Assembly (NCBI GenBank): GCA_963828255.1
Contig: CAWHDZ010000003.1
Location: 160,001 to 224,000 of the forward strand
DNA length: 64,000 bases
Direction of reading: 5' to 3'
Source of the DNA: an uncultured delta proteobacterium
GTDB taxonomy: Bacteria; Myxococcota; Myxococcia; Myxococcales; Anaeromyxobacteraceae
Part shown: one piece after another, positions 1 to 64,000 of the stretch
Numbering within the stretch: position 1 is the first letter of the stretch
How the letters are laid out: the number at the start of each line of letters is the position of its first letter
Made by a program: the position numbers and the translations under genes
Notes under the pieces: model-generated
What the model was told of the DNA's origin: nothing
Seen by the model: the letters and a program-made list of their open reading frames with translations, nothing else
Database searches by the model: none

Positions 1-1301
1 GCGAGCCCCAGAACCAGCTCCTCAAGATGGCCCGGGCCGGCCTCGCCGCGCCGCTGCGCATCGCCATGGCGGAGGCGCGCAGGTCGTTGTCCCCGGTCAG
101 GAAGGAGAACGTCCAGGTCGAGGGCAACGGGCAGGCCTGCGACCTCGTCGTACTCCCGGTGAAGGCGAACGACAGGGGCGATGGAGCCTTCGTCGTGCTC
201 TTCGAGGAGCGCACGCCGCGCGTGCAGGCGCCTCCGGGTGGTCGTCGTGCCGGGGGCCGCACCACCCGGTCCCAGGGGGAGCAGCGGCGCACGCTCCAGG
301 AGGACCTCAGCACCACGAAGGAGTACGTCGCGGTCCTGCTCGAGGAGCAGGGTCGCACCACCGACGCGCTCGCCTCGGCCAACGATGAGCTGCTCTCGGG
401 CAACGAGGAGCTCCAGAGCCTGAACGAGGAGCTGGAGACCGCCAAGGAGGAGCTCCAGGCGACCAACGAGGAGCTCACCACGGTGAACGACGAGCTCAAC
501 GGGCGGAACCAGGAGATCCAGTCAGCCAGCGCCGACATCCTGAACCTCCTCGAGGCCGTCGAGATCCCCATCCTGATGCTCGACTCCGAGCGCCGCATCC
601 TGCGCTTCACCCACCGTGCATCCACCGTCCTGGGGCTCACCGAGGCCGACCTGGGGCGGCGGGTGACCGAGGTGGCCGTGCCCCTGGCGTTGCCCGATCT
701 CGAGCAGTGGATCGCGCGGTCGATGAGGGAGTCGATCCTGGTGGAGGCGGAGGTCCAGGACCGCTCCGATCACTGGCACCGGCTGCAGGTGCGGCCTCGT
801 CGGGGTCCCGGCGGCAAGATCGACGGCGCCATCCTCTCGCTGGCGGATATCGACGCGCTCCGGCACGAGATCGTGGATGCCCGGTTGGCTCGCGACTACG
901 CGCGCAGCATCGTGGAGGCGGTCCAGGTCCCGCTCCTGGTCCTCGACGCGGGGCTGCACGTCCTCTCGGCGAACGCTGCCTACCACGGCGCCTACCCGGA
1001 AAGCCCCGCCCCGATCGAGGGGAGAGACTTCTTCGGGCTCGGGGCCGGGCAGTGGAACACGACGGAGGTCCACCGGGCCGTGGGAGGGATCCTCGGCGAC
1101 AGGGGCAGCTTCCAGGGGCTCGAGCTGGAGTGGGAGGTACCCGGAGCCGGACGCCGGGCCACCACGGTCTCCGGTTCGATGGTGCCTTCCCTGGCGGGTG
1201 AGGCGATGGTCCTGCTCTCCATCGAGGACGTCACCGATCGTCGGCTGGAGGACCGTCGGCGCGCCGACATTCGGGTCGTGGGCGAAGGGACCGGGTCATG
1301 A
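1..1301 (+). CDS. CheB/CheR-type PAS-domain chemotaxis protein, C-terminal part (5' end outside window)
   Basis: Coiled-coil ELQSLNEELETAKEELQATNEELTTVNDEL characteristic of CheB/CheR fusions, followed by two PAS-like segments; frame open from window start; stop overlaps next ATG (ATGA). Confidence 0.8.
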   Translation, partial: EPQNQLLKMARAGLAAPLRIAMAEARRSLSPVRKENVQVEGNGQACDLVVLPVKANDRGDGAFVVLFEERTPRVQAPPGGRRAGGRTTRSQGEQRRTLQEDLSTTKEYVAVLLEEQGRTTDALASANDELLSGNEELQSLNEELETAKEELQATNEELTTVNDELNGRNQEIQSASADILNLLEAVEIPILMLDSERRILRFTHRASTVLGLTEADLGRRVTEVAVPLALPDLEQWIARSMRESILVEAEVQDRSDHWHRLQVRPRRGPGGKIDGAILSLADIDALRHEIVDARLARDYARSIVEAVQVPLLVLDAGLHVLSANAAYHGAYPESPAPIEGRDFFGLGAGQWNTTEVHRAVGGILGDRGSFQGLELEWEVPGAGRRATTVSGSMVPSLAGEAMVLLSIEDVTDRRLEDRRRADIRVVGEGTGS

Positions 1302-2623
1302 CCACGACCGCGACCGCGCTCCCGGTTTCCCCGGCGGATCCCCAGCCTCCGGCCCTGCTGCTCGCCTTTCCTCGCCCCGGCGACCGGCCGTCGCAGAGCC
1401 GACCCGTTCCACGCTCGGGACTCCTCCTGGGGCGCGGCGAGGTGATCTTCGACGAGCCGTTCGACGACCCGGCCATGGCTCCCCGGCACGCGGAGATCCA
1501 GATCCAGGGCAAGAGCGCCGTGGTGAACGACCTGGGGAGCGGCGCCGGCACCCGCCTGAACGGCGCCGCGCTCCGCAAGTCGGTCACGCTCGTGGAGGGA
1601 GACGTCCTCCGGGTCGGCGACACCGTGTTCGTCTACACCAGCCGGGGACGATTCCCCGCCGTTCCGGGGAAGTCGACGGCCGAGGAGCCGGAGCTGACCG
1701 GCTCGACCCCCTCCATCGAGGCCGTCCGGCGAAGCGTCGAGGCGGTCGCGCGTCACCCGCGCACCGTGGTGGTCACCGGCGAGACGGGAACCGGGAAGGA
1801 GATCGTGGCCAGGTTGATCCACCGGCGGAGCGGGAGGAAGGGCCCGTTCGTGGCGGTGAACTGCGGCGGGTTCAACGAGGGTCTCCTGGCCAGCGAGCTC
1901 TTCGGCCACGTGCGCGGAGCCTTCACCGGCGCGGTCGGCGACCAGCAGGGGCTCTTCCGCGCCGCGCAAGGAGGAACGCTCTTCCTCGACGAGGCGGGGG
2001 AGATCCCGATGGCCCTCCAGCCCACCCTGCTGCGGGTGCTCGAGACCTGGCAGGTTCGCCCGGTAGGGAGCACCCGCGACGTCGCGGTGGACGTGCGCGT
2101 GGTCGCCGCGAGCAACCGGGAGCTCGTCTCGCTGGTGCGGCAGGGGTTGTTCCGCGCCGATCTCTACGCCCGGCTGGCGCAGTGGATCGTCCGGCTTCCG
2201 CCCCTGCGCGATCGCCGGGAGGACATCCCGTGCCTCTCCCGGGCGCTGCTCGGGCAGCTCGGGGCAGCCGATCGATCCCTGGCGCCCGACCTGGTGGAGG
2301 CGCTTCTCGTCCACCCGTGGCCGCTCAACGTGCGCGGGCTCTCCAACGTCCTCTCCACTGCGCTGATCGCCTCTCCACCCGAGCACGCGCTGGAGTTCGG
2401 GCCCGAGGTGCGTGCGGCGCTCGAGGACAACCGCATCGACGAGCCGGAGCCTCCCCCCGACGAGCCGAGGGTGGAGCTGGACCGGGCCAGCCTGGAAGGG
2501 CTCCTCCAGCGGTTCCAGGGGCGCGTGGCGGAGATGGCCCGGCACGTGGGGGTGTCGCGCCCCAAGCTGTACCGCATGCTCTGGTCGGTGGGTCTCGACC
2601 CGGCCGGGTTTCGCGCGAAGTGA
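1298..2623 (+). CDS. FHA-domain sigma54-dependent transcriptional activator (bEBP)
   Basis: N-terminal FHA-like (GRG...RHAEI...DLGSGAGTRLNG), Walker A GETGTGKE, GAFTGA loop, LFLDE, FRADLYARL, C-terminal Fis-type HTH. Confidence 0.93.
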   Translation: MTTTATALPVSPADPQPPALLLAFPRPGDRPSQSRPVPRSGLLLGRGEVIFDEPFDDPAMAPRHAEIQIQGKSAVVNDLGSGAGTRLNGAALRKSVTLVEGDVLRVGDTVFVYTSRGRFPAVPGKSTAEEPELTGSTPSIEAVRRSVEAVARHPRTVVVTGETGTGKEIVARLIHRRSGRKGPFVAVNCGGFNEGLLASELFGHVRGAFTGAVGDQQGLFRAAQGGTLFLDEAGEIPMALQPTLLRVLETWQVRPVGSTRDVAVDVRVVAASNRELVSLVRQGLFRADLYARLAQWIVRLPPLRDRREDIPCLSRALLGQLGAADRSLAPDLVEALLVHPWPLNVRGLSNVLSTALIASPPEHALEFGPEVRAALEDNRIDEPEPPPDEPRVELDRASLEGLLQRFQGRVAEMARHVGVSRPKLYRMLWSVGLDPAGFRAK

Positions 2624-2651
2624 AGCCGGCCCCGGCGACCTGAGCCGTCCC

Positions 2652-2667
2652 GAACGTTCGCGAACGG
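2652..2667 (+). promoter_or_regulatory. Putative upstream activator sequence (palindrome CGTTCGCGAACG) for sigma54 promoter
   Basis: Perfect 12-bp palindrome 2655-2666, 77 bp upstream of a -24 GG; one-mismatch copies at 3830 and 6521. Confidence 0.6.
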
Positions 2668-2730
2668 TCACGATCCCGGGCGGCGAGGCCGGATCCGTCC
2701 GGGAACCAGGACCTTGGGCGTCCCGTCCCC

Positions 2731-2746
2731 GGGCATGAACCGTGCA
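2731..2746 (+). promoter_or_regulatory. sigma54 (-24/-12) promoter
   Basis: GGGCATGAACCGTGCA = GG-N10-GC, upstream of the 2806 gene. Confidence 0.7.
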
Positions 2747-2805
2747 AAAGCACCTCCTGTCGGATCGCGCCCTCCTTCGAGCGCCTTCGAATGGGAGGAC
2801 GAAAG

Positions 2806-3594
2806 ATGCGCCATCTGATCGTCGCGCTTGGCTTGCTGCTCGCCCCGCTGACCCCTGCCGTTGCCCAGATAAGCATCCAGATCGGCCTGCCCGGCGTCAA
2901 CATCGGGATCAACCAGCCGGTCTACCCGCAGCTGGTCCAGGTGCCGGGGTATCCCGTGTATTACGACCCGGGCGCGCCCTCGAACTACTTCTTCTACGAC
3001 GGCATGTACTGGGTCTTCCAGGGAGACAACTGGTACGCGAGCTCCTGGTACAACGGCCCCTGGGCGCTGGTTGTCCCGCAGTACGTGCCCGTGTTCATCC
3101 TCCGGGTCCCGGTGAGCTACTACCGGCATCCCCCGGCGTACTTCCGCGGCTGGAACCCGACCGCTCCGCCGCAATGGGGGCAGCACTGGGGCAATGACTG
3201 GGAGCGGCAGCGCCACGGCTGGGACCAGTGGGACCGCGGGTCTGCGCCGCATCCTGCGCCGCTGCCCATGTACCAGAAGCAGTACTCGGGGAACCGGTAC
3301 CCGCGCGCCGAGCAGCAGCAGGAGCTGCACCGCGAGAAGTACAGCTACCAGCCGCGCGATGCCGAGGTGAAGCGGGTCGAGGAGGCGCATTTCGCGAGGG
3401 GCAACCAGCAGCAGGAGCGCGGCAAGCAGCAGCAGGAGCAAGCCAAGCAGCAGGACCAGGCCAAGCAGCAGCCCACTGCGCATGCCCCGCAGGCTCCTCA
3501 GCAGAAGCAGGACAATCGCGGCCAAGACAAAGGCGGCCAGGACAAGGGCGGCCAGGACAAGGGCGGCCAGGGCAAGCACGGGGAGGCGCAATGA
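2806..3594 (+). CDS. Secreted Tyr/Trp/Pro-rich protein (YXWGXW/WXXGXW-repeat-like) with Gln/Gly-rich tail
   Basis: GGAGG RBS, signal peptide MRHLIVALGLLLAPLTPAVA, YFFYDGMYWVF..WYNGPW motifs, C-terminal GQDKG repeats. Confidence 0.75.
   Translation: MRHLIVALGLLLAPLTPAVAQISIQIGLPGVNIGINQPVYPQLVQVPGYPVYYDPGAPSNYFFYDGMYWVFQGDNWYASSWYNGPWALVVPQYVPVFILRVPVSYYRHPPAYFRGWNPTAPPQWGQHWGNDWERQRHGWDQWDRGSAPHPAPLPMYQKQYSGNRYPRAEQQQELHREKYSYQPRDAEVKRVEEAHFARGNQQQERGKQQQEQAKQQDQAKQQPTAHAPQAPQQKQDNRGQDKGGQDKGGQDKGGQGKHGEAQ
3519..3576 (+). repeat. 15-bp tandem coding repeat (GQDKG x3-4)
   Basis: ggccaggacaagggc units. Confidence 0.8.
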
Positions 3595-3800
3595 CCCCGA
3601 CAGACAGCTGTCGAGCGGCAATCGAGGCCGTCAATCGCGAGGTCTCCGTGCTCCTGGAACTGGAGCGCGCGACGGTGGCCGACGGGAAGACGCTCGGGCC
3701 GTTGCGCTCGTCCTGGGCCGACCTCCTCGGACACCTGGTGCCCGGGCCAGGCCCCGGACGTGGCGGACCACGACAGCTGACGGGCAAGGACTCACCGTGA
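3591..3800 (+). CDS. Small hypothetical protein (69 aa), paralog of 3981..4244 without the zinc ribbon
   Basis: GGAGG RBS, ATGA overlap with upstream stop; RAAIEAVNREV...LRSSWADLL resembles REAVEAVDREV...LRASWGRLV. Confidence 0.6.
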   Translation: MTPTDSCRAAIEAVNREVSVLLELERATVADGKTLGPLRSSWADLLGHLVPGPGPGRGGPRQLTGKDSP

Positions 3801-3915
3801 CCCATGCGAGACCAAGGCACCGAGCCGGACGCTCGCGAACGTTTGGCTCCGTGTGCTGGACTCCCTCCCGGCTGCTGCAAGGTCCGAATTTCCAGGACTT
3901 GGCCAGCCGATCGCG

Positions 3916-3931
3916 GGGCATGGACCGTGCA
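3916..3931 (+). promoter_or_regulatory. sigma54 (-24/-12) promoter with upstream palindrome variant at 3830-3841
   Basis: GGGCATGGACCGTGCA, one mismatch from the 2731 copy; CGCTCGCGAACG 87 bp upstream of the GG. Confidence 0.65.
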
Positions 3932-3980
3932 TCACCCCAATCTGGAGTCCATCGCGAAGACCGGCGACCCGAGGAGTGCC

Positions 3981-4244
3981 GTGCAGCTCACGAGCGCAGT
4001 ACGAGAGGCAGTCGAGGCCGTGGACCGGGAGGTGGCACGACTCGCCGGACACACGTCGGTGGAAGACGCTCCGGCGCTCGACCGGCTGCGCGCGTCGTGG
4101 GGAAGACTCGTCGATCTCCTGGCCCTCGGTCCGGCGCCGGAGCGACGGGCATGCCCGCACTGCGGGGGCGTCGGGATGCTCGACGCGACCCTGTGCGGCA
4201 GGTGCTGGACGGAACTCGCTCCACTGCAAGGGAGTCACACATGA
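3981..4244 (+). CDS. Small zinc-ribbon protein (87 aa)
   Basis: GAGGAG RBS then GTG at 3981; C-terminal CPHC...CGRC; start placed downstream of the sigma54 promoter rather than at 3804. Confidence 0.65.
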   Translation: MQLTSAVREAVEAVDREVARLAGHTSVEDAPALDRLRASWGRLVDLLALGPAPERRACPHCGGVGMLDATLCGRCWTELAPLQGSHT

Positions 4245-4762
4245 CCAGGATCCTCCTCGCAGGCATGTCGGCGCTGGCGATCCTGTCCGCCAGTTCCAAC
4301 CCCCCACAGGCGGATGATGGCGTCGTTCCCTCCCCGCCCACCGTGCAGGTGTCCGTGGACTCCAGCCACCTCCTGGCGATGTGCCCCATGAGCGTGACGG
4401 GGACGCAGGTCGTCGCCGGCGACGCGGTGAACGGCGGGACGCTCACCTTCACGACCACGGGTGCGATCGCGGAGCTCCGCATCCGCGTGATGGAGATGGC
4501 GCAGCGGCACAACGCGCACCACGCGGACACCGCAGCCCCCTCAGGCGTCGGTCGCGGGGGAACGATGGCGTCCGAGAGCCCGATGGGCGCCCCGGCCATG
4601 CCGCCCTCCTGGGCCACGGTCGTCGAGGTGGAGCGCGGGGCGATGATCGTGGTGGTGCCCAACGAGAGCGCCGATCTCGCGAGGCTCCAGTCTGCGATCC
4701 GCACCCGCGCCGAGCGGATGCAGCGGAACGGTTGTGACCTGGTGGGGCAGGCGCGGCGATGA
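4241..4762 (+). CDS. Exported hypothetical protein
   Basis: GGAG RBS, ATGA coupling, N-terminal hydrophobic signal, CPM motif and helical C-terminus. Confidence 0.65.
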   Translation: MTRILLAGMSALAILSASSNPPQADDGVVPSPPTVQVSVDSSHLLAMCPMSVTGTQVVAGDAVNGGTLTFTTTGAIAELRIRVMEMAQRHNAHHADTAAPSGVGRGGTMASESPMGAPAMPPSWATVVEVERGAMIVVVPNESADLARLQSAIRTRAERMQRNGCDLVGQARR

Positions 4763-6495
4763 CCCGGCTCAGCTCCAGGCAGGGGGATCGCAACCCGGGA
4801 CCGGGCTTCTCCGCGCTGGCGGCGGCCGTGGTCGTGTTGCTCTGGGTCACGTTCGTCCCCCACCCGACCGACGCCTACACGATCTCGAGCGTGCTCACCC
4901 CGGGGTGCCACGAGGACCTGACCACAGAGGCCCTCCGGACGGTGCGCCTCGACGTCCCGGGCGCCGCGCCCATTCCCCTCAGCGCGAACGAGAAGGCCCT
5001 CGCCGACGACGTGCAGTTCACAGCCCCGGCGGACATGATGGACCTGGGCGGCGTCACGCTGCTCCTGAGCGTCCGGGACAACGACCTGAAGGGGCGGTCC
5101 TCCGACGACCTCACCGAGCTCGCCGAGGTCCACGGAAACCCCGACAACCAGGACGAGCACTGCCTGCGGAGCAGGACCCAGGACGAGCCAGGGGGGTCCG
5201 AGGCCGCGGTGGCGAGCTGCCGGACCTTCATCCGCGGCCGGATCGCCGAGGCGCTCGAGGGGCTCGACGCCAGCGGCGTGCCGGATCCCGCGCTGCGGAT
5301 CGCACTCCCCGTCCACCTGTCCCTGCGCGGGGACGTCGACGCGCTGCTGCCGACGTTCTACGTCCGGATCGGCCAGGCGATCCACGGGGTGGAGGACAGC
5401 TTCACGCACGCCTATCGGACCCCCGACGGGATGAAGATCACGGTGGTGATGAACTGGGTCGACAAGGCGGAGCGGCAGTTCGACGAGGCGCGCGACGGCC
5501 CCGCCCATGCCACCCGGATGGACGCCTGCGACGACTCCGACGCCCTGATCACGACCCGGCGCACGCTCGCCACGGAGGCGTCGACGGCGATCCTCCGGGC
5601 GGTGCTCGATCCACTCCAGACAAAGGCGGAGAAGATGGCCACGGTCGACGGAATCCTCGATAGATATCTGAGCTATTCACCAGGTTGCGGCTACGAGAAC
5701 GGGTGGTGCAGCGCGCCGGAGATCCAGTACCAGGACGTGGGGTCGACCTTTCTCGGGTGCTCGTCCGGGGGAGGGGGCCTGCTGGGCGTGGCCGCGAGCC
5801 TCCTGGCCCTCGGACTGATCTTCCGACGGCGCAGGTTGGCCCCTTCCGTCGTGGCGCTGTCCGTCATCGCGGGGCTGGCCGCCTTCGCCCCGGCACTTGC
5901 CCGCCCTGCGCCCCCCGACGCCCCGCCGAACACGGCAACCCCGGAGCGCGTGGCGGCGGAAAAGGAGGCAGCCCCTGCCCCGACCACGGTTCCCGTGCCG
6001 CAGCCCGGTCCGGCCGATCCATCCGAGACGGCCTGGGGCGCCTACCTGGGAATCTCCGGCTCCGTCGACAAGCCGGCGATGGCGGTCCAGCTCGGCGTGC
6101 GACTCCGGCTGAGCACCCACTGGACGATCGGGCTGGACGTCGAATCGAACCCCTGGATCTCGACCACCGGCCCCACTCCCGTCCGGGCCGGAACGCTCAA
6201 CACCTTCGGGACGGTGATCCTCCGCTTCCCGCTGGCCTACGAGAACTTCAACCTGCGGACCACCGTGAACCTCGGCGTCTCCTACCTGCTCATCGACCTC
6301 TACGGCGCGCCCAAGGGCAGCATCGGCGTCTACGCAGCGATCTACCCCCTCGGTCTCGAGTGGAAGCTCTCGCGGGTGTTCATCCTCATCATCAATCCGC
6401 TCGGGATCGCAGTGCCCGTACCCCAGCTCCAGGGCGTTCCGCTCACCTATCCGCAGTACCGTTTCAGCATCGGCCTGGGAATCCTGTCGGGCTGA
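4759..6495 (+). CDS. Hypothetical exported protein with internal MYXO-CTERM-like segment and C-terminal beta-rich domain
   Basis: 578-aa ORF with typical codon usage; signal peptide; GCS-hydrophobic-RRRR at 5755-5835; alternating beta-strand pattern in last ~150 aa. Confidence 0.75.
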   Translation: MTRLSSRQGDRNPGPGFSALAAAVVVLLWVTFVPHPTDAYTISSVLTPGCHEDLTTEALRTVRLDVPGAAPIPLSANEKALADDVQFTAPADMMDLGGVTLLLSVRDNDLKGRSSDDLTELAEVHGNPDNQDEHCLRSRTQDEPGGSEAAVASCRTFIRGRIAEALEGLDASGVPDPALRIALPVHLSLRGDVDALLPTFYVRIGQAIHGVEDSFTHAYRTPDGMKITVVMNWVDKAERQFDEARDGPAHATRMDACDDSDALITTRRTLATEASTAILRAVLDPLQTKAEKMATVDGILDRYLSYSPGCGYENGWCSAPEIQYQDVGSTFLGCSSGGGGLLGVAASLLALGLIFRRRRLAPSVVALSVIAGLAAFAPALARPAPPDAPPNTATPERVAAEKEAAPAPTTVPVPQPGPADPSETAWGAYLGISGSVDKPAMAVQLGVRLRLSTHWTIGLDVESNPWISTTGPTPVRAGTLNTFGTVILRFPLAYENFNLRTTVNLGVSYLLIDLYGAPKGSIGVYAAIYPLGLEWKLSRVFILIINPLGIAVPVPQLQGVPLTYPQYRFSIGLGILSG

Positions 6496-6517
6496 GGCGC
6501 CCTCGTCCTGTATCCGT

Positions 6518-6610
6518 GAACGTTTGCGAACGGAATCGGGATGCGCCTGGACGGGGGCCACCAGGTAACTGCTCGCGCTTCCGGCGCGGCCGGGCGGCAC
6601 GGGCCGTGCA
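6518..6610 (+). promoter_or_regulatory. Upstream palindrome (CGTTTGCGAACG, 6521-6532) plus sigma54 promoter CGGCACGGGCCGTGCA (6595-6610)
   Basis: GG-N10-GC with GGCAC; GAACGTTTGCGAACGG matches the 2652 element at 15/16. Confidence 0.7.
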
Positions 6611-6675
6611 GTCCTACCGGAAACACAACCCTGACATGACGGCGACCTGCTCCGTCAAAGAAAGCGAGAAGACTC

Positions 6676-7215
6676 ATGAACGCAATTCACAAGACGACCA
6701 TCGCCGCTGGCCTGGCAGCCCTCCTGGCGTTCCCCGCTGCCGCACTCGCCGACGCCACCGTGAAGGAGGCGGAAAGCGCGGTGACGGTCCTGAAGAAGGC
6801 CGATCCGGGCCTGAAGAAGTTCTTCGATCACTCGGCGGGCTACGCCGTCTTCCCGAGCGTGGGCAAGGGCGGACTCGTCGTCGGCGGTGCTGGTGGCAGC
6901 GGCATCGTCTTCGAGCACGGCAAGGCCGTTGGCACCACCACCCTCTCCCAGGTCACCATCGGAGCGCAGGTCGGCGGGCAGGCCTACTACGAGATCATCT
7001 TCTTCGAGACCGCCGAGGCGCTCGCCGCCTTCAAGAAGGGGGAGTGGACCATGGCCGCGCAGGTGAGCGCGGTGATGCTCAAGTCCGGAGCCTCCGCCGA
7101 CGCCAAGTACAAGGACGGCGTGGCCGTGTTCACCCTGAGCAAGGGCGGCGCGATGGCCGAGGCCAGCGTGGGCGGGCAGAAGTTCAGCTACGAGCCTCTC
7201 GACAAGAAGAGCTAG
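6676..7215 (+). CDS. YSC84/SYLF-related lipid-binding exported protein
   Basis: Signal peptide; GYAVFPSVGKGGLVVGGAGGSG, GAQVGGQ, GAMAEASVGGQKF motifs. Confidence 0.88.
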   Translation: MNAIHKTTIAAGLAALLAFPAAALADATVKEAESAVTVLKKADPGLKKFFDHSAGYAVFPSVGKGGLVVGGAGGSGIVFEHGKAVGTTTLSQVTIGAQVGGQAYYEIIFFETAEALAAFKKGEWTMAAQVSAVMLKSGASADAKYKDGVAVFTLSKGGAMAEASVGGQKFSYEPLDKKS

Positions 7216-7238
7216 GCCAGGCAGGAGGAGGAAGCGAG

Positions 7239-7457
7239 ATGGGATCCATCAAGATGGCCGGCATCGTCCTCATCGCGGCAGGCCTGCTCGGCCTGGCGTA
7301 CGGCGGGTTCACCTTCACCAAGGATACGCACGACACGAAGATCGGGCCCCTGGAACTGTCCGTGAAGGACAAGGAAAGGGTCAACATCCCGATCTGGGCG
7401 GGTGTGGCCGCCGTGGTCGCCGGCGGGGTCATGCTGGCGATTCCGAGGAAGGCCTAG
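7239..7457 (+). CDS. Small two-TM membrane protein (DUF3185-like)
   Basis: GGAGGAGG RBS; GIVLIAAGLLGLAYGGFTFTK...KIGPLELSVK...IPIWAGVAAVVAG. Confidence 0.8.
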   Translation: MGSIKMAGIVLIAAGLLGLAYGGFTFTKDTHDTKIGPLELSVKDKERVNIPIWAGVAAVVAGGVMLAIPRKA

Positions 7458-7477
7458 CGCTGTCCCGGGCGGGGGCG

Positions 7478-8542
7478 TTGCTCACCAGGCTTGCGATCGG
7501 GGCACTGGTGGTGGCGATTCTCGCCCGGGGGCGCCCGGTGTTGCTGCCCATCGCCTTCGCGGCGGTGCTGGCCCTCATCCTCACCCCGCCGATGAGGTGG
7601 ATGGAGCGCAAGATCCCCACGGCTGCGGCCCTGGCGCTGGTCCTTCTCCTCGCCGCGGGCGCGCTGGGGGGCGGTGGCTTCTTCCTGGTGAGGCAGTCCG
7701 ACGAGCTGGCCACGCAGCTCGGAAAGTACACCGAGTCGATGCGGCGCAAGGTGGCGGCCCTGCAGGCTGGTGGCGGCGGACCGCTGGCGCGCGTCGAGCT
7801 CATGGTCGCGCGGGTCGCCGATGGCCTCGAGAGAAGGGTCGCATCCGACGACGTCCCGGTGCAGGTGGCCCCGGCCCGGGTCTCTCGTGCCACCCACCTG
7901 TGGGATCTGCTCAGGCCGCTGGCCGAGCCGGTCATCACCGGCCTCTTCGTCCTCGTGCTGTGCGTCTTCATGCTGGGCCGCAGGGACGACCTGCGAGGGC
8001 GGCTCAACCGCCTGGTGGGTCCCGGAAACGTGGAGCTCACGACGCGCATCCTCGACGAGGGGGCGCACCGGATCACCCGTTACCTGCGCGATCAGACCGC
8101 GATCAACGCCATCTTCGGCCTGGTCGTCGGCGTGGGGCTCTACTTCATCGGGGTCCCCTACTTCGTGCTCTGGGGCGCCGTCGCGGCACTGGCGAGGTTC
8201 GTCCCCTACCTCGGGGCGATCGCCTCGATGCTCCTTCCGGCGGCGCTCGCCTTCGCGATCTTCCCCGGCTGGTCACGGGCCCTCCTCACCGTGGGGCTCT
8301 TCGTCGGGATGGACCTCGTCACCGCCTACGCCATCGAGCCCGTGCTCATCGGCTACAGGAGCGGGGTCTCGTCGATCGCGCTCCTGGTCTCCGCCTTCTT
8401 CTGGGCCTGGCTCTGGGGCCCGGTGGGGCTCGCCCTCGCCATCCCGATGACCCTGGCGCTCGCCGTCCTCGGACGCCACGTTCCGGACCTCCGCTTCCTG
8501 GAGGTGCTCCTCGGGGACGACCACGCTATCGACTCCGGGTAG
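7478..8542 (+). CDS. AI-2E family (PerM-like) transporter
   Basis: Multi-TM; RFVPYLG, IEPVLIG, WAWLWGPVGLALAIPMT motifs. Confidence 0.9.
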   Translation: MLTRLAIGALVVAILARGRPVLLPIAFAAVLALILTPPMRWMERKIPTAAALALVLLLAAGALGGGGFFLVRQSDELATQLGKYTESMRRKVAALQAGGGGPLARVELMVARVADGLERRVASDDVPVQVAPARVSRATHLWDLLRPLAEPVITGLFVLVLCVFMLGRRDDLRGRLNRLVGPGNVELTTRILDEGAHRITRYLRDQTAINAIFGLVVGVGLYFIGVPYFVLWGAVAALARFVPYLGAIASMLLPAALAFAIFPGWSRALLTVGLFVGMDLVTAYAIEPVLIGYRSGVSSIALLVSAFFWAWLWGPVGLALAIPMTLALAVLGRHVPDLRFLEVLLGDDHAIDSG

Positions 8543-8575
8543 GGACTCCCCCTTCCCGCCCGAGGCCCCGAACCG

Positions 8576-8845
8576 TCAGCGCGGAGGGACGGGAAGAGGC
8601 GCCGCGGCGTGACCTGGCCCCAGGAGGCCTCGCGCCTGCTCGACCGCCGAGGCCTTGGCCGCCACCAGCGACTCGGCGGAACCGCCGGCGACCTCTCGCT
8701 GGGATCCATCCACGAGGAAGCAGAGGCTGCGCCATCCCCTGGAACTGGAGCGGAGCTCGAGCCGCGGGAGCGAGAAGACGAGCGCCGCGTCGGAACCGTC
8801 GAGGTTCATCGCCCATCCGTCCGTGGTCCGCGCCCAGCCGCTCAT
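8576..8845 (-). CDS. Small hypothetical protein
   Basis: Fills intergenic gap; ATG preceded by extended -10 TGTTACGAT 6 nt upstream. Confidence 0.45.
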   Translation of the reverse strand: MSGWARTTDGWAMNLDGSDAALVFSLPRLELRSSSRGWRSLCFLVDGSQREVAGGSAESLVAAKASAVEQARGLLGPGHAAAPLPVPPR

Positions 8846-8885
8846 CCTCCCATCGTAACACCCGCGGCGAAGGGGCGCTCGCGGG

Positions 8886-10217
8886 TCAGGAACCGCCCAG
8901 GCTCCACGACGCGCCCGGCACGAATGCCGCCAGACGCCTCCCGAACCAGCCGGCCGCGAGGCGGGCCACCTGGTCGAGCGTGCCGGGCTCCTCGAAGAGG
9001 TGGGTTGCGCCGGGGACGACGGTGAGCTGCGCGGACGGCATGTGGCGCAGCACCAATCGGTTGAGCCGGAGGACGTGCTCGTCCCGGCTCCCCACGAGGA
9101 GGAGCACCGGTGCCTGGATCCGCGCGAGCACCTGCGCCGGGACCAGGTCCGGGCGGCCGCCACGCGACACCACCGCCGCGATCGCCCCGGGGTTCTCCGC
9201 CGCCGCGGCGAGCGCCGCCGCGGCGCCCGTGCTCGCCCCGAAGAGTCCGATGCCCATCCCGCGGGTCTGCGGCCACGCCGCCAGCCATCGCGTCGCGGCC
9301 GTCACCCGGGAGGTGAGGAGCGGGAGATCGAAGGCGAACCGCGCCGTGGCCCTGTCCTCGGCCGCCTCCTCCGGCCGGAGGAGGTCGAAGAGGAGCGTCG
9401 CGAAGCCTGCACGCTGGAGCTCCCCGGCGACGAGGAGGTTCCGGGGGCTGCGCCGCGTCGAGCCGCTCCCGTGCACGAACAGCACCACGCCCCTCGCGCC
9501 CGGGGGAACGGTCAGCTCACACTCGAGCCCCTTCTCCCCGGCGGGGGAGCCGGTGAACGGGATCCTGGCGACGTCCACCGCGGCGTTCCGGGCCTGGCGC
9601 AGGCACTCCAGGACCTCCTCGTCCGACACCTGGTCGAAGCGCTCGTACCAGCGCCCCACCGCCATGAAATCGTCGGGCAACTCCACCGCCACCACGTCGT
9701 CGAAGTCGGATCGGAGGTCCGCCAGGGACGACGCGGCGATCACCGGCGCCGCCAGGACCACCTGCCGGGCTCCGCGCAGCCGGGCCGACCGGGCCGCGGC
9801 GCGCGCGGTGGCCCCCGTGGCGACGCCGTCGTCCACGACGATCGCGGTCCTGCCGGAAAGGTCCGGCATCTGGCGCCCGACCCGGTAGACGTGGACCCGG
9901 CGGGCCAGCTCCGCCACCTCTCGCTCGGCGAGCGTCGCGACCTGCTCCTCGTCGAGCCCCACCTCGGGGAGCGCCTCCCGGCGCACGTAGACGGCGCCGC
10001 CCTCGGCGATCGCGCCGAGGGCGTACTCCGGGTAGCCGGGGGCGCCGATCTTCCTGGCCACGATGATGTCGAGGTCGGTCTTCAGGCCCCGCGCCACCTC
10101 GAGCGCGACCGGAACGCCTCCGCGCGCCAGACCGAGGATCATCGGGTGCACCGGACGGTACCGCTCCAGGCGGCTGGCCAGGAGCCGCCCCGCTTGCTTC
10201 CTGTCCTGGAACGTCAT
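8886..10217 (-). CDS. Phosphoribosyltransferase fused to dienelactone-hydrolase-like alpha/beta hydrolase
   Basis: FQDRKQAG, LARGGVPVA, PRPP loop VVDDGVATGAT; C-terminal HGSGS, GASTG, SRGGRPD, HLFEE. Confidence 0.92.
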   Translation of the reverse strand: MTFQDRKQAGRLLASRLERYRPVHPMILGLARGGVPVALEVARGLKTDLDIIVARKIGAPGYPEYALGAIAEGGAVYVRREALPEVGLDEEQVATLAEREVAELARRVHVYRVGRQMPDLSGRTAIVVDDGVATGATARAAARSARLRGARQVVLAAPVIAASSLADLRSDFDDVVAVELPDDFMAVGRWYERFDQVSDEEVLECLRQARNAAVDVARIPFTGSPAGEKGLECELTVPPGARGVVLFVHGSGSTRRSPRNLLVAGELQRAGFATLLFDLLRPEEAAEDRATARFAFDLPLLTSRVTAATRWLAAWPQTRGMGIGLFGASTGAAAALAAAAENPGAIAAVVSRGGRPDLVPAQVLARIQAPVLLLVGSRDEHVLRLNRLVLRHMPSAQLTVVPGATHLFEEPGTLDQVARLAAGWFGRRLAAFVPGASWSLGGS

Positions 10218-10427
10218 GACGGGCCTCCAGATCGAGGGTAACTCCGGGCGGCGAGGGTGGCGTCGATGGCGGACGGGTCAGCCGGGTTGCTCCCAATGGG
10301 GCGTCAGGGCCCTCGAAGTCGGTGCCGTTGTAGATCATCCAAGCTCGGCGCCGCGGCGCCGCAGCCAGCGAGGGTTGCGGGTGCGAACGAGCGCAGCAGA
10401 CCGTTCATCCGGAGGACTATAATCTGT

Positions 10428-11801
10428 ATGTCCATGCAGCCCGCCCGCCCGCGCGCCTTCCTCACCGCCCGCGATACACCGGACTGCCTCGCCCCGAAGC
10501 CCGGGTGGGGGAGCGGGCCCGCAGAAGCGGATGCCGCGGTCCTCCTCGTCGACCCCTCCCACGCCTTCCAGGAGATCGAGGGGTTCGGGGGAGCCTTCAC
10601 CGAGGCCGCGGCGGTCACGCTCCACCAGGCCGCCCCGGAGCAGCAGGACGAGATCCTCCGGGCGTACTTCGATCCCGTCCACGGCCTCGGGTACACGCTG
10701 TGCCGCACCCACATGAACAGCTGCGACTTCTCGCTCGGGAACTACGCCCACGCCGACGTCCCGGGAGACCTCGCCCTCGCCCATTTCACCATCGACCGGG
10801 ATCGCCGCGATCTCATCCCCATGATCCAGGCCGCGCAGCGCGTGGCCGGCGGTCGCCTGAAGCTCTTCGCCTCCCCGTGGAGCCCGCCGGCCTGGATGAA
10901 GACCAACGGCGAGATGAACCACGGGGGCTCCCTGCGCCCCGGGTGCCGGGAGGCCTGGGCAGGCTGCTACGTGAAGTTCATCGAGGCCTACGAGGCCGAG
11001 GGAATCCCCATCTGGGGGCTCACCGTGCAGAACGAGCCGGCCGCGGTGCAGCGCTGGGACTCCTGCGTCTACAGCGCCGAGGAGGAGCGCGACTTCGTGC
11101 GGGACCACCTCGGCCCGGCCCTCCACCGGGCCGGCCGGCGCGACGTGAAGCTCATGGTCTGGGACCACAACCGCGACCTGCTCTACCACCGGGTGAAGCC
11201 CGTCTACGACGACCCGGAGTGTTCCCGCTTCGTCTGGGGCGCGGGCTTCCACTGGTACGGCGGCGACCACTTCGAGAACGTCCAGCGGGTCCACGACGCC
11301 TGGCCGGACAAGGGGTTGCTCTTCACCGAGGGTTGCATGGAGGGCGGGCCGCACCTCGGGGAATGGGCGTCCGGGGAGCGCTACGGCGCCTCGCTGGTGA
11401 ACGACCTGGAGCGCTGGGCGGCGGGCTGGGTGGACTGGAACCTGCTCCTCGACGAGACCGGCGGCCCCAACCACGTGGGCAACCTCTGTGGCGCGCCCAT
11501 CCACTACGACCGGCGCTCCCGCACCATTCACTACCAGTCATCATACTTCTACCTGGGCCACTTCTCCCGGTTCGTCCGGCCGGGGGCGCGCCGCGTCGCC
11601 GTCGGCAATCCACGCGACGACCTCCTGGCCACCGCCTTCCGGAACCCCGACGGGAGCGTCGCCACGGTGGCCATGAACCGGACCGACGCCCCCATCGCCC
11701 TGGACATCCGGATCGGCGAGGAGGTCGCCTGCGGGTCCTTGCCCCCGCACGCCATCGTCACGCTGGTCAGCGGCGAAAGGCCCGACGGACGATCCCGATG
11801 A
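10428..11801 (+). CDS. Glycoside hydrolase family 30 (glucosylceramidase-like / beta-1,6-glucanase-like)
   Basis: QEIEGFGGAFT, SCDFS, ASPWSPPAWMKTN, acid/base VQNEP, nucleophile FTEGC, WVDWN; no signal peptide. Confidence 0.93.
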   Translation: MSMQPARPRAFLTARDTPDCLAPKPGWGSGPAEADAAVLLVDPSHAFQEIEGFGGAFTEAAAVTLHQAAPEQQDEILRAYFDPVHGLGYTLCRTHMNSCDFSLGNYAHADVPGDLALAHFTIDRDRRDLIPMIQAAQRVAGGRLKLFASPWSPPAWMKTNGEMNHGGSLRPGCREAWAGCYVKFIEAYEAEGIPIWGLTVQNEPAAVQRWDSCVYSAEEERDFVRDHLGPALHRAGRRDVKLMVWDHNRDLLYHRVKPVYDDPECSRFVWGAGFHWYGGDHFENVQRVHDAWPDKGLLFTEGCMEGGPHLGEWASGERYGASLVNDLERWAAGWVDWNLLLDETGGPNHVGNLCGAPIHYDRRSRTIHYQSSYFYLGHFSRFVRPGARRVAVGNPRDDLLATAFRNPDGSVATVAMNRTDAPIALDIRIGEEVACGSLPPHAIVTLVSGERPDGRSR

Positions 11802-11877
11802 CGGTGTCCTGGTCCTCCCGGCCGAGGGAGCTCGAGCTGGGGAGGCAGAGAAGGCATGCACGCGGGTCCCCTGAACC

Positions 11878-14523
11878 TCAGGGCCGCGTTGCCACCCACC
11901 AGAACGCGTTGGTCCGGCTGTTTCCGTCGTCCCAGGCGGTCAGGGTGTTGACCTCGGTCCAGGCAGCCTCCCGGGCCGTGGTCGCGTGGGCCATGTAGAG
12001 GAACCCCCTCCATTCCTGGGGCGCGACGGCGGCGGCCGCCTGCATGTTCGGCCAGGCGTCCCCGACCCAGGTCGGCGACACGAGATCCTCGCTCGCCGGC
12101 GTGTACGGGAGCATCTGGATCCCGAAGATGTACTCGGCGCCGGCCGCGAAGAAGGTGGCGAAGACCGCCTTGGTCGCGAAGAGGATGCCGACGCACATGT
12201 TGGCCGCGAACGGATCCTGGTACACGACGGACGCCGCCGGGATCTGCCAGTAGGTGCGGGCCGAGTCGACCTCGAGCGCGAGGAGGACGCGTCCGAGCTC
12301 GCTCATCCGCGCGTCGCCGGTGGCGAGCCCCAGCAGGCGCAGCGCGTACCATGCATTGACGGCCTCCGAGGTCGATTCCTGGTTCTGGCCGTCAGCCAGG
12401 GCGGAGAGCCCGGCGGCCCAGGAGTGGCCCCGGAAGAAGTCCATGTGGCGGAAGCGCGGGAAGCGGGGATCCGACGCGCTGGGGTTGGCGATGTCGCGCA
12501 CCAGGGCGAGCAGCCCGGCGCGGTGGGTCGCCGCGAAGGCCGGGTCGGAGCGGGCCAGGACGGCGGCGGCGTAGAGGTGATACCCGTAGTGAAAGTGGTG
12601 GTCGTTGTAGTGGCCGGCCCCGAACTCGGCGCCCGGATCGGCGAGCCCCCGGGTCGTGACCACGCCTCCCCAGGTGGTGTCGTAGACGAAGGGGTTCCCG
12701 TTGGTGCCGTCGAGCCAGGCCGCGACCAGCGGCGAGAGGCGGGCGCGGAGGGTGGCCGCGGTGGCGGTCTCGCCCAGCTCGTCGGCGATCACCGCCAGTC
12801 GCGCCAGCTTGGCCAGCTGCTTGCCGCCGAAGTAGGTATCCACGTCCACCGTGCTCGGGTCGGGGACGAAGGAGGCGTCGGCCGCCAGCGCGGCACGCAC
12901 CGCCGCCAGGTGGGCCGGGGCCACCGGCCGGGGGGCCGCGAAGCCGATGGTCGAGAGGGGGAGGCTCATCGTCCAGGTGCTGCCCTCCACGCCCTGGAGC
13001 GTGCCGCGCAGCGTGGAGTAGGTGAGGGCGGTGGTCACCGGGGAGACCAGGCGCGCCATGTGATGGGGCAACGCCACGAGGAGCAGGGGGCCGGTGCCGG
13101 TGGTGGTGTAGACGAAGCGGAGGGTGGCCACGTCACAGGCGGTGGAAGCTTCCAGGCGCGCCCCGCGCGGCACGGCGCCCGCGTGGGCGTCGAGCACCGC
13201 CACGGAGGCCGGGGCCGGCGCGTTGGCCACCCGGAGGGTGCCCACGAAGGCGGAGGCCGCCGCCATGCTGCCCGTGGTCCAGTTGAAGGTCACCGGGGTC
13301 GAGGCGTAGAGCACCCAGGTGCTCCCGTCGCTCAGCCCGAGCACGAACCGGGTGCCGCTCACCGGGCCCGGGGAGCTCACGCCGTTGACGCTGGTGAAGG
13401 CGAACGTCCCGGGGATGAGCATGGGCCGGAGGCCCCCCGCGTAGTCGACGGTGACGTAGGGCATTCCCTGGACGAGCGGGGCGGTCATCGTCCCGCTGGC
13501 CGCGCGGTACCGCAGCGTCACCGAGAAGAGGTCGTAGGACTGCACGGCGTGCTGGGTGCTCCCGTCGAACTCGAGCGCGCCCAGCATGATCTGCTTGCGC
13601 TCGGGGACGATGACGGAGGTCGCGGTGTTGATGGGAGCCGCGGCGGCGACGTCGAGCCAGACGGGCTCGGCCTTGAGCTGGTAGGGGAGGAAGTCGATGC
13701 GGAGCCCGCCGTCGCCGAGCACCAGGTTCTGCCAGGAGGTGTTGGTCGGGAGCGGGGCCGTGGTCGATGCCCAGAGGGCGGTCGGCGTCTGCTGGCCGTT
13801 CCGGGGGGCGAACGGCGGGATGTCGGTGGCGAAGGGCGTGTCCAGGTCCAGGGCGACCTCCCGGCAATCCTGGGAGCAGATGCCGCCCTGGCAGGTCTGC
13901 CCAGGGGCGCAGGTGGCGCCGGCCTGGGCGCCGGTGCAGGTTCCGCTGGCCCCGCAGTAGGTCAGGCTGGTCTGGGGATCGACGCACGCGCCGCCGCAGA
14001 CGAGCTGGCCCGCTGTCGGGCACGCGCAGGTTCCGCCCTGGCAGGTCTGCCCAGGGGCGCAGGTGACACCTGCCTCGGCGCCGGTGCAGGTCCCGCTGGC
14101 CCCGCAGTAGGTCGGGCTGGTCTGGGGATCGACGCACGCGCCGCCGCAGACGAGCTGGCCCGCTGTCGGGCAGGCGCAGGTTCCGGCCTGGCAGGTCTGC
14201 CCCGAGGTGCAGGTGACGCCTGCCTGGGCGCCAGTGCAGGTTCCGCTGGCGCCGCAGTGGATCGGGCTGGTCTGGGGATCGACGCACGCGCCCTCGCACG
14301 CCACCTGTCCGGACGGGCAAGGCACGGCGCAGACGCCACTCGAGCAGACCGAGCCGACCGCGCAGATGTTGCCGCAGTCGCCGCAGTTGAGGTTGTCGGC
14401 CTGGGTCTGCACGCAGGCGCCGCCGCAGGACACGGAGCCGTTCGCACAGGTCGAGGCGACGCTGCAACCGGTCAGGGTGGAGACCGCGAATAGCAGGACC
14501 AGCCAATTCGTTCGGGTGAGCAC
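11878..14523 (-). CDS. Glycoside hydrolase family 81 endo-beta-1,3-glucanase, lipoprotein with myxobacterial Cys-rich repeats
   Basis: PLPTN, YFGGKQLAKLA, YNDHHFHYGY, HSWAAG, NQESTSEAVN motifs; GGAG RBS then GTG at 14523; lipobox LTGC. Confidence 0.92.
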   Translation of the reverse strand: MLTRTNWLVLLFAVSTLTGCSVASTCANGSVSCGGACVQTQADNLNCGDCGNICAVGSVCSSGVCAVPCPSGQVACEGACVDPQTSPIHCGASGTCTGAQAGVTCTSGQTCQAGTCACPTAGQLVCGGACVDPQTSPTYCGASGTCTGAEAGVTCAPGQTCQGGTCACPTAGQLVCGGACVDPQTSLTYCGASGTCTGAQAGATCAPGQTCQGGICSQDCREVALDLDTPFATDIPPFAPRNGQQTPTALWASTTAPLPTNTSWQNLVLGDGGLRIDFLPYQLKAEPVWLDVAAAAPINTATSVIVPERKQIMLGALEFDGSTQHAVQSYDLFSVTLRYRAASGTMTAPLVQGMPYVTVDYAGGLRPMLIPGTFAFTSVNGVSSPGPVSGTRFVLGLSDGSTWVLYASTPVTFNWTTGSMAAASAFVGTLRVANAPAPASVAVLDAHAGAVPRGARLEASTACDVATLRFVYTTTGTGPLLLVALPHHMARLVSPVTTALTYSTLRGTLQGVEGSTWTMSLPLSTIGFAAPRPVAPAHLAAVRAALAADASFVPDPSTVDVDTYFGGKQLAKLARLAVIADELGETATAATLRARLSPLVAAWLDGTNGNPFVYDTTWGGVVTTRGLADPGAEFGAGHYNDHHFHYGYHLYAAAVLARSDPAFAATHRAGLLALVRDIANPSASDPRFPRFRHMDFFRGHSWAAGLSALADGQNQESTSEAVNAWYALRLLGLATGDARMSELGRVLLALEVDSARTYWQIPAASVVYQDPFAANMCVGILFATKAVFATFFAAGAEYIFGIQMLPYTPASEDLVSPTWVGDAWPNMQAAAAVAPQEWRGFLYMAHATTAREAAWTEVNTLTAWDDGNSRTNAFWWVATRP
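13883..14295 (-). repeat. About 3 x 150-bp tandem repeat encoding a 50-aa Cys-rich module (CGGACVDPQTSPTYCGASGTC...)
   Basis: gcaggtctgc recurs at 13891, 14041 and 14191. Confidence 0.9.
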
Positions 14524-14564
14524 GAGGTCTCCTGGGGGTTTTTCCATGAACCAAGCTTGGGGAC

Positions 14565-14613
14565 TTGACAGTCCCAGAGGCAGCATATACTTGGTTCGGG
14601 GAGCGAACAAAGT
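14565..14613 (+). promoter_or_regulatory. sigma70 promoter (TTGACA) with overlapping 25-bp ROK/XylR-type operator 14589-14613
   Basis: TTGACA 14565-14570; ACTTGGTTCG-GGGAG-CGAACAAAGT. Confidence 0.8.
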
Positions 14614-14644
14614 GGCAGTGCGCACCGAACCCAGAGGCAAGAAC

Positions 14645-17600
14645 ATGACACTCCGAAGGCAGTCGTTGCTGGTCGCCCTCGCCGTCCTCCCGGGCCTCCT
14701 TCTCGCAGGCTGCAGCAGCTCCAGCAGCGGCGCGACCCTGTCCGCGATCGCCGTCACGCCCAGTCCGCTCCGGCTGGCGGTGGGCGGGGCGGGGCAACTC
14801 GTCGTGACCGGGATCAACAGCGACGGCACCAGGTTCCCCATCACCGCGGGCCTGACCTTCTCCTCCGACGATTCGGCCGTCGCGGCGGTCAGCAGCTCGG
14901 GTGTCGTGACCGGCCTCGCCGAAGGCTTCGCTACCATCACCGCCGCGGCCTCCGGCCTGACCGCCAGCGTGACCGTGACCGTGTCCTCGCTGGCGCCGAC
15001 GCTGGTCGCCATCGACATCATCCCCCCCAGCGCCCAGATCGCGGTCCGGGGGACCGAGCAGCTGACCGTGTCGGGGCTGTACAGCGACTTCTCGACCTTC
15101 AACGTGACGGCCGGATCGACCTTCGTCTCGTCCTCGCCCGCCGTGGCCACGGTCAGCGCGGGCGGTCTCGTGACCGGGGTCTCGGCCGGAAGCACGACCG
15201 TCGTCGCCACCCACACCGCCTCGGGCCGGATCGCGACCGCCACCATCTTCGTCGTCGGCGGCAGCCTGGCGCCCACCCTGGTGTCCATCGCGGTGACCCC
15301 GGCCAGCCCCACGCTGGCCCCGGGGGCGACGCAGCAGCTGACCGTCACCGGAACCTACAGCGACTCCTCGACGGCCAACCTCACGGCCGGCTCGACCTTC
15401 GTCTCCTCCTCCACCAGCGCGGCCACGGTCAGCGCCGCAGGGCTCGTGACCGCGGTGGCCGTCGGGACCGCGACCGTCACCGCCACGCACACCGCGTCCG
15501 GCAGGACCGCGACCTCCTCGGTCACGGTCAGCAGCGGCGGGACCCCCACGCTCACCTCCATCGCCGTGTCGCCGGCCGCCGTCTCGCTCGCGGTCGGCGC
15601 GACCCAGCAACTGACGGTCACCGGCACCTACAGCGACGCGTCCACCGCCAACCTCACCTCCGGCTCGACCTTCGCCTCCTCCGCCACCGGCGTGGCCACG
15701 GTCGGCTCCACCGGGCTGGTGACCGCGGTGGCCGCCGGAACGGCGACCGTCACCGCCACCCACACCGCGTCCGGCAGGACCGCCACCTCCGCCATCACCG
15801 TGAGCAGCGCGACGACCGACGGCGGCCTGGTCTTCGTCGACGGCTTCGACGCCGGCGTGACCTTCGTCGGCTTCGGCGGGGCCGTCAACGACGTGACCAT
15901 CGACACCACCGAGAAGAACAACGGCCGCAACTCGCTGAAGTTCGTCGTCACCAGCAGTGCGACCGCCTACTCGGGTGGCGCCTTCGTGGCGTCCGTGCCC
16001 AGGAACCTGTCGGCCTTCAACGCGCTGACCTTCTGGGCCAAGGCGAGCACCTCCAACACCCTGCCCGTGACCGGGATCGGGAACGACGCGGCCACGTTCC
16101 AGGGCTTCTCGGCGGAGTCGCTCGACATCCCGCTGACCGGGACCTGGACCAAGTACATCATCCCCATCCCCGTTCCGGCCAAGCTCACGGCGAACAAGGG
16201 ACTGTTCCACCTTGCCGACGGGGCCAACAAGAGCTACACGATCTGGCTCAACGACATCCAGTACGAGAACCTGCCGTCGTCCGAGGTCGGGCCGCCCACG
16301 CTCACCGGCACGAACATCGGATGGGAGTCGGCCATCACCCTGGCGGCCGGCGACACCCACCAGATCCCGTACCCGCCCAACACCGTGGGGTTCGCGCTGC
16401 CGGTGCTGCCGCACATCGGCAGGCTCACCAACGTGAGCTTCCGCTACTTCGACCTCACCTCGAGCGCCCCGTCGGTCGCCACGGTGAACGCCGACGGCCT
16501 CGTGACCGGCGTCTCCGCCGGGACCGCGAACGTCACGGCCACGCTGAACGGTCTCTCGATCCCCGGCCAGGGAGACTTCACGGTGTCCGGCACGGCGGCT
16601 CCGGCACCCACCGCCCCCCCGACGGCGCCCACGCCGCTCGCGGCCGACGCGATCTCCCTCCTCAGCACCACCTACGCGGGCACGGTGGCCGACAAGAGCG
16701 CCAACGTGGAGACCTGGCTGACGCCGTGGAGCGGAGGGGGCAGCACGGTGGCCGACTTCACCATCCCGGGCACCACCCACGTGGTGAAGAAGTACGAGGC
16801 GAAGAACTACATCGGCATCGAGTTCATCGGGGGCAACAACACCGCCGGTGACCCCCTGCTGGGCACGAAGCAGATCGACCTGACCACTCCCGGGATGACC
16901 AACTTCCACCTGGACGTGTGGACGCCGGACGGGAGCCACATGGTCATCAAGCTGCAGGACGCCGGGCCCGACATGGTGGTGGGCACGGCCGACGACTCGA
17001 CCAAGATCACCATGGGCGGGGTCGCGATCACCAGCCAGAACCAGTGGGTGTCCCTCGATTTCGACCTCGCCAGCCTGGCCGTGCAGCAGGCGGCGTGGAC
17101 CGGGAGGAACGTCGCGCAGATCGTCATCTCGCTCGACACCCCGACCGCGGGCGGGACGTTCTACCTGGACAACCTTTACTTCTACAAGGGAAGCGGCGGT
17201 GGTGGTGGAGGCGGCGCTGGCCCCACGACCGTGGCCGCCCTTCCGACGGCGCCGGTCGCCAACGTGATCTCGCTCTTCAGTTCGGCCTACACGGGCACAG
17301 CGGCCGACAAGAGCGCCCAGGTCGAATCCTACAACGCCACCTGCTTCGGCCCGTCCGGCACCAGCGTGGCCGACTACACCATCCCCGGCACCTCGCACGT
17401 CGTGAAGGCGTACTCGATCCTGGCCAACACCTTCGGGATCATCGAGATGATCGGCTCCACCGGCGGAACCCCCTCGCCACCCGACTCGCCGATCTGCTTC
17501 GGCGCCACGCAGACCGGCACCAACCTGATCGACGTCACCACCATGACCGGGCTCCACTTCGACATCTGGTCGGCGGTCGGCTCGACCCAGGGGACCAACG

Positions 17601-17851
17601 TGGGCGTCGTCAGCGCCGACGCCACCAACACCATCGCCGGCCCCGGCGCGGCGAGCGGCGCGTCGCAGGGGACCACATACTCGAGCGGCAACGCCGCCTT
17701 CGCCGCAGGCCAGTGGGTGGGAGTGGACCTCCCGTTCTCGACCTGGGGCCCGCCCGGCGCTCCCCTGGGGCTCGACAAGGCGGGGCTCGTGAAGTTCTTC
17801 TTCTTCGAGGCCGGGACCTACTACATCGACAACGTCTACTTCTACAAGTAG
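14645..17851 (+). CDS. Large surface lipoprotein with Ig-like (Big_2) repeats and three CBM-like domains; putative glucan-binding protein
   Basis: Lipobox LAGC; four tandem SIAVTP..QQLTVTGTYSD..SS..VATVS..GLVT units plus a fifth partial one; RNLSAFNALTFWAK domain; two PT..ISL.S.Y...FYLDN.YFYK domains. Confidence 0.85.
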   Translation: MTLRRQSLLVALAVLPGLLLAGCSSSSSGATLSAIAVTPSPLRLAVGGAGQLVVTGINSDGTRFPITAGLTFSSDDSAVAAVSSSGVVTGLAEGFATITAAASGLTASVTVTVSSLAPTLVAIDIIPPSAQIAVRGTEQLTVSGLYSDFSTFNVTAGSTFVSSSPAVATVSAGGLVTGVSAGSTTVVATHTASGRIATATIFVVGGSLAPTLVSIAVTPASPTLAPGATQQLTVTGTYSDSSTANLTAGSTFVSSSTSAATVSAAGLVTAVAVGTATVTATHTASGRTATSSVTVSSGGTPTLTSIAVSPAAVSLAVGATQQLTVTGTYSDASTANLTSGSTFASSATGVATVGSTGLVTAVAAGTATVTATHTASGRTATSAITVSSATTDGGLVFVDGFDAGVTFVGFGGAVNDVTIDTTEKNNGRNSLKFVVTSSATAYSGGAFVASVPRNLSAFNALTFWAKASTSNTLPVTGIGNDAATFQGFSAESLDIPLTGTWTKYIIPIPVPAKLTANKGLFHLADGANKSYTIWLNDIQYENLPSSEVGPPTLTGTNIGWESAITLAAGDTHQIPYPPNTVGFALPVLPHIGRLTNVSFRYFDLTSSAPSVATVNADGLVTGVSAGTANVTATLNGLSIPGQGDFTVSGTAAPAPTAPPTAPTPLAADAISLLSTTYAGTVADKSANVETWLTPWSGGGSTVADFTIPGTTHVVKKYEAKNYIGIEFIGGNNTAGDPLLGTKQIDLTTPGMTNFHLDVWTPDGSHMVIKLQDAGPDMVVGTADDSTKITMGGVAITSQNQWVSLDFDLASLAVQQAAWTGRNVAQIVISLDTPTAGGTFYLDNLYFYKGSGGGGGGGAGPTTVAALPTAPVANVISLFSSAYTGTAADKSAQVESYNATCFGPSGTSVADYTIPGTSHVVKAYSILANTFGIIEMIGSTGGTPSPPDSPICFGATQTGTNLIDVTTMTGLHFDIWSAVGSTQGTNVGVVSADATNTIAGPGAASGASQGTTYSSGNAAFAAGQWVGVDLPFSTWGPPGAPLGLDKAGLVKFFFFEAGTYYIDNVYFYK
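14735..15805 (+). repeat. Four ~273-bp tandem Ig-like domain repeats
   Basis: Recurrent ctgaccgt...tacagcgac and cacaccgc(c/g)tc(g/c)ggc blocks. Confidence 0.85.
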
Positions 17852-17876
17852 GGTTGGTTCGACCAACGAACAAAGT
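17852..17876. promoter_or_regulatory. ROK/XylR-type operator copy 2
   Basis: GGTTGGTTCG-ACCAA-CGAACAAAGT directly after the stop of the 14645 gene. Confidence 0.75.
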
Positions 17877-17924
17877 CCCGTGGCCGACTCACGGGACTCG
17901 CGATCCGCATGCGGAGGCGAGGGC

Positions 17925-19346
17925 ATGGCTACTCGAAGCAGGTCCCTGCAGTCCGTGCTCGGGGTCCTGGCGGCCCTGGCCGCCGGCTGCATCCAGAACC
18001 CCAGCCTGACCTCTCCCGAGGTCTTCGTGGGCAGGTTGGCCGACGGCGCGCGCTTCGACCCCTTCGCCAACACCAGCGGGGCGAACGTGATGCCGGACGC
18101 CACCGTCTGCTTCCCGGACACCTCCCTCTACTGCCCGGACGTCGGGGCGACGCTCAGGGTGGTCGTGCCCGGTCCGGGCGACCCCGAGAACGCGTTCGCG
18201 GGCGGCGCGATCGTGGCCAATTTGCCGAGAAACCTCTCGGGATTCGACGCGGTGACCTTCTGGGCGAAGTCCACGCGGGCCGCCCCGCTGATCATCGGCC
18301 TGGGAGCGGACCAGACCGACAACCCCAGGTACATCGTGGCGGCAGCCGTATCGCTCTCCGCCGAGTGGACGCAGTACGTCCTTCCGATCCCGCTCGCCAC
18401 CAAGCTGACCGCCGAGAGAGGGCTGTTCTACTTCTCCGCCGGCGCGGACGGGAGCCCGGCGACGGGCTTCACCTTCTGGCTCGCCAACATCCAGTACGTG
18501 ACGCTCGGCGCCACAATCCAGGGGCCGAACCCGGTGCTCCCGCCGGTCTGCATCGCGAAGAACGTCGGCGACGGAGCCTTCCCGGCATTCCCGTCGGGCA
18601 TCACCGGGGCGGTGCCGGTGGCCTTCGACGTGAACTCCGGCGTGGGCGTGATCACCGGGTCCAACCGGTACTTCACCTTCACCTCGTCGGATCCCGCCGT
18701 GGCGAGCGTGGACCCGGGTGGCGCGGTGAGCGTCCAGGGGAACGGGACCGCCACCGTCACCGCATTCCTGGGGGGCGTCGAGGCCGCCGGGCCGCTGACC
18801 GTGAAGGTCGGGCCGGCGAACGCCTGTCCGCCGCTCGCCGTGCCGGCCGACATCGCCCCCACGCCGACCGTCCCGGCGGCGAACGTGATCTCGCTCTTCG
18901 GATCGGCCTACGTGGCCCGCCCGGTGGTTGCCTGGCAAACGGTCTGGAGCACCTGCTGCAGCGACTACGCGCAGCTGAACGTCCCCGGCACCAGCCACCC
19001 CGTCAAGAAGTACGCCCTGTACCCCTTCGTGGGCATCGGCTTCGGGCCCGACGGCAGCACCCTCAACCAGATCGATGCCAGCGCCATGACCTGGTTCCAC
19101 GTCGACGTGTGGACCCCGGACGGCCATGCCTTCGACGTGAAGCTCGTCAACGACCCGACCGGTTACGCTTCGGAGTCGACCGTGAGGAGCTACATCCAGG
19201 AAACCGGCACCTGGATCGGCCTGGAGATCCCCATGACCGCCTTCCGGAACCTCGGCGGCACGTCCAGGCTGGGCCAGATGCTCTTCCTCGTGCCGGACGG
19301 CACCTCCGCCACCTTCTACGTGGACAACATCTACTTTCACAACTAG
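17925..19346 (+). CDS. Lipoprotein with CBM-like, Ig-like and CBM-like domains; paralog of 14645..17851
   Basis: Lipobox AAGC; RNLSGFDAVTFWAK, SSDPAVASVD, VISLFGSAY...FHVDVWTPDG...FYVDNIYF. Confidence 0.85.
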   Translation: MATRSRSLQSVLGVLAALAAGCIQNPSLTSPEVFVGRLADGARFDPFANTSGANVMPDATVCFPDTSLYCPDVGATLRVVVPGPGDPENAFAGGAIVANLPRNLSGFDAVTFWAKSTRAAPLIIGLGADQTDNPRYIVAAAVSLSAEWTQYVLPIPLATKLTAERGLFYFSAGADGSPATGFTFWLANIQYVTLGATIQGPNPVLPPVCIAKNVGDGAFPAFPSGITGAVPVAFDVNSGVGVITGSNRYFTFTSSDPAVASVDPGGAVSVQGNGTATVTAFLGGVEAAGPLTVKVGPANACPPLAVPADIAPTPTVPAANVISLFGSAYVARPVVAWQTVWSTCCSDYAQLNVPGTSHPVKKYALYPFVGIGFGPDGSTLNQIDASAMTWFHVDVWTPDGHAFDVKLVNDPTGYASESTVRSYIQETGTWIGLEIPMTAFRNLGGTSRLGQMLFLVPDGTSATFYVDNIYFHN

Positions 19347-20605
19347 TGGAGCACGAGGAGCGGCGCACCGTGGGGGTTTCGACGGCAACCAGGGCGGAGC
19401 CACCCGAGGCGTGCCAGCGGCCGAGCGTCACCGGCGTGCTGCAACTGCTCTGGAAGGAGCGACGGCTCTCCCGCGCCGACATCGCGCGCACGACGGGGCT
19501 GAGCCGCTCCACGGTCTCCGAGGTCGTGTCCGAGCTCCTGGAGACCCGCCTGGTTGCCGAGGTGGGAGACGGCCCCTCGAAGGGCGGCAGGCGGCCCATC
19601 GTCCTGCAGTTCCAGGACGACGCATACGGCCTCCTCGGCATCGACATGGGCGCCGGCCACGTCTCGGCCGCGCTCGCCAACCTGAGGGGACAGGTGGTGG
19701 CCTGGGAGCATCGACACCACCCGGTGCGCGACGACCCGGACGGGACGATGGCGCTGATGGCCGAGTTCTCCGAGGCCTGCCTGGCGAAGTGGAAGCTCGG
19801 CACGGACCGGCTCGTCGGCATCGGCGTCGGCGTCCCGAGCCCCGTCGATCCACGGAACCCGGAACGGGTTTCCGAGGTGGTGATGCCGGCCTGGCGGGGG
19901 CGGGAAGTGGGAGAGCCGCTTCGCAAGCGGTTCGGCGTGCCGGTCATGGTCGACAACGACGCCAACCTGGCCGCGCTCGGCGAGCACTGGTGGGGTGCGG
20001 GGCGCGGCATCCTGGACTTCACCTACGTGAAGGTCGCCACCGGCGTCGGCGCGGGCCACATCATTGGCGGCCAGATCTACCGGGGCGTGCACGGGGTGGC
20101 GGGCGAGATCGGCCACCTCGCCATCGACCCGCAGGGAGACCCGTGCATCTGCGGGCTACGGGGATGCCTGGCGACGCGGGTCGGCTCCAGGGCGCTCCTG
20201 GCGCGCGCCGCGGCGCTCCTGGCGGAGCACCCCGGAAGCATGCTGGCAGGTCGCGAGATCACGCTCGCCGCGTTCGAGGAAGCGGCACTGGCCGGGGACG
20301 TGCTCGTGCTCCAGGTGGTCGCCGAGGCGGCCGACCACCTGGGCATCGCGGTGGCGACCCTGATGAACCTCATGAACCCTTCGCGGGTCATCATCGGCGG
20401 TCGCCTGGCCCGGCTCGGGGAACTCCTGCTGTCCGCGCTGCGCCAGTCCGTCCGCAGCCGCACGCTGGTCAGCGCCCACGCCCCGACCGACATCGTCACC
20501 GGAGAGCTGGGCGGCCGCGCCGTCGCCCTGGGATCCGCCACCCTCGTCCTGCAGACCGCACTCGCCGACATGCGCCTCTTCCGGAGCGCAGCGGCAGGAA
20601 GCTGA
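19346..20605 (+). CDS. ROK-family transcriptional regulator (XylR/NagC-like)
   Basis: HTH SRADIARTTGLSRSTVS, GGRRP, DNDANLAALGE, GVAGEIGH, CICGLRGCL; start GTG at 19346 or 19370. Confidence 0.93.
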   Translation: MEHEERRTVGVSTATRAEPPEACQRPSVTGVLQLLWKERRLSRADIARTTGLSRSTVSEVVSELLETRLVAEVGDGPSKGGRRPIVLQFQDDAYGLLGIDMGAGHVSAALANLRGQVVAWEHRHHPVRDDPDGTMALMAEFSEACLAKWKLGTDRLVGIGVGVPSPVDPRNPERVSEVVMPAWRGREVGEPLRKRFGVPVMVDNDANLAALGEHWWGAGRGILDFTYVKVATGVGAGHIIGGQIYRGVHGVAGEIGHLAIDPQGDPCICGLRGCLATRVGSRALLARAAALLAEHPGSMLAGREITLAAFEEAALAGDVLVLQVVAEAADHLGIAVATLMNLMNPSRVIIGGRLARLGELLLSALRQSVRSRTLVSAHAPTDIVTGELGGRAVALGSATLVLQTALADMRLFRSAAAGS

Positions 20606-20614
20606 GAGGCCCGA

Positions 20615-21481
20615 ATGAGCCGAGACCCACGATCACGCTTTCATCCCGCTTCCCTGGCCGTCGCGGGCCTGGCCATGTCCCTGCTCGCGACCGCGTGCAG
20701 CAACCAGCCTCCCAGCTGGACCCTGGTCTGGCAGGAGGAGTTCGAAGGGGCTGAGGGCACGTCCCCGAATCCCGCCTACTGGGACCCCGACGTGGGGGGA
20801 GGGGGCTGGGGAAACGACCAGCTCGAGTTCAACACCGCGCGCCCCGAGAACGTGTCGCTCGACGGACTCGGCAACCTCGCCATCACCGCGCGGAAGGAGG
20901 CCTATCAGGGGCGCGCCTACACCTCGGCGCGGATCACCACGCGGGCCAGGTTCGAGCAGGGGCTCGGCCGCTGGGAGGCACGCATACGGCTGCCGTCGGG
21001 CATGGGGATCTGGCCGGCCTTCTGGCTGCTGGGTGCGAGCTATCCCCAGCTGGGCTGGCCGGCCTGCGGCGAGATCGACGTCATGGAGATGCGGGGCCAG
21101 GCGCCGGGCGTGGTGAACGGATCCCTCCACGCGACCGGATACTCCGGCGGCAGTGCCCTCACCGCGCAGTACACCTGCCAGGTCCCGCCGACCTGCGCCA
21201 CTCCGCCCTGCACTCCGCTGTGCCCCTTCGACCAGGACTTCCACGTCTTCGCGGTGGAGGTGGAAGCCAACCGGATCCGGTTCGAGGTGGACGGCGCCGT
21301 CTACCACGAGGTGAGGCAGGAGCTCATGCCCAGGGGCGCCAGCTGGCCCTTCGGCAAGCCCTTCTTCGTGATCCTGAACGTGGCAGTGGGAGGGTCATAC
21401 GTCGGGGCGCCCGACGTTTCCACGGTCTTCCCGCAGACGATGCTCGTCGACTACGTCCGCTACTACCAGCTCGATCGCTGA
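20615..21481 (+). CDS. Glycoside hydrolase family 16 laminarinase-type lipoprotein
   Basis: GWGNDQLE, YTSARI, GIWPAFW, catalytic GEIDVME, ILNVAVGG, VDYVR; lipobox ATAC. Confidence 0.95.
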   Translation: MSRDPRSRFHPASLAVAGLAMSLLATACSNQPPSWTLVWQEEFEGAEGTSPNPAYWDPDVGGGGWGNDQLEFNTARPENVSLDGLGNLAITARKEAYQGRAYTSARITTRARFEQGLGRWEARIRLPSGMGIWPAFWLLGASYPQLGWPACGEIDVMEMRGQAPGVVNGSLHATGYSGGSALTAQYTCQVPPTCATPPCTPLCPFDQDFHVFAVEVEANRIRFEVDGAVYHEVRQELMPRGASWPFGKPFFVILNVAVGGSYVGAPDVSTVFPQTMLVDYVRYYQLDR

Positions 21482-21502
21482 AGCGATCGGCGCCCGAGGA
21501 CC

Positions 21503-22969
21503 ATGGGTTCCACCAGAGAGGCAGAGCACTTCACGACGGCGCCCCGGGATCGGATCTCCTTCCCGCGGAAGCTGGCCTACGGGGCCGGAGCCTTCGTCAA
21601 CAACCTGCTGGCGGCGGCCATCGGCGGGATGCTCATCGTGCTCAACCTGGGGCTGGGCATGAACCCGGCGCTGGTGGGGCTGGTGGCGGCGCTGCCTCGC
21701 CTCCTCGACGCCCTCATCGACCCGGTCATGGGGTACGTCTCCGACCACACCCGCTCGAGGTGGGGACGGCGGCGCCCTTACATCTTCGTGGGGGCCATCG
21801 CGTCGGGAGTCGTCTTCGCCCTGCTCTGGCAGGTGCCGCGGGGCCAGAGCGAGAACTTCTACTTCTGGTTCTTCGTCGTCGGCTCCAACCTCTTCTACGT
21901 CGCCTACACGATCTTCGCCGCGCCCTGGGTCGCGCTGGGCTACGAGCTCACCCCCGACTATCACGAGCGCACCCGGCTCATGGGAGTGCAGAACTTCCTC
22001 GGGCAGATCGCCTACATCGTGTCGCCCTGGTTCCTCTGGTTCATGACCTACAAGACCTGGTTCAAGGATCAGGTCGAGGGCGCCTCGGCCCTGGCCATCG
22101 CCATCGGGGTGCTCGCCGCCTGCCTGGGCGTCCTGCCCGCCATCTTCCTCCGGGAGCGCTTTCAGCACGTGGCGGAGAAGGAGGGGGAGGAGCAGGCCGG
22201 GAAGGGCGGAGTCGGCGAGAGCATCATGGGGTTCCTGAGGGGGATGAAGTCGACCATCTCCTCCGGCCCCTTCCTGAAGCTCTGCGCGGCCACCTTCCTG
22301 GTCTTCAACGGATTCATGCTGATCTCGTCGTTCCAGTTCTACGTCATCATCTACTACGTGTTCCGTGGCGATCAGGCGCGCGGGGCGGAGTACGCCGGGT
22401 ACGCCGGAACCCTCGGGGCCATCTCCACGTTCGCGGTGATCTTCTTCATCACCTGGCTCGGCACGAAGATCGGCAAGCGCAGGGCCTTCTTCGTCTCCAC
22501 CGGGATCTCCATGCTCGGGTACGGGATGAAGTGGTTCGCCTACGACCCGAACCACCCCCTGCTCATCCTGCTCCCCACGCCGTTCCTGGCCTTCGGGCTG
22601 GGGGGGCTCTTCACGCTGATGGGCTCGATGATCGCCGACGTCGTGGACGTGGACGAGGTCCAGTCCCACCAGCGCCGCGAGGGGATGTTCGGCGCGGTCT
22701 TCTGGTGGGTCGTCAAGCTGGGCATGGCGGCCGCGCTCGCCGGAGGAGGCTTCCTCCTCAACATGACCGGGTTCGACGTGGACCTGGGCGGGAACCAGGC
22801 CGAGCGGACCATCACCCTGATGCGGGTCTGCGACGCGTTCATCCCGATGATCACCTCCGGCCTGGCGATCTGGGCCATCGCGACCTACCCGATCACCGAG
22901 GAGGCGGCCCACGAGGTGCGGGCGACGCTGGAAGCCCGACGAGGAACCGGGACGCCCGCCGCCGGATAG
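21503..22969 (+). CDS. MFS transporter, glycoside-pentoside-hexuronide (MelB-like) family
   Basis: DALIDPVMGYVSDHTRSRWGRRRPY, ELTPDYHERT, MIADVVD...RREGMF. Confidence 0.92.
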   Translation: MGSTREAEHFTTAPRDRISFPRKLAYGAGAFVNNLLAAAIGGMLIVLNLGLGMNPALVGLVAALPRLLDALIDPVMGYVSDHTRSRWGRRRPYIFVGAIASGVVFALLWQVPRGQSENFYFWFFVVGSNLFYVAYTIFAAPWVALGYELTPDYHERTRLMGVQNFLGQIAYIVSPWFLWFMTYKTWFKDQVEGASALAIAIGVLAACLGVLPAIFLRERFQHVAEKEGEEQAGKGGVGESIMGFLRGMKSTISSGPFLKLCAATFLVFNGFMLISSFQFYVIIYYVFRGDQARGAEYAGYAGTLGAISTFAVIFFITWLGTKIGKRRAFFVSTGISMLGYGMKWFAYDPNHPLLILLPTPFLAFGLGGLFTLMGSMIADVVDVDEVQSHQRREGMFGAVFWWVVKLGMAAALAGGGFLLNMTGFDVDLGGNQAERTITLMRVCDAFIPMITSGLAIWAIATYPITEEAAHEVRATLEARRGTGTPAAG

Positions 22970-22977
22970 GGAGGTCC

Positions 22978-24627
22978 ATGACCCGGGTGGCCTCGACCTC
23001 CTGTGCGCTCGCAATCCTGGCGCTCGCCGGGTGCACGCCGGAGCGACGGCCCGTGCCGCGCGGCACGCTGGTGGTCTCGCAGGAGAAGCAGGCCTCCTGG
23101 GTGCGGAACTTCAACCCGCTCGCGCCCGGGGGGGCGGAGCTCTGGCCGACCAAGGCCGGCATCTACGAGCCGCTGCTCGTGTTCAACACGGTGAAGGGCG
23201 CGTACGTCCCGTGGCTCGCCGTGGGGCACGAGTGGCGGCCCGGTCACCGGGTTCTCCGCGTGAAGACCCGGGAGGGGGTTCGCTGGTCCGACGGCGCACC
23301 CTTCGGCGCGCGCGACGTGGCCTTCACGTTCGAGCTCCTGAAGAAGTTCCCGGCGCTCGACGCGGGTGGGGTGTGGAGCTTCCTCCAGGAAGTCCGGGTC
23401 GTCGACGCGAGCACGGTCGACTTCGAGTTCTCCAGGGTGTTCGTTCCCGGCCTGGACAGCCTGGCCATCGTGCCCATCGTGCCCGAGCACGTCTGGAGCA
23501 AGGTCGCGGACCCGGTCACCTTCCGCAACGAGAACCCCGTCGCCACCGGGCCCTTCACGGAGGTCCGGGTCTTCAAGAACCAGGTGTACGAGCTGGGGCG
23601 CAACCCGAACTACTGGCAGCCGGGAAAGCCGGCGGTGGAGGCGCTTCGACTCCCCGCCTACCCCGGGAACGATCGGGCCAACCTCGGCCTGGTGTTCGAC
23701 GAGGTGGACTGGGCGGGCAGCTTCGTTCCCGCCATCGAACGCGTCTTCGTGAAGCGCGACCCGGAGCACCACCGGTACTGGTTCCCCCTCATCGGCGGGA
23801 CCATCTTCCTCTACGCCAACACCAGGCGTCCGCCGTTCGACGACGTGCGCGTGCGCAAGGCCATCAGCATGGCCATCGACCGCAAGCGGGTGGTCGACGT
23901 GGCCCTCTTCGGCTACTCGCGCCCCTCCGACGCCACGGGGCTCAGCGACGCCTACGCGGGATGGCGAAACCCCGAGATCGCCGCGACCGGGGACTGGGTG
24001 CGCCACGACGTGTCCGCGGCCAACGCAGCGCTCGACGGGGCTGGCTTCCCGCGGGGAGGGGACGGCATCCGCCGCCTTCCCGACGGCCGCCCCTGGAAGT
24101 TCGAGATCCTCGCCGTGGCTGGATACTCCGACTGGGTGCGGACCGCCCAGGTGGTCGCCGGCGGGCTCAAGGAGATCGGGATCGACGCCACCGTCCGCAA
24201 TTCCGACTACGGGGCCTGGTTCCAGAAGCTCGGGGAGGGGCGCTTCGACCTGGCCCTGGGCTGGTCGGTGGACGGGCCCACGCCCTACACCTTCTACCGG
24301 GGGCTCATGACGACCTCCACGGTGAAGCCCGAGGGCGTCCCGTCGTTCTGGAACTGGCACCGCTACGGGAGCGAGCGGGGAGACGCGCTCGTCGCCGCAT
24401 TCGAGCGTGCGGTGGACCCTGCCGAGCAGCGGCGCCTGTCGGACGAGCTCCAGCGGGCCTTCGTCGCCGAGGCCCCGGCCATCCCGCTCTACCCGCAGCC
24501 GTCCTGGGGGGAGTACAACTCCCGGCGCTTCAAGGGGTTCTCCTCCGCGGACGATCCCTACGCGGCGCTCTCGCCCAACAAGTCCCCGGACTACCTGCTC
24601 GTCCTCACGACGATCGAACCGCGCTAG
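22978..24627 (+). CDS. ABC transporter substrate-binding lipoprotein, family 5 (OppA/DppA-like; likely oligosaccharide-binding)
   Basis: GGAGG RBS; lipobox LAGC; NFNP, IYEPLL, WSDGAPF, TGPF, NPNYW, VRKAISMAIDR. Confidence 0.93.
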   Translation: MTRVASTSCALAILALAGCTPERRPVPRGTLVVSQEKQASWVRNFNPLAPGGAELWPTKAGIYEPLLVFNTVKGAYVPWLAVGHEWRPGHRVLRVKTREGVRWSDGAPFGARDVAFTFELLKKFPALDAGGVWSFLQEVRVVDASTVDFEFSRVFVPGLDSLAIVPIVPEHVWSKVADPVTFRNENPVATGPFTEVRVFKNQVYELGRNPNYWQPGKPAVEALRLPAYPGNDRANLGLVFDEVDWAGSFVPAIERVFVKRDPEHHRYWFPLIGGTIFLYANTRRPPFDDVRVRKAISMAIDRKRVVDVALFGYSRPSDATGLSDAYAGWRNPEIAATGDWVRHDVSAANAALDGAGFPRGGDGIRRLPDGRPWKFEILAVAGYSDWVRTAQVVAGGLKEIGIDATVRNSDYGAWFQKLGEGRFDLALGWSVDGPTPYTFYRGLMTTSTVKPEGVPSFWNWHRYGSERGDALVAAFERAVDPAEQRRLSDELQRAFVAEAPAIPLYPQPSWGEYNSRRFKGFSSADDPYAALSPNKSPDYLLVLTTIEPR

Positions 24628-24637
24628 ACAGGGGCCG

Positions 24638-25617
24638 ATGCGCTTCATCCTCCAACGACTCGGCTTCTACCTGCTCGCGGCCTGGGCGGCGCTCACGCTC
24701 AACTTCTTCCTGCCGCGCCTCATGCCGGGCGACCCCGCCACGGCGCTCTTCGCGCGATTCCGCGGCCAGCTCCGTCCGGAGGCCATGCAGGCGCTTCGCG
24801 AGGCCTTCGGGCTGACCCCGGAGCCGCTCCTGGGGCAATACGTCACCTACCTCGGCCACGTGCTGCGGGGCGACTTCGGCGTCTCGGTGGCCTACTTCCC
24901 GTCCCCCGTCTCCACCATCATCGGCACGGGGCTCCTCTGGACGATGTTCCTGGCCGGGACGGCGGTGGTGGTGAGCTTCGTCCTCGGGACCTGCTCGGCG
25001 TGGCCGCGGCCTGGTGGCGCGGCGGCTGGATGGACACGCTCCTGCCCCCGGCGCTCGCGCTCCTGGGCGCGTTCCCCTACTTCTGGCTGGCCATGGTGGC
25101 CCTCTACGTCTTCGGCTTTCAGCTGGCATGGTTCCCGCTCGGCCACGCCTACGCCGACGACCTGACGCCCGGCCTGAACCTGCCGTTCCTCGCCAGCGTC
25201 CTCCGGCACGCGGCGCTCCCCGTCGGCACGGTGGTGGTGGCGACGCTGGGCGGATGGATGCTCTCCATGCGCAACACCATGGTGTCGGTCCTGGGCTCCG
25301 ACTACGTGAACCTGGCGCGGGCCAAGGGGCTGCCGCCCTCCCGCGTGGTGCTCCGGTACGCGGCCCGCAACGCGCTCCTGCCCAGCGTCACCGGCTTCGG
25401 GATGGCGCTCGGCTTCGTCCTGGGCGGTTCGCTGCTCACCGAGATCATCTTCTCCTACCCCGGGCAGGGATACCTGCTCCTCCAGGCGGTCCGGAGCCAG
25501 GACTACCCGCTCATGCAGGGCATCTTCCTGGTCATCACGCTTGCCGTGCTGGGCGCGAACTGGCTCGTGGACATCGCCTACCTGTGGCTCGACCCGCGCA
25601 CCCGGGAGGGTTCGTGA
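24638..25617 (+). CDS. ABC permease (OppB-like), frameshifted near 24990
   Basis: NFFLPRLMPGDP in one frame continues as AAWWRGG...ARAKGL...DYPLMQG in another; one extra C in GGGAC-CTGCTC restores the ORF. Confidence 0.85.
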
Positions 25618-26555
25618 CCGCGCCTGCAAGCCGCCGGTCCACCGGGGCCAGGGCCTGGCTGGACGCCATCCGGCGCGACCGGAAGGCCAGCGTGGGTGCG
25701 CTGATCCTGGTCCTCTTCGCACTGCTCGCCGTCGTCGGACCGTTCCTCGTGGGCGACCCCACGGCGCTCGTGGCCGTGCCCCTCGAGCCTCCCTCCTCGG
25801 CCCACTGGCTCGGGACCACCGGCCAGGGGCAGGACGTTCTCGCGCAGACCGTGGTGGGGACCCGCGTCTCCCTGGTCATCGGCTTCGGCGTCGGGATCCT
25901 CGTGGTGCTGGTCGGCTCGCTGGTCGGCGTCGCAGCCGGCTACTTCGGCGGGCGGGTGGACGGGATGCTCTCCCTCCTCTTCAACGTCTTCCTGGTGATC
26001 CCCGGGCTGCCGCTGGCCATCGTCCTGGCTGCCTACCTGCCGTCCGGGCCGCTCACCGTGGCGGCGGTGCTGGTCTTCACCGGATGGGCCTGGAACGCCC
26101 GCGTGGTCCGCGGCCAGACCCTTTCCCTGCGCCGGCGCGACTTCGTGCTGGCGTCGGTGGTGAGCGGCGAGTCGAGCCTGCGCATCATCACCCGCGAGAT
26201 CCTTCCCAACATGACCTCCCTCCTCGTGGCCCAGGTCATCGGCAGCAGCGTCTACGCCATCGGCGCGCTGGTGGGGCTCGAGTTCCTCGGCCTGGGCGAC
26301 GTCTCCTCGGTCACCTGGGGGACCAACCTCTACTGGGCCAGCAACGACTCGGCGCTCCTCACCGGCGCCTGGTGGACCTACGTCCCGACCGGCGTCTGCG
26401 TGGCGCTGGTGGGCTTCGGCCTGGTGATGCTCAACTCCGGCTTCGACGAGATCACCAACCCGCGCCTGCAGATGGAGCGCGCCTGGCGCGCGCACCTGGC
26501 CGCGGCGGGGCAGCCTGCGTCCCGGTCGACCCCGGTGGTGGTGCGAGATGGCTGA
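25614..26555 (+). CDS. ABC permease (OppC-like)
   Basis: GTGA overlap; HWLGTTGQGQD, GTRVSL, ILPN, LEFLGLG. Confidence 0.92.
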   Translation: MTAPASRRSTGARAWLDAIRRDRKASVGALILVLFALLAVVGPFLVGDPTALVAVPLEPPSSAHWLGTTGQGQDVLAQTVVGTRVSLVIGFGVGILVVLVGSLVGVAAGYFGGRVDGMLSLLFNVFLVIPGLPLAIVLAAYLPSGPLTVAAVLVFTGWAWNARVVRGQTLSLRRRDFVLASVVSGESSLRIITREILPNMTSLLVAQVIGSSVYAIGALVGLEFLGLGDVSSVTWGTNLYWASNDSALLTGAWWTYVPTGVCVALVGFGLVMLNSGFDEITNPRLQMERAWRAHLAAAGQPASRSTPVVVRDG

Positions 26556-27513
26556 GCCGATCCTGTCGATCCGCGACCTCTGCGTGGACTACGTGTCGGC
26601 GGACGGCCCGGTTCGCGCCCTCGACCACGTCTCCCTGGACCTCATGCCCGGGGAGGTGGTCGGCGTCGCCGGCGAGTCGGGCTGCGGCAAGTCCACCATG
26701 GCCCAGGCCATCCTGAGGATCCTGCCGCCTCCGGCGGTGATCAGCGGTGGCCAGGTGCTCTTCGAGGGGCGCGACCTGCTCGCCATGGACGAGGGCGCGC
26801 TGCGCCGGATGCGCTGGGAGCGGATCGCCATGGTCTTCCAGGGCGCCATGGACGCGCTCAACCCGGTGCTCACGGTGGGCGAGCAGATCGCCGACACCCT
26901 GCGGGCCCACGGTGCGGCCCCCTCCGGGCGTGCCGCGCGGGCGCGGGCCGCGGAGCTGCTCGGGACGGTGGGCATCCACCCCGACCGCCTGGCGAGCTTC
27001 CCGCACCAGCTCTCCGGCGGCATGCGCCAGCGGGTGGGCATCGCCATCGCGCTGGCGCTCGATCCCGCGCTCGTGATCCTCGACGAGCCCACCACCGCCC
27101 TCGACGTCATCGTGGAGCGGGAGATCCTGGAGGAGATCCAGGAGCTGCAGCGGAAGCGCGGGTTCGCCGTGATGTTCATCACGCACGACCTGACGCGGAT
27201 GCTCCAGTTCGCGAACCGCGTGGCGATCTTCTACGCGGCAAGGCTGGTCGAGGTGGCTCCCGCGGGCGAGCTGCGGACGGCGGCGCGCCACCCGTACACG
27301 CAGGGGCTCCTGCGGGCCTTCCCGTCGGTGCACGGCGGCGACGTCGAGCTGTCGAGCATCCCCGGGTCGCCGCCCAGCCTGCGCAGCCCGCCCAGGGGAT
27401 GCCGCTTCCATCCCCGCTGCACCCTCGCCGTGGACCTGTGCCGGGAGCGGGAGCCGGAGCTGGTCGCGCTCGGCCCCGGCCACGCGGCCGCCTGCCACCT
27501 GGTCACAGGCTGA
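26548..27513 (+). CDS. ABC ATPase (OppD-like)
   Basis: GESGCGKS, LSGGMRQR, DEPTTALD, HPYT, GCRFHPRC. Confidence 0.95.
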   Translation: MAEPILSIRDLCVDYVSADGPVRALDHVSLDLMPGEVVGVAGESGCGKSTMAQAILRILPPPAVISGGQVLFEGRDLLAMDEGALRRMRWERIAMVFQGAMDALNPVLTVGEQIADTLRAHGAAPSGRAARARAAELLGTVGIHPDRLASFPHQLSGGMRQRVGIAIALALDPALVILDEPTTALDVIVEREILEEIQELQRKRGFAVMFITHDLTRMLQFANRVAIFYAARLVEVAPAGELRTAARHPYTQGLLRAFPSVHGGDVELSSIPGSPPSLRSPPRGCRFHPRCTLAVDLCREREPELVALGPGHAAACHLVTG

Positions 27514-30500
27514 CGTTCAGGTAGGTCCGGATCTCCCACTCGTTGCCCAGCGCACCCGGGTCGGCTGGATTGGGCAGGAAGCGGTTGGAGAAGCCGTTCA
27601 GCGTCCGGTAGGTGCCGCGCAGGCCGATGCTGGTCTGCGGGGCGGCGATCCACATGGGGATGCCGAAGGAGTAGGAGAGGTCGCCCATGACCTGCATCGG
27701 GTAGGTGAGGTTGAAGTCCTTGTAGTAGTCGTAGGCGCCCCAGTCGTTGAACCGGAGGAAGGTCTGGAAGAGCACCGACCTCCAGGACGCCCGCCCCTCG
27801 AGGCCGTAGCGGTTCACGATGCGCGTGTTCGGTCCGATGGCCTGCTGCTGCCCGCCGTAGATCTTCCCGGCGAACCGGAGGTCGGCGTGGGGCGAACCCA
27901 CGAGCCGCAGCGAGAGTTCCCACACGTTGGCGGGCTCCCAGCCGATGGCGAAGGACACGCGCTCCAGGGTTCCATTCGGGATGAAGGTGGCCGCGTCGCT
28001 GGGGGTCGGCTGGTGACGGAAGGTGAAGTCGAGGCTCGCCGTCAGGAATCCGTCCTCCCGGGCATCGTTGTCCCACTGCCACATCCAGGAGCCCGGCGTC
28101 GGGTCGAAGGCGATGAGCAACTCGCCGGCGATGGTCTCCCGGTTGTCGCGGACGGCGAAGGGGTCATCGAGGACGTTCCGGGCCGGGAGGCCGGAGTTGC
28201 TGGGTCCGGCCCCCTCGATGGGCTTCTGCCAGAGGAAGTTGGGAGCGAACTGGAACAGGCCCAGGTTGTAGGCGACGCCGGTGAGGAAGTTCACCTGGTT
28301 GCCCGAGCCGGAGTCCTTGAGCGTCCACCCGGTGAAGGTGTGGTTCTTCTCCCAGCCCGTGTCCGCCACGAGCCCCATGTAGGCCCCGGCGCCGTACCAG
28401 TGCCAGTTGCCGGACTCGATGGAGAGCTTGGCCTTGCCGCCGAAGGTGTCACCGACGGTGATCACCTTCGATGCCACCTGGTCTGCGACCTGGTAGCGCT
28501 GGCCGACCTTGCCGGTGCTGTTGGGGGCGAAGATGGTGGAGGCCCCGGACTGCACGACGCCGGCCTGGAGCCGGGCGATGCCCCACCGGGCGCTCAGGGA
28601 GAGCGCCGTCTGTCGCTGCTGCTTCTGGGGGACGACCGACGAGGTGTTGAGGGCCGTGTTCACGCCCACCTGCTCCTGGTCCACGAAGGTGAGCTCGTAG
28701 TCGCCGAAGGCACGCGTGTACTTGAGGAAGAGGGCCGGGTTGGCGCCCCACCAGAGCTGCGGGCCGTAGGCCACCTTGAGGCCGTCCAGCGCCTTCTTGC
28801 CGCTCACCACGAAGCCGCTCGGCGCCGCCGCGTTGTAGATGTCGATGTCCCGCTGGTTCCAGGCCGGGTTGTTGGCGTAGTAGGCGTCCTGGTAGAGCGT
28901 GAAGAAGTCGCCCTCGTGGGACCAGGAGATGTGTCCCGTGCGGTAGAAGGCGTTCAGGTTGAACCAGGGCTCGTCCCAGTTGACCTTGGCGTCGTAGACC
29001 TGCACGCGCTCCCGGGCGTTCAGCGTGACCGTGGTGCCGTCCATGCTGGTGACCTGTATCGGGCGTGGCGCCTGGTAGAAGATCTCGTCGATGGGGTTGA
29101 GCGCCACGCCGGCCAGCACGTTGACGGATACGCTGGCGGTGAGCTGCTTCACCGGCTGCACCTCGACCTCCACGAAGAAGGACTCCATGTTGCCGAATCC
29201 CAGGTAGGAGGGGAGCGTCGGCTGCGGATTCTGCTTGTTCGGGGTGGTGATGTTCGTGCCGCCGGTGCTGAAGGTCCAGAACTGGAGCTGGACGTTCTTG
29301 AGCCGCACGCGCTCGGAGAAGGCGGAGGCCAGGCTGGCCTGGTTGGCGCGGCCGGTGACCTCGAGCAGCGCCGGCTCGATGGCGTTGAAGGTGACGCTGA
29401 TCGCGGCGAGGTCGGTGGTGGGCGCGTAGGGCGGGAGCTTGAAGGCCTCCCGCAGCGCGTAGTAGGCGGCGCGGGGATACAGGTTGAAGAGGCCTCGCTC
29501 GTCGGGAGGGCCCTTGGCGCAGAGGCCGAACCACTCCTCGTTCATGTTGTTCTCGCCCTCGACGTAGTCGAACCTGTACCCGCCGTTCGACCAGGAGGCG
29601 TTGGTGTCGTGGACGTCGAGGTTCTCGGTCTGCTTGTACTTCCACCAGCCGTCGCTCCACTGGAAGGTGAAGCCGCCGACGGCGTTGCCGACGCGCCCCT
29701 TGCCGGCCGACTGCTCGTAGATCTCCTGCCAGTTGGCGAGCAGGTAGATGGCCTGGTTGAGGCCGTCCTCGCGCATCTCCTTTGCGTTGAAGGCGTCGGA
29801 GCCGAACTCGGCGAACAGTACCGGGAGGCCGAGCTTGTCCTGGACGACCTGGAAGAGGTCGCCGGCCGACTTGCCGCGGTAGACGTTGGTGCCGAAGACG
29901 TCGAGCCCCTTGCACTCCTGGGCGATGAGGTCGATGTACTGCACGTCACCGTTGGCCATCGTGATCAGGTGGTCGGGATCGCGCGCCTTGGTCTCGCGGA
30001 TGATCTCGCCGAAGAGGGAGTAGAGGTAGCGGGCGCGGCCGGCGTCCCGCTCGCCCACCGGCAGGTTCTCGATCTCGCTGGAGCGCCAGGAGAGGCCGTA
30101 GTTGTTCTCGTTGCCGAGCATCCACATGAGGACGCCGGGCGTGTTCTTGAGCGCGTCCACCATGGCCAGGAACTCCGCCTTGGCGGCGGCGCGGAAGCGA
30201 GGGTCCGAGTAGTCGACCTTGTTCTCCGGGATCCAGACGCCGTCGAGGTTGATGCCGTAGCGCCCCACCGCGTGGTTGACGACGCTGTAGATGCCGTACC
30301 GCTCGAAGATGTGCTTCACCCACTTCGCAGGGATGCCGTCGTAGACGCGGATGGCGTTCACGCCCATGGCCTTCAGGAGCGGCATCTCCCGGGCCAGCGC
30401 CGCCTCGATCATGTCGTCGGGCTGCTTCCACAGGCTGAAGTTGTAGTTCGTGCCGATGGGGAAGTAGTCCCAGTTCACGCCGACGACCATGAAGTCCCGT

Positions 30501-30682
30501 CCGTCGACCTGGATCCGGAAGCCCTTCCCGTCCTTCACGACCTTGGCGTCGCGCCCGCCGCTGGGCGGCAGGCGCGCGGCCTGGGCCGACGCGGCCCCCG
30601 GGCAGAGCAGGAGCAGGGCCACCGCCAGCGCGGGGACTGCCGCGGAGCGCAAACGGGCGAAGATTCTGGGGGACGGATTCAT
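27503..30682 (-). CDS. Exported clan-A glycosidase (GH2 TIM-barrel/GH158-like) fused to predicted outer-membrane beta-barrel
   Basis: Signal peptide; GVNAIRVY, LGNENNY, AEFGSD, FQWSDGWWK, NEEWFG; C-terminal ~600 aa of amphipathic beta-strands ending WEIRTYLNVSL. Confidence 0.8.
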   Translation of the reverse strand: MNPSPRIFARLRSAAVPALAVALLLLCPGAASAQAARLPPSGGRDAKVVKDGKGFRIQVDGRDFMVVGVNWDYFPIGTNYNFSLWKQPDDMIEAALAREMPLLKAMGVNAIRVYDGIPAKWVKHIFERYGIYSVVNHAVGRYGINLDGVWIPENKVDYSDPRFRAAAKAEFLAMVDALKNTPGVLMWMLGNENNYGLSWRSSEIENLPVGERDAGRARYLYSLFGEIIRETKARDPDHLITMANGDVQYIDLIAQECKGLDVFGTNVYRGKSAGDLFQVVQDKLGLPVLFAEFGSDAFNAKEMREDGLNQAIYLLANWQEIYEQSAGKGRVGNAVGGFTFQWSDGWWKYKQTENLDVHDTNASWSNGGYRFDYVEGENNMNEEWFGLCAKGPPDERGLFNLYPRAAYYALREAFKLPPYAPTTDLAAISVTFNAIEPALLEVTGRANQASLASAFSERVRLKNVQLQFWTFSTGGTNITTPNKQNPQPTLPSYLGFGNMESFFVEVEVQPVKQLTASVSVNVLAGVALNPIDEIFYQAPRPIQVTSMDGTTVTLNARERVQVYDAKVNWDEPWFNLNAFYRTGHISWSHEGDFFTLYQDAYYANNPAWNQRDIDIYNAAAPSGFVVSGKKALDGLKVAYGPQLWWGANPALFLKYTRAFGDYELTFVDQEQVGVNTALNTSSVVPQKQQRQTALSLSARWGIARLQAGVVQSGASTIFAPNSTGKVGQRYQVADQVASKVITVGDTFGGKAKLSIESGNWHWYGAGAYMGLVADTGWEKNHTFTGWTLKDSGSGNQVNFLTGVAYNLGLFQFAPNFLWQKPIEGAGPSNSGLPARNVLDDPFAVRDNRETIAGELLIAFDPTPGSWMWQWDNDAREDGFLTASLDFTFRHQPTPSDAATFIPNGTLERVSFAIGWEPANVWELSLRLVGSPHADLRFAGKIYGGQQQAIGPNTRIVNRYGLEGRASWRSVLFQTFLRFNDWGAYDYYKDFNLTYPMQVMGDLSYSFGIPMWIAAPQTSIGLRGTYRTLNGFSNRFLPNPADPGALGNEWEIRTYLNVSL

Positions 30683-31716
30683 GCCAGCCTCCTGACGAAA
30701 AGCGCACTGTCCTGTTCCGGGTAGAGGTGACAGCGAACCCGGCGTCCGGGCGCGATCACGCGAGAGGATGGCTCGCTGGCCGCGCAGGCGTCCACGACCT
30801 CCGCACAGCGGGGGGCGAACGGGCAGCCGGCCGCCGCGTGCTCCTCGCCCGCCGAGCGCCGCTTGCCGCCCCCCGGGGCCGCCACCCCGACCCCGGAGAT
30901 CGAGGCGAGCAGGGCGCGGGTGTACGGGTGCGCCGGCGACTCGAGGAGCGCCCGGCTGGGGCCGTCCTCGACCACGCGCCCCCGGTACAGGACCAGGATC
31001 CGGTCCGCCAGGTAGCGCGCCGCCGCGAGGTCGTGGGTGATGAGGAGGATGGCCAGCCCTCGATCGCGCTTCAGGGTGGCGAGCAGGTTGAGGACGCCCG
31101 TGCGGATGGAGACGTCGAGCATCGAGGTTGGTTCGTCGGCCACGAGCAGGTCGGGCTCCACCGCAAGCGCCCGGGCGATGGCCACGCGCTGGCGCTGGCC
31201 GCCGGAGAGCTCGAAGGGCAGCCGGTCGATGAAGTCCTCGGCGGGCAGGAGGCCGACCGTCCGGAGCAGGTCGAGGGCCCGCTCCCGGAGCAGCCCGCCG
31301 CCGCCGGCGCCGAATCGCCTCAAGGGCGGCTCGAGGTGCTCGGAGACCATGCGCACGGGGTTCAGGGAGCCGAACGGGTCCTGGAAGATCATCTGCACCC
31401 GTCCGCGGTAGGCGAGCGAGGCGGCGCGGGGCTCGCGCTCCAGCACGTCGACTCCGTCGAGCCGGATCTGGCCGGAGTCGGGCTGGTCGAGCCGGAGGAG
31501 CAGTCGCGCGATGGTGCTCTTGCCGCTGCCCGACTCGCCCACCAGTGCGACGGCCTCGCCCCGCTCGACCCGGAACGACACCCCCTCGGCGGCGACGACC
31601 CTGCGGACGGGCCGGAAGGGAGTGCGGGTGACGAAGGCCTTCTCTACGTCCCGCACCTCGAGCAGGTGGGGGGTCGGAGGGAAGCCGGTTTCTGCGCCAC
31701 GAGCCACCCAGATCAC
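30679..31716 (-). CDS. ABC ATPase (OppF-like)
   Basis: GESGSGKS, QMIFQDP, LSGGQRQR, ADEPTSMLD, HPYT, GCPFAPRC; start uncertain. Confidence 0.93.
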   Translation of the reverse strand: MIWVARGAETGFPPTPHLLEVRDVEKAFVTRTPFRPVRRVVAAEGVSFRVERGEAVALVGESGSGKSTIARLLLRLDQPDSGQIRLDGVDVLEREPRAASLAYRGRVQMIFQDPFGSLNPVRMVSEHLEPPLRRFGAGGGGLLRERALDLLRTVGLLPAEDFIDRLPFELSGGQRQRVAIARALAVEPDLLVADEPTSMLDVSIRTGVLNLLATLKRDRGLAILLITHDLAAARYLADRILVLYRGRVVEDGPSRALLESPAHPYTRALLASISGVGVAAPGGGKRRSAGEEHAAAGCPFAPRCAEVVDACAASEPSSRVIAPGRRVRCHLYPEQDSALFVRRLA

Positions 31717-31750
31717 CTGAGCCTTCTCGTCGGGGGGAAGGGGAAGCGAC

Positions 31751-31799
31751 GCTTTGTTCGATAGCCGAACAAACTAGCCATGGCGGCGTGGAGTGTCAA
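31751..31799 (-). promoter_or_regulatory. sigma70 promoter TTGACA-N17-TAGTTT overlapped by ROK operator copy 3 (31751-31775)
   Basis: GCTTTGTTCG-ATAGC-CGAACAAACT; TGTCAA at 31794-31799. Confidence 0.8.
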
Positions 31800-31830
31800 G
31801 TGCGGCGGCGTCGTGGCGGCGGCGGTCCGG

Positions 31831-34800
31831 TCAGCAGCCCGGAGCCGTGTGGACGTCGATCCGGCGGACGCGACCGGTGCGCTCGAAGACGCTCGCCGAG
31901 GTCTCCCGGTCGAGCGTGTCGCCGGCCACCGGGACGACCCGTCCGTCGGCCAGGGTGACCTCGATCCGGGGCTCGCCGGAGAGGTGGTAGACCACCGGGA
32001 CCTGGCAGTAGGTGAAGGCGAGGGTTCCGGGGGGAAGCTCGATGGCCATCGACTCTCCCCGAACGTCGAAGGGCTCGAAGCGGGCCCGGGAACGGAGGAA
32101 CTCGCTGCGGCGGAGCAGCAGGGGCCGGAACTGCAGGCGCCCCTCGCGGACCCGAGCGCCCAGCTCCCCCAGCCGGGTGATGATCTCCTCCTTCACCTCA
32201 CCGGTCATCCCGGGCTGCTGCGCACCGGCGTGGGCCGGGGTGTGGGAGTAGGGGTCCAGCGGGAAGGCCCCGTACACGGCGGGTGACTTGCCGAGCCCCA
32301 CCACACCGGAGCGGATCCGGTGGTAGCGGTCGGCGAGGCGCCGCTGCAGGGCGGCGGGAGCCCCGGCGTCGGCGGCCGCGAGCGCGCACTCCTGGGTGGC
32401 CACGAGCAGCTTGCCGACCATGTGCCAGTAGATGCTCCCCAGCCCCTCGTACGCGAACATGGTGCCGCTGCGCCCGGTGAAGGCGCGGTGCCGGAACACC
32501 CGCTCGTAGACGTCGAGCACCTGGCCGATCTCCTCCTCGCCGAGGTCCGGGTGGGAGCTGGCCCGGAGCGCCAGCAGGGCCTCCCGGCATCGATCGCCGT
32601 TGGTGAGCCCCTCGGCGAAGCGGAACCTGCCGTCGGCGTCCCGCACCACGATGCGCGGGTCGCCCGAGGCCACGAGCGAGGACAGGAGCGGGGAGGACCG
32701 GACGTCCTTGGCCGGGATCAGGCTCTTCTCGAGGAAGCCGGGGAGCTCGCGGTCGGGGTAGAGCAGGTAGCTGTCCTGGTCGGCCCGGTACATCCGGCTC
32801 CGCGCCAGCGCGGAGAGGACGCCGTCGGCCTGCTTCGGATCGAGGGAGCCCGAGCTCAGCACGGCGACCTGCCCCTCCAGCATCTCGTACAGGTGCTCGA
32901 TGCCGAAGGTCCCGTCCGGCCTCGGCACCAGCACGTTGTAGGCGTGGAAGAGCCCGTCGGGACGGCGGGCCAGGCCGATGGAGTGGGAGAGGAGCCCGGC
33001 GGCCAGCGCCGCGACCCGCAGGACCTCGTCGACCTCGACCGGCGTCCGGCCGGAGAAGCCCCCGCGGTAGACGGCTTCCCGGTAGGTGCTCGCCACCTCG
33101 CCGAGCGCCCGCAGCAGGCGGCCGCGGGAGGCGTCGGACACCTTCGCCGATGAGAGGACGTCGCGGTTGGCCTCCAGCGCGCGCGCCGTGCCATCCAGCC
33201 AGTCGCGCACCTCGTTCGAGAGCGGGACCGATCGGCCGCGCAGCGGCCCGAGCAGGCGGGGCAGGAAGGCCAGGTAGCGCTCCAGGTGGCAGAGCGTCAC
33301 CATCGACACGCCGTAGCCGACCAGGGCGTTGTTGGCGTCGTTCCACTCGGGGCGCTGGGTGTTGAGCCAGATCCCGCCGCCCGGCACGAAGTTGGCGAGC
33401 TTCGCCAGCGCTGCCACCAGGAGCTTCTCGACCAGCCCGACGTGCACGACCGCGCCGGCGTCCTGCAGGAGCTTGCCGTCCGAGCCCAGCTCCGCGCAGA
33501 GCGCCTGGCTCCGCGCGTCCTTCTCGGCGTCGAAGTGGATGGTGGACCGGGGGTTCCGCACGATCTCGGCGAACGGGACGATCTCGTAGGGGACGTCGGC
33601 GTAGGAGAAGATGTCGCGCTCGAGGAGCGCCCGCAACCGCTCGGGGTGGTGGTCGAGCGAGAGCTCGAGGAGCCGGAGCAGGTAGATGATCTGGTGGTCG
33701 CCCCAGTAGCCGATGGTGGACCAGGGATGGCCCGGGTCGGGCGCCTCCCAGTCGATGCCGTCCTTGGTGATGCGGTACGGGTTGTGGCCGTCCACCGTCG
33801 AGGCGTTCACGAACTTGGCGATGATGTTCTCGACGAACTCGGGGTAGCTGAGGGAGAGCGCCTCCCAGTTCTGGAAGATGTCCCGCCAGTTCCCCTCGAA
33901 GTAGAGGACCCGGTTCCCCTCGGCGTCGCGCACCTGGATGTCGAAGCGGTTCCAGGGCCGGCTGGGGTCGCCGTGCCTGCGGCTGAAGGTGAGGGGGAGG
34001 TACTCGTGCGCGAGCCGCTCGAGGTCGGGGTCGCGCAGGGAAGCGGCGCGGACCAGGAGCGCGGGTCCGGACTCGGTCGCGCCGAGCCCGTCGAGGAAGG
34101 CGCGGTGGCGCTCCCCGGTGCGCCGGTTCGAACGGCGGACGAAGGAGGCGAAGTCGGGGCCGGGGACGTCGTAGCCGTGGACGTAGACGCCGCCGCGCAG
34201 GTCGTTGAAGAGGACGTTCCCCACGTGGTGGGCCGAGGAGAGCCGGTCGCCGGTGAGTTGCAGGCCGTCGGTCGCGGCCACGATCTGGAGGAGGTTCCTC
34301 CGCCCGGCCGCCGCGTCCTCCCGGACCTCGGCGAAGAGCCGGGCCGGTTGCCGGAGGTGGGAGCGCAGCTCCACCACCTGCCGCTGGGACCGGTCCACGT
34401 CGGCCACCATCGCCCACCCCTGGGCGCCTCCCCCGGGGAGCGTGCAGCGCGACTCGAGCAGGTAGGCCCCGCGTCGCCCCCGGACCTCCGCCTCGGGACG
34501 TCCCGGGCGCCCGGCGTCGAACGTGGCCAGCCGGTCCGCCGAGAGGTGCACCCGTGGCCGTGGGAGTCCGTGGCTCCACACGGTGCTGGCCTTCAACGAC
34601 TCGCTGGGCTCGGCGCGATCGACCGGCTGGGCGGCCAGCGCGTAGAGCGCGAGCGAGGTCCCGGGCACGATCTCGCTCTTCTTGTAGGCGTCGAGCAGGC
34701 AGCTGAATCCAAGCTGGAGCGCCTCGTCGACGTTGGCGGGCAGGATGTTCAGGAGGCCGTCGAGGATCTCGACCTCGACCGGGGTCCTCCCCCGGTTCTC

Positions 34801-35298
34801 GAGCGCGCACTCCCGGACGAACCCGAACCGGTCGCTCGTCGTCCACTCGTAGCGGAAGGTGATCCCCAGGTCCTGGTTGGTCTCCTCCAGGACGAGCCGG
34901 TTGCCGACGACGTTCTTGTAGAGCCGCCGGGTGACGGAGTAGGTGAGCAGATCGGACCCGCGGAAGGGATGCCAGAGCGACCGGCGTCCCCCGCGCGTCA
35001 CCAGCAGGGAGGTGACCGGCCCCGTGACCCCCGCGCCGTCCACGAGCTTGTCCTCGGTGACGTAGGGGAAGAGGGCCAGTCCCGGGTTCTTCCGCCCCGC
35101 GGTGAGCCCTCCGTTGCTGGCCACGAAGAGCCAGTGGTCGGAGTCGCTGACCACGCTCACCAGGAACGGGCGCATCCCCTGGGCGCCGTCGATGACGTAG
35201 AACGCCTCGCCGAAGGCCTCGGTGAAGCGCCCCTCGACGGGCCGATCCTGCGCGGGAACGGGGCTCCGTCCGAAGAGGATGCCTGCTGGTCGCCGCAT
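31831..35298 (-). CDS. GH149-like beta-1,3-glucan phosphorylase
   Basis: ~1155 aa, no signal peptide; ALFPYVTEDK, FSRRHGDPSRPWN, EGNWRDIFQNWEAL, QRPEWNDANNALVG, YEGLGSIYWHMV, GAFPLDPYSHTP, AQQPGMTG motifs; GGAG RBS. Confidence 0.85.
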   Translation of the reverse strand: MRRPAGILFGRSPVPAQDRPVEGRFTEAFGEAFYVIDGAQGMRPFLVSVVSDSDHWLFVASNGGLTAGRKNPGLALFPYVTEDKLVDGAGVTGPVTSLLVTRGGRRSLWHPFRGSDLLTYSVTRRLYKNVVGNRLVLEETNQDLGITFRYEWTTSDRFGFVRECALENRGRTPVEVEILDGLLNILPANVDEALQLGFSCLLDAYKKSEIVPGTSLALYALAAQPVDRAEPSESLKASTVWSHGLPRPRVHLSADRLATFDAGRPGRPEAEVRGRRGAYLLESRCTLPGGGAQGWAMVADVDRSQRQVVELRSHLRQPARLFAEVREDAAAGRRNLLQIVAATDGLQLTGDRLSSAHHVGNVLFNDLRGGVYVHGYDVPGPDFASFVRRSNRRTGERHRAFLDGLGATESGPALLVRAASLRDPDLERLAHEYLPLTFSRRHGDPSRPWNRFDIQVRDAEGNRVLYFEGNWRDIFQNWEALSLSYPEFVENIIAKFVNASTVDGHNPYRITKDGIDWEAPDPGHPWSTIGYWGDHQIIYLLRLLELSLDHHPERLRALLERDIFSYADVPYEIVPFAEIVRNPRSTIHFDAEKDARSQALCAELGSDGKLLQDAGAVVHVGLVEKLLVAALAKLANFVPGGGIWLNTQRPEWNDANNALVGYGVSMVTLCHLERYLAFLPRLLGPLRGRSVPLSNEVRDWLDGTARALEANRDVLSSAKVSDASRGRLLRALGEVASTYREAVYRGGFSGRTPVEVDEVLRVAALAAGLLSHSIGLARRPDGLFHAYNVLVPRPDGTFGIEHLYEMLEGQVAVLSSGSLDPKQADGVLSALARSRMYRADQDSYLLYPDRELPGFLEKSLIPAKDVRSSPLLSSLVASGDPRIVVRDADGRFRFAEGLTNGDRCREALLALRASSHPDLGEEEIGQVLDVYERVFRHRAFTGRSGTMFAYEGLGSIYWHMVGKLLVATQECALAAADAGAPAALQRRLADRYHRIRSGVVGLGKSPAVYGAFPLDPYSHTPAHAGAQQPGMTGEVKEEIITRLGELGARVREGRLQFRPLLLRRSEFLRSRARFEPFDVRGESMAIELPPGTLAFTYCQVPVVYHLSGEPRIEVTLADGRVVPVAGDTLDRETSASVFERTGRVRRIDVHTAPGC

Positions 35299-35340
35299 GT
35301 CACTCCAGGGGGGCTTGCCCGGTCCACCGGAACGGGCGTA

Positions 35341-35390
35341 ACTTTGTTCGCCAACAGAACAAACTAAGCGGCGCCCACTCGAACTGTCAA
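35341..35390 (-). promoter_or_regulatory. sigma70 promoter TTGACA-N18-TAGTTT overlapped by ROK operator copy 4 (35341-35365)
   Basis: ACTTTGTTCG-CCAAC-AGAACAAACT; TGTCAA at 35385-35390; lies in the divergent GH149/GH17 intergenic region. Confidence 0.8.
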
Positions 35391-35434
35391 GGCAGCGGGC
35401 AGGACGGCGGGTGGGGCGAAGCCAGGAGGAACCC

Positions 35435-36349
35435 GTGTCGTTCCCCAGCAAGAATCGCCTGATGGACCGGCCGGTCACCGGCGCTGCCCGTCTCGAGTTC
35501 CAGGGCCTGGGATTGCCCGGGCTGGTCGAGGCCTTCCGGAGGACCCTCCACGAGCGGATCCACGGAATCTGCTTCAGCGCCTACGTGGAGGGGCAGAGCC
35601 CGGACCTCCAGACCCAGCTCTCCGCCGACCAGATCCGGGAGCGGATGGAGATCGTCCGCCCGGCCGTGAGGTGGGTCCGGACCTTCTCCTGCACCGACGG
35701 CAACGAGCACGCCCCCCGCATCGCCCACGATCTGGGGCTGAAGACCCTGGTGGGGGCCTGGCTGGGAACGGACCGGGAGAAGAACGAGGCCGAGATCCAG
35801 GGTCTCGTCGAGGTGGCTCGGGCAGGGCACGCCGACATGATCGCGGTGGGCAACGAGGTGCTCTACAGGGAGGACCTGGCCGAGGAGGAACTCGTCGAGG
35901 CGATCCGGCGGGTGAAGGACGCCGTGCCCGGGATCCCGGTCGGCTACGTGGACGCGTACTACCTCTTCACGGGCCACCCCCGGATCGTGGATGCCTGCGA
36001 CGTGCTGCTGGTGAACTGCTACCCGTTCTGGGAGTACTGCAGCCTCGAGCACGCGCTCGGCTACATGCAGGAGATGGTCGCCCGGGTGGAGCGGGTGGGC
36101 CGCGGCAAGCGGATCGCGATCAGCGAGACCGGCTGGCCGAGCGCCGGGGCGCCCCTGGGCGGCGCCGTCCCCTCGGAGGAGAACGCGCTCCTCTACTTCC
36201 TCAACACGGTCAAGTGGACCCGGGAGGCCGGGATCGAGGCCTTCTACTTCTCCGCTTTCGACGAGGAGTGGAAGGCGGGCCACGAGGGGGACCGGGGCGT
36301 CTACTGGGGCCTCTGGGACCAGCGCGGGAAGCTCAAGTATGGTGCTTGA
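35435..36349 (+). CDS. Glycoside hydrolase family 17 (cytoplasmic)
   Basis: AGGAGG RBS then GTG; VRTFS, AVGNEV, NCYPFWE, ISETGWPS, AFDEEWK. Confidence 0.9.
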   Translation: MSFPSKNRLMDRPVTGAARLEFQGLGLPGLVEAFRRTLHERIHGICFSAYVEGQSPDLQTQLSADQIRERMEIVRPAVRWVRTFSCTDGNEHAPRIAHDLGLKTLVGAWLGTDREKNEAEIQGLVEVARAGHADMIAVGNEVLYREDLAEEELVEAIRRVKDAVPGIPVGYVDAYYLFTGHPRIVDACDVLLVNCYPFWEYCSLEHALGYMQEMVARVERVGRGKRIAISETGWPSAGAPLGGAVPSEENALLYFLNTVKWTREAGIEAFYFSAFDEEWKAGHEGDRGVYWGLWDQRGKLKYGA

Positions 36350-37280
36350 AGGCAACGCCATCTGCTACTCGGGCTACCGCGAGGGGCAGAACCCGAACAC
36401 CGGGGTCTTCCCGTCCCGGGAGGAGGTCCGCGAGGACCTGCTCCTGCTCTCGCGCCACTGGAACTTCCTCCGGCTCTACGACTGCACCCGCCACGCCGAG
36501 TTGGTGCTCGACGTGATCCAGCGGGAGCGGCTCGGCATGAAGGTGCTCCTCGGCGCCTGGCTCGGCGCCGAGGCGGACAACCCGGGGTGCCCCTGGGGCG
36601 GCGTCCACGGGGAGGACCTGCTCGAGAGGAACCGCGAGGAGAACCAGGCCGAGCTGTGGCGCCTGGTCCGGCTGGCCCGCCTCCACCCCGACACCGTCGT
36701 CGCCGTGGCGGTCGGGAACGAGGCCACGGTCGAGTGGACCGATCACCTGGTCCCTCCGGAGCGGGTGCTCGAGCACGTGCGCTGGGTGCGGCGGGAGATC
36801 CCCCAGCCCATCACCTTCTGCGAGAACTACGTTCCCTGGCTGGGCAAGCTCGACGCGCTGGCCGCGGAGCTGGACTTCATCTCGGTCCATACCTACCCGG
36901 TCTGGGAATTCCGGACCATCGAGGAGGCCCTCGACTACACCATCCACAACTGGCGGAGCGTCGCGGAGCGCCACCCGGGGAAGCCGGTCGTCATCACCGA
37001 GGCGGGCTGGACCACGCGGTCGAGCGGGCGCGGAATCCGTCCGGACAACGCCTCCCCGGCCCTGCAGGCGATCTACCTCGAGCAGCTGACCCGCTGGAGC
37101 CGTGAGGCCGGGGTCCTCACCTTCGTCTTCGAGGCCTTCGACGAACCGTGGAAGGGCTCGGCCGACCCGCTCGAGCCGGAGAAGCACTGGGGGCTCTTCA
37201 CCGTGGACCGGCGCCCCAAGCCTTCGGTGGCGCGGCTCTACCCCGAACTCCCCGTCGCCGAGGTGCACCACGATGCGTGA
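36339..37280 (+). CDS. Glycoside hydrolase family 17 (cytoplasmic)
   Basis: AICYSGYREGQ, LRLY, VGNEA, HTYPVWE, ITEAGW, FEAFDEPWK, EKHWGL. Confidence 0.9.
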   Translation: MVLEGNAICYSGYREGQNPNTGVFPSREEVREDLLLLSRHWNFLRLYDCTRHAELVLDVIQRERLGMKVLLGAWLGAEADNPGCPWGGVHGEDLLERNREENQAELWRLVRLARLHPDTVVAVAVGNEATVEWTDHLVPPERVLEHVRWVRREIPQPITFCENYVPWLGKLDALAAELDFISVHTYPVWEFRTIEEALDYTIHNWRSVAERHPGKPVVITEAGWTTRSSGRGIRPDNASPALQAIYLEQLTRWSREAGVLTFVFEAFDEPWKGSADPLEPEKHWGLFTVDRRPKPSVARLYPELPVAEVHHDA

Positions 37281-38250
37281 AACGGTCGTCCTCCCGGCCG
37301 TGGCCGCCGTCCTGCTCTCGGCCTGCGCGATCGCCGCACCGGTGGCGCAGAGGCCCCTCGACCCGTACCGGGACGGAGAGTGGATGGGCCAGGGCATCTC
37401 CTACGGTCCGCACCGCGACGGCCAGCGTCCCGGCGGGCCGTCGCCCACGCGCGCCCAGATGCGCGAGGACCTGGAACTGCTGCGCGGCCGGTGGAGCCTG
37501 CTCCGGGTCTACAGCGCCGACCCGGTGGCGGAGGACCTGCTCGCCCTCGTCCGGGAGGAGCGGCTTCCCTTCAAGGTGCTGCTGGGCGCCTGGGTCGCGC
37601 CGGACGCGCCGGAGGAGAACCGCAAGCAGGTGCAGACGGCCGTGCGGCTGGCCCGCGCCTACCCGGACGTGGTTCTCGCGCTCTGCATCGGCAACGAGAC
37701 CCAGGTCTCCTGGTCGGACCACAAGGTCCCGGTCGACGTGCTGGTGGGGCTGCTCCGGGAGGCCCGGAGCGGTAGCACGCTGCCCGTGTCGACCGCCGAC
37801 GACTTCGGCTTCTGGCTGGAGCCGCGCAGCGACGCGGTGGCCCGCGAGGTGGACTTCATCGTCCTGCACGTCTACGCCATGTGGAACGGCCAACCCCTCG
37901 ACCGGGCGCTCGACTTCACCCGCGGGAAATACGACGACGTGGTGCGCCGCCACCCCGGTCTCCCGGTGGTCCTCGGCGAGGCCGGCTGGGCCACGGCGAA
38001 GCACACCGAGGGCGAGCAGGCCACCCTGATCAAGGGTCGGCCGGGCGAGGCGGAGCAGGGGGTCTTCCTCGAGCAGTTCACCGCCTGGGTGGTGCGCGAC
38101 CGGATCGTCAGCACCTGGTTCGAGGCCTTCGACGAGAACTGGAAGGGCGGCCCCCACCCGGACGAGGTGGAGAAGCACTGGGGGCTCTTCCGCGCCGACC
38201 GCACGCCCAAGCAGGCGGTCCGGCCCGCGGCGGCCCCGGCCGGGCGATAG
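37273..38250 (+). CDS. Glycoside hydrolase family 17, lipoprotein
   Basis: Lipobox LSAC; ISYGPHRDGQ, IGNET, LGEAGW, FEAFDENWK, EKHWGL. Confidence 0.88.
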   Translation: MRETVVLPAVAAVLLSACAIAAPVAQRPLDPYRDGEWMGQGISYGPHRDGQRPGGPSPTRAQMREDLELLRGRWSLLRVYSADPVAEDLLALVREERLPFKVLLGAWVAPDAPEENRKQVQTAVRLARAYPDVVLALCIGNETQVSWSDHKVPVDVLVGLLREARSGSTLPVSTADDFGFWLEPRSDAVAREVDFIVLHVYAMWNGQPLDRALDFTRGKYDDVVRRHPGLPVVLGEAGWATAKHTEGEQATLIKGRPGEAEQGVFLEQFTAWVVRDRIVSTWFEAFDENWKGGPHPDEVEKHWGLFRADRTPKQAVRPAAAPAGR

Positions 38251-38294
38251 ACGGCGTCCGGCCCCATGGCTCGCTGGCGTTGCGGGCGGCGCTC

Positions 38295-40535
38295 TCAGGC
38301 CCGCTCCAGCCGGGCCGGTACGCTCTTGTGCCATGGAGTCCCGACGAAGGGGTCGCGGTCCTGGCTGGCGGTGAGCTCGTTGGGGGCGACGCCCGCGGGC
38401 TCCGCCCCGTCCGTGCCGGAGAGCCCGAGGCCGTTGGGGAGGGAGACGTGGCCAGGTCGGAGGGTGTCCGACACCTCCACCGTGGCCACGCCCGATCCGG
38501 TGCGCGTGGTGATCCGGACGCGGTCCCCGGTGACGACGCCGAGCGCCGCCGCGTCCCCCGGGGAGATCCGCAGGGCGCCCGACGCGTCGGTCTTCCTCCA
38601 GGCCGGGGCGCGGATGATGGTGTTGGCGGTGAACGACCGGCGCTCGCCGGCCGACAGGACGAAGGGGAAGGCGGGGTCGCGGGCCGGGGGCGGCGCGTCG
38701 CGGAGCCGGGCCAGCTCCTCGAGGAGATCGGGGAGGGAAAGTTGGATCCGGCCGTCGGGGGTGGCGATGCGCCCCGTGACCTCCTCCCACCGGTCCACGG
38801 AGAAGACCACCCCGGCCGGGCTCGAGAGGATGGCGTCGAAGAGTCCCTGCGCCGCCTCGATCGGAGAGCCGCCGAAGCCGGCGCGCGCCAGGGATGCCGG
38901 GCTCTGCATGGCCGCCCGCGCCGCCAGCGGGAGCAGCACCGCCCCCTCGCGGGTTTCCGGAGGGAGGTCCATGGTCCGGTAGAGAAGCACGGGAGCCAGC
39001 CCGGCGAGACGCGGGTCGGAGAGGAAACGCTCGACCGCGGCCAGCGCGTAGGCCGCCTTCCCCCCGGCGGCGGCGGCACGGAGCGGCGCGAGGTCCTCCT
39101 CGGAGACGGCGCCGAGCGCGATGCAGAGGCGCGCGTGGATCTCGGCCTCGGGGAGCGCCCCGTCGGGCGGCGGAAGGAGGCGGGGGCGCAGGTGGAAGGC
39201 GTTTCGCGGGAAGTCGAAGTTGAAGAAGGTGGCCTCGGCCTTCTCGAACTGGCTCGCGGCCGGGAGCACGTAGTGGGCGAGGCGCGCCGTCTCGGTCATG
39301 GCCAGGTCGATCACCACCAGCGTGTCGAGGGCGCGGAGCGCTTCGCGGAACCGGGGCGAGTCGGCCACCGAGTGGGCCGGGTTGGCGGCCTCGACGATCA
39401 TGGCGCGGTAGCGGGCCGGGTGGTCGGTGAGGACCTCGTCGGCGATCACGTTGCAGGGGATGAGGCCGGCCACGATGGGCGCGCCCACCACCGGGCTCCT
39501 CCGTCGCGAGGCGCCGCTGGCGATGGCGACGATCGAGGTGGGCACGTAGGCCGTCCCCTCCCGGCCGAAGCTCCCGGTGACCGCGACGAGCAGGCGGTGG
39601 AGGTAGCTCACCAGCGTCGAGTCCCGGTTCATCTGCACGCCCAGGTCCTCGAAGGTGGCCAGCGCGCGGGCGTTGCCGAGGACGCGGGCGGTCCGGCGCA
39701 CCAGGGGCTCGTCGAGGCCGGCGCGCGCGCAGAACGCGGCGATGGGGATGGCGCGAAGGGCCGCCTCGACCGGCGCGGCGTCGGCGCAGTGGGCGTCGAG
39801 GAAGGTGCGATCCCAGAGCCCCTCCTCGAGGAGGATGGCCAGGATCGCGGCCATGAGAACCGCGTCCGTTCCGGGTTTGACCTGGAGGTGGATGTCGGCC
39901 ATCGCCGCCGTCTCGCTGCGCCGCGGGTCCACGACGACGAGCGTCCGGGCCGGGTCCCCGGCGATCTCCTTCAGCGTCACCCGCGCGCGCGGGATGGAGT
40001 GGGACTGCCAGGGGTTCTTGCCGAGGAAGAGAGCGACGTCGCAGTGCTCGAAGTCGGCGCGGATCATGGCCGTGCCGAACATGCGGTGGGCCACCCAGAA
40101 CTCGCCGGTCTTCTCCTGGGCGAGCGCGCTGGAGCGAAAGGTGGAGCCGAGCGCGCGCCGCGTGGCCGTGGCGTAGGCGCCCCCCAGGTGGTTCCCCTGG
40201 CCGCCTCCGCCGTAATAGAAGATGGCATCGCCGCCGTGGGCGTCGCGCACCGCGGAGAGCCGGGCCGCCACCTCCCGGATGGCCGTGTCCCAGTCGATGG
40301 CCTCGAAGGTCCCGTCGGCGCGCCGCCGCAGCGGCGTGGTCACCCGGTCGGGGCCGTTCTGGTAGTGGTCGAGCCGGTGCGCCTTCTCGCAGGCGTAACC
40401 CCTCGAGGCCGGGTGGCGCCTGTCGCCGCGAAGCCGGACCAGGCTCCGCCCTCCCTCGCCCCCCAGCTCGACCTCGAGCCCGCAGTTGCACTCGCAGAGG
40501 ATGCAGGCCGTCGGCTTCCAGTCCGTCGTGGGCAC
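38295..40535 (-). CDS. Molybdopterin-dependent oxidoreductase (bis-MGD family) with N-terminal 4Fe-4S motif
   Basis: TACILCECNCG...GYACEK, ANPAHS, TETARLAHYVLPA, C-terminal molybdopterin dinucleotide-binding domain; RBS then GTG at 40535. Confidence 0.9.
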   Translation of the reverse strand: MPTTDWKPTACILCECNCGLEVELGGEGGRSLVRLRGDRRHPASRGYACEKAHRLDHYQNGPDRVTTPLRRRADGTFEAIDWDTAIREVAARLSAVRDAHGGDAIFYYGGGGQGNHLGGAYATATRRALGSTFRSSALAQEKTGEFWVAHRMFGTAMIRADFEHCDVALFLGKNPWQSHSIPRARVTLKEIAGDPARTLVVVDPRRSETAAMADIHLQVKPGTDAVLMAAILAILLEEGLWDRTFLDAHCADAAPVEAALRAIPIAAFCARAGLDEPLVRRTARVLGNARALATFEDLGVQMNRDSTLVSYLHRLLVAVTGSFGREGTAYVPTSIVAIASGASRRRSPVVGAPIVAGLIPCNVIADEVLTDHPARYRAMIVEAANPAHSVADSPRFREALRALDTLVVIDLAMTETARLAHYVLPAASQFEKAEATFFNFDFPRNAFHLRPRLLPPPDGALPEAEIHARLCIALGAVSEEDLAPLRAAAAGGKAAYALAAVERFLSDPRLAGLAPVLLYRTMDLPPETREGAVLLPLAARAAMQSPASLARAGFGGSPIEAAQGLFDAILSSPAGVVFSVDRWEEVTGRIATPDGRIQLSLPDLLEELARLRDAPPPARDPAFPFVLSAGERRSFTANTIIRAPAWRKTDASGALRISPGDAAALGVVTGDRVRITTRTGSGVATVEVSDTLRPGHVSLPNGLGLSGTDGAEPAGVAPNELTASQDRDPFVGTPWHKSVPARLERA

Positions 40536-40668
40536 GGGCGCTCCCTTCCAGGACGACCACCTTACCTCCGGTGGCGCTCCGACACCCTGCCGGGTTAGGA
40601 ACGGGGGCCGATGCCCTCGCTCATCATGCCGGCGCTCCACGCTGGCCACTTCTCGTGAAGGGGTGCCC

Positions 40669-41019
40669 GTGCAGGAAAAGCTCACCATCCTGAACGCCTT
40701 CGTCCACGACGTGGCCACCGGCACGTGGATCGGCTCGCTGGTGCTCCTCTCCATCCTTCACGCGCAGGCGACGCAGCCCGAGTGGATCCTGGCCGCGGGA
40801 CTGGTCCGGCCGCTGGCCGCCAGGTTCATGTGGGTAACCTGGGTGAGCCTCGTGGTCATCATGCTCACCGGCGTGGTGCGCATGGTCACCTGGAAGGTCT
40901 TCGGCTGGACGGGGGACGTGGCGCGCGACCGCATCCGGTTGCTCAAGGTGAAGCACGCCATCCTGGGCGTGGTCTTCGCGGCCGGGACCGCGTGGCAGGT
41001 CGCCATCGCCTATTTCTGA
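40669..41019 (+). CDS. Small 3-TM membrane protein (CopD/DUF4149-like)
   Basis: FVHDVATGTWIG, IMLTGVVR, LLKVKHAILG; typical codon usage. Confidence 0.7.
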   Translation: MQEKLTILNAFVHDVATGTWIGSLVLLSILHAQATQPEWILAAGLVRPLAARFMWVTWVSLVVIMLTGVVRMVTWKVFGWTGDVARDRIRLLKVKHAILGVVFAAGTAWQVAIAYF

Positions 41020-41206
41020 TCCCTGGAAGGGTTCCCGAGTGAGGGGGTACCCGGTCGGGTGCGCGCAAGGGTTGCGAACGGCTTCCAAGATGCGCAGAAA
41101 ACTCGCCCGACGATGAAGAATTACTAATATTTTCAATGTACCATGACTCGGTGACCGCTGGCTTCCTTCGTGCTACTCAATGTGGACCCCTGAAGGAGGG
41201 TAATTG

Positions 41207-42709
41207 ATGCTCGGTCGAAAGCCCCGCGTTCTGCTCGTCACGTCGCCGTACCACGCCGGCGTGGTCGAGGCCGCCGGAACGTGGATGCCGCTCGCGATGG
41301 TCTACGTCGCGGGCGAGGCGCGTGCAGCCGGCGCCGAGGTCGAGGTCTACGACGCGATGTCCATGTTCGTCTCGCACGACGACATCGCGAAGAAGATCGC
41401 CGAGTTCAAGCCCGACATCGTCGGCACGTCCGCCATCACCGCCACCGAGCCCGACGCCCGGGTGATCTGCGCCAACGCAAAGGCCTGGAACCCCGAGGTT
41501 CGCACGGTGGTGGGCAACGTGCACGCCACCTACTGCTGGGAGGAGATCCTCCGCGACGACCCCAGCGTCGACTTCGTGGTGCGAGGGGAGGGCGAGCGGA
41601 CCATCGCCGAGCTCGTCCAGGCCGTGGCCGCCGGCGAGGGGTACGAGCGCATCGCCGGGCTCGCCTGGCGAAAGGACGGCGTCCCGGTCACCAACCCGCC
41701 CCGGATGCTCTGCTTCGACCTCGACCGGTTCCAGCCCGCCTTCGACCTGGTGGATTGGCCGCTCTACTGGTACCGCCCCAGCCCCCAGGGCAAGCTCGCC
41801 ATCGTGAGCTCGGCACGTGGCTGCGCCCAGCGCTGCTCGTTCTGCTCCCAGCAGAAGTTCTGGGGACGCAGCTGGCGCGGACGGGATCCGCTCAAGTTCG
41901 TGACCGAGCTGGAAATGCTGCGGGACAGGCACGGCGTGGCCGTGGCCATGCTCTCCGACGAGACCCCCACGACCGACCGGGCCCGGTGGGAGAAGGTCCT
42001 CGACCTGCTCATCGAGCGGCAGAGCGGGCTCGAACTCCTCATGGAGACCCGCGTCGACGACATCCTGCGCGACGAGGACATCCTGGGGAAGTACGCCAAG
42101 GCCGGCGTCTCGCACGTCTACCTGGGCGTCGAGTCCACCTCGCAGGCCACGCTCGACCTCTACAAGAAGGACATCAAGGTCACCGAGTCGAAGCGGGCCA
42201 TCGACCTCATCAACGAGTACGGCATGGTCTCGGAGACCTCCTTCGTCCTGGGGACCCCCGAGGAGACCACCGCCTCGGTCCGGGAGACCGTCGAGCTCGC
42301 CAAGTGGTACGCGCCCGACATGGCTTTCTTCCTCGCCCTGACCCCCTGGCCCTACTCCGACATCGGCCCCGAGATGGAGAGCCGCCTCGTCACCAAGGAT
42401 TACCGGCGCTACAACCTGGTCGAGCCGGTCATGAAGCCGGACAACATGACCATCGCCGAGCTGCACGGCGAGCTCCACCGGGCCACGGGCCACTTCTTCC
42501 ACGACAAGTTCAAGAACCTCGGGAAACTCACGCCCGAGAAGCGCCGCTTCATGATCAAGGTGCTGAAGCTCCTCATCGAGAACAGCTACCTGGGCGACGA
42601 GATGAAGCGGATGGCGGGCCACGCCAGCATGCCGGACTCCGTGAAGGAGATGCTCCGGGAGATCGGCATGGACGTTCCGGCCGGGCAGGCTTCCCCGACC
42701 GCGCGGTAG
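41207..42709 (+). CDS. Cobalamin-binding radical SAM protein
   Basis: AAGGAGG RBS; N-terminal B12-binding-like domain (VGNVHAT, VRGEGE); SARGCAQRCSFC; LGVES. Confidence 0.92.
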   Translation: MLGRKPRVLLVTSPYHAGVVEAAGTWMPLAMVYVAGEARAAGAEVEVYDAMSMFVSHDDIAKKIAEFKPDIVGTSAITATEPDARVICANAKAWNPEVRTVVGNVHATYCWEEILRDDPSVDFVVRGEGERTIAELVQAVAAGEGYERIAGLAWRKDGVPVTNPPRMLCFDLDRFQPAFDLVDWPLYWYRPSPQGKLAIVSSARGCAQRCSFCSQQKFWGRSWRGRDPLKFVTELEMLRDRHGVAVAMLSDETPTTDRARWEKVLDLLIERQSGLELLMETRVDDILRDEDILGKYAKAGVSHVYLGVESTSQATLDLYKKDIKVTESKRAIDLINEYGMVSETSFVLGTPEETTASVRETVELAKWYAPDMAFFLALTPWPYSDIGPEMESRLVTKDYRRYNLVEPVMKPDNMTIAELHGELHRATGHFFHDKFKNLGKLTPEKRRFMIKVLKLLIENSYLGDEMKRMAGHASMPDSVKEMLREIGMDVPAGQASPTAR

Positions 42710-42739
42710 GGCCCCGGATCCGGCCAGGCCGGCGGGCCG

Positions 42740-43114
42740 TCACTCCCGAGCGAGCACGCCCTCGAGCAGATCCTTCGCCGCCGGCTCGATCTGCACGACG
42801 CGCATCCCCACGTCGAACACCGCCGGGCTTCCGGCGGGGAGTGGATCGCACCACTCCACCTCGACGAGCGCGTTGATCTCGCCCCCGCCCGGGAGGAACA
42901 CGTCCATCTCCAGCAGGCGGCCCGCCTTCAGCCTCTCGTCCGAGTAGGACCGGATCCCGACCTGGGACTTCTGGGCAGGCTCGCGCCGGAGACCGTGGGT
43001 GAACCAGGAGGTGGGCCGGTGGACGATGGGGGCCTGCACCCGGCGGTAGGGGGGGTGCGAGGTCGGCATCACGAGGACGCGCCCGGTCGACTCCCACCAA
43101 TCGAGCAATGCCAT
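42740..43114 (-). CDS. Small PilZ-like hypothetical protein
   Basis: YRRVQAP, GIRSYSDE, EVEWCDPL...FDVGMR pattern. Confidence 0.55.
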   Translation of the reverse strand: MALLDWWESTGRVLVMPTSHPPYRRVQAPIVHRPTSWFTHGLRREPAQKSQVGIRSYSDERLKAGRLLEMDVFLPGGGEINALVEVEWCDPLPAGSPAVFDVGMRVVQIEPAAKDLLEGVLARE

Positions 43115-43243
43115 GCCCACGGGACACACTTTGACAGAACGCCGCAGGCCGCGCCAGAAGGGGCTCGAGTAAGCGAACGATTACGGCCTTCCCGGTCCTC
43201 CATCTTCCTGGGCCTCGGCGCCCGGTTCCCCTATAAGCGCCCG

Positions 43244-45063
43244 ATGCTTCGAAGGACTCTCGCCACGGCCCTCGCCGCGCTGGCCCTCACCGCCTGCAGC
43301 GCCTCCCGACCCATCCCCACCCCCGCCGATCCCCCGTTCGACGGCGCCCGGGCCAAGGCCGACGTGACCTGGCTCGCCGATCCGGCCCGCACCGGCCGGG
43401 GCGTGGGGACTCCCGGGATCGACGCCGCGGCCGACTGGATCGAGGGCCAGATGAAGGGCATCGGCCTCGCCCCAGCCGGCTCGGATGGCTTCCGGCAGGT
43501 CTTCGAGGCGCCGGTGGGCGCCCGGCTCCTCGACGGCAACGCACTCGTCCTCGACGGCACGGCCAAGAAGCTCTCGGTGGACTGGCAGCCCTTCACCTTC
43601 AGCGACGACGGCAAGGTGGAGGGGGAGCTGGTCTTCGCCGGCTACGGCATCACCGCTCCCGAGCTCTCCTATGACGACTACGCCGGCCTGGACGTGAAGG
43701 GGAAGATCGTGCTCCTTGCCCAGGACTTCCCGGGCGAGCAGGACCCGAAGTCACCCTTCCGCGACCCGAAGAACTACCGCTACGGCGAGTGGCGCTACAA
43801 GGTGACCAACGCCCGGGACCACGGGGCCGCGGCGGTGCTCGCGGTCCGGGACGACTGGAACCACCCGGCGAAGGACGAGATCCCGGCCTGGAAGGGATCG
43901 CCCAGCTCGCGGGCCGGCCTCATCGCGGCGCGGGTCACCCTGGATGCCGTGAAGCGGGCCGGCGTGGACGTGGCCGCCCTCGCCACCCCCATCGCCACCG
44001 ACATGAAGCCCCGCTCCAAGTCACTTGGAGTGAATGGGGCGGTCCAGGTCGCCGTGATGCACGAGCGGGCCCGCACCGCCAACGTGGCCGGCAAGATCGC
44101 CGGCTCCGATCCTGCCGTGGCCGACGAGTGCGTCATCGTCGGGGCCCACTACGACCACCTGGGCTTCGGCGGCGAGACCTCGGCCTCGCCCGACCAGATC
44201 GGCCAGGCCCACCTGGGCGCCGACGACAACGCCTCCGGCACGGCCGCCATCCTCGCGGTGGCGCGGGCCTTCGCGTCCCAGGCGCCGCCCCGCCGCACGG
44301 TGGTCATCGTGGCCTTCTCCGGCGAGGAACTGGGCGTCCTCGGATCGACCTTCTTCGTGAAGAACCCGCCGGCCGGCTGCACGGTCCCGAAGATGCAACT
44401 CATGGTGAACCTCGACATGGTCGGGCGTCCGCAGCAGGGGAAGCTCTACGTGCACGGCGTGGACACGGCCAGGGGGCTGCGCGAGACGGTGAAGGAGCAG
44501 GCCGGGCGCAACCCGCCCATCGCGCTGCGCGTCGAGCCGGGGGGGAGGGGTTCGGCTCCTCCGACAACACCAGCTTCTACGCCAAGGACGTCCCGGTCCT
44601 CTACCTCTTCAACGGCGCCCACACCGACTACCACCGGGTCAGCGACACCCCCGACAAGATCGACGCCGCCGGCCTCGCCGAGGCTTCCCGCCTGGCCTGG
44701 CGCGCGGCCCGGGACGCGGCCGACTGGCCGACCCGCCTCGAGGTCGTGAAGGTGGTCCAGGCGAAGCCACAGGGCGGAGGGGGAGGGCGGGGGAGCCGCC
44801 CCTCGCTCGGGACCATCCCCGACTTCTCCGAGCGCAACGAGCCGGGCGTGCTCCTCACCGGCGTGGTGCCGGGGAGCCCGGCGGAGAAGGCGGGTCTCGT
44901 CGGCGGCGACGTGGTGCTGCGCCTCGGGACGAAGAAGATCCTGAACCTCCAGGACCTCCAGTACGCCCTCACCGGACACCGCCCCGGCGACGTGCTCGAA
45001 CTCGAGTACGCTCGGGGCGGGAAGGTCTCGGTCGTCCAGGTCACGCTGGCCGAGCGCAAGTAG
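43244..45063 (+). CDS. M28 family peptidase lipoprotein with PA and PDZ domains, frameshifted at G7 run 44539-44545
   Basis: Lipobox LTAC; FAGYGI, GAHYDHLG, GADDNASG, FSGEELG, NLDMVG then SDNTSF, HTDYHR, GSPAEKAGL in the next frame. Confidence 0.88.
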
Positions 45064-45084
45064 CCCCACGCCCGGGCCGGGAGG

Positions 45085-46287
45085 CTACATTCCGGGGAAC
45101 GGGAAGGGCGGATCCTCGAAGTACGAGGCCGGCCAGCCCGTGAAGTCCTTCGAGGAGTCGGCGAGCAGGGGGACGTCGCCGAAGGCCGCGTCGCAGGGAG
45201 TCGCCGCCGCGTCCATCATCGTTCCGGCGGAGGCGCCGGCCAGGGTGGCGCCCGAGGCGTCCTCGGCCTTCATCATCCAGTAGCCCTCGGTCGGCATGTG
45301 CCGCTCGGCTGCCGCGCTGTGGCAGGTCACGCCCACGATGCGGGCCACCGGCGCGACCAGCTGGCCGCCCGAGATGAGCCCGTCGCTGCGCCCGTGCACC
45401 TTGCCGTCGGCCGCCTTGAACCAGCGCGAGACCATCTGCGCGTCGGCCGGGAGGAGGTCGGGGTTCGCGGTGCGAGGGTCCATGCCGCAGAGGAAGACCA
45501 TCTCGTCCTTGATCTTGAGGCTGCCGCCCTTGCTGGCCACGCGGTGGTACAGGTACTCGCCGCTGCGGGGCCGGGAGAGGCCGGGCGGGATGACGCCGCC
45601 GTCGAACTTGCCGGCGTCGAGGTCCCAGGTGACGTTCGTGCCCCGGACGGCGATCTTCCGGCCGGCGGCGGAGACGTCGAACCGGACCTCGAGCGTGCCG
45701 GAGGCGGCCTTCTCGTTCGGGAAGGCGGCGTGGAGCAGCGTGAAGTCCACCTCCATCGTGCCCTTTCCCTCGTGCTCGCCGGAGTAGCCGTTGCGGTCGA
45801 TCTCTCCGGACATGACCACGGGGAGCGGGGTCGTGCCCGTGGGGCCGGCCGCGAGCTCCCAGCTGTAGACGCTGGAGGCGACGAGCCTCACAGTGAAGGT
45901 GACGTCCACGCCGGCCTCGGTCATCGTCCAGGTCTTCGATGTCTCGGTGGAGGTTGCCGGCATCGAGGAGATCACGCGCTCCACGTGGCGGAGCACCTTG
46001 TAGATGTGCCGGTTCACCCGCTCCACCACCTCGCGCTCGCGCATGAAGAGGTGCGGGTGGCAGCCGCCACCGGGGCCGGCCAGGTCCGCCGTCAGCGAGG
46101 CGCCGGGGGTCTCGAGAAGCGCCGCCGCGGGCGGGGTCGTGTCGGCGTCCACCTGATCGAGCGCCAGCGCGGCGAAGCTCGGGAGGGCGGCGTCCAGCGC
46201 CGCGCTGCCCGTGCCGGTGGACATGGAGCCGCCGCAGGCCAGGACCACGGCGAGCGGGGCGGTGAGGATCAAGGTGCGAAAGTTCAT
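45085..46287 (-). CDS. Hypothetical lipoprotein
   Basis: GGAGG upstream; MNFRTLILTAPLAVVLAC lipobox; typical codon usage. Confidence 0.75.
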   Translation of the reverse strand: MNFRTLILTAPLAVVLACGGSMSTGTGSAALDAALPSFAALALDQVDADTTPPAAALLETPGASLTADLAGPGGGCHPHLFMREREVVERVNRHIYKVLRHVERVISSMPATSTETSKTWTMTEAGVDVTFTVRLVASSVYSWELAAGPTGTTPLPVVMSGEIDRNGYSGEHEGKGTMEVDFTLLHAAFPNEKAASGTLEVRFDVSAAGRKIAVRGTNVTWDLDAGKFDGGVIPPGLSRPRSGEYLYHRVASKGGSLKIKDEMVFLCGMDPRTANPDLLPADAQMVSRWFKAADGKVHGRSDGLISGGQLVAPVARIVGVTCHSAAAERHMPTEGYWMMKAEDASGATLAGASAGTMMDAAATPCDAAFGDVPLLADSSKDFTGWPASYFEDPPFPFPGM

Positions 46288-46416
46288 GTGCGGCCTCCGG
46301 GCGTCCAGCCCTCTTGCGTATGGCAGATTGAACACCCCTGCCCCGAAGGAGTTGCGGCCCGGTAAAGCGAAGGACCTGCGCAGGGTTGCGCAGGTCCTGG
46401 TTCGGCCCCGGGAAGG

Positions 46417-46668
46417 CTACGAGGGCTTTCGCTCGCTCGGAGCGGCCTGCTTCGAGGCCTCCACCGACGGACCCCTGGCGTGGCCGGGGAGCTCCGTCGC
46501 AGCGGGTTCCTTCGCCGCCGGCGGAGCGTCGTCGTTGCCCTCGGAGGACTTCTTGAAGTTGCGGATGCCCCTGCCGAGCGCCTCGCCGAGCTGGGGCAGC
46601 TTCGAGGGGCCGAAGATGAGGAGCGCGACCGCCAGGATGAGCAGGATCTCGCCGAATCCGAGTCTCAT
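46417..46668 (-). CDS. tatA: Twin-arginine translocase TatA/TatE subunit
   Basis: GFGEILLILAVALLIFGPSKLPQLGEALGRGIRNFKK. Confidence 0.92.
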   Translation of the reverse strand: MRLGFGEILLILAVALLIFGPSKLPQLGEALGRGIRNFKKSSEGNDDAPPAAKEPAATELPGHARGPSVEASKQAAPSERKPS

Positions 46669-46728
46669 GTGGCCCGTATAGCACCGGCCGACGCCGCACA
46701 CCACACCGCCGCCATCACCCCTCCGGGA

Positions 46729-47322
46729 TCAGCGGGCCCGTGCCTCGACGAGGGACAGGAACGGGTCGGAGGTGAGCACGCCGAGCAGGACGAGCCGCCG
46801 GCCGCCGCGGCCTGGACCGGCGCCCGGGCCGGCTTCGTCGCCGTCGGGCCCGCCCGGGCCGCCCGGGCCACGGGGACCGGGGCCGATGCCGAGCCGGACT
46901 GCCTTCAGCGCCTGGAGCTGCGCCGGCGTCAGGATGGCGAGCACCTGCGTGCGCAGCGCCTGCCCCTCGCCGCGCCGCGAGGCCATGCCGGCCTGCCGGG
47001 CCTCGCGCATCGCCTCCTGGGTGCCCTCGGAGACGGCACCCCCGGCCCGGAGCTCGTCCCGGGCGCGGGTGAGGGCAGCCACGAGCGCCGGGTCGGGCGA
47101 CTCGACCCGGGCGCGGAAGGCCTGTACCTGGGCGGCCGCCTGCCGCAGGACCGGAAGGAGGGCGCGGGCCTGGTCCGGTGTGATCGCGAGGGCCCGGTCC
47201 ATCTGGAGGGCCGCGATCTCGGCGCGCAGCGCGGCCACCTCCGGCGACGGGGCGAGAGGGCGCGCGGAGGCCGTGGTGGCCGCGAGGAGGAGGATGGCTG
47301 CGACGGCGCTTCGGGCGATCAT
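46729..47322 (-). CDS. Exported helical protein (Spy/CpxP-like)
   Basis: Signal peptide; ITPDQ and ILTPAQ motifs; GGAG RBS. Confidence 0.65.
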   Translation of the reverse strand: MIARSAVAAILLLAATTASARPLAPSPEVAALRAEIAALQMDRALAITPDQARALLPVLRQAAAQVQAFRARVESPDPALVAALTRARDELRAGGAVSEGTQEAMREARQAGMASRRGEGQALRTQVLAILTPAQLQALKAVRLGIGPGPRGPGGPGGPDGDEAGPGAGPGRGGRRLVLLGVLTSDPFLSLVEARAR

Positions 47323-47412
47323 GTGGACTCCAGTGGAAGGGTCACCGGTCCAGACCCGCGGCGGGTCGGGACGTTAGTCCACGATGTCCGGAGGTGCTAC
47401 GGTGCGCCCCCG

Positions 47413-48914
47413 ATGAAGCCTGACCCGGACCTGGCCTCCCTGCTCGCCGCCTGGCGCGACACGCCCGCCGGGGACGACGATCTGAGGGGGCGGATCGGTG
47501 CGACCGTCGCCGCGCTGAAGAACCTCCGCCGCGACAGGCCCGAGCTCTTCTCCTCCGAGGCCGCCCGGCTGGTGCGCCCGGCGCCGGACGTCGCCGCGCA
47601 GCGTGGGGCGCAGGCGCCACGAGCGCCTCGGCCACCCGTTCAGGCGGACCCCACCCAGGTCCTCCGCGACGTCTTCGGCTTCCCCTCCTTCCGCCCCGGC
47701 CAGCGCGAGCTCGTGGACGCCGTCCTCTCCGGCCGCGATGCCCTCGGCGTCCTCCCCACCGGTTCGGGCAAGTCACTCACCTACCAGCTGCCTGCCCGGA
47801 TGCTGGGAGGCGTCACCCTGGTGGTCTCCCCGCTCATCGCCCTCATGAAGGACCAGGTCGAGGCCATGGGGAGGGTGGGCCTTCGCGCCACCTTTCTCAA
47901 CTCCGCCCTCGACGCCGAGGAGCGGCGCAGCCGGGTGGCCGCGGTTCGCCGCGGGGAGTACGAGCTGGTCTACGCGGCGCCCGAGGGGCTCGAGGGTGCG
48001 GCCGGCGCCGCGCTCGCCGGCGCGCGCCTCTCGCTCGTCGCCGTGGACGAGGCCCACTGCATCAGCCACTGGGGGCACGACTTCCGCCCCGCCTACCGGA
48101 ACCTGGCCGGGTTGCGGGCCCGCTTCGGCGGTGCTCCGGTCCTGGCGCTCACCGCCACGGCCACGCCGAAGGTGGCCACCGACATCGCCGAGCAGCTGGG
48201 CATGCGCGCGCCGGCCCTCTTCCGCGGATCGGTCTTCCGCCCCAACCTCCAGCTCCACGTGGTGAAGAAGGGGGGGAAGGGCCGGGATCGCGGGACGAGA
48301 TCCTGGACCGGGTCCGCGCCCGCCGCGGGCAGAGCGGCATCGTCTACTGCATCGCCCGCAGGTCGGCCGAGTCGGTCGCCGACTTCCTCCGTTCACGGAA
48401 GGTGAAGGCGATGGCCTACCACGCCGGCCTCGAGGCCGGCGAGCGGGAGCGGGTCCAGGACGCCTTCCTGGGCGGGCAGGCCGACGTGGTGGTCGCCACC
48501 GTGGCCTTCGGGATGGGCATCGACAAGCCGGACATCCGCTACGTGATCCACCGCGACATGCCCGGTTCGGTCGAGGGGTACTGCCAGGAGATCGGCCGCG
48601 CCGGCCGCGACGGGGAGCCCTCCGACTGCGTGCTCCTCTACTCCTGGGCCGACGTGATGGCACACGACCGGCTGGCCGAGGGCACCGACGACGCCGCCAC
48701 GTCCCGTCTCCAGCGGCAGAAGGCGCGGGCCATGTTCGAGTGGGCCGAGGCGAGCGGCTGCCGTCACCGGCTCCTGGGGCGCCACTTCGGCGAGGAGCTC
48801 CCTCCCTGCGGTTCGAGCTGCGACGCCTGCGCCCCTGCCAGGGCGGTGGCGACCCGCGCGGGGACGGTTCGCCGGGCGGCGGTCTCGCGCCGCACGCGTG
48901 GATGGCCACGCTGA
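47413..48914 (+). CDS. recQ: RecQ-family ATP-dependent DNA helicase, frameshifted at G7 run 48270-48276
   Basis: LPTGSGKS, VSPLIALMKDQV, VDEAHCISHWGHDFRP, ALTATA, then GIVYC, ATVAFGMGIDKPD, QEIGRAGRDG, Zn-binding CRH...CDAC. Confidence 0.88.
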
Positions 48915-48940
48915 TTCCCGGTTCGGTTAGCATGCCCCCG

Positions 48941-51472
48941 ATGACGTCCCGCTCCCGAGCCCTCGCATCGGCGGCCCTCTCGACGGCCGCCCTCCTCCTC
49001 TGCGCCGGCCCTGCCCACGCCGCCGGCCCCCTGGATTTGTTCGCGCCCCCCGTCTCGGACGCGAAGCCCGTGGCGAAGCGGGACGCGCCGCCCTCCCCGG
49101 AGGCAATCCCGCTGCCCGGGATCGTTCCGGCCGCGGTGGAGGCCTACCGGAACCTGGCCGCCATCCGGGCGAGGACCGATCCGGGACGATCCCTCGACCA
49201 GATGCTCGCCCCCCTCGACGAGCTCGGGAAGGCAGTCGAGCAGGCCGGGAAGCTCTTGACGGACCAGCCGATCAACGCGGTCTCCGACCGCGACCTGGTG
49301 GACTTCCGGCAGGACATGCTCCGGCAGGACGCGCTGCTCGGGAGGTGGAGCTCGAAGCTCGAGGAGGCCGTCCGCACGACGTACGGCTCACTGAAGGAGC
49401 TCGAGCGGATGGAGGCGGTCTGGACGCTCACCGAGCAGAGGGCCGCGGCCGAGGGGGCGGCCCCCGCGATCCTGGCGCGCGCACAGTCGGTGCGCGGGGA
49501 GATCCACGACCTCGGGAAGAGCGTCCGTGCGCGGCTCGACCGGTTGCTCGCCGCGCAGGATCGCGTGGCCAGCCTGCGCATCCGGATCCTGGCCTGGATG
49601 GAGGCCGCCGATCGGGCCGACGCGGTGCGGGACCTGCAGCTCTTCGAGATCGAGGCCCGGCCCATCTGGGAGGTCCTCTCGCGAAAGGAGCCGTTCCGCG
49701 ACTTCGGCGACCAGCTCCGCCGGGTCTTCCAGCACAACGTCTCGACCCTGTCGGCCTTCGTGCGCGAGGAGGGGTTCGGCTTCCTCTGGGTCCTGGCCGC
49801 CTTCGTGATCGTGGCGGCCTCCATCGCCTGGACGGGGAGGCACTTCGCCGCCCGCGCCGCCGCCGACCCCGAGCTCTCCGTGCCGGCCGAGGCGGTCGCG
49901 CACCCCGTCGCCGCAGGGATCCTCGTCGCGCTCAGCCTCACCTCCTGGTTCCTTCCGATGGCGCCCGCGGTCTTCACCGAGCTGTCGATCCTGGTCGCGC
50001 TGCCCTCGCTCCTCCTGCTCGCCGGCAAGGTGCTCCCCGCGGCGATGCGAGCCCCGCTCTACGGCTTCACGGCGCTCTTCGGCGTCACCAGGCTCGCCGC
50101 CGTCCTCCCCGAATCCTCGCTGGCGGGGCGGCTCCTCATCCTCCTCGTCGCGATCGTCGCCATCGTCGCCACGATCCGGTTGCTCCGGAGGGACGCGCCC
50201 TGGACCCAGGCGATCGCGCGCCCCAACCGGAGGGCGCAGGTCCGGATCGCCCTGTGGGTGATCGGCGCCCTGCTCGCGGTCTCCCTGGTCGCAAACGTGG
50301 TCGGGAACGTGAGCCTGGGGCGAAGGCTCGCCGACGGAGCCCTTTCCTCCGGGATGCTGGCGCTCGTCCTCGCGGCGGTCGCCCGGGTGCTCCGCGGGCT
50401 GTTCGTGGGCGCCCTGCGCATGCCGGAGGTCCATAGATTTCCGGCGGTGGCCGGGAACGCCGCCCTCATCGCCGAGCGGGGCTCGGTGCTCCTCGAGTGG
50501 GCCGGCCTGCTGCTCTGGATCGGCGGCACCCTCCGGGTGTTCTACGTGGACACCGCGGTGGTGGAGTGGATTCGCTCCGTACTCACCGCCCGTCTCCGGT
50601 TCGGCGGGCTCGACCTCTCCCTGAGCGACCTGGCCGCCTTCGGGATCACCCTCTGGCTCGCGGTACTGCTGGCCCGCCTGCTCCGCGTCCTGCTGGAGGC
50701 CTGGCTGGACCGGGACGGGAAACTTCCCGCCGGGGTCCCGGTCGCCATCTCCAAGACGGTGGGCTACCTCGTGGTCGGGTTCGGGTTCCTGATGGCCATC
50801 CTCGCCTCGGGCATGGACGTCACCCGCTTCACCGTGATCCTGGGCACGCTCTCGGTCGGCATCGGCTTCGGCCTGCAGAACGTGGTGAACAACTTCGTCT
50901 CCGGGCTCATCCTGCTCTACGAACGCCCCATCCGCGTGGGGGACGTCATCGAGGTGGGGACGTCCACCGGCACGGTGACCCACATCGGGATCCGCTCCAG
51001 CACCATCAAGACCTTCCAGGGCGCCGAGGTGGTGCTGCCCAACTCCAACCTGGTCTCGAACCAGCTCACCAACTGGACCCTCTCCGACCAGGTCCGGCGC
51101 GTGGACATCGACGTCGGGGTGGCCTACGGCAGCGACGTCGTGAAGGTACAGGAGGTCCTGCTCCTCGCCGCTCGGGCCAACGTGGACGTGCTGTCCGACC
51201 CCGCACCGGTGGCCCTCTTCACCGGGCTGGGGGACAGCGCCCTCACCTTCCAGCTCCGGTTCTTCACCTCCCGGTTCGACCGTTACCTGGCCATCGCCGG
51301 CGAGGTCCGGCAGGCGGTGGTCGAGAAGCTCGACGCGGCCGGGATCGCCATCCCGTTCCCCCAGCGTGACGTGCGCGTGATCTCGGTGGAGGGCGCGGCG
51401 GCCCGGGCGCTGCGCGGCGGAGCGCCGGACGCGAAGGAGCCGGACGCGGAAACGCCGGCGGGCGGGAAGTAG
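48941..51472 (+). CDS. Large MscS-family (MscK-like) mechanosensitive channel
   Basis: Signal peptide, coiled coil, multi-TM, GIGFGLQNVVNNFVSGLILLYERPIRVGD, IPFPQRD. Confidence 0.92.
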   Translation: MTSRSRALASAALSTAALLLCAGPAHAAGPLDLFAPPVSDAKPVAKRDAPPSPEAIPLPGIVPAAVEAYRNLAAIRARTDPGRSLDQMLAPLDELGKAVEQAGKLLTDQPINAVSDRDLVDFRQDMLRQDALLGRWSSKLEEAVRTTYGSLKELERMEAVWTLTEQRAAAEGAAPAILARAQSVRGEIHDLGKSVRARLDRLLAAQDRVASLRIRILAWMEAADRADAVRDLQLFEIEARPIWEVLSRKEPFRDFGDQLRRVFQHNVSTLSAFVREEGFGFLWVLAAFVIVAASIAWTGRHFAARAAADPELSVPAEAVAHPVAAGILVALSLTSWFLPMAPAVFTELSILVALPSLLLLAGKVLPAAMRAPLYGFTALFGVTRLAAVLPESSLAGRLLILLVAIVAIVATIRLLRRDAPWTQAIARPNRRAQVRIALWVIGALLAVSLVANVVGNVSLGRRLADGALSSGMLALVLAAVARVLRGLFVGALRMPEVHRFPAVAGNAALIAERGSVLLEWAGLLLWIGGTLRVFYVDTAVVEWIRSVLTARLRFGGLDLSLSDLAAFGITLWLAVLLARLLRVLLEAWLDRDGKLPAGVPVAISKTVGYLVVGFGFLMAILASGMDVTRFTVILGTLSVGIGFGLQNVVNNFVSGLILLYERPIRVGDVIEVGTSTGTVTHIGIRSSTIKTFQGAEVVLPNSNLVSNQLTNWTLSDQVRRVDIDVGVAYGSDVVKVQEVLLLAARANVDVLSDPAPVALFTGLGDSALTFQLRFFTSRFDRYLAIAGEVRQAVVEKLDAAGIAIPFPQRDVRVISVEGAAARALRGGAPDAKEPDAETPAGGK

Positions 51473-51475
51473 CGC

Positions 51476-51892
51476 CTACCGCAGCCCCTCGCCGGTGGTG
51501 GCCGGCACGACCTTGCCGTACTTCACGCCCTTGGTGGAGACGAGCCCGTCCCCCATGGCCGAGATGTCGCGCCCGCGCCCGCGCAGGACCAGAACCTCGA
51601 GGCAGTTGTGGGGGTCGAGGTGGACGTGGAGCGCCGAGACCACGGCCCGGTGGTTCTCGTGCTGGATGTGGGCGAGCTTCTGGGCCAGGCTCGCCGAGTC
51701 GTGGTCGTAGACCAGGGTCACCACGGCGACCTTCTCCTCCTTGTCCCGCGAGGCCCACTCGCGCTGGACCAGCGAGTCGCGGATGAGGTCCCGGACCGCC
51801 TCCGACCGGTTCACGTAGCCCTTCTCGGCGATGAGCCGGTCGAACTGCGCCAGGAGGTCCTCCTCCAGAGAGATCCCGATGCGCTCGAGCAT
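51476..51892 (-). CDS. nikR: Nickel-responsive transcriptional regulator
   Basis: RIGISL, NRSEAVRDLIR ribbon-helix-helix; YDHD, QH, HVHLDPHNCLE. Confidence 0.95.
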   Translation of the reverse strand: MLERIGISLEEDLLAQFDRLIAEKGYVNRSEAVRDLIRDSLVQREWASRDKEEKVAVVTLVYDHDSASLAQKLAHIQHENHRAVVSALHVHLDPHNCLEVLVLRGRGRDISAMGDGLVSTKGVKYGKVVPATTGEGLR

Positions 51893-51943
51893 GCGTGAAC
51901 ACTACCCGCCCCGCCGGCCGAAATGCTACGAATCTGCGGACCG

Positions 51944-54274
51944 ATGGACCGACATCCCTTCCTGGAGCGCGTCTTCCGCCGCATCGTGGCGCTGCGCCTC
52001 CCCATCCTGGCCGCCTACGCGGTCCTCCTTCCGTTGGCCATCGCGCTCTCGCTTCGCATCCCGTCGGAGGGGGCCATCGACCGGCTCATCGTCCCCTCCG
52101 ACCCCGACTTCGTGGCCACGCGGGCCTTCCAGAAGGTCTTCCCGGAGGGGCAGGTGGTGCTCCTCCTGCTCGAGTCCGACGACCCCTGGAGCCCCGACGT
52201 CCTGAAGCAGGTCACCGCCCTCGAGGAGCGGCTCGGGAAGATCCCCGGGGTACACCCCGTCTCGGCCCTCGACATCTTCCGCAGGGTCCAGCCCGGGTTC
52301 CAGCCCGACGCCGCCTCGGCCGCCGCCTACCGGAAGTTCGCCACCGGAACCGACATCCTGCGGCGCCAGGGGCTCGTGGGGGAGCGGTTCCAGGGGGTGG
52401 TGGCCGGCTTCGGCGGGGCCATGAAGGAGCGGGCCGCCACGCTCGCCGCCATCGAGGAGGCGGTCGGCCAGACCGGACCAGGGGTGAAGACCATCCGCAA
52501 GGTGGGCGCACCCTTCGTGGAGTCCTGGATCGAGCACGAGTCGGGGGCGGCCTCGGCCCGCTACTTCCCGCTCTTCGGCATCTTCGTCGTGATCATCGCG
52601 CTCTTCCTCTACCGCTCCTGGCGGACGCTGCTGGCCGTCCTGCTCTCGCTGGGCACCGCGGTGGCCATGGGGGTGGGGGCGGGAGCGCTGCTGGGCTTCT
52701 CCTTCACGGTGGTGTCGTCGCTCGTTCCACTCACCGTGATGGTGACGACGCTGGCCACGCTGGTGTACCTCCAGTCCCGCTTCGTGGACCAGCCCGAGGG
52801 GACCGGGGTGGACGGACACCAGGTCTTCTCCCTCGCCAACAAGTTCCTCCCGGTCACGGCCTCCACGGTCGCGGCGGTGCTGGGCTTCGGCGCGCTCGCC
52901 GTGTCGAGGATCCTCCCCGTCCGGGAGATGGGTGTCTGGACCGCGGTGGGCCTGGCCCTGGGCTGGATCGTCGCCTTCACGCTCTTCCCGGCGCTGCAGA
53001 AGGTGCTGCGCACCCCCACCGGCCGGACGGTGGCCGTGCGGACCCGCTTCTACGACCGGCTGGCCGAGGTGATCCCGGGCTTCACCTGGCGCTTCCGCTG
53101 GGCGCTCGTGCTCGGGTCGCTGGTGGTCTCGGCGGCCGGGGCGGTGGGGCTCTTCGGGCTGCCCGGCGTGGTGCCGCCCATGCGGGTGGGCGTGGACTCG
53201 CTCGACTACGTGGATCCCGGCCTCGACATCCACCGGGACATGGTCTGGTTCCGCAAGAACGTGGCGGGGCTCAACGTGGCCCGGGTCTGGATCCGCACCC
53301 CGCCCGGCGGCGCGGTCGATCCGGAGTTCCTCCGCGGCGTGGACCGCTTCGCCACCGCCGTGGAGGCGATCCCCCGGGTCTCGGGCGCGGTCGGCCCCAC
53401 CACCTTCCTCCGGATGCGGCGCTACATGGCCGGGCAGGGCGACCGGATCCCCCAGGACCGCGCGTCCTTCGAGGCGGCCGCCGCCGACGTGGAGCAGCTC
53501 TTGCTCACCGAGGCCGAGCTGCGCGCCTTCCTCGACGTGGGCACCCTCGGAAACGCCCAGCTCACCGTGATCTTCGAGGGGGTCGAGGAGAAGGAGTTCC
53601 ACGAGCTCATCGCGAAGCTGCGTCAGGCCTGGGACGAGGCGACCAGGGACGACCCGGCCTTCCGCGGGGTGGAGATGCAGGTGGTTGGGGAGTCATTGTT
53701 ACAGTCCAAGGTGGGGGCGAGCCTGGTGCCCACGCTCACCGAGAGCTTCGCGCTCACCGCCGGGCTCATCTTCATGGCCTTCCTCTTCGTCTTCCGCAGC
53801 CCCTCGGCGCGGCTCATGGCCATGATCCCGTCGGTCTTCGCCATCCTGGCCACGTTCCTGGGGATGAGCCTGCTCGGGGCCTCGCTCAACGTGGCCACCA
53901 TCCTCATCGCCACGACCGTGCTGGGCACCACCGAGAACGACCAGATCCACTTCTTCTACCACCTGCAGGAGGGGCGGCAGGAGGGTCGGAACTTCGAGCA
54001 GTCGCTTCGCTACACGCTGCGTGTATCGGGGCGCGCCATCGTCTTCGCCACGCTCATCAACGCGGCCGGATTCCTGGCCCTCTCGGTCTCCAACTTCCCG
54101 CCGCTTCGCCAGTTCGGGGTCATCACCGCGTCGGCGTTCCTGCTCGCGATGGTGGCCGACTTCACGGCCCTCCCGGCCGCGCTTTGGCTCATCTCCGGGG
54201 AGAGGCCCGCCGGGGCAGCGGAAGGAATGCGGGGATCTGCTTCATCCGACCCGCCCACTCCGGGTGGTTCATGA
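51944..54274 (+). CDS. MMPL/RND-family membrane transporter
   Basis: Two repeats of TM1, periplasmic loop and five TMs; TASTVAAVLGFGAL, ATLINAAGFLAL, PPLRQFG. Confidence 0.85.
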   Translation: MDRHPFLERVFRRIVALRLPILAAYAVLLPLAIALSLRIPSEGAIDRLIVPSDPDFVATRAFQKVFPEGQVVLLLLESDDPWSPDVLKQVTALEERLGKIPGVHPVSALDIFRRVQPGFQPDAASAAAYRKFATGTDILRRQGLVGERFQGVVAGFGGAMKERAATLAAIEEAVGQTGPGVKTIRKVGAPFVESWIEHESGAASARYFPLFGIFVVIIALFLYRSWRTLLAVLLSLGTAVAMGVGAGALLGFSFTVVSSLVPLTVMVTTLATLVYLQSRFVDQPEGTGVDGHQVFSLANKFLPVTASTVAAVLGFGALAVSRILPVREMGVWTAVGLALGWIVAFTLFPALQKVLRTPTGRTVAVRTRFYDRLAEVIPGFTWRFRWALVLGSLVVSAAGAVGLFGLPGVVPPMRVGVDSLDYVDPGLDIHRDMVWFRKNVAGLNVARVWIRTPPGGAVDPEFLRGVDRFATAVEAIPRVSGAVGPTTFLRMRRYMAGQGDRIPQDRASFEAAAADVEQLLLTEAELRAFLDVGTLGNAQLTVIFEGVEEKEFHELIAKLRQAWDEATRDDPAFRGVEMQVVGESLLQSKVGASLVPTLTESFALTAGLIFMAFLFVFRSPSARLMAMIPSVFAILATFLGMSLLGASLNVATILIATTVLGTTENDQIHFFYHLQEGRQEGRNFEQSLRYTLRVSGRAIVFATLINAAGFLALSVSNFPPLRQFGVITASAFLLAMVADFTALPAALWLISGERPAGAAEGMRGSASSDPPTPGGS

Positions 54275-55112
54275 GCATGCGCCGGTCCTTCATGGGGACG
54301 GAGATGAAGACGAAGAGCAGCGTGATGGACAGTGGCCCCACCAGGGTCCACCAGCCGGGCCGGGCCGCGAAGCCGAGGATCCAGAGCCCCCACCAGAATC
54401 CCATCTCGCCCAGGTAGTTGGGGTGGCGGCACCAGGCCCAGAGCCCGGTGTCGAGCATGGCGCCCCGCTCCCGGGGCGACGCCATGAAGCGGCGCAGCTG
54501 CAAATCCGACACCGCCTCGAGCACGATGGCGCCCGTGGTCACCGCGAACCCCAGCGCGTCGAGCCAGCCGAGCGGGCGCCCGGGGCCGGAGAGCGCCGGC
54601 CAGGCGGCCAGGAGCCCCAGGAACACCCAGCCGGTGGGGAAGAGGTGGAGCCCCACGAAGCTCGCCGGCCAGTAGAACCTCCCGGCCTTCCGCCGGATGT
54701 CCACGTACCGGTAGTCCTCGTCGCCGAGCCCGTGCCAGCGCGCCAGCTGGTTCGCGGTGAGGCGCAGGCCCCAGGCGACGACCAGGATCACCACCAGCGA
54801 CTGGCGCAGCGCAACGGCCTCGGCCCCGCCCGGCGCCATCGCCCAGTAGAGGGCGATGGGGATGGGGGCCAGGCTCCAGTAGGGGTCGTACATGCTGGAG
54901 TTGTCGAGGGCCAGGCTGAAGCAGAAGATCACCGCGGTCGCCGCCAGGTCGGCGGCGAGCGCCACCCAGAGGGGGTCACGTCCCGGGAGGGCCATGACCG
55001 TGAGCGCGGCGCCGGTCAGGGCGGCGAGGTAGGCAGCCGCGAGCCAAGCAAGGGAGCGTCCACGGGTATGGCGGGGGTCGCCCGCGGAGGGGATGTGAGC
55101 CGGATCGGACAT
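54189..55112 (-). CDS. DUF1295 / steroid-5-alpha-reductase-like membrane protein
   Basis: NSSMYDPYW, WGLRL, EDYRY, SDLQL, GLWAWCRHPNYLGE. Confidence 0.9.
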   Translation of the reverse strand: MSDPAHIPSAGDPRHTRGRSLAWLAAAYLAALTGAALTVMALPGRDPLWVALAADLAATAVIFCFSLALDNSSMYDPYWSLAPIPIALYWAMAPGGAEAVALRQSLVVILVVAWGLRLTANQLARWHGLGDEDYRYVDIRRKAGRFYWPASFVGLHLFPTGWVFLGLLAAWPALSGPGRPLGWLDALGFAVTTGAIVLEAVSDLQLRRFMASPRERGAMLDTGLWAWCRHPNYLGEMGFWWGLWILGFAARPGWWTLVGPLSITLLFVFISVPMKDRRMLMNHPEWAGRMKQIPAFLPLPRRASPRR

Positions 55113-55176
55113 CGCGTACAGTTAACAGACGGGTGGCCCGTTCGCAGTCACCTTCCCGGGCCGCCAGGGGGCCGCC

Positions 55177-55608
55177 ATGTCGATCGTCGATCTCGCCGCC
55201 ATTCCGCAGGTCGCACTCGCCTTCATCAACGACGATCACCGCGAGGAGGCCCGCCTCCTCAACGACCTCGCCGAGGCCGTGAAGGGGCACAAGGCGGGGA
55301 AGATCCCGGTCGAGACCGTGCTCCAGCGATTCGAGGCTCTCTTCGGCCACACCCAGGAGCACTTCGGCCGGGAGGAGGAGGCCATGCGCCAGGAAGGCTT
55401 CCCTCCGTACCCGGTGCACAAGGGGGAGCACGACCGGGTCATCGAGGAGATGGAGTCGGAGGAGATCCATTTCCGGGAGACCGGCGACACGGGACGGCTC
55501 TGGAGCTACGTGTCCGAGGGCGTCCCGGCATGGTTCATCGGCCACATCCAGTCCATGGACGCCATCACCGCGCAGTTCGTGAACATGAAGCGGGGCGGCC
55601 CGGGCTGA
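55177..55608 (+). CDS. Hemerythrin-like metal-binding protein
   Basis: DHREE, HFGREEEAM, HKGEH, HIQSMD. Confidence 0.9.
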   Translation: MSIVDLAAIPQVALAFINDDHREEARLLNDLAEAVKGHKAGKIPVETVLQRFEALFGHTQEHFGREEEAMRQEGFPPYPVHKGEHDRVIEEMESEEIHFRETGDTGRLWSYVSEGVPAWFIGHIQSMDAITAQFVNMKRGGPG

Positions 55609-55624
55609 GCGGCACGGGAGGGAG

Positions 55625-56062
55625 TCAGCGCGCCGCCCCGGCCCAGACCGGGGTGTTCCAGGCGTCGAGCCGCCAGCGCACGCCGACGTTGAGCTTGCCG
55701 AGCCCGCCGCTGCCGCTGCTGTCGAGCTGAGGAGGCTGGTAGTCGATCTGGACCCCGGACGTGTTGGCGGCCCGTGCGAGGCTCGAGACCACCCCGATGT
55801 CGAGCCGGTCGAGGGTCGCCAGCGCCAGCTCGGTCCGCTTGCCCCGGGTGTCGATGGGCTGCTCGCGACCCGGGATGGAGACGCGGGGCTGGCAGTACTC
55901 GGCGCGGCAGGCCGGGTTGTCGCCTGCGCTGCGGGTCTCGGCCCGGACCTGCGCGACCTCGGCGCTGGGAGCCTCGGGCTGGGCCCATCCAGGGATCTCC
56001 CCCGGGACATGGCCGAAGCCCGCTCCGATGACGACTTGCAGCGCCATTGCCGCGAGGAACAT
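55625..56062 (-). CDS. Hypothetical protein
   Basis: Fills gap; hydrophobic N-terminus; TACCAT -10-like element 5 nt before ATG. Confidence 0.5.
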   Translation of the reverse strand: MFLAAMALQVVIGAGFGHVPGEIPGWAQPEAPSAEVAQVRAETRSAGDNPACRAEYCQPRVSIPGREQPIDTRGKRTELALATLDRLDIGVVSSLARAANTSGVQIDYQPPQLDSSGSGGLGKLNVGVRWRLDAWNTPVWAGAAR

Positions 56063-56144
56063 GCCTCATGGTAGGCGCGTTCCGATATCGACGGGGATGA
56101 CCTTGGCGGGTCTCTCGGGTCTGCGGGCAAGCCCTCATACGAAG

Positions 56145-56175
56145 GAGGGCCCGGTCCAGGTCGGACCGGGCCCTC
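56145..56175 (-). terminator. GC-rich hairpin downstream of tRNA-Ala
   Basis: GAGGGCCCGGTCC-AGGTC-GGACCGGGCCCTC, 13-bp perfect stem; weak U-tract. Confidence 0.6.
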
Positions 56176-56179
56176 GAGA

Positions 56180-56255
<76 letters not shown>

Positions 56256-56291
56256 GTACGCGCACGCCTCCCACGACAGGGGAGGGGGCCT

Positions 56292-56320
56292 TGTTTACGG
56301 GCAGGGGCGACGGGTGTCAA
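56292..56320 (-). promoter_or_regulatory. sigma70 promoter of tRNA-Ala
   Basis: TTGACA-N17-TAAACA on minus strand. Confidence 0.6.
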
Positions 56321-56748
56321 GAGACGATCGGAGCCACCCAGTAGAGCATCACGTACACCAGGACACCGGTCACCGAGACGTAGAGCCAGGCCGGAATCGC
56401 GAAGCGGGCAACGCGCCGGTGGGCGTCGAACCGCCCCTTCCAGGCGAAGTACACGGCGAAGCCGATGAGGGGCACGATGGCGGCCGCCAGGATGGTATGG
56501 CTGCCGAGGAGAAGCAGGTAGGCGGAGCGGAGCGGCCCGGTGCCCGGGAAGCGGTGGGTGCCGGTGAGGGCGACCCGTGTGAGGTAACCCATCAGGAAGA
56601 GGGCGGACACGCAGAGCGCCGAGATCATGAGGGCGCGGTGCCGCTCCCTGTCGCCCGCGCGGATGGCCCGCCAGCCCAGGGCGATCAGCACCGCGCTGGT
56701 GGCGTTCAACGATGCGTTGATCGGGGGGAGGATCTCTCCGAGGCCCAT
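56317..56748 (-). CDS. DUF420 family membrane protein
   Basis: LPPINASLN, HRALM, FLMGY, SHTILA, HRRVAR...WLYVSVTGVLVY. Confidence 0.9.
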   Translation of the reverse strand: MGLGEILPPINASLNATSAVLIALGWRAIRAGDRERHRALMISALCVSALFLMGYLTRVALTGTHRFPGTGPLRSAYLLLLGSHTILAAAIVPLIGFAVYFAWKGRFDAHRRVARFAIPAWLYVSVTGVLVYVMLYWVAPIVS

Positions 56749-56751
56749 CGA

Positions 56752-57663
56752 CTACCTCGCGCCCAGGAAGAGCGCGATGAAGACGGCCACCAGGTAGAGC
56801 AGGGTGGAGAGGAAGAAGCTCCGGGCCCAGCGGGATTCGCCGTCGGGGCGCCGCAGGCCGGTCGCGGCCGCCAGCGTGAGCCCCCCGCCCAGCAATGCCG
56901 CGAAGGCCCCGTAGCCCCAGGTGGCCATTCCCAGGAAGGCCGGCAGCATCCCCACCGGCACGAGCAGCGCGCTCGTCCCCACTGCCCAGGCCTTGGCGGT
57001 TCGCTCGCCGTGAACCAGCGCGAACACCTTGAGGCCGCCTCGCGCGTAGTCCTCCTTGAGGTAGATGGAGATGGCGAGGAAGTGGGGCAGTTGCCAGACG
57101 AACAGGATGGCGAAGAGGGCGAGCCCTCGGGCGTCGATGGAGCCGGTGGCGGCGGTCCAGCCCATGAGCGGGGGGATGGCGCCGGGGATGGCGCCGACGA
57201 AGAGCGCCGCGGTGGTCCAGCGCTTCATCGGGGTGTAGACGAAGGCGTAGCTGACCAGCGCCACGAGCGCGAGGAGCGCGGTGAGGGGATTGGCCGACAG
57301 GGCCAGCACCGGGATGGCGAAGACCGGCAATCCGATCCCGAGGGCGAGCGCGGTGGCTGGCTCGACGCGCCCGGCCGGGAGCGGGCGCCCCCAGGTCCGG
57401 CGCATGAGGCCGTCCACGTCCCGTTCCAGGTAGTTGTTGAGGACGTTGGCGGCGCCGACCACCATTCCGGTGCAGATCAGCGTGGCGGCCGCGCGTGGGG
57501 CCGAGGGCTGCTCCGGGGCGAGCCAGATCCCGGCGGCGGTGGTCGACACCACCATGCCCGAGAGGCGGGGCTTGGCGAGGGCCACGAGGTCGCCAAGGCC
57601 GCGCAGCGCCTGGACCGGGGAGATGGTGGGGCGCGTGGTCGCGCGGCTCTGGTTCGGGATCAC
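56752..57663 (-). CDS. ctaB: Protoheme IX farnesyltransferase (heme o synthase)
   Basis: AKPRL, ERDVDGLMRRT..RPLPAG, YTPMKR, GAIPGAIPPLMGW, WQLPHF. Confidence 0.95.
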   Translation of the reverse strand: MIPNQSRATTRPTISPVQALRGLGDLVALAKPRLSGMVVSTTAAGIWLAPEQPSAPRAAATLICTGMVVGAANVLNNYLERDVDGLMRRTWGRPLPAGRVEPATALALGIGLPVFAIPVLALSANPLTALLALVALVSYAFVYTPMKRWTTAALFVGAIPGAIPPLMGWTAATGSIDARGLALFAILFVWQLPHFLAISIYLKEDYARGGLKVFALVHGERTAKAWAVGTSALLVPVGMLPAFLGMATWGYGAFAALLGGGLTLAAATGLRRPDGESRWARSFFLSTLLYLVAVFIALFLGAR

Positions 57664-57666
57664 TTC

Positions 57667-58587
57667 TCACCCCGCTGCGGGAACGAGTCGGGAGACGTCG
57701 GCCCGGCCGGCCTGCTGCGCGGACGGCTGGGGACCGAGGAGGAGGAACAGGAGGAGGGAGTCGGCGAGGAGCAGGACGGCGCCGGCGAGGTGCAGGCTCA
57801 CCACGGCGACCGAGATGAGGCTCCAGACGGTCCAGGCCCCCAGGAGGATCTGGACGACGACCACGACGGGGGCGAGGAGGGCGGCGCTGCGCGCCCGGGA
57901 GGGTCCGGAGCGGAGCGCTGCGACGGCGGCGGCGGTCACGAGGAGGGCCACTGCGACGCCGGCGAGGCGGTGGAGGGTCACGAGCTGGGCGGGGCCACCA
58001 GGGGGCCAGACGGCGCCCTGGCAGAGCACCACGCTGGTGTCGCAGGCGAGGCCGGATCCGGTGTGGCGCACCAGCGCTCCGAGCACGATCTGGAGGTACA
58101 CGCCGATCGCGGCCACCCCGGCCAGCGCGCGCACCGGGCCGGGCGCGGGAGCCTCGCCGGCGGCAGGGGAGGAGGGCGCGAGGCGCCAGGAGAGCCAGAC
58201 CAGCACCGAGAAGAAGGCCATCGAGGTGGCGAGGTGGCCGGACGAGACCACGAGCGGCAGCTTCCACACCACGGTGAGGGCCCCGAGCGAGGCCTGGAAG
58301 AGGACGAGCCCCACCGCGACGAGCGAACCCACGCGGACGGCCGTCCCCCGCCGGCGCCGCCAGACCGTGACCGCGAGTGCAACGGTGAGGACCGAGACGG
58401 CCAGGGCCACCAGCCGGTGCCCGTGCTCGAAGAGGACCCCTCCCTCCATGGCCGGGAAGAACTGGCCGTAGCAGAGCGGCCAGTCCGGGCAGGCCAGGGA
58501 GGACCCGGTGGCATGCACCATTCCCCCGATGACGAGGAGGGCGAAGGTGGCCGCGGCCGTGGCCCGGGCGAGTCGGTATTCCAGCAT
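57667..58587 (-). CDS. ctaA: Heme A synthase (COX15/CtaA)
   Basis: TGSSLACPDWPLCYG, FEHGHRL, LGALVRHTGSGLAC, LHRL. Confidence 0.92.
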   Translation of the reverse strand: MLEYRLARATAAATFALLVIGGMVHATGSSLACPDWPLCYGQFFPAMEGGVLFEHGHRLVALAVSVLTVALAVTVWRRRRGTAVRVGSLVAVGLVLFQASLGALTVVWKLPLVVSSGHLATSMAFFSVLVWLSWRLAPSSPAAGEAPAPGPVRALAGVAAIGVYLQIVLGALVRHTGSGLACDTSVVLCQGAVWPPGGPAQLVTLHRLAGVAVALLVTAAAVAALRSGPSRARSAALLAPVVVVVQILLGAWTVWSLISVAVVSLHLAGAVLLLADSLLLFLLLGPQPSAQQAGRADVSRLVPAAG

Positions 58588-58691
58588 GGGAGAACGGTTG
58601 TTTAAATAGTGGACTGATCCAGGTCAAGCCCTCGTCGGAGGGGGTGCCGGGGGACGCGAAAATGGGGGGAAACGGGATATGGATCGGGCCC

Positions 58692-59354
58692 ATGAACCGA
58701 TCAGCCCTCACCGTTGCCCTCCTCCTCGTGCTCGCTCCCTCCCGCACCCCGGCCGGCGAGCTCCGGGGGGTGGTGCGGTTCCAGGGGGCAGCACCCGCCC
58801 CGGCTCTCCTCGAGACGACCAAGGAGCGGGCCGTCTGCGGGGACTCGGTGCCGGACGAGGCGGTCCAGGTCGCCGCCGGGATGCTCCGGAACGTGGTGGT
58901 TGCCGTGAAGGGCGCCCCGGCCCCCGCCCCGGGAAAGGGGGTCCTCGACCAGCGCGGCTGTCGCTTCCTCCCCCACGTCCAGACCCTTCCTGTCGGGAGC
59001 ACGCTCGAGGTGGTGAACGGAGACCCCACCCTCCACAACGTCCACGGCTACCTGGGGCAGGCGACGGCCTTCAACCTGGCCATGCCTTCGAAGGACTCCC
59101 GGCTGGCCCGCCAGCTCAAGAAGCCCGGGCTCGTCGTCGTGCGCTGCGACGTGCACGCATGGATGAGCGCCTTCATCTGGGTTGCGGACGGCCCCGCCGC
59201 CGTGACCGGGGCGGACGGCGCCTACGTCGTCGGGAACGTCCCGCCAGGCACCTACGAGGTGACGGCGTGGCACGAGAAGCTGGGGGAGCGGAAGGGCACG
59301 GCGACCGTCCCGGCGACGGGCGCGGCCACCCTCGACTTCACCTTCGGGAACTGA
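58692..59354 (+). CDS. Exported cupredoxin-like / carboxypeptidase-regulatory-like domain protein
   Basis: Signal peptide; LDQRGCRFLPHV, NGDPTLHNVH, CDVHAWM, PPGTYEVTAWHE. Confidence 0.85.
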   Translation: MNRSALTVALLLVLAPSRTPAGELRGVVRFQGAAPAPALLETTKERAVCGDSVPDEAVQVAAGMLRNVVVAVKGAPAPAPGKGVLDQRGCRFLPHVQTLPVGSTLEVVNGDPTLHNVHGYLGQATAFNLAMPSKDSRLARQLKKPGLVVVRCDVHAWMSAFIWVADGPAAVTGADGAYVVGNVPPGTYEVTAWHEKLGERKGTATVPATGAATLDFTFGN

Positions 59355-59355
59355 A

Positions 59356-59613
59356 CTAGGCGTCCTCGTCCTCGGCGACCTCGTCCTCGTCCTCGGCGAG
59401 CGGGACCTCCTCCTCGCCCTCGAGCGCCTCGACCTCGGGCTCCGCCTTGCGAGGCGTGGCGCGGACGCGCTTCTCGGCCGGGGCCTTGACGACCGGGGTC
59501 TCCCGCTGGTCGGCCCCGCACTTGGGGCAGAGCGGGACCGGCTTCTTCATGTCGTAGAACTTGGTCTGGCACTTGAAGCAGGCGTGCTTGGTTCCGAGAT
59601 CCTTCGGCGGCAT
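59356..59613 (-). CDS. FYDLN_acid / TIGR02300-like zinc-ribbon protein
   Basis: LGTKHACFKCQTKFYDMKK...CPKCG followed by acidic tail. Confidence 0.88.
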   Translation of the reverse strand: MPPKDLGTKHACFKCQTKFYDMKKPVPLCPKCGADQRETPVVKAPAEKRVRATPRKAEPEVEALEGEEEVPLAEDEDEVAEDEDA

Positions 59614-59716
59614 TTATCTCCCCTGCTGGCGTGCGCGCCAATTATCCAAAGACGCGGAGCCCGTCAAAGGAAAAGGCGACGCCCCCCGCATGATGCTGGG
59701 CTATACCTCGCCCTGC

Positions 59717-60520
59717 ATGAACGAGACCGAAAGACTGGAGCGGCGCCTGCTGCGGGACACCGCGCGCGCCATCGAGGATTTCGGGCTCGTCGAGGACGGC
59801 GACAAGATCCTGGTCGCGGTCTCGGGGGGCAAGGACAGCTACGCGCTGCTGCACCTGCTCTCTCGCCTGCGCGAGAGGGCCCCCATCCACTTCGACCTCG
59901 TGGCGGTCAACCTCGACCAGGGGCACCCCGGGTTCCCGGCCCACGTCCTGGAGGAGCACTTCCGGAGCGTGGGAGTGCCCTACCGGATGCTCCGGCAGGA
60001 CACCCTCACCATCGTGAAGCGGCTGGTGCCGGAGGGAGGGACGTCCTGCTCGGTCTGCTCCCGGCTGCGGCGGGGCATCCTCTACAACGCCGCCGTGGAG
60101 ATGGGCTGCAACAAGATCGCGCTGGGTCACCACCGCGACGACCTCATCGAGACCCTCCTCATGTCGGCGCTCTACGCGGGCCGTCTCATGACCATGCCGG
60201 CGAAGCTCCGCTCCGACGATGGACGGAACGTGGTCATCCGGCCGCTGGCCTACGCCGCCGAGGAGGAGATCGCGGCCTTCGCGGCGCTCATGCGCTTCCC
60301 GGTGGTCCCCTGCGACCTGTGCGGATCGCAGCCGAACCTCATGCGGAAACGGGTGAAGGCGCTCATCGCCGAACTCTCGGGCGAGCACCCGGCCGTGAAG
60401 GGGAACCTGCTCTCGGCCCTCTCCAGCGTGGTTCCGAGCCACCTCCTCGACCGGGACCTCCAGGCGCGGCTCGGCGAGTCGGGCGGCCGGGACCCGTGGC
60501 TCGACGTCGAGACCGGATAG
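59717..60520 (+). CDS. ttcA: tRNA 2-thiocytidine(32) synthetase
   Basis: PP-loop SGGKDS, CSVCSRLRRG, GHHRDD, IRPL, CDLCGSQ. Confidence 0.95.
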   Translation: MNETERLERRLLRDTARAIEDFGLVEDGDKILVAVSGGKDSYALLHLLSRLRERAPIHFDLVAVNLDQGHPGFPAHVLEEHFRSVGVPYRMLRQDTLTIVKRLVPEGGTSCSVCSRLRRGILYNAAVEMGCNKIALGHHRDDLIETLLMSALYAGRLMTMPAKLRSDDGRNVVIRPLAYAAEEEIAAFAALMRFPVVPCDLCGSQPNLMRKRVKALIAELSGEHPAVKGNLLSALSSVVPSHLLDRDLQARLGESGGRDPWLDVETG

Positions 60521-60537
60521 CCTCCCCAGGAGACCCG

Positions 60538-61230
60538 ATGCCGCTCGTGGACCCCGAGTCGATCCGCACCCCGCGCGACCTCGCGCGGGTGATCGAGCAC
60601 ACCCTGCTGCGGGAGGACGCCGGCGAGGCCGACGTGCTCCGCGCCTGCGAGGAGGCGCGCCGCCACCGGTTCGCCGCCGTCTGCGTGCGCTCGAACTGGG
60701 TGGCCCGGGCGGCCCGGGCGCTCTCCGGGTCGGGGGTGGCGGTGGTGGCGACGGTGGACTTCCCGGAGGGCGCGGGCAGCACCGAGGCCCGCGCGCGGGA
60801 GGCACGGGCCGCGGCCGCCGCGGGAGCCTCCGAGGTGGACGTGGTGCTGGGGCGGGCGGCCCTGCAGGCCCGCGACCACGGGGCCGTGCTGCGGGACCTC
60901 TCCACGGTGATGGCCGAGGCCCGGGTCCCCGTGAAGGTGATCCTGGAGACGAGCCGCCTCACCCGCGACGAGAAGGTGGCGGCCTGCGCGCTCGCCCAGG
61001 CGGCCGGGGCCGCCTGGGTGAAGACCTCCACCGGGTATGCCGGGGGCGGCGCCAGCGTGGACGACGTGGCGCTCCTGCGCGCCTCGGTGGGGCACGCGGT
61101 GGGGGTGAAGGCCTCCGGGGGGATCCGCAGCGCCGACGACGCGCTGCGCATGGTCCGGGCCGGGGCCGACCGCATCGGCACGAGCTCCGGTCCGGGCATC
61201 GTCGAGGGCGCCTTCGCGGGACAGGGGTAG
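60538..61230 (+). CDS. deoC: Deoxyribose-phosphate aldolase
   Basis: IEHTLL, VKVILET, VKTSTG, VKASGGIR, RIGTS. Confidence 0.95.
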   Translation: MPLVDPESIRTPRDLARVIEHTLLREDAGEADVLRACEEARRHRFAAVCVRSNWVARAARALSGSGVAVVATVDFPEGAGSTEARAREARAAAAAGASEVDVVLGRAALQARDHGAVLRDLSTVMAEARVPVKVILETSRLTRDEKVAACALAQAAGAAWVKTSTGYAGGGASVDDVALLRASVGHAVGVKASGGIRSADDALRMVRAGADRIGTSSGPGIVEGAFAGQG

Positions 61231-61233
61231 GGC

Positions 61234-62397
61234 TTGGCGGGGCGCTTCGTCATCCTGGTCGCGGACAGCGTGGGCGCGGGCGCACTGCCCGACGCGGCTG
61301 CGTTCGGCGACGCCGGCTCCGACACGCTCGGCAACCTGAGCCGCGCGGTGGGGGGGCTTTCACTTCCGGTGATGGGGGCGCTGGGGCTCGGGAACGTCGT
61401 GCCCATCCTCGGCGTTCCGCCGGTGGAGCACCCGGCCGCCTCCTGGGGGCGCATGGCGGAGCGCTCCCCGGGCAAGGACACCATCACCGGTCACTGGGAG
61501 ATGATGGGCGTCCCCCTGACCGAGCCGTTCACCCTCTTCCCGCAGGGCTTTCCCCCCGAGGTGCTCGACCCCTGGCTCGCCGCCACCGGGGCCCCCGGCG
61601 TGCTGGCCAACCGGGCCGCCAGCGGAACGCAGATCATCGACGAGCTGGGCGAGGAGCACCGGCGCACCGGGAAGCCCATCGTCTACACCTCGGCCGACTC
61701 CGTCTTCCAGGTGGCGGCGCACGAGGAGACCATCCCGCTGGAGACGCTCTACGCCTGGTGCCGCGAGGCCCGGCGCATCCTCGACCCGCTGCGGGTGGCC
61801 CGGGTCATCGCCCGGCCGTTCGTGGGCGCCCCCGGGAGCTACCGGAGGACGTACAACCGCAAGGACTTCTCCATGCTGCCGCCACGCCCCACGGTGCTCG
61901 AGCGGCTCGCCGCCGCGGGGGTGCCGGTGGTCGGGGTGGGGAAGATCGGCGACATCTTCGACCGGAGGGGAATGGCCGAGGACGTCCACACCCAGGGCAA
62001 CGCCGACGGCCTGCGCCGGACCGCCGAGATCCTGGGGCGGATGGACCGTGGTTTGCTCTTCGTGAACCTGGTGGACTTCGACATGCTCTGGGGGCACCGC
62101 AACGACGCGCCCGGGTACGCGCGGGGGCTCGAGGAGATGGACCAGGGGCTCCCGCCGGTGCTGGCGGCGCTGCGGGAGGGGGACGTCCTCGCCATCACCG
62201 CCGACCACGGCTGCGACCCGACCACGGCCTCCACCGACCACTCCCGCGAGTACGTTCCACTTCTCGTGAAATCGCCGGGAAGGGAGGGGCGGCCCCTGGG
62301 GACGCGGGAGAGCTTCGCCGACCTGGGCGCGACGGTGGCGGAGTTCTTCGGCGTCGAGCCGGGCGCGGGGCGGAGCTTCCTCGGCGCGGTGGGGTGA
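61234..62397 (+). CDS. deoB: Phosphopentomutase
   Basis: DSVGAG, GKDTITGHWE, YTSADSVFQ, NLVDFD..GHRND, TADHGCDP, DHSRE. Confidence 0.95.
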   Translation: MAGRFVILVADSVGAGALPDAAAFGDAGSDTLGNLSRAVGGLSLPVMGALGLGNVVPILGVPPVEHPAASWGRMAERSPGKDTITGHWEMMGVPLTEPFTLFPQGFPPEVLDPWLAATGAPGVLANRAASGTQIIDELGEEHRRTGKPIVYTSADSVFQVAAHEETIPLETLYAWCREARRILDPLRVARVIARPFVGAPGSYRRTYNRKDFSMLPPRPTVLERLAAAGVPVVGVGKIGDIFDRRGMAEDVHTQGNADGLRRTAEILGRMDRGLLFVNLVDFDMLWGHRNDAPGYARGLEEMDQGLPPVLAALREGDVLAITADHGCDPTTASTDHSREYVPLLVKSPGREGRPLGTRESFADLGATVAEFFGVEPGAGRSFLGAVG

Positions 62398-62406
62398 GCG
62401 GCGCCC

Positions 62407-63216
62407 TCAGGGCGCCGGCCAGCGGGCCGGGCGCTTGCCCAGGAAGGCGTCGATGCCCTCGGCGGCGTCCGGCTCCACCATCCCGCAGGCCATGGTCTCG
62501 GTGGTGAGCGCGTAGGCCCCCACCAGCGGCTGCTCGATCTGCCTGTAGAAGGCCCGCTTGCCGGAGGCGACCACCCTGCCGCTGCGGGCCACGATGATGC
62601 CGGTGAACTTCGCCACCTCGGCGTCGAGCCCGGCCGGGGGGACGACGCGGTTCACGAGCCCCCAGGAGAGCGCGGTGGCGGCGTCGAAGAGCTCGCCGGT
62701 GAGGAGCATCTCCATGGCCCGCTTGCGCCCCACGTTGCGGGCCACGCCCACGGCGGGAGTGGAGCAGAAGATGCCCACGTTCACGCCGGGCAGGGCGAAG
62801 CGCGCGTCGGTGGAGGCCACCGCGAGGTCGCAGGTCGAGACCAGCTGGCAGCCTGCCGCGGTGGCGATCCCGTGCACGCGTGCGATGACCGGCTGCGGGA
62901 TCTCGGTGATCTTCACCATCATCCGGCTGCAGTCGGTGAAGAGCTTGCGCTGCCACTCCTTGTCGTCCGCGCGGCCCCGCATCTCCTTCAGGTCGTGGCC
63001 GGCGCAGAACCCGCGCCCCGCCGCGGCCAGGACCACGACGCGCGACGTGCGGTCGGCGCCCACGGCGTCGATCTGGGCCTCGAGCGCGGCGATCATGGCC
63101 GTGGAGAGGGGGTTGAAGCGGTCGCCGCGGTTCAGGGTGAGGGTGGTCACGCCCCCCTCGTCCCGGCGGGTGACCAGGGGTGCCTCGACGACCGCCGCTG
63201 CGCTCTCGCTCGTCAT
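62407..63216 (-). CDS. Enoyl-CoA hydratase/isomerase family protein
   Basis: LTLNR, FCAGHDLKE, ATAAGCQLV, FALPGVNVG, EGIDAFLGKR. Confidence 0.92.
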   Translation of the reverse strand: MTSESAAAVVEAPLVTRRDEGGVTTLTLNRGDRFNPLSTAMIAALEAQIDAVGADRTSRVVVLAAAGRGFCAGHDLKEMRGRADDKEWQRKLFTDCSRMMVKITEIPQPVIARVHGIATAAGCQLVSTCDLAVASTDARFALPGVNVGIFCSTPAVGVARNVGRKRAMEMLLTGELFDAATALSWGLVNRVVPPAGLDAEVAKFTGIIVARSGRVVASGKRAFYRQIEQPLVGAYALTTETMACGMVEPDAAEGIDAFLGKRPARWPAP

Positions 63217-63263
63217 GGTCGGGCATTGTCCGCGACGACGGAGCAGGAATGCAAGACGCCGGA

Positions 63264-64000
63264 TCAGTACCGGGTGAGCGAGGGGGCCACGTCGGCGGCG
63301 TAGCGGAGGATGCCGCCCGCCAGCGAGGAGACGCGCGGGAAGCCGGCGGCGCGGAGCAGCTTCCCGGCCGTCTGGCTGCGGACACCGCTCCGGCAGAAGG
63401 CGACCACCTCGCTCGCGCGGTCGAGCCGCGAGAGCTCGCCCTCCAGCCGCGACAGGGGGGCCAGCAGGGCTCCGGGGATGCGGGCGATCTCCCATTCGTG
63501 GGGCTCGCGGACGTCGAGGAGGGTGATGGCCTCTCCCCCGGCGAGCCGGGCGACGAGATCGGCGGGAGTGACCTCCGGGATCCGTTCGTCAGGGGCGCCC
63601 GGCGCGCAGGCGACGGCCTCCTCGCGCAGCTCCCGGATCGTCCGGGTTCCGCAGGCCGGACAGCCCGGGTCCTTCCGCACGTTCACCGTCCGGAACTGCA
63701 TGGCGAGCGCATCGACGAGGAGGAGGCGGCCGACGAGGGGCTCTCCGATGCCGGCCGCCAGCTTGAGCGCCTCGGTGGCCTGGATGGTGCCGAGCAGGCC
63801 GGGGAGCACGCCGAGCACGCCCCCGTCCGCGCACGAGGGGACCTCCCCGGGCGCCGGAGGCGAGGGGTAGAGGCAGCGGTAGCAGGGACCCCCGGGAGCG
63901 CAGAAGACCGACGCCTGCCCGTCGAAGCGATGGATGCTCGCGTGCACGTCGGGGCGCCCCGCCAGCGCGCAGGCGTCGGACACCAGATAGCGGGTGGCGA
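63264..64000 (-). CDS. moeB: MoeB/ThiF-family adenylyltransferase with C-terminal rhodanese domain (5' end outside window)
   Basis: GPCYRCLY, SCADGGVLG, QATEALK, CPAC, LLDVREPHE, CRSGVRS, LAGGI. Confidence 0.9.
   Translation of the reverse strand, partial: ATRYLVSDACALAGRPDVHASIHRFDGQASVFCAPGGPCYRCLYPSPPAPGEVPSCADGGVLGVLPGLLGTIQATEALKLAAGIGEPLVGRLLLVDALAMQFRTVNVRKDPGCPACGTRTIRELREEAVACAPGAPDERIPEVTPADLVARLAGGEAITLLDVREPHEWEIARIPGALLAPLSRLEGELSRLDRASEVVAFCRSGVRSQTAGKLLRAAGFPRVSSLAGGILRYAADVAPSLTRY

Follow-up and report, generated by a model that had tools for sequence, protein, structure and literature searches.

A predicted glycosidase and outer-membrane barrel fusion, probably part of a TonB-independent route for beta-1,3-glucan uptake

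Sugar porins of the LamB/ScrY, ChiP and CymA type are TonB-independent, substrate-dedicated channels of 14–18 strands, whose genes share catabolic operons with those of ABC importers. The barrels of AlgE, PgaA, BcsC and PelB, of 16–18 strands, serve export together with synthases; in PgaA and BcsC the glycan-handling barrel is C-terminal and preceded by large periplasmic domains. To our knowledge, FimD and PapC are the only solved barrels with 24 strands. In SusC/SusD systems the barrel has 22 strands, a plug, a TonB-receptor domain and a carboxypeptidase-like N-terminal extension, and its gene opens a glycan locus, with that of a surface lipoprotein coming directly after it. From Formosa laminarin loci, one report presents the MFS-GH17 protein FbGH17B as a transporter-CAZyme fusion which, according to its authors, had not been described before (PMC6246565), and a GH149 report mentions clusters that lack an outer-membrane transporter as well as CAZyme clusters of Bacteroidetes that have no susCD pair (PMC5827456).

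Here we describe a gene, within a 64,000-nucleotide stretch of DNA (hereafter, the window), whose 1059-residue product joins a secreted glycosidase to a predicted barrel and is probably the outer-membrane part of a TonB-independent system for the uptake of beta-1,3-glucan (laminarin, curdlan or fungal-wall glucan). The evidence for this role, for the location of the barrel, the pore, the enzyme activity and the substrate is in each case computational prediction. Together with a partner lipoprotein, the fusion seems to take the place of the usual TonB-driven sugar importer in gene clusters for growth on glucan from many bacterial phyla; no published description of such an enzyme-barrel fusion was found in the literature. 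Like SusC/SusD, the system pairs a barrel gene with a following surface-lipoprotein gene, and the pair leads a glycan locus that also encodes a surface GH16 lipoprotein, periplasmic and cytoplasmic glycosidases, an MFS transporter and a regulator of the hybrid two-component or ROK type. Unlike SusC, however, the fusion lacks the plug, the TonB-receptor domain and the carboxypeptidase-like extension, its model has 24 strands, and a glycosidase is fused N-terminally; the partner consists of beta-sandwich/Ig-like domains (with no more than weak matches to Big_2) and is not SusD-like. Presumably there is no energy coupling.

The sugar porins share the TonB-independent, catabolic setting but have fewer strands and neither a fused enzyme nor a dedicated lipoprotein partner, and no sequence relation of the fusion barrel to them is detectable. 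The export barrels differ in context, which is catabolic and synthase-free here. FimD and PapC have the same strand number and align over the whole domain (356–365 residues at Z 13), whereas the fusion lacks a plug insert and the terminal domains of ushers, and genes for pilins or chaperones are absent from its surroundings; the modelled resemblance to ushers is one of fold only. FbGH17B is likewise a single polypeptide for laminarin utilisation that contains both a transporter and an enzyme active on beta-1,3-glucan, although it combines an inner-membrane alpha-helical MFS protein with GH17 rather than an outer-membrane beta-barrel with a GH-A enzyme.

The preliminary description had placed a fused glycosidase and barrel at 27503..30682 without naming a strand, and an open reading frame of 1059 codons occupies exactly this interval on the minus strand, with its stop codon at 27503–27505. 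Its GC3 is 0.96, versus 0.61 for the plus-strand shadow frame. The open frame extends upstream to 1430 codons, but the ATG at 30682 is the likely start, because AGGAGG lies 6 nt 5' of it, the junction sequence shows an ATGA overlap with the stop of the preceding ATPase gene, a signal peptide follows, and homologues align from residue 1. The signal peptide, MNPSPRIFARLRSAAVPALAVALLLLCPGAASA (residues 1–33; 30584..30682, minus strand), was read by eye using the AXA rule, with the predicted SPase I site after ASA; in Bacteroidota orthologues it ends in FAQ or YAQ. The protein is not predicted to be a lipoprotein: the context of Cys27 (LLLC-P) is no lipobox, and the consensus of the family lacks a Cys at this position. 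Among 8000 scored homologue candidates 5445 reached E<=0.001, and the best 120 of these at least 5445 homologues cover 65–100% of the query. Their source names are ‘glycosidase’, ‘beta-galactosidase’ or ‘hypothetical protein’, much as had been anticipated.

Residues ~44–420 (29423..30553, minus strand) correspond to a clan GH-A (beta/alpha)8 glycosidase domain, as judged from Pfam, AF2, Foldseek, VIA and conserved Glu residues. The catalytic motifs proposed from the letters alone hold up well: the putative acid/base Glu192 (30107–30109; LGNENNY, residues 189–195) and the putative nucleophile Glu292 (29807–29809; AEFGSD, residues 291–296) are, with N191, F293 and G294, identical in all 79 aligned homologues. 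Pfam matches of the fusion protein at E<=1 are limited to Glyco_hydro_2_C (2.2e-7), Glyco_hydro_72 (0.0027) and DdrB (0.21). The best Foldseek match is BuGH158 endo-laminarinase (2.5e-13), and the VIA structural neighbours are GH157 (Z 27.6), GH2 (Z 27.4) and GH158 (Z 26.2). These results support a retaining clan GH-A glycosidase whose modelled structural neighbours include the endo-beta-1,3-glucanase families GH157 and GH158. Scoring of GH158 against GH2, as suggested earlier, gives no firm membership of GH158: in structure GH2, GH157 and GH158 are level, and by sequence GH2 reaches 1.6e-5 and GH158 only 3e-4 to 3e-3 with a profile (0.09 with a single sequence).

LaGH157, BuGH158 and GH158(Pro) share with the enzyme domain the clan GH-A TIM barrel, the NE motif of the acid/base and the E motif of the nucleophile, and a LaGH157 orthologue shares the DGWWK and EEWFG motifs as well; such enzymes are found in the same kind of locus, although identity to the enzyme domain is only 17–22%. 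GH158 is described as having an Ig-like C-terminal domain (PMC13195107), in place of which the fusion has the linker and barrel. A beta-1,3-glucanase family cannot be assigned by sequence; we infer the substrate, beta-1,3-glucan, from gene context.

The linker (residues ~421–458; 29309..29422, minus strand) comprises two helices by DSSP of both AF2 models, the second of which (437–458, 22 residues) continues straight into barrel strand 1. Residues 459–1059 (27506..29308, minus strand) are predicted to form a 24-stranded transmembrane beta-barrel. The full-length AF2 model has a pLDDT of 81.9, and the C-terminal domain alone gives a closed barrel of long antiparallel strands (pLDDT 83.3, pTM 0.78), the same 24 strands being returned by two runs with different alignments. 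The preliminary description had counted more than 20 strands in a large outer-membrane barrel, and the nine strand peptides that it quoted all fall within AF2 strands (S2, S3, S8, S10, S14, S17, S20, S23 and S24). In Foldseek against the PDB, all top 50 matches of the C-terminal domain are outer-membrane barrels, led by BtuB3 (3e-10) and AlgE (5e-10), with low TM-scores to solved barrels (0.3–0.4). A VIA-wide comparison with 48,161 chains gave membrane beta-barrels for all 50 matches listed; AlgE scored best (Z 15.8, 310 aligned, rmsd 6.6), and the 24-stranded ushers matched across model residues 44–645 (FimD, Z 13.2, 356 aligned; PapC, Z 13.0, 360 aligned). Maltoporin (Z 13.4), chitoporin (Z 11.9) and the PgaA, PelB and BcsC barrels are also among the matches listed.

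The aromatic and acidic loops of the barrel are highly conserved. No Plug or TonB_dep_Rec match was found in the fusion protein by Pfam at E<=1, in agreement with the earlier remark that neither TonB box nor plug is recognisable, and a Pfam search with just the C-terminal 616 residues gave no family at E<=10. Even and odd positions differ in hydropathy by 2.25 on average in the 24 strands, versus 2.38 in those of the soluble TIM barrel, so hydropathy alternation by itself is not diagnostic; the above-chance evidence lies in the fold prediction and the loop-length asymmetry together. The C-terminal ~600 residues are thus predicted to close into a transmembrane barrel and not to fold as the sandwich or propeller that had been named as the alternative. 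BAM substrates of Proteobacteria typically end in an aromatic residue, and its absence from the fused family (0/68 and 0/79) is atypical. A plugless pore of 24 strands could be leaky.

On the side of both chain ends, the loops of the model are 2, 3, 6, 2, 2, 2, 2, 21, 2, 2 and 12 residues long (median 2); those on the opposite side have 17, 34, 41, 7, 18, 32, 26, 29, 26, 7, 16 and 17 residues (median about 22). In outer-membrane proteins, short turns are usually periplasmic and long loops lie outside. By this rule alone the enzyme would be placed at the periplasmic exit, which makes import followed by cleavage likelier than cleavage followed by import. Of the cleave-and-import channel first envisaged, the fusion of enzyme and barrel is therefore supported by the models, whereas the order of events is probably the reverse.

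The gene lies within, and is co-oriented with, a 28-kb beta-1,3-glucan utilisation island encoding GH30, GH81, GH16, GH17, a GH149 phosphorylase, an MFS transporter and an Opp-type ABC importer. At its outer edge are GH30 (10242–11801, plus strand; Pfam 1e-75) and a secreted GH81 endo-beta-1,3-glucanase (11878–15354, minus strand; N- and C-terminal domains 2.8e-47 and 5.7e-97). The plus strand then encodes the partner lipoprotein (17925..19346; lipobox LAAG-C22, CBM-like and Big_2-like domains), a ROK-family regulator or kinase with a winged-helix domain (19343..20605, start approximate; Pfam ROK 4e-56 and HTH domains), a lipoprotein GH16 endo-beta-1,3-glucanase (20615..21481; LATA-C at the N-terminus, Pfam GH16 9.4e-17), an MFS_2 (GPH-type) sugar transporter (21503..22969; 2.9e-63) and an Opp/Dpp-type ABC importer (23000..27513, gene starts approximate). 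The latter consists of an SBP_bac_5 binding protein (~23000–24627; 4.5e-67), a permease region (~24630–26555; BPD_transp_1 and OppC_N, the first permease being putative) and a DppD-type ATPase (26548–27513; ABC_tran and oligo_HPY), and these genes converge on the fusion gene with an 11-bp overlap.

On the minus strand, a DppF/OppF-type ATPase (30679..31716; ABC_tran and oligo_HPY, NCBIfam) appears, from the ATGA overlap, to be translationally coupled to the fusion gene. The first gene of this operon is a GH149 beta-1,3-glucan phosphorylase (31831..35478, likely start near 35298; NCBIfam GH149_beta_1_3 1495 bits versus a cutoff of 1150; PDB 6hq6, E=0). Three GH17-like genes follow on the plus strand: two without signal peptide (35411–36349 and 36339–37280; Pfam GH17) and one with a lipoprotein-like N-terminus (~37273–38250), which has tblastn matches in the same places as the second and no Pfam or NCBIfam match. 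No Plug/TonB-receptor domain was found among the 53 window ORFs scanned, nor any GT2 synthase among the window ORFs scanned.

Orthologues with the same partner genes occur in Bacteroidota, Ignavibacteria, Gemmatimonadota and Krumholzibacteria, and at least five phyla have the barrel gene together with those for the conserved lipoprotein and the GH16 lipoprotein. In 11 Bacteroidota/Ignavibacteria loci GH16 is downstream in every case, with SusD in one and neither a TonB receptor nor GT2 in any; in 10 loci from other phyla a TonB receptor and GT2 are each found once. Among 53 loci of at least 12 kb, the lipoprotein is present in 39, GH16 in 44, MFS in 26 and GH149 in 23. The conserved partners are catabolic (GH16, GH149, GH1, GH3, GH30, sugar importers, and ROK, LacI or hybrid two-component regulators), and in locus L046 a LaGH157 orthologue adjoins an orthologue of the fusion. 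In Bacteroidota the gene directly 3' encodes a lipoprotein with an acidic post-Cys motif, to which the window lipoprotein is 31–32% identical over its full length (BLASTP, E 2e-58 and 1e-66). These comparisons of sequence support the view that fusion and lipoprotein occupy the SusC/SusD position in Bacteroidota loci, and the neighbourhood across phyla, where the lipoprotein comes next and TonB receptors are almost never nearby, lends weight to the suggestion that the protein stands in for a missing SusC. Barrel-only relatives of 560–660 residues retain the conserved loop motifs; among 10 that were fetched, seven have a signal peptide evident by eye and all end in F or Y. Their loci, from marine metagenomes, are of laminarin type, with GH16, a GH149-sized gene, GH1, glucokinase and an Opp-type ABC importer, and one barrel-only gene is followed by that of a lipoprotein with repeated CBM-like domains.

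The barrel could conceivably serve to anchor and export the glucanase for surface display, with the linker helix threading the lumen as in a type Va autotransporter, the enzyme cutting glucan outside the cell and the products entering through the same barrel, in the order first envisaged. The order of passenger, helix and barrel, with a 22-residue helix running into strand 1, is autotransporter-like, and one relative (P0214) carries at its N-terminus CBM4_9, a type of module commoner in extracellular enzymes. BuGH158 is moreover called a cell-surface glycosidase in the title of a report (PMC7157763). However, the loci already encode surface GH16 lipoproteins, and barrel-only relatives, which have no passenger, are found in loci of this kind. 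The autotransporter barrels known so far have 12 strands, as against 24 here, where a single helix would not fill the lumen, and the N-terminal domains of other large barrels (ushers, LptD, BamA, PgaA and BcsC) are periplasmic; we therefore regard surface display as unlikely. An AlgE/PgaA/BcsC-like pore for the export of a self-made beta-1,3-glucan exopolysaccharide, with the fused glycosidase trimming it in the periplasm (cf. PgaB, BcsZ and AlgL), would account for AlgE as top VIA-wide match and for the presence of PgaA, PelB and BcsC among the matches listed, and both N-terminal periplasmic domains on export pores and pathway glycosidases are well known (PMC9384988, PMC5933820). The lack of a conserved synthase nearby, with GT2 as rare as described above, and the catabolic partner genes make this reading improbable.

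It is very improbable that the barrel is a modelling artefact and that the region instead folds into soluble sandwiches or a propeller, as the beta-rich part of an ordinary glycosidase, secreted or periplasmic, even though the region has no curated family, its strands are no more amphipathic than those of the soluble TIM barrel and its TM-scores are low. Against this reading stand the confidently predicted 24 strands of both AF2 runs, the membrane barrels in all 50 rows of both structure searches with 24-stranded ushers as full-range matches, the one-sided loop lengths, the signal peptides and terminal F or Y of the barrel-only relatives, and the diderm phyla of all named carriers among 80 genome loci. 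Slam proteins put lipoproteins on the cell surface, and a barrel acting likewise on the neighbouring lipoprotein, with glucan imported elsewhere, would suit the adjacency of the two genes in Bacteroidota and their co-occurrence across phyla. It would, however, leave the fused glycosidase and the conserved aromatic/acidic loops without explanation, and the loci examined have no other conserved transporter for taking glucan across the outer membrane, which makes such a translocon the faintest of the prospects considered.

In the preferred reading, glucan uptake through the barrel, the CBM/Ig-like surface lipoprotein would capture glucan, which would be nicked by the GH16 lipoprotein and, in this window, also by the secreted GH81. 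A single chain or oligosaccharide could then pass through the barrel along the conserved aromatic/acidic loops, to be cut by the fused glycosidase as it emerges at the periplasmic exit. Such cutting would maintain a downhill gradient and stop back-sliding, so that the glycosidase, working as a sink or a ratchet, could substitute for the energy supplied by TonB. The resulting fragments might reach the cytoplasm via the MFS_2 and Opp-type ABC transporters, and be broken down there by the GH149 phosphorylase and the cytoplasmic GH17-like enzymes.

The fusion gene is patchily distributed: four of 13 genomes from the same genus have it, and none of 27 from other genera. Parts of the gene are matched at about 95–98% identity by contigs of two RNA libraries, a faint hint of transcription that could also reflect DNA carry-over. 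One of these RNA-library contigs, of 321 nt, spans the junction of the ATPase and fusion genes (30491–30811).

A single open reading frame of 1059 codons fills positions 27503–30682 on the minus strand, and the preliminary description of the gene there, as a glycosidase with two catalytic motifs joined to a predicted outer-membrane barrel, was confirmed. Third-position GC is 0.96 in this frame versus 0.61 in an overlapping plus-strand shadow ORF, within a window of about 70% GC. The open frame reaches 1430 codons when read upstream, with some 370 codons lying over an ATPase gene. The ATG at 30682 is favoured as the start because AGGAGG is found 6 nt upstream, the codon shares nucleotides with the stop codon of the ATPase gene before it (ATGA), a typical signal peptide begins there (ending in ASA, followed by Q), and residue 1 is where the alignments of homologues begin. 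The best 120 homologues share 52–87% identity over 65–100% of the query and are mostly 1000–1100 residues long; their source names are 'glycosidase', 'beta-galactosidase' or 'hypothetical protein' only, in keeping with the earlier remark that such proteins are usually annotated only as glycosidases. Within its own genome the gene has no paralogue besides itself. Metatranscriptome contigs from two libraries give partial and patchy coverage at roughly 95–98% identity, with DNA carry-over possible, and one RNA-library contig spans the junction of the ATPase and fusion genes, where DNA contamination is likewise possible. These contigs are weak extra evidence, and bins lacking coverage carry no meaning.

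A full-length AlphaFold2 model was calculated from an alignment of 79 homologues (pLDDT 81.9) and has a (beta/alpha)8 barrel spanning residues 47–413, with strands and helices alternating. Pfam recognised here only a partial Glyco_hydro_2_C domain (residues 94–245, E 2.2e-7, 30.7 bits), and the NCBIfam matches were weak, LacZ-type and far under cutoff. Foldseek placed the endo-laminarinase BuGH158 from Bacteroides uniformis first (E 2.5e-13), followed by GH158(Pro) and the laminarinase LaGH157. VIA-align gave Z-scores of 25–27.6 to GH157, GH2, GH158 and GH5 enzymes over 285–312 aligned residues, with three families in a tie (GH157 27.6, GH2 glucuronidases 27.4, GH158 26.2). Family-profile E-values were 1.6e-5 for a GH2 enzyme, 3.2e-4 for BuGH158 and 3.3e-3 for GH158(Pro), the last being weak by phmmer (E 0.09), and the sequence distance to GH2 thus appears about the same as that to GH158. 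An orthologue of LaGH157 has 22% pairwise identity to the domain, and the motifs DGWWK and EEWFG are common to both.

The candidate motifs pointed out in the preliminary description are real: LGNENNY corresponds to residues 189–195 and AEFGSD to residues 291–296, and N191, E192, E292, F293 and G294 are invariant in 79/79 sequences. In the model, E192 comes after strand 184–189, which GNENNY follows, and E292 lies within strand 288–294. The domain accordingly displays the features of clan GH-A, namely the (beta/alpha)8 fold, an N-E acid/base motif after strand 4 and a Glu after strand 7. We take E192 to be the acid/base and E292 the nucleophile, partly from the general pattern of clan GH-A. CAZy families are defined by sequence, and GH2 enzymes carry sugar-binding and Ig-like beta-sandwich domains ahead of the TIM barrel; here such domains are absent, with only about 10 residues between the signal peptide and the TIM barrel. 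The catalytic assignment is further based on Glu143 and Glu229 of GH158(Pro), and according to the paper on that enzyme a GH158 protein has an Ig-like domain on the C-terminal side of its TIM barrel (PMC13195107), whereas two helices and a 24-stranded barrel come after the TIM barrel of the fusion protein. From the fold, the structure and sequence comparisons and the invariant motifs, we call the N-terminal domain a putative, catalytically intact retaining glycosidase of clan GH-A that is not assigned to a family. Its specificity for beta-1,3-glucan is inferred from the structural neighbours and the gene context.

The C-terminal region matches no curated family in Pfam or NCBIfam, including a Pfam search with this part alone up to E<=10. 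A second AlphaFold2 model, covering residues 415–1059 and based on 68 different sequences, reached a pLDDT of 83.3 and a pTM of 0.78. Both models contain two helices and then 24 long antiparallel strands, the helix at 437–458 being continuous with strand 1. All 50 best rows of a Foldseek search against the PDB were outer-membrane barrels, among them BtuB, AlgE, MOMP, Occ porins, FepA, FimD and chitoporin, with TM-scores of 0.3–0.4. A VIA-align search of 48,161 representative chains, made without Foldseek pre-filtering, likewise returned membrane beta-barrels in 50/50 of the best rows (AlgE Z 15.8, MOMP 15.2). The matches that extended over the whole domain were those to FimD (Z 13.2, 356 residues) and PapC (Z 13.0, 360 residues), ushers with 24 strands, along with 22-stranded TonB-dependent transporters at Z 10–11, whose likeness is a partial one of fold. 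The signal peptide, closed antiparallel barrel and even number of strands that characterise outer-membrane barrels are all present in the prediction. Strand amphipathicity was dropped as evidence, with a value of 2.25 for the C-terminal strands versus 2.38 for soluble TIM-barrel strands. The nearest clusters in the ESM Atlas, taken as leads only, are unnamed hypothetical proteins (0.94–0.96) and DUF6029 (0.92).

The preliminary description had also recognised no plug, and this agrees with the finding that neither Plug (PF07715) nor TonB_dep_Rec (PF00593) matches the protein at E<=1, its N-terminus being occupied by the TIM barrel. An identity as a TonB-dependent transporter or SusC was rejected on account of the missing plug match, of that TIM barrel and of 24 rather than 22 strands; a TonB box may yet escape inspection by eye. 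The canonical beta-signal with an aromatic end is missing from the fused family, an atypical feature: the C-terminal residue is I, L, M or V and is aromatic in 0/68 and 0/79 sequences of two alignments. The last strand of the protein is amphipathic and has a conserved Tyr at position -5.

Connections between strands on the side that holds both chain termini are 2, 3, 6, 2, 2, 2, 2, 21, 2, 2 and 12 residues long (median 2), while those on the opposite side measure 17, 34, 41, 7, 18, 32, 26, 29, 26, 7, 16 and 17 residues (median about 22). Such an arrangement, as modelled, is typical of outer-membrane barrels: short turns towards the periplasm, long loops outside and both ends of the barrel on the turn side. 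The top-conserved positions of the domain occur in loops rather than strands, with many aromatic and acidic residues among them, which we read as putative glycan-contacting surfaces. Conserved loops include NPIDEIFY (residues 529–536), RTGH.SWSHEGDFF (581–594) and DDPFAVR (839–845). On the side otherwise made up of 2-residue turns there is a Trp-rich, nearly invariant segment of 21 residues, DPTP..W.W.WDND..ED (residues 860–880; window about 28041–28103, minus strand), which is conserved in barrel-only relatives too and may be an exit gate, a sugar platform or two unrecognised strands.

A minus-strand operon ends with the fusion gene, after genes for a GH149 beta-1,3-glucan phosphorylase (1495 bits in NCBIfam; E=0 to PDB 6hq6) and a DppF-type ABC ATPase. 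A plus-strand operon converges on the fusion gene, with genes for a lipoprotein (17925–19346) that is a member of no known family, a ROK regulator, a GH16 lipoprotein, MFS_2, SBP_bac_5 with permease, and a DppD-type ATPase. The DppD-like (26548–27513, plus) and DppF-like (30679–31716, minus) ATPases thus lie on either side of the barrel gene, in convergent operons, and look like subunits of one Opp-type ABC importer; as the ATPases of one importer would be split across both operons, the operons appear functionally tied. The same two ATPase types flank an orthologue of the fusion gene at loci L005 and L024. Three GH17-like genes, one GH30 and one GH81 are found farther out in the window, and no Plug or TonB-receptor domain was detected among the 53 window ORFs scanned. 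Two neighbouring GH17-like genes (35411–37280, plus) appear to encode cytoplasmic enzymes because they are without a signal peptide; the GH149 founding paper also lists a cytoplasmic GH17 among its type II clusters (PMC5827456). The GH81 endo-beta-1,3-glucanase (11878–15354, minus) carries at its N-terminus a cysteine-rich region like that of MXAN_6577 (90.6 bits in NCBIfam, just below the cutoff of 100), an unusual addition for GH81.

A scan of the genome collection found at least 593 relatives. Diderm lineages supply all of the best 80: Gemmatimonadota, Krumholzibacteria, Eisenbacteria, Myxococcota, Ignavibacteria, Rhodothermales and many Bacteroidota, with isolates from the genera Flavobacterium, Algoriphagus, Cloacibacterium and Flavilitoribacter among them. 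Closer to the source organism the occurrence is patchy, with the gene in 4/13 genomes of the same genus and 0/27 of other genera. In a set of 11 loci (88 ORFs) from Bacteroidota and Ignavibacteria, the fusion gene is followed by a gene for a 440–970-aa protein and then by GH16 in every case, surrounded by GH149-sized genes, GH17, GH30, GH3, MFS_2 and hybrid two-component regulators; SusD was present in 1/11 and a TonB receptor in 0/11. The downstream protein is a full-length homologue of the window lipoprotein (31–32% identity, E 2e-58 and 1e-66). Both it and the GH16 protein are lipoproteins with acidic residues after the Cys, which in Bacteroidota constitute a surface-export signal, and they are read here as probably surface-exported. 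A set of 10 loci (80 ORFs) from other phyla contains GH1, ROK, GH16, MFS_2, GH3, Opp-type ABC and GH149-sized genes as partners, with a TonB receptor in 1/10. Among 53 loci that span 12 kb or more, 39 have the lipoprotein, 44 GH16, 26 MFS and 23 GH149. Prediction of a complex between the barrel (residues 45–645 of A2) and the N-terminal 279 residues of the lipoprotein (A3, part guessed) returned 'no answer' with a score of 0.00, which weighs neither way. At locus L046, a near-identical orthologue of the crystallised LaGH157 (16606–18345; E 9e-274 to PDB 9fz9) lies 5.5 kb downstream of an orthologue of the fusion gene, in a locus whose 19 kb contain no SusC/D; a barrel protein of this type is probably also encoded at the locus of the published enzyme itself.

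The family is large: 5445 of 8000 scored candidate homologues fall at E<=0.001, and a search with the barrel profile returned 612 representative clusters (50% identity) at E<=1e-3, of which 227 at E<=1e-30. Besides fused forms and fragments, these clusters comprise barrel-only proteins of 560–660 aa. All 10 that were fetched have the conserved loop motifs of the fused forms, and a signal peptide is evident by eye in 7/10. They end canonically, in F (9/10) or Y (1/10), in contrast to the fused family, where the final residue is always I, L, M or V. Their genes, on marine and other metagenome contigs, stand beside GH16, a GH149-sized gene, GH1, glucokinase, LacI and Opp-type ABC genes. The barrel accompanies glucan-catabolic genes with or without the enzyme and therefore appears linked to beta-1,3-glucan catabolism, and because this tie persists even without the enzyme, it argues for the barrel as a transport element. 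One barrel-only gene is followed by that of a lipoprotein with two CBM-like repeats. At the laminarin-type metagenome loci L086, L089, L091 and L106 the barrel-only relatives measure 580–610 aa.

The predicted domain architecture and barrel fold, together with the catabolic context, the conserved lipoprotein partner and the absence of TonB-receptor features seen by comparison, suggest a route for glucan entry. Surface lipoproteins would bind and nick the glucan, a chain would pass through the barrel, and the fused enzyme, held at the periplasmic end of strand 1, would cut it on arrival and thereby serve as a sink or ratchet; uptake of the products would fall to MFS_2 and the ABC system, and GH149 with the cytoplasmic GH17-like enzymes could complete degradation. 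The enzyme is probably on the periplasmic side of the modelled barrel, a placement for which the turn/loop rule is the sole basis. The proposal of a cleave-and-import channel in place of SusC is thus largely supported in silico, but by the same rule its order is probably reversed, to import and then cleavage. An autotransporter-like barrel that displays the enzyme on the surface would agree with the domain order and with the helix before strand 1, as in type Va autotransporters; these have a 12-stranded C-terminal barrel with the linker helix in the lumen, which the 24 strands here do not fit, and we consider surface display rather improbable.

The resemblance to AlgE raises the question of glycan export. 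PgaA and BcsC carry a periplasmic domain on a glycan-handling barrel, as is proposed for the fusion protein, yet export is unlikely because no synthase is conserved: pores of the AlgE/PgaA/BcsC type are encoded with a glycan synthase and co-polymerase, and the glycan synthase family GT2 was found in 1/10 loci of other phyla, 0/11 loci of Bacteroidota and Ignavibacteria and 0/53 window ORFs scanned. With import, the likeness is to SusC/D in locus position, lipoprotein partner and proposed glycan uptake, although the defining features of SusC are missing, and to sugar-specific porins, which are TonB-independent as this protein appears to be. Taken together, these points allow a tentative and, as a whole, doubtful reading as a new, TonB-free class of outer-membrane glycan importers. 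A dedicated surface lipoprotein would feed the 24-stranded barrel, through which a single beta-1,3-glucan chain threads; the covalently attached periplasmic glycosidase would cut the emerging chain, hydrolysis rectifying diffusion in the manner of a ratchet. The barrel-only relatives might then represent an ancestral laminarin porin, and both forms could be the outer-membrane transporter absent from published GH149 and susCD-less CAZyme clusters.

Laminarin and related beta-1,3-glucans belong to the most plentiful glycans of sea and soil, and current models of their uptake in diderms rest on SusC/D or other TonB-dependent receptors. Judged by the models, the family represents an architecture new among outer-membrane glycan channels, and it is widespread, unannotated and testable, the culturable carriers in the four genera of isolates found among the loci allowing a direct test. 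If the protein is an enzyme-bearing outer-membrane channel, loci seemingly without an outer-membrane transporter would be explained, a second, energy-independent and possibly hydrolysis-driven route of polysaccharide import would exist, and genome-based predictions of laminarin consumers would change. According to the GH149 founding paper, type I clusters are without an outer-membrane transporter and some Bacteroidetes GH149 clusters are without susCD pairs (PMC5827456); the present family is a candidate to fill this gap. A full-text literature search of incomplete coverage yielded no paper in which a glycosidase joined to an outer-membrane barrel is described. By term search, no fusion is mentioned in a review of glycoside transporters (PMC13543919), and outer-membrane or porin terms are absent from the GH158(Pro) paper (PMC13195107). 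The nearest published concept is the MFS-GH17 fusion of Formosa, called a previously undescribed transporter-CAZyme fusion by its authors (PMC6246565), which is an inner-membrane protein, unlike the predicted outer-membrane barrel described here.

Variants of the architecture were also observed. A divergent fused subfamily has GH30, CBM4_9, MFS_2, GH16 and GH149-sized genes as neighbours, and its barrel gene is directly followed by a conserved ORF of about 215–230 aa with no Pfam match (L083:8407–9069, L130:7914–8612, L150:9785–10432, L152:9778–10416 and L153:7826–8479), which may encode another small partner. Among individual relatives, P0214 (1218 aa) has an extra N-terminal CBM4_9 before the glycosidase and barrel, and P0129 (1351 aa) has about 300 extra residues in the same position.
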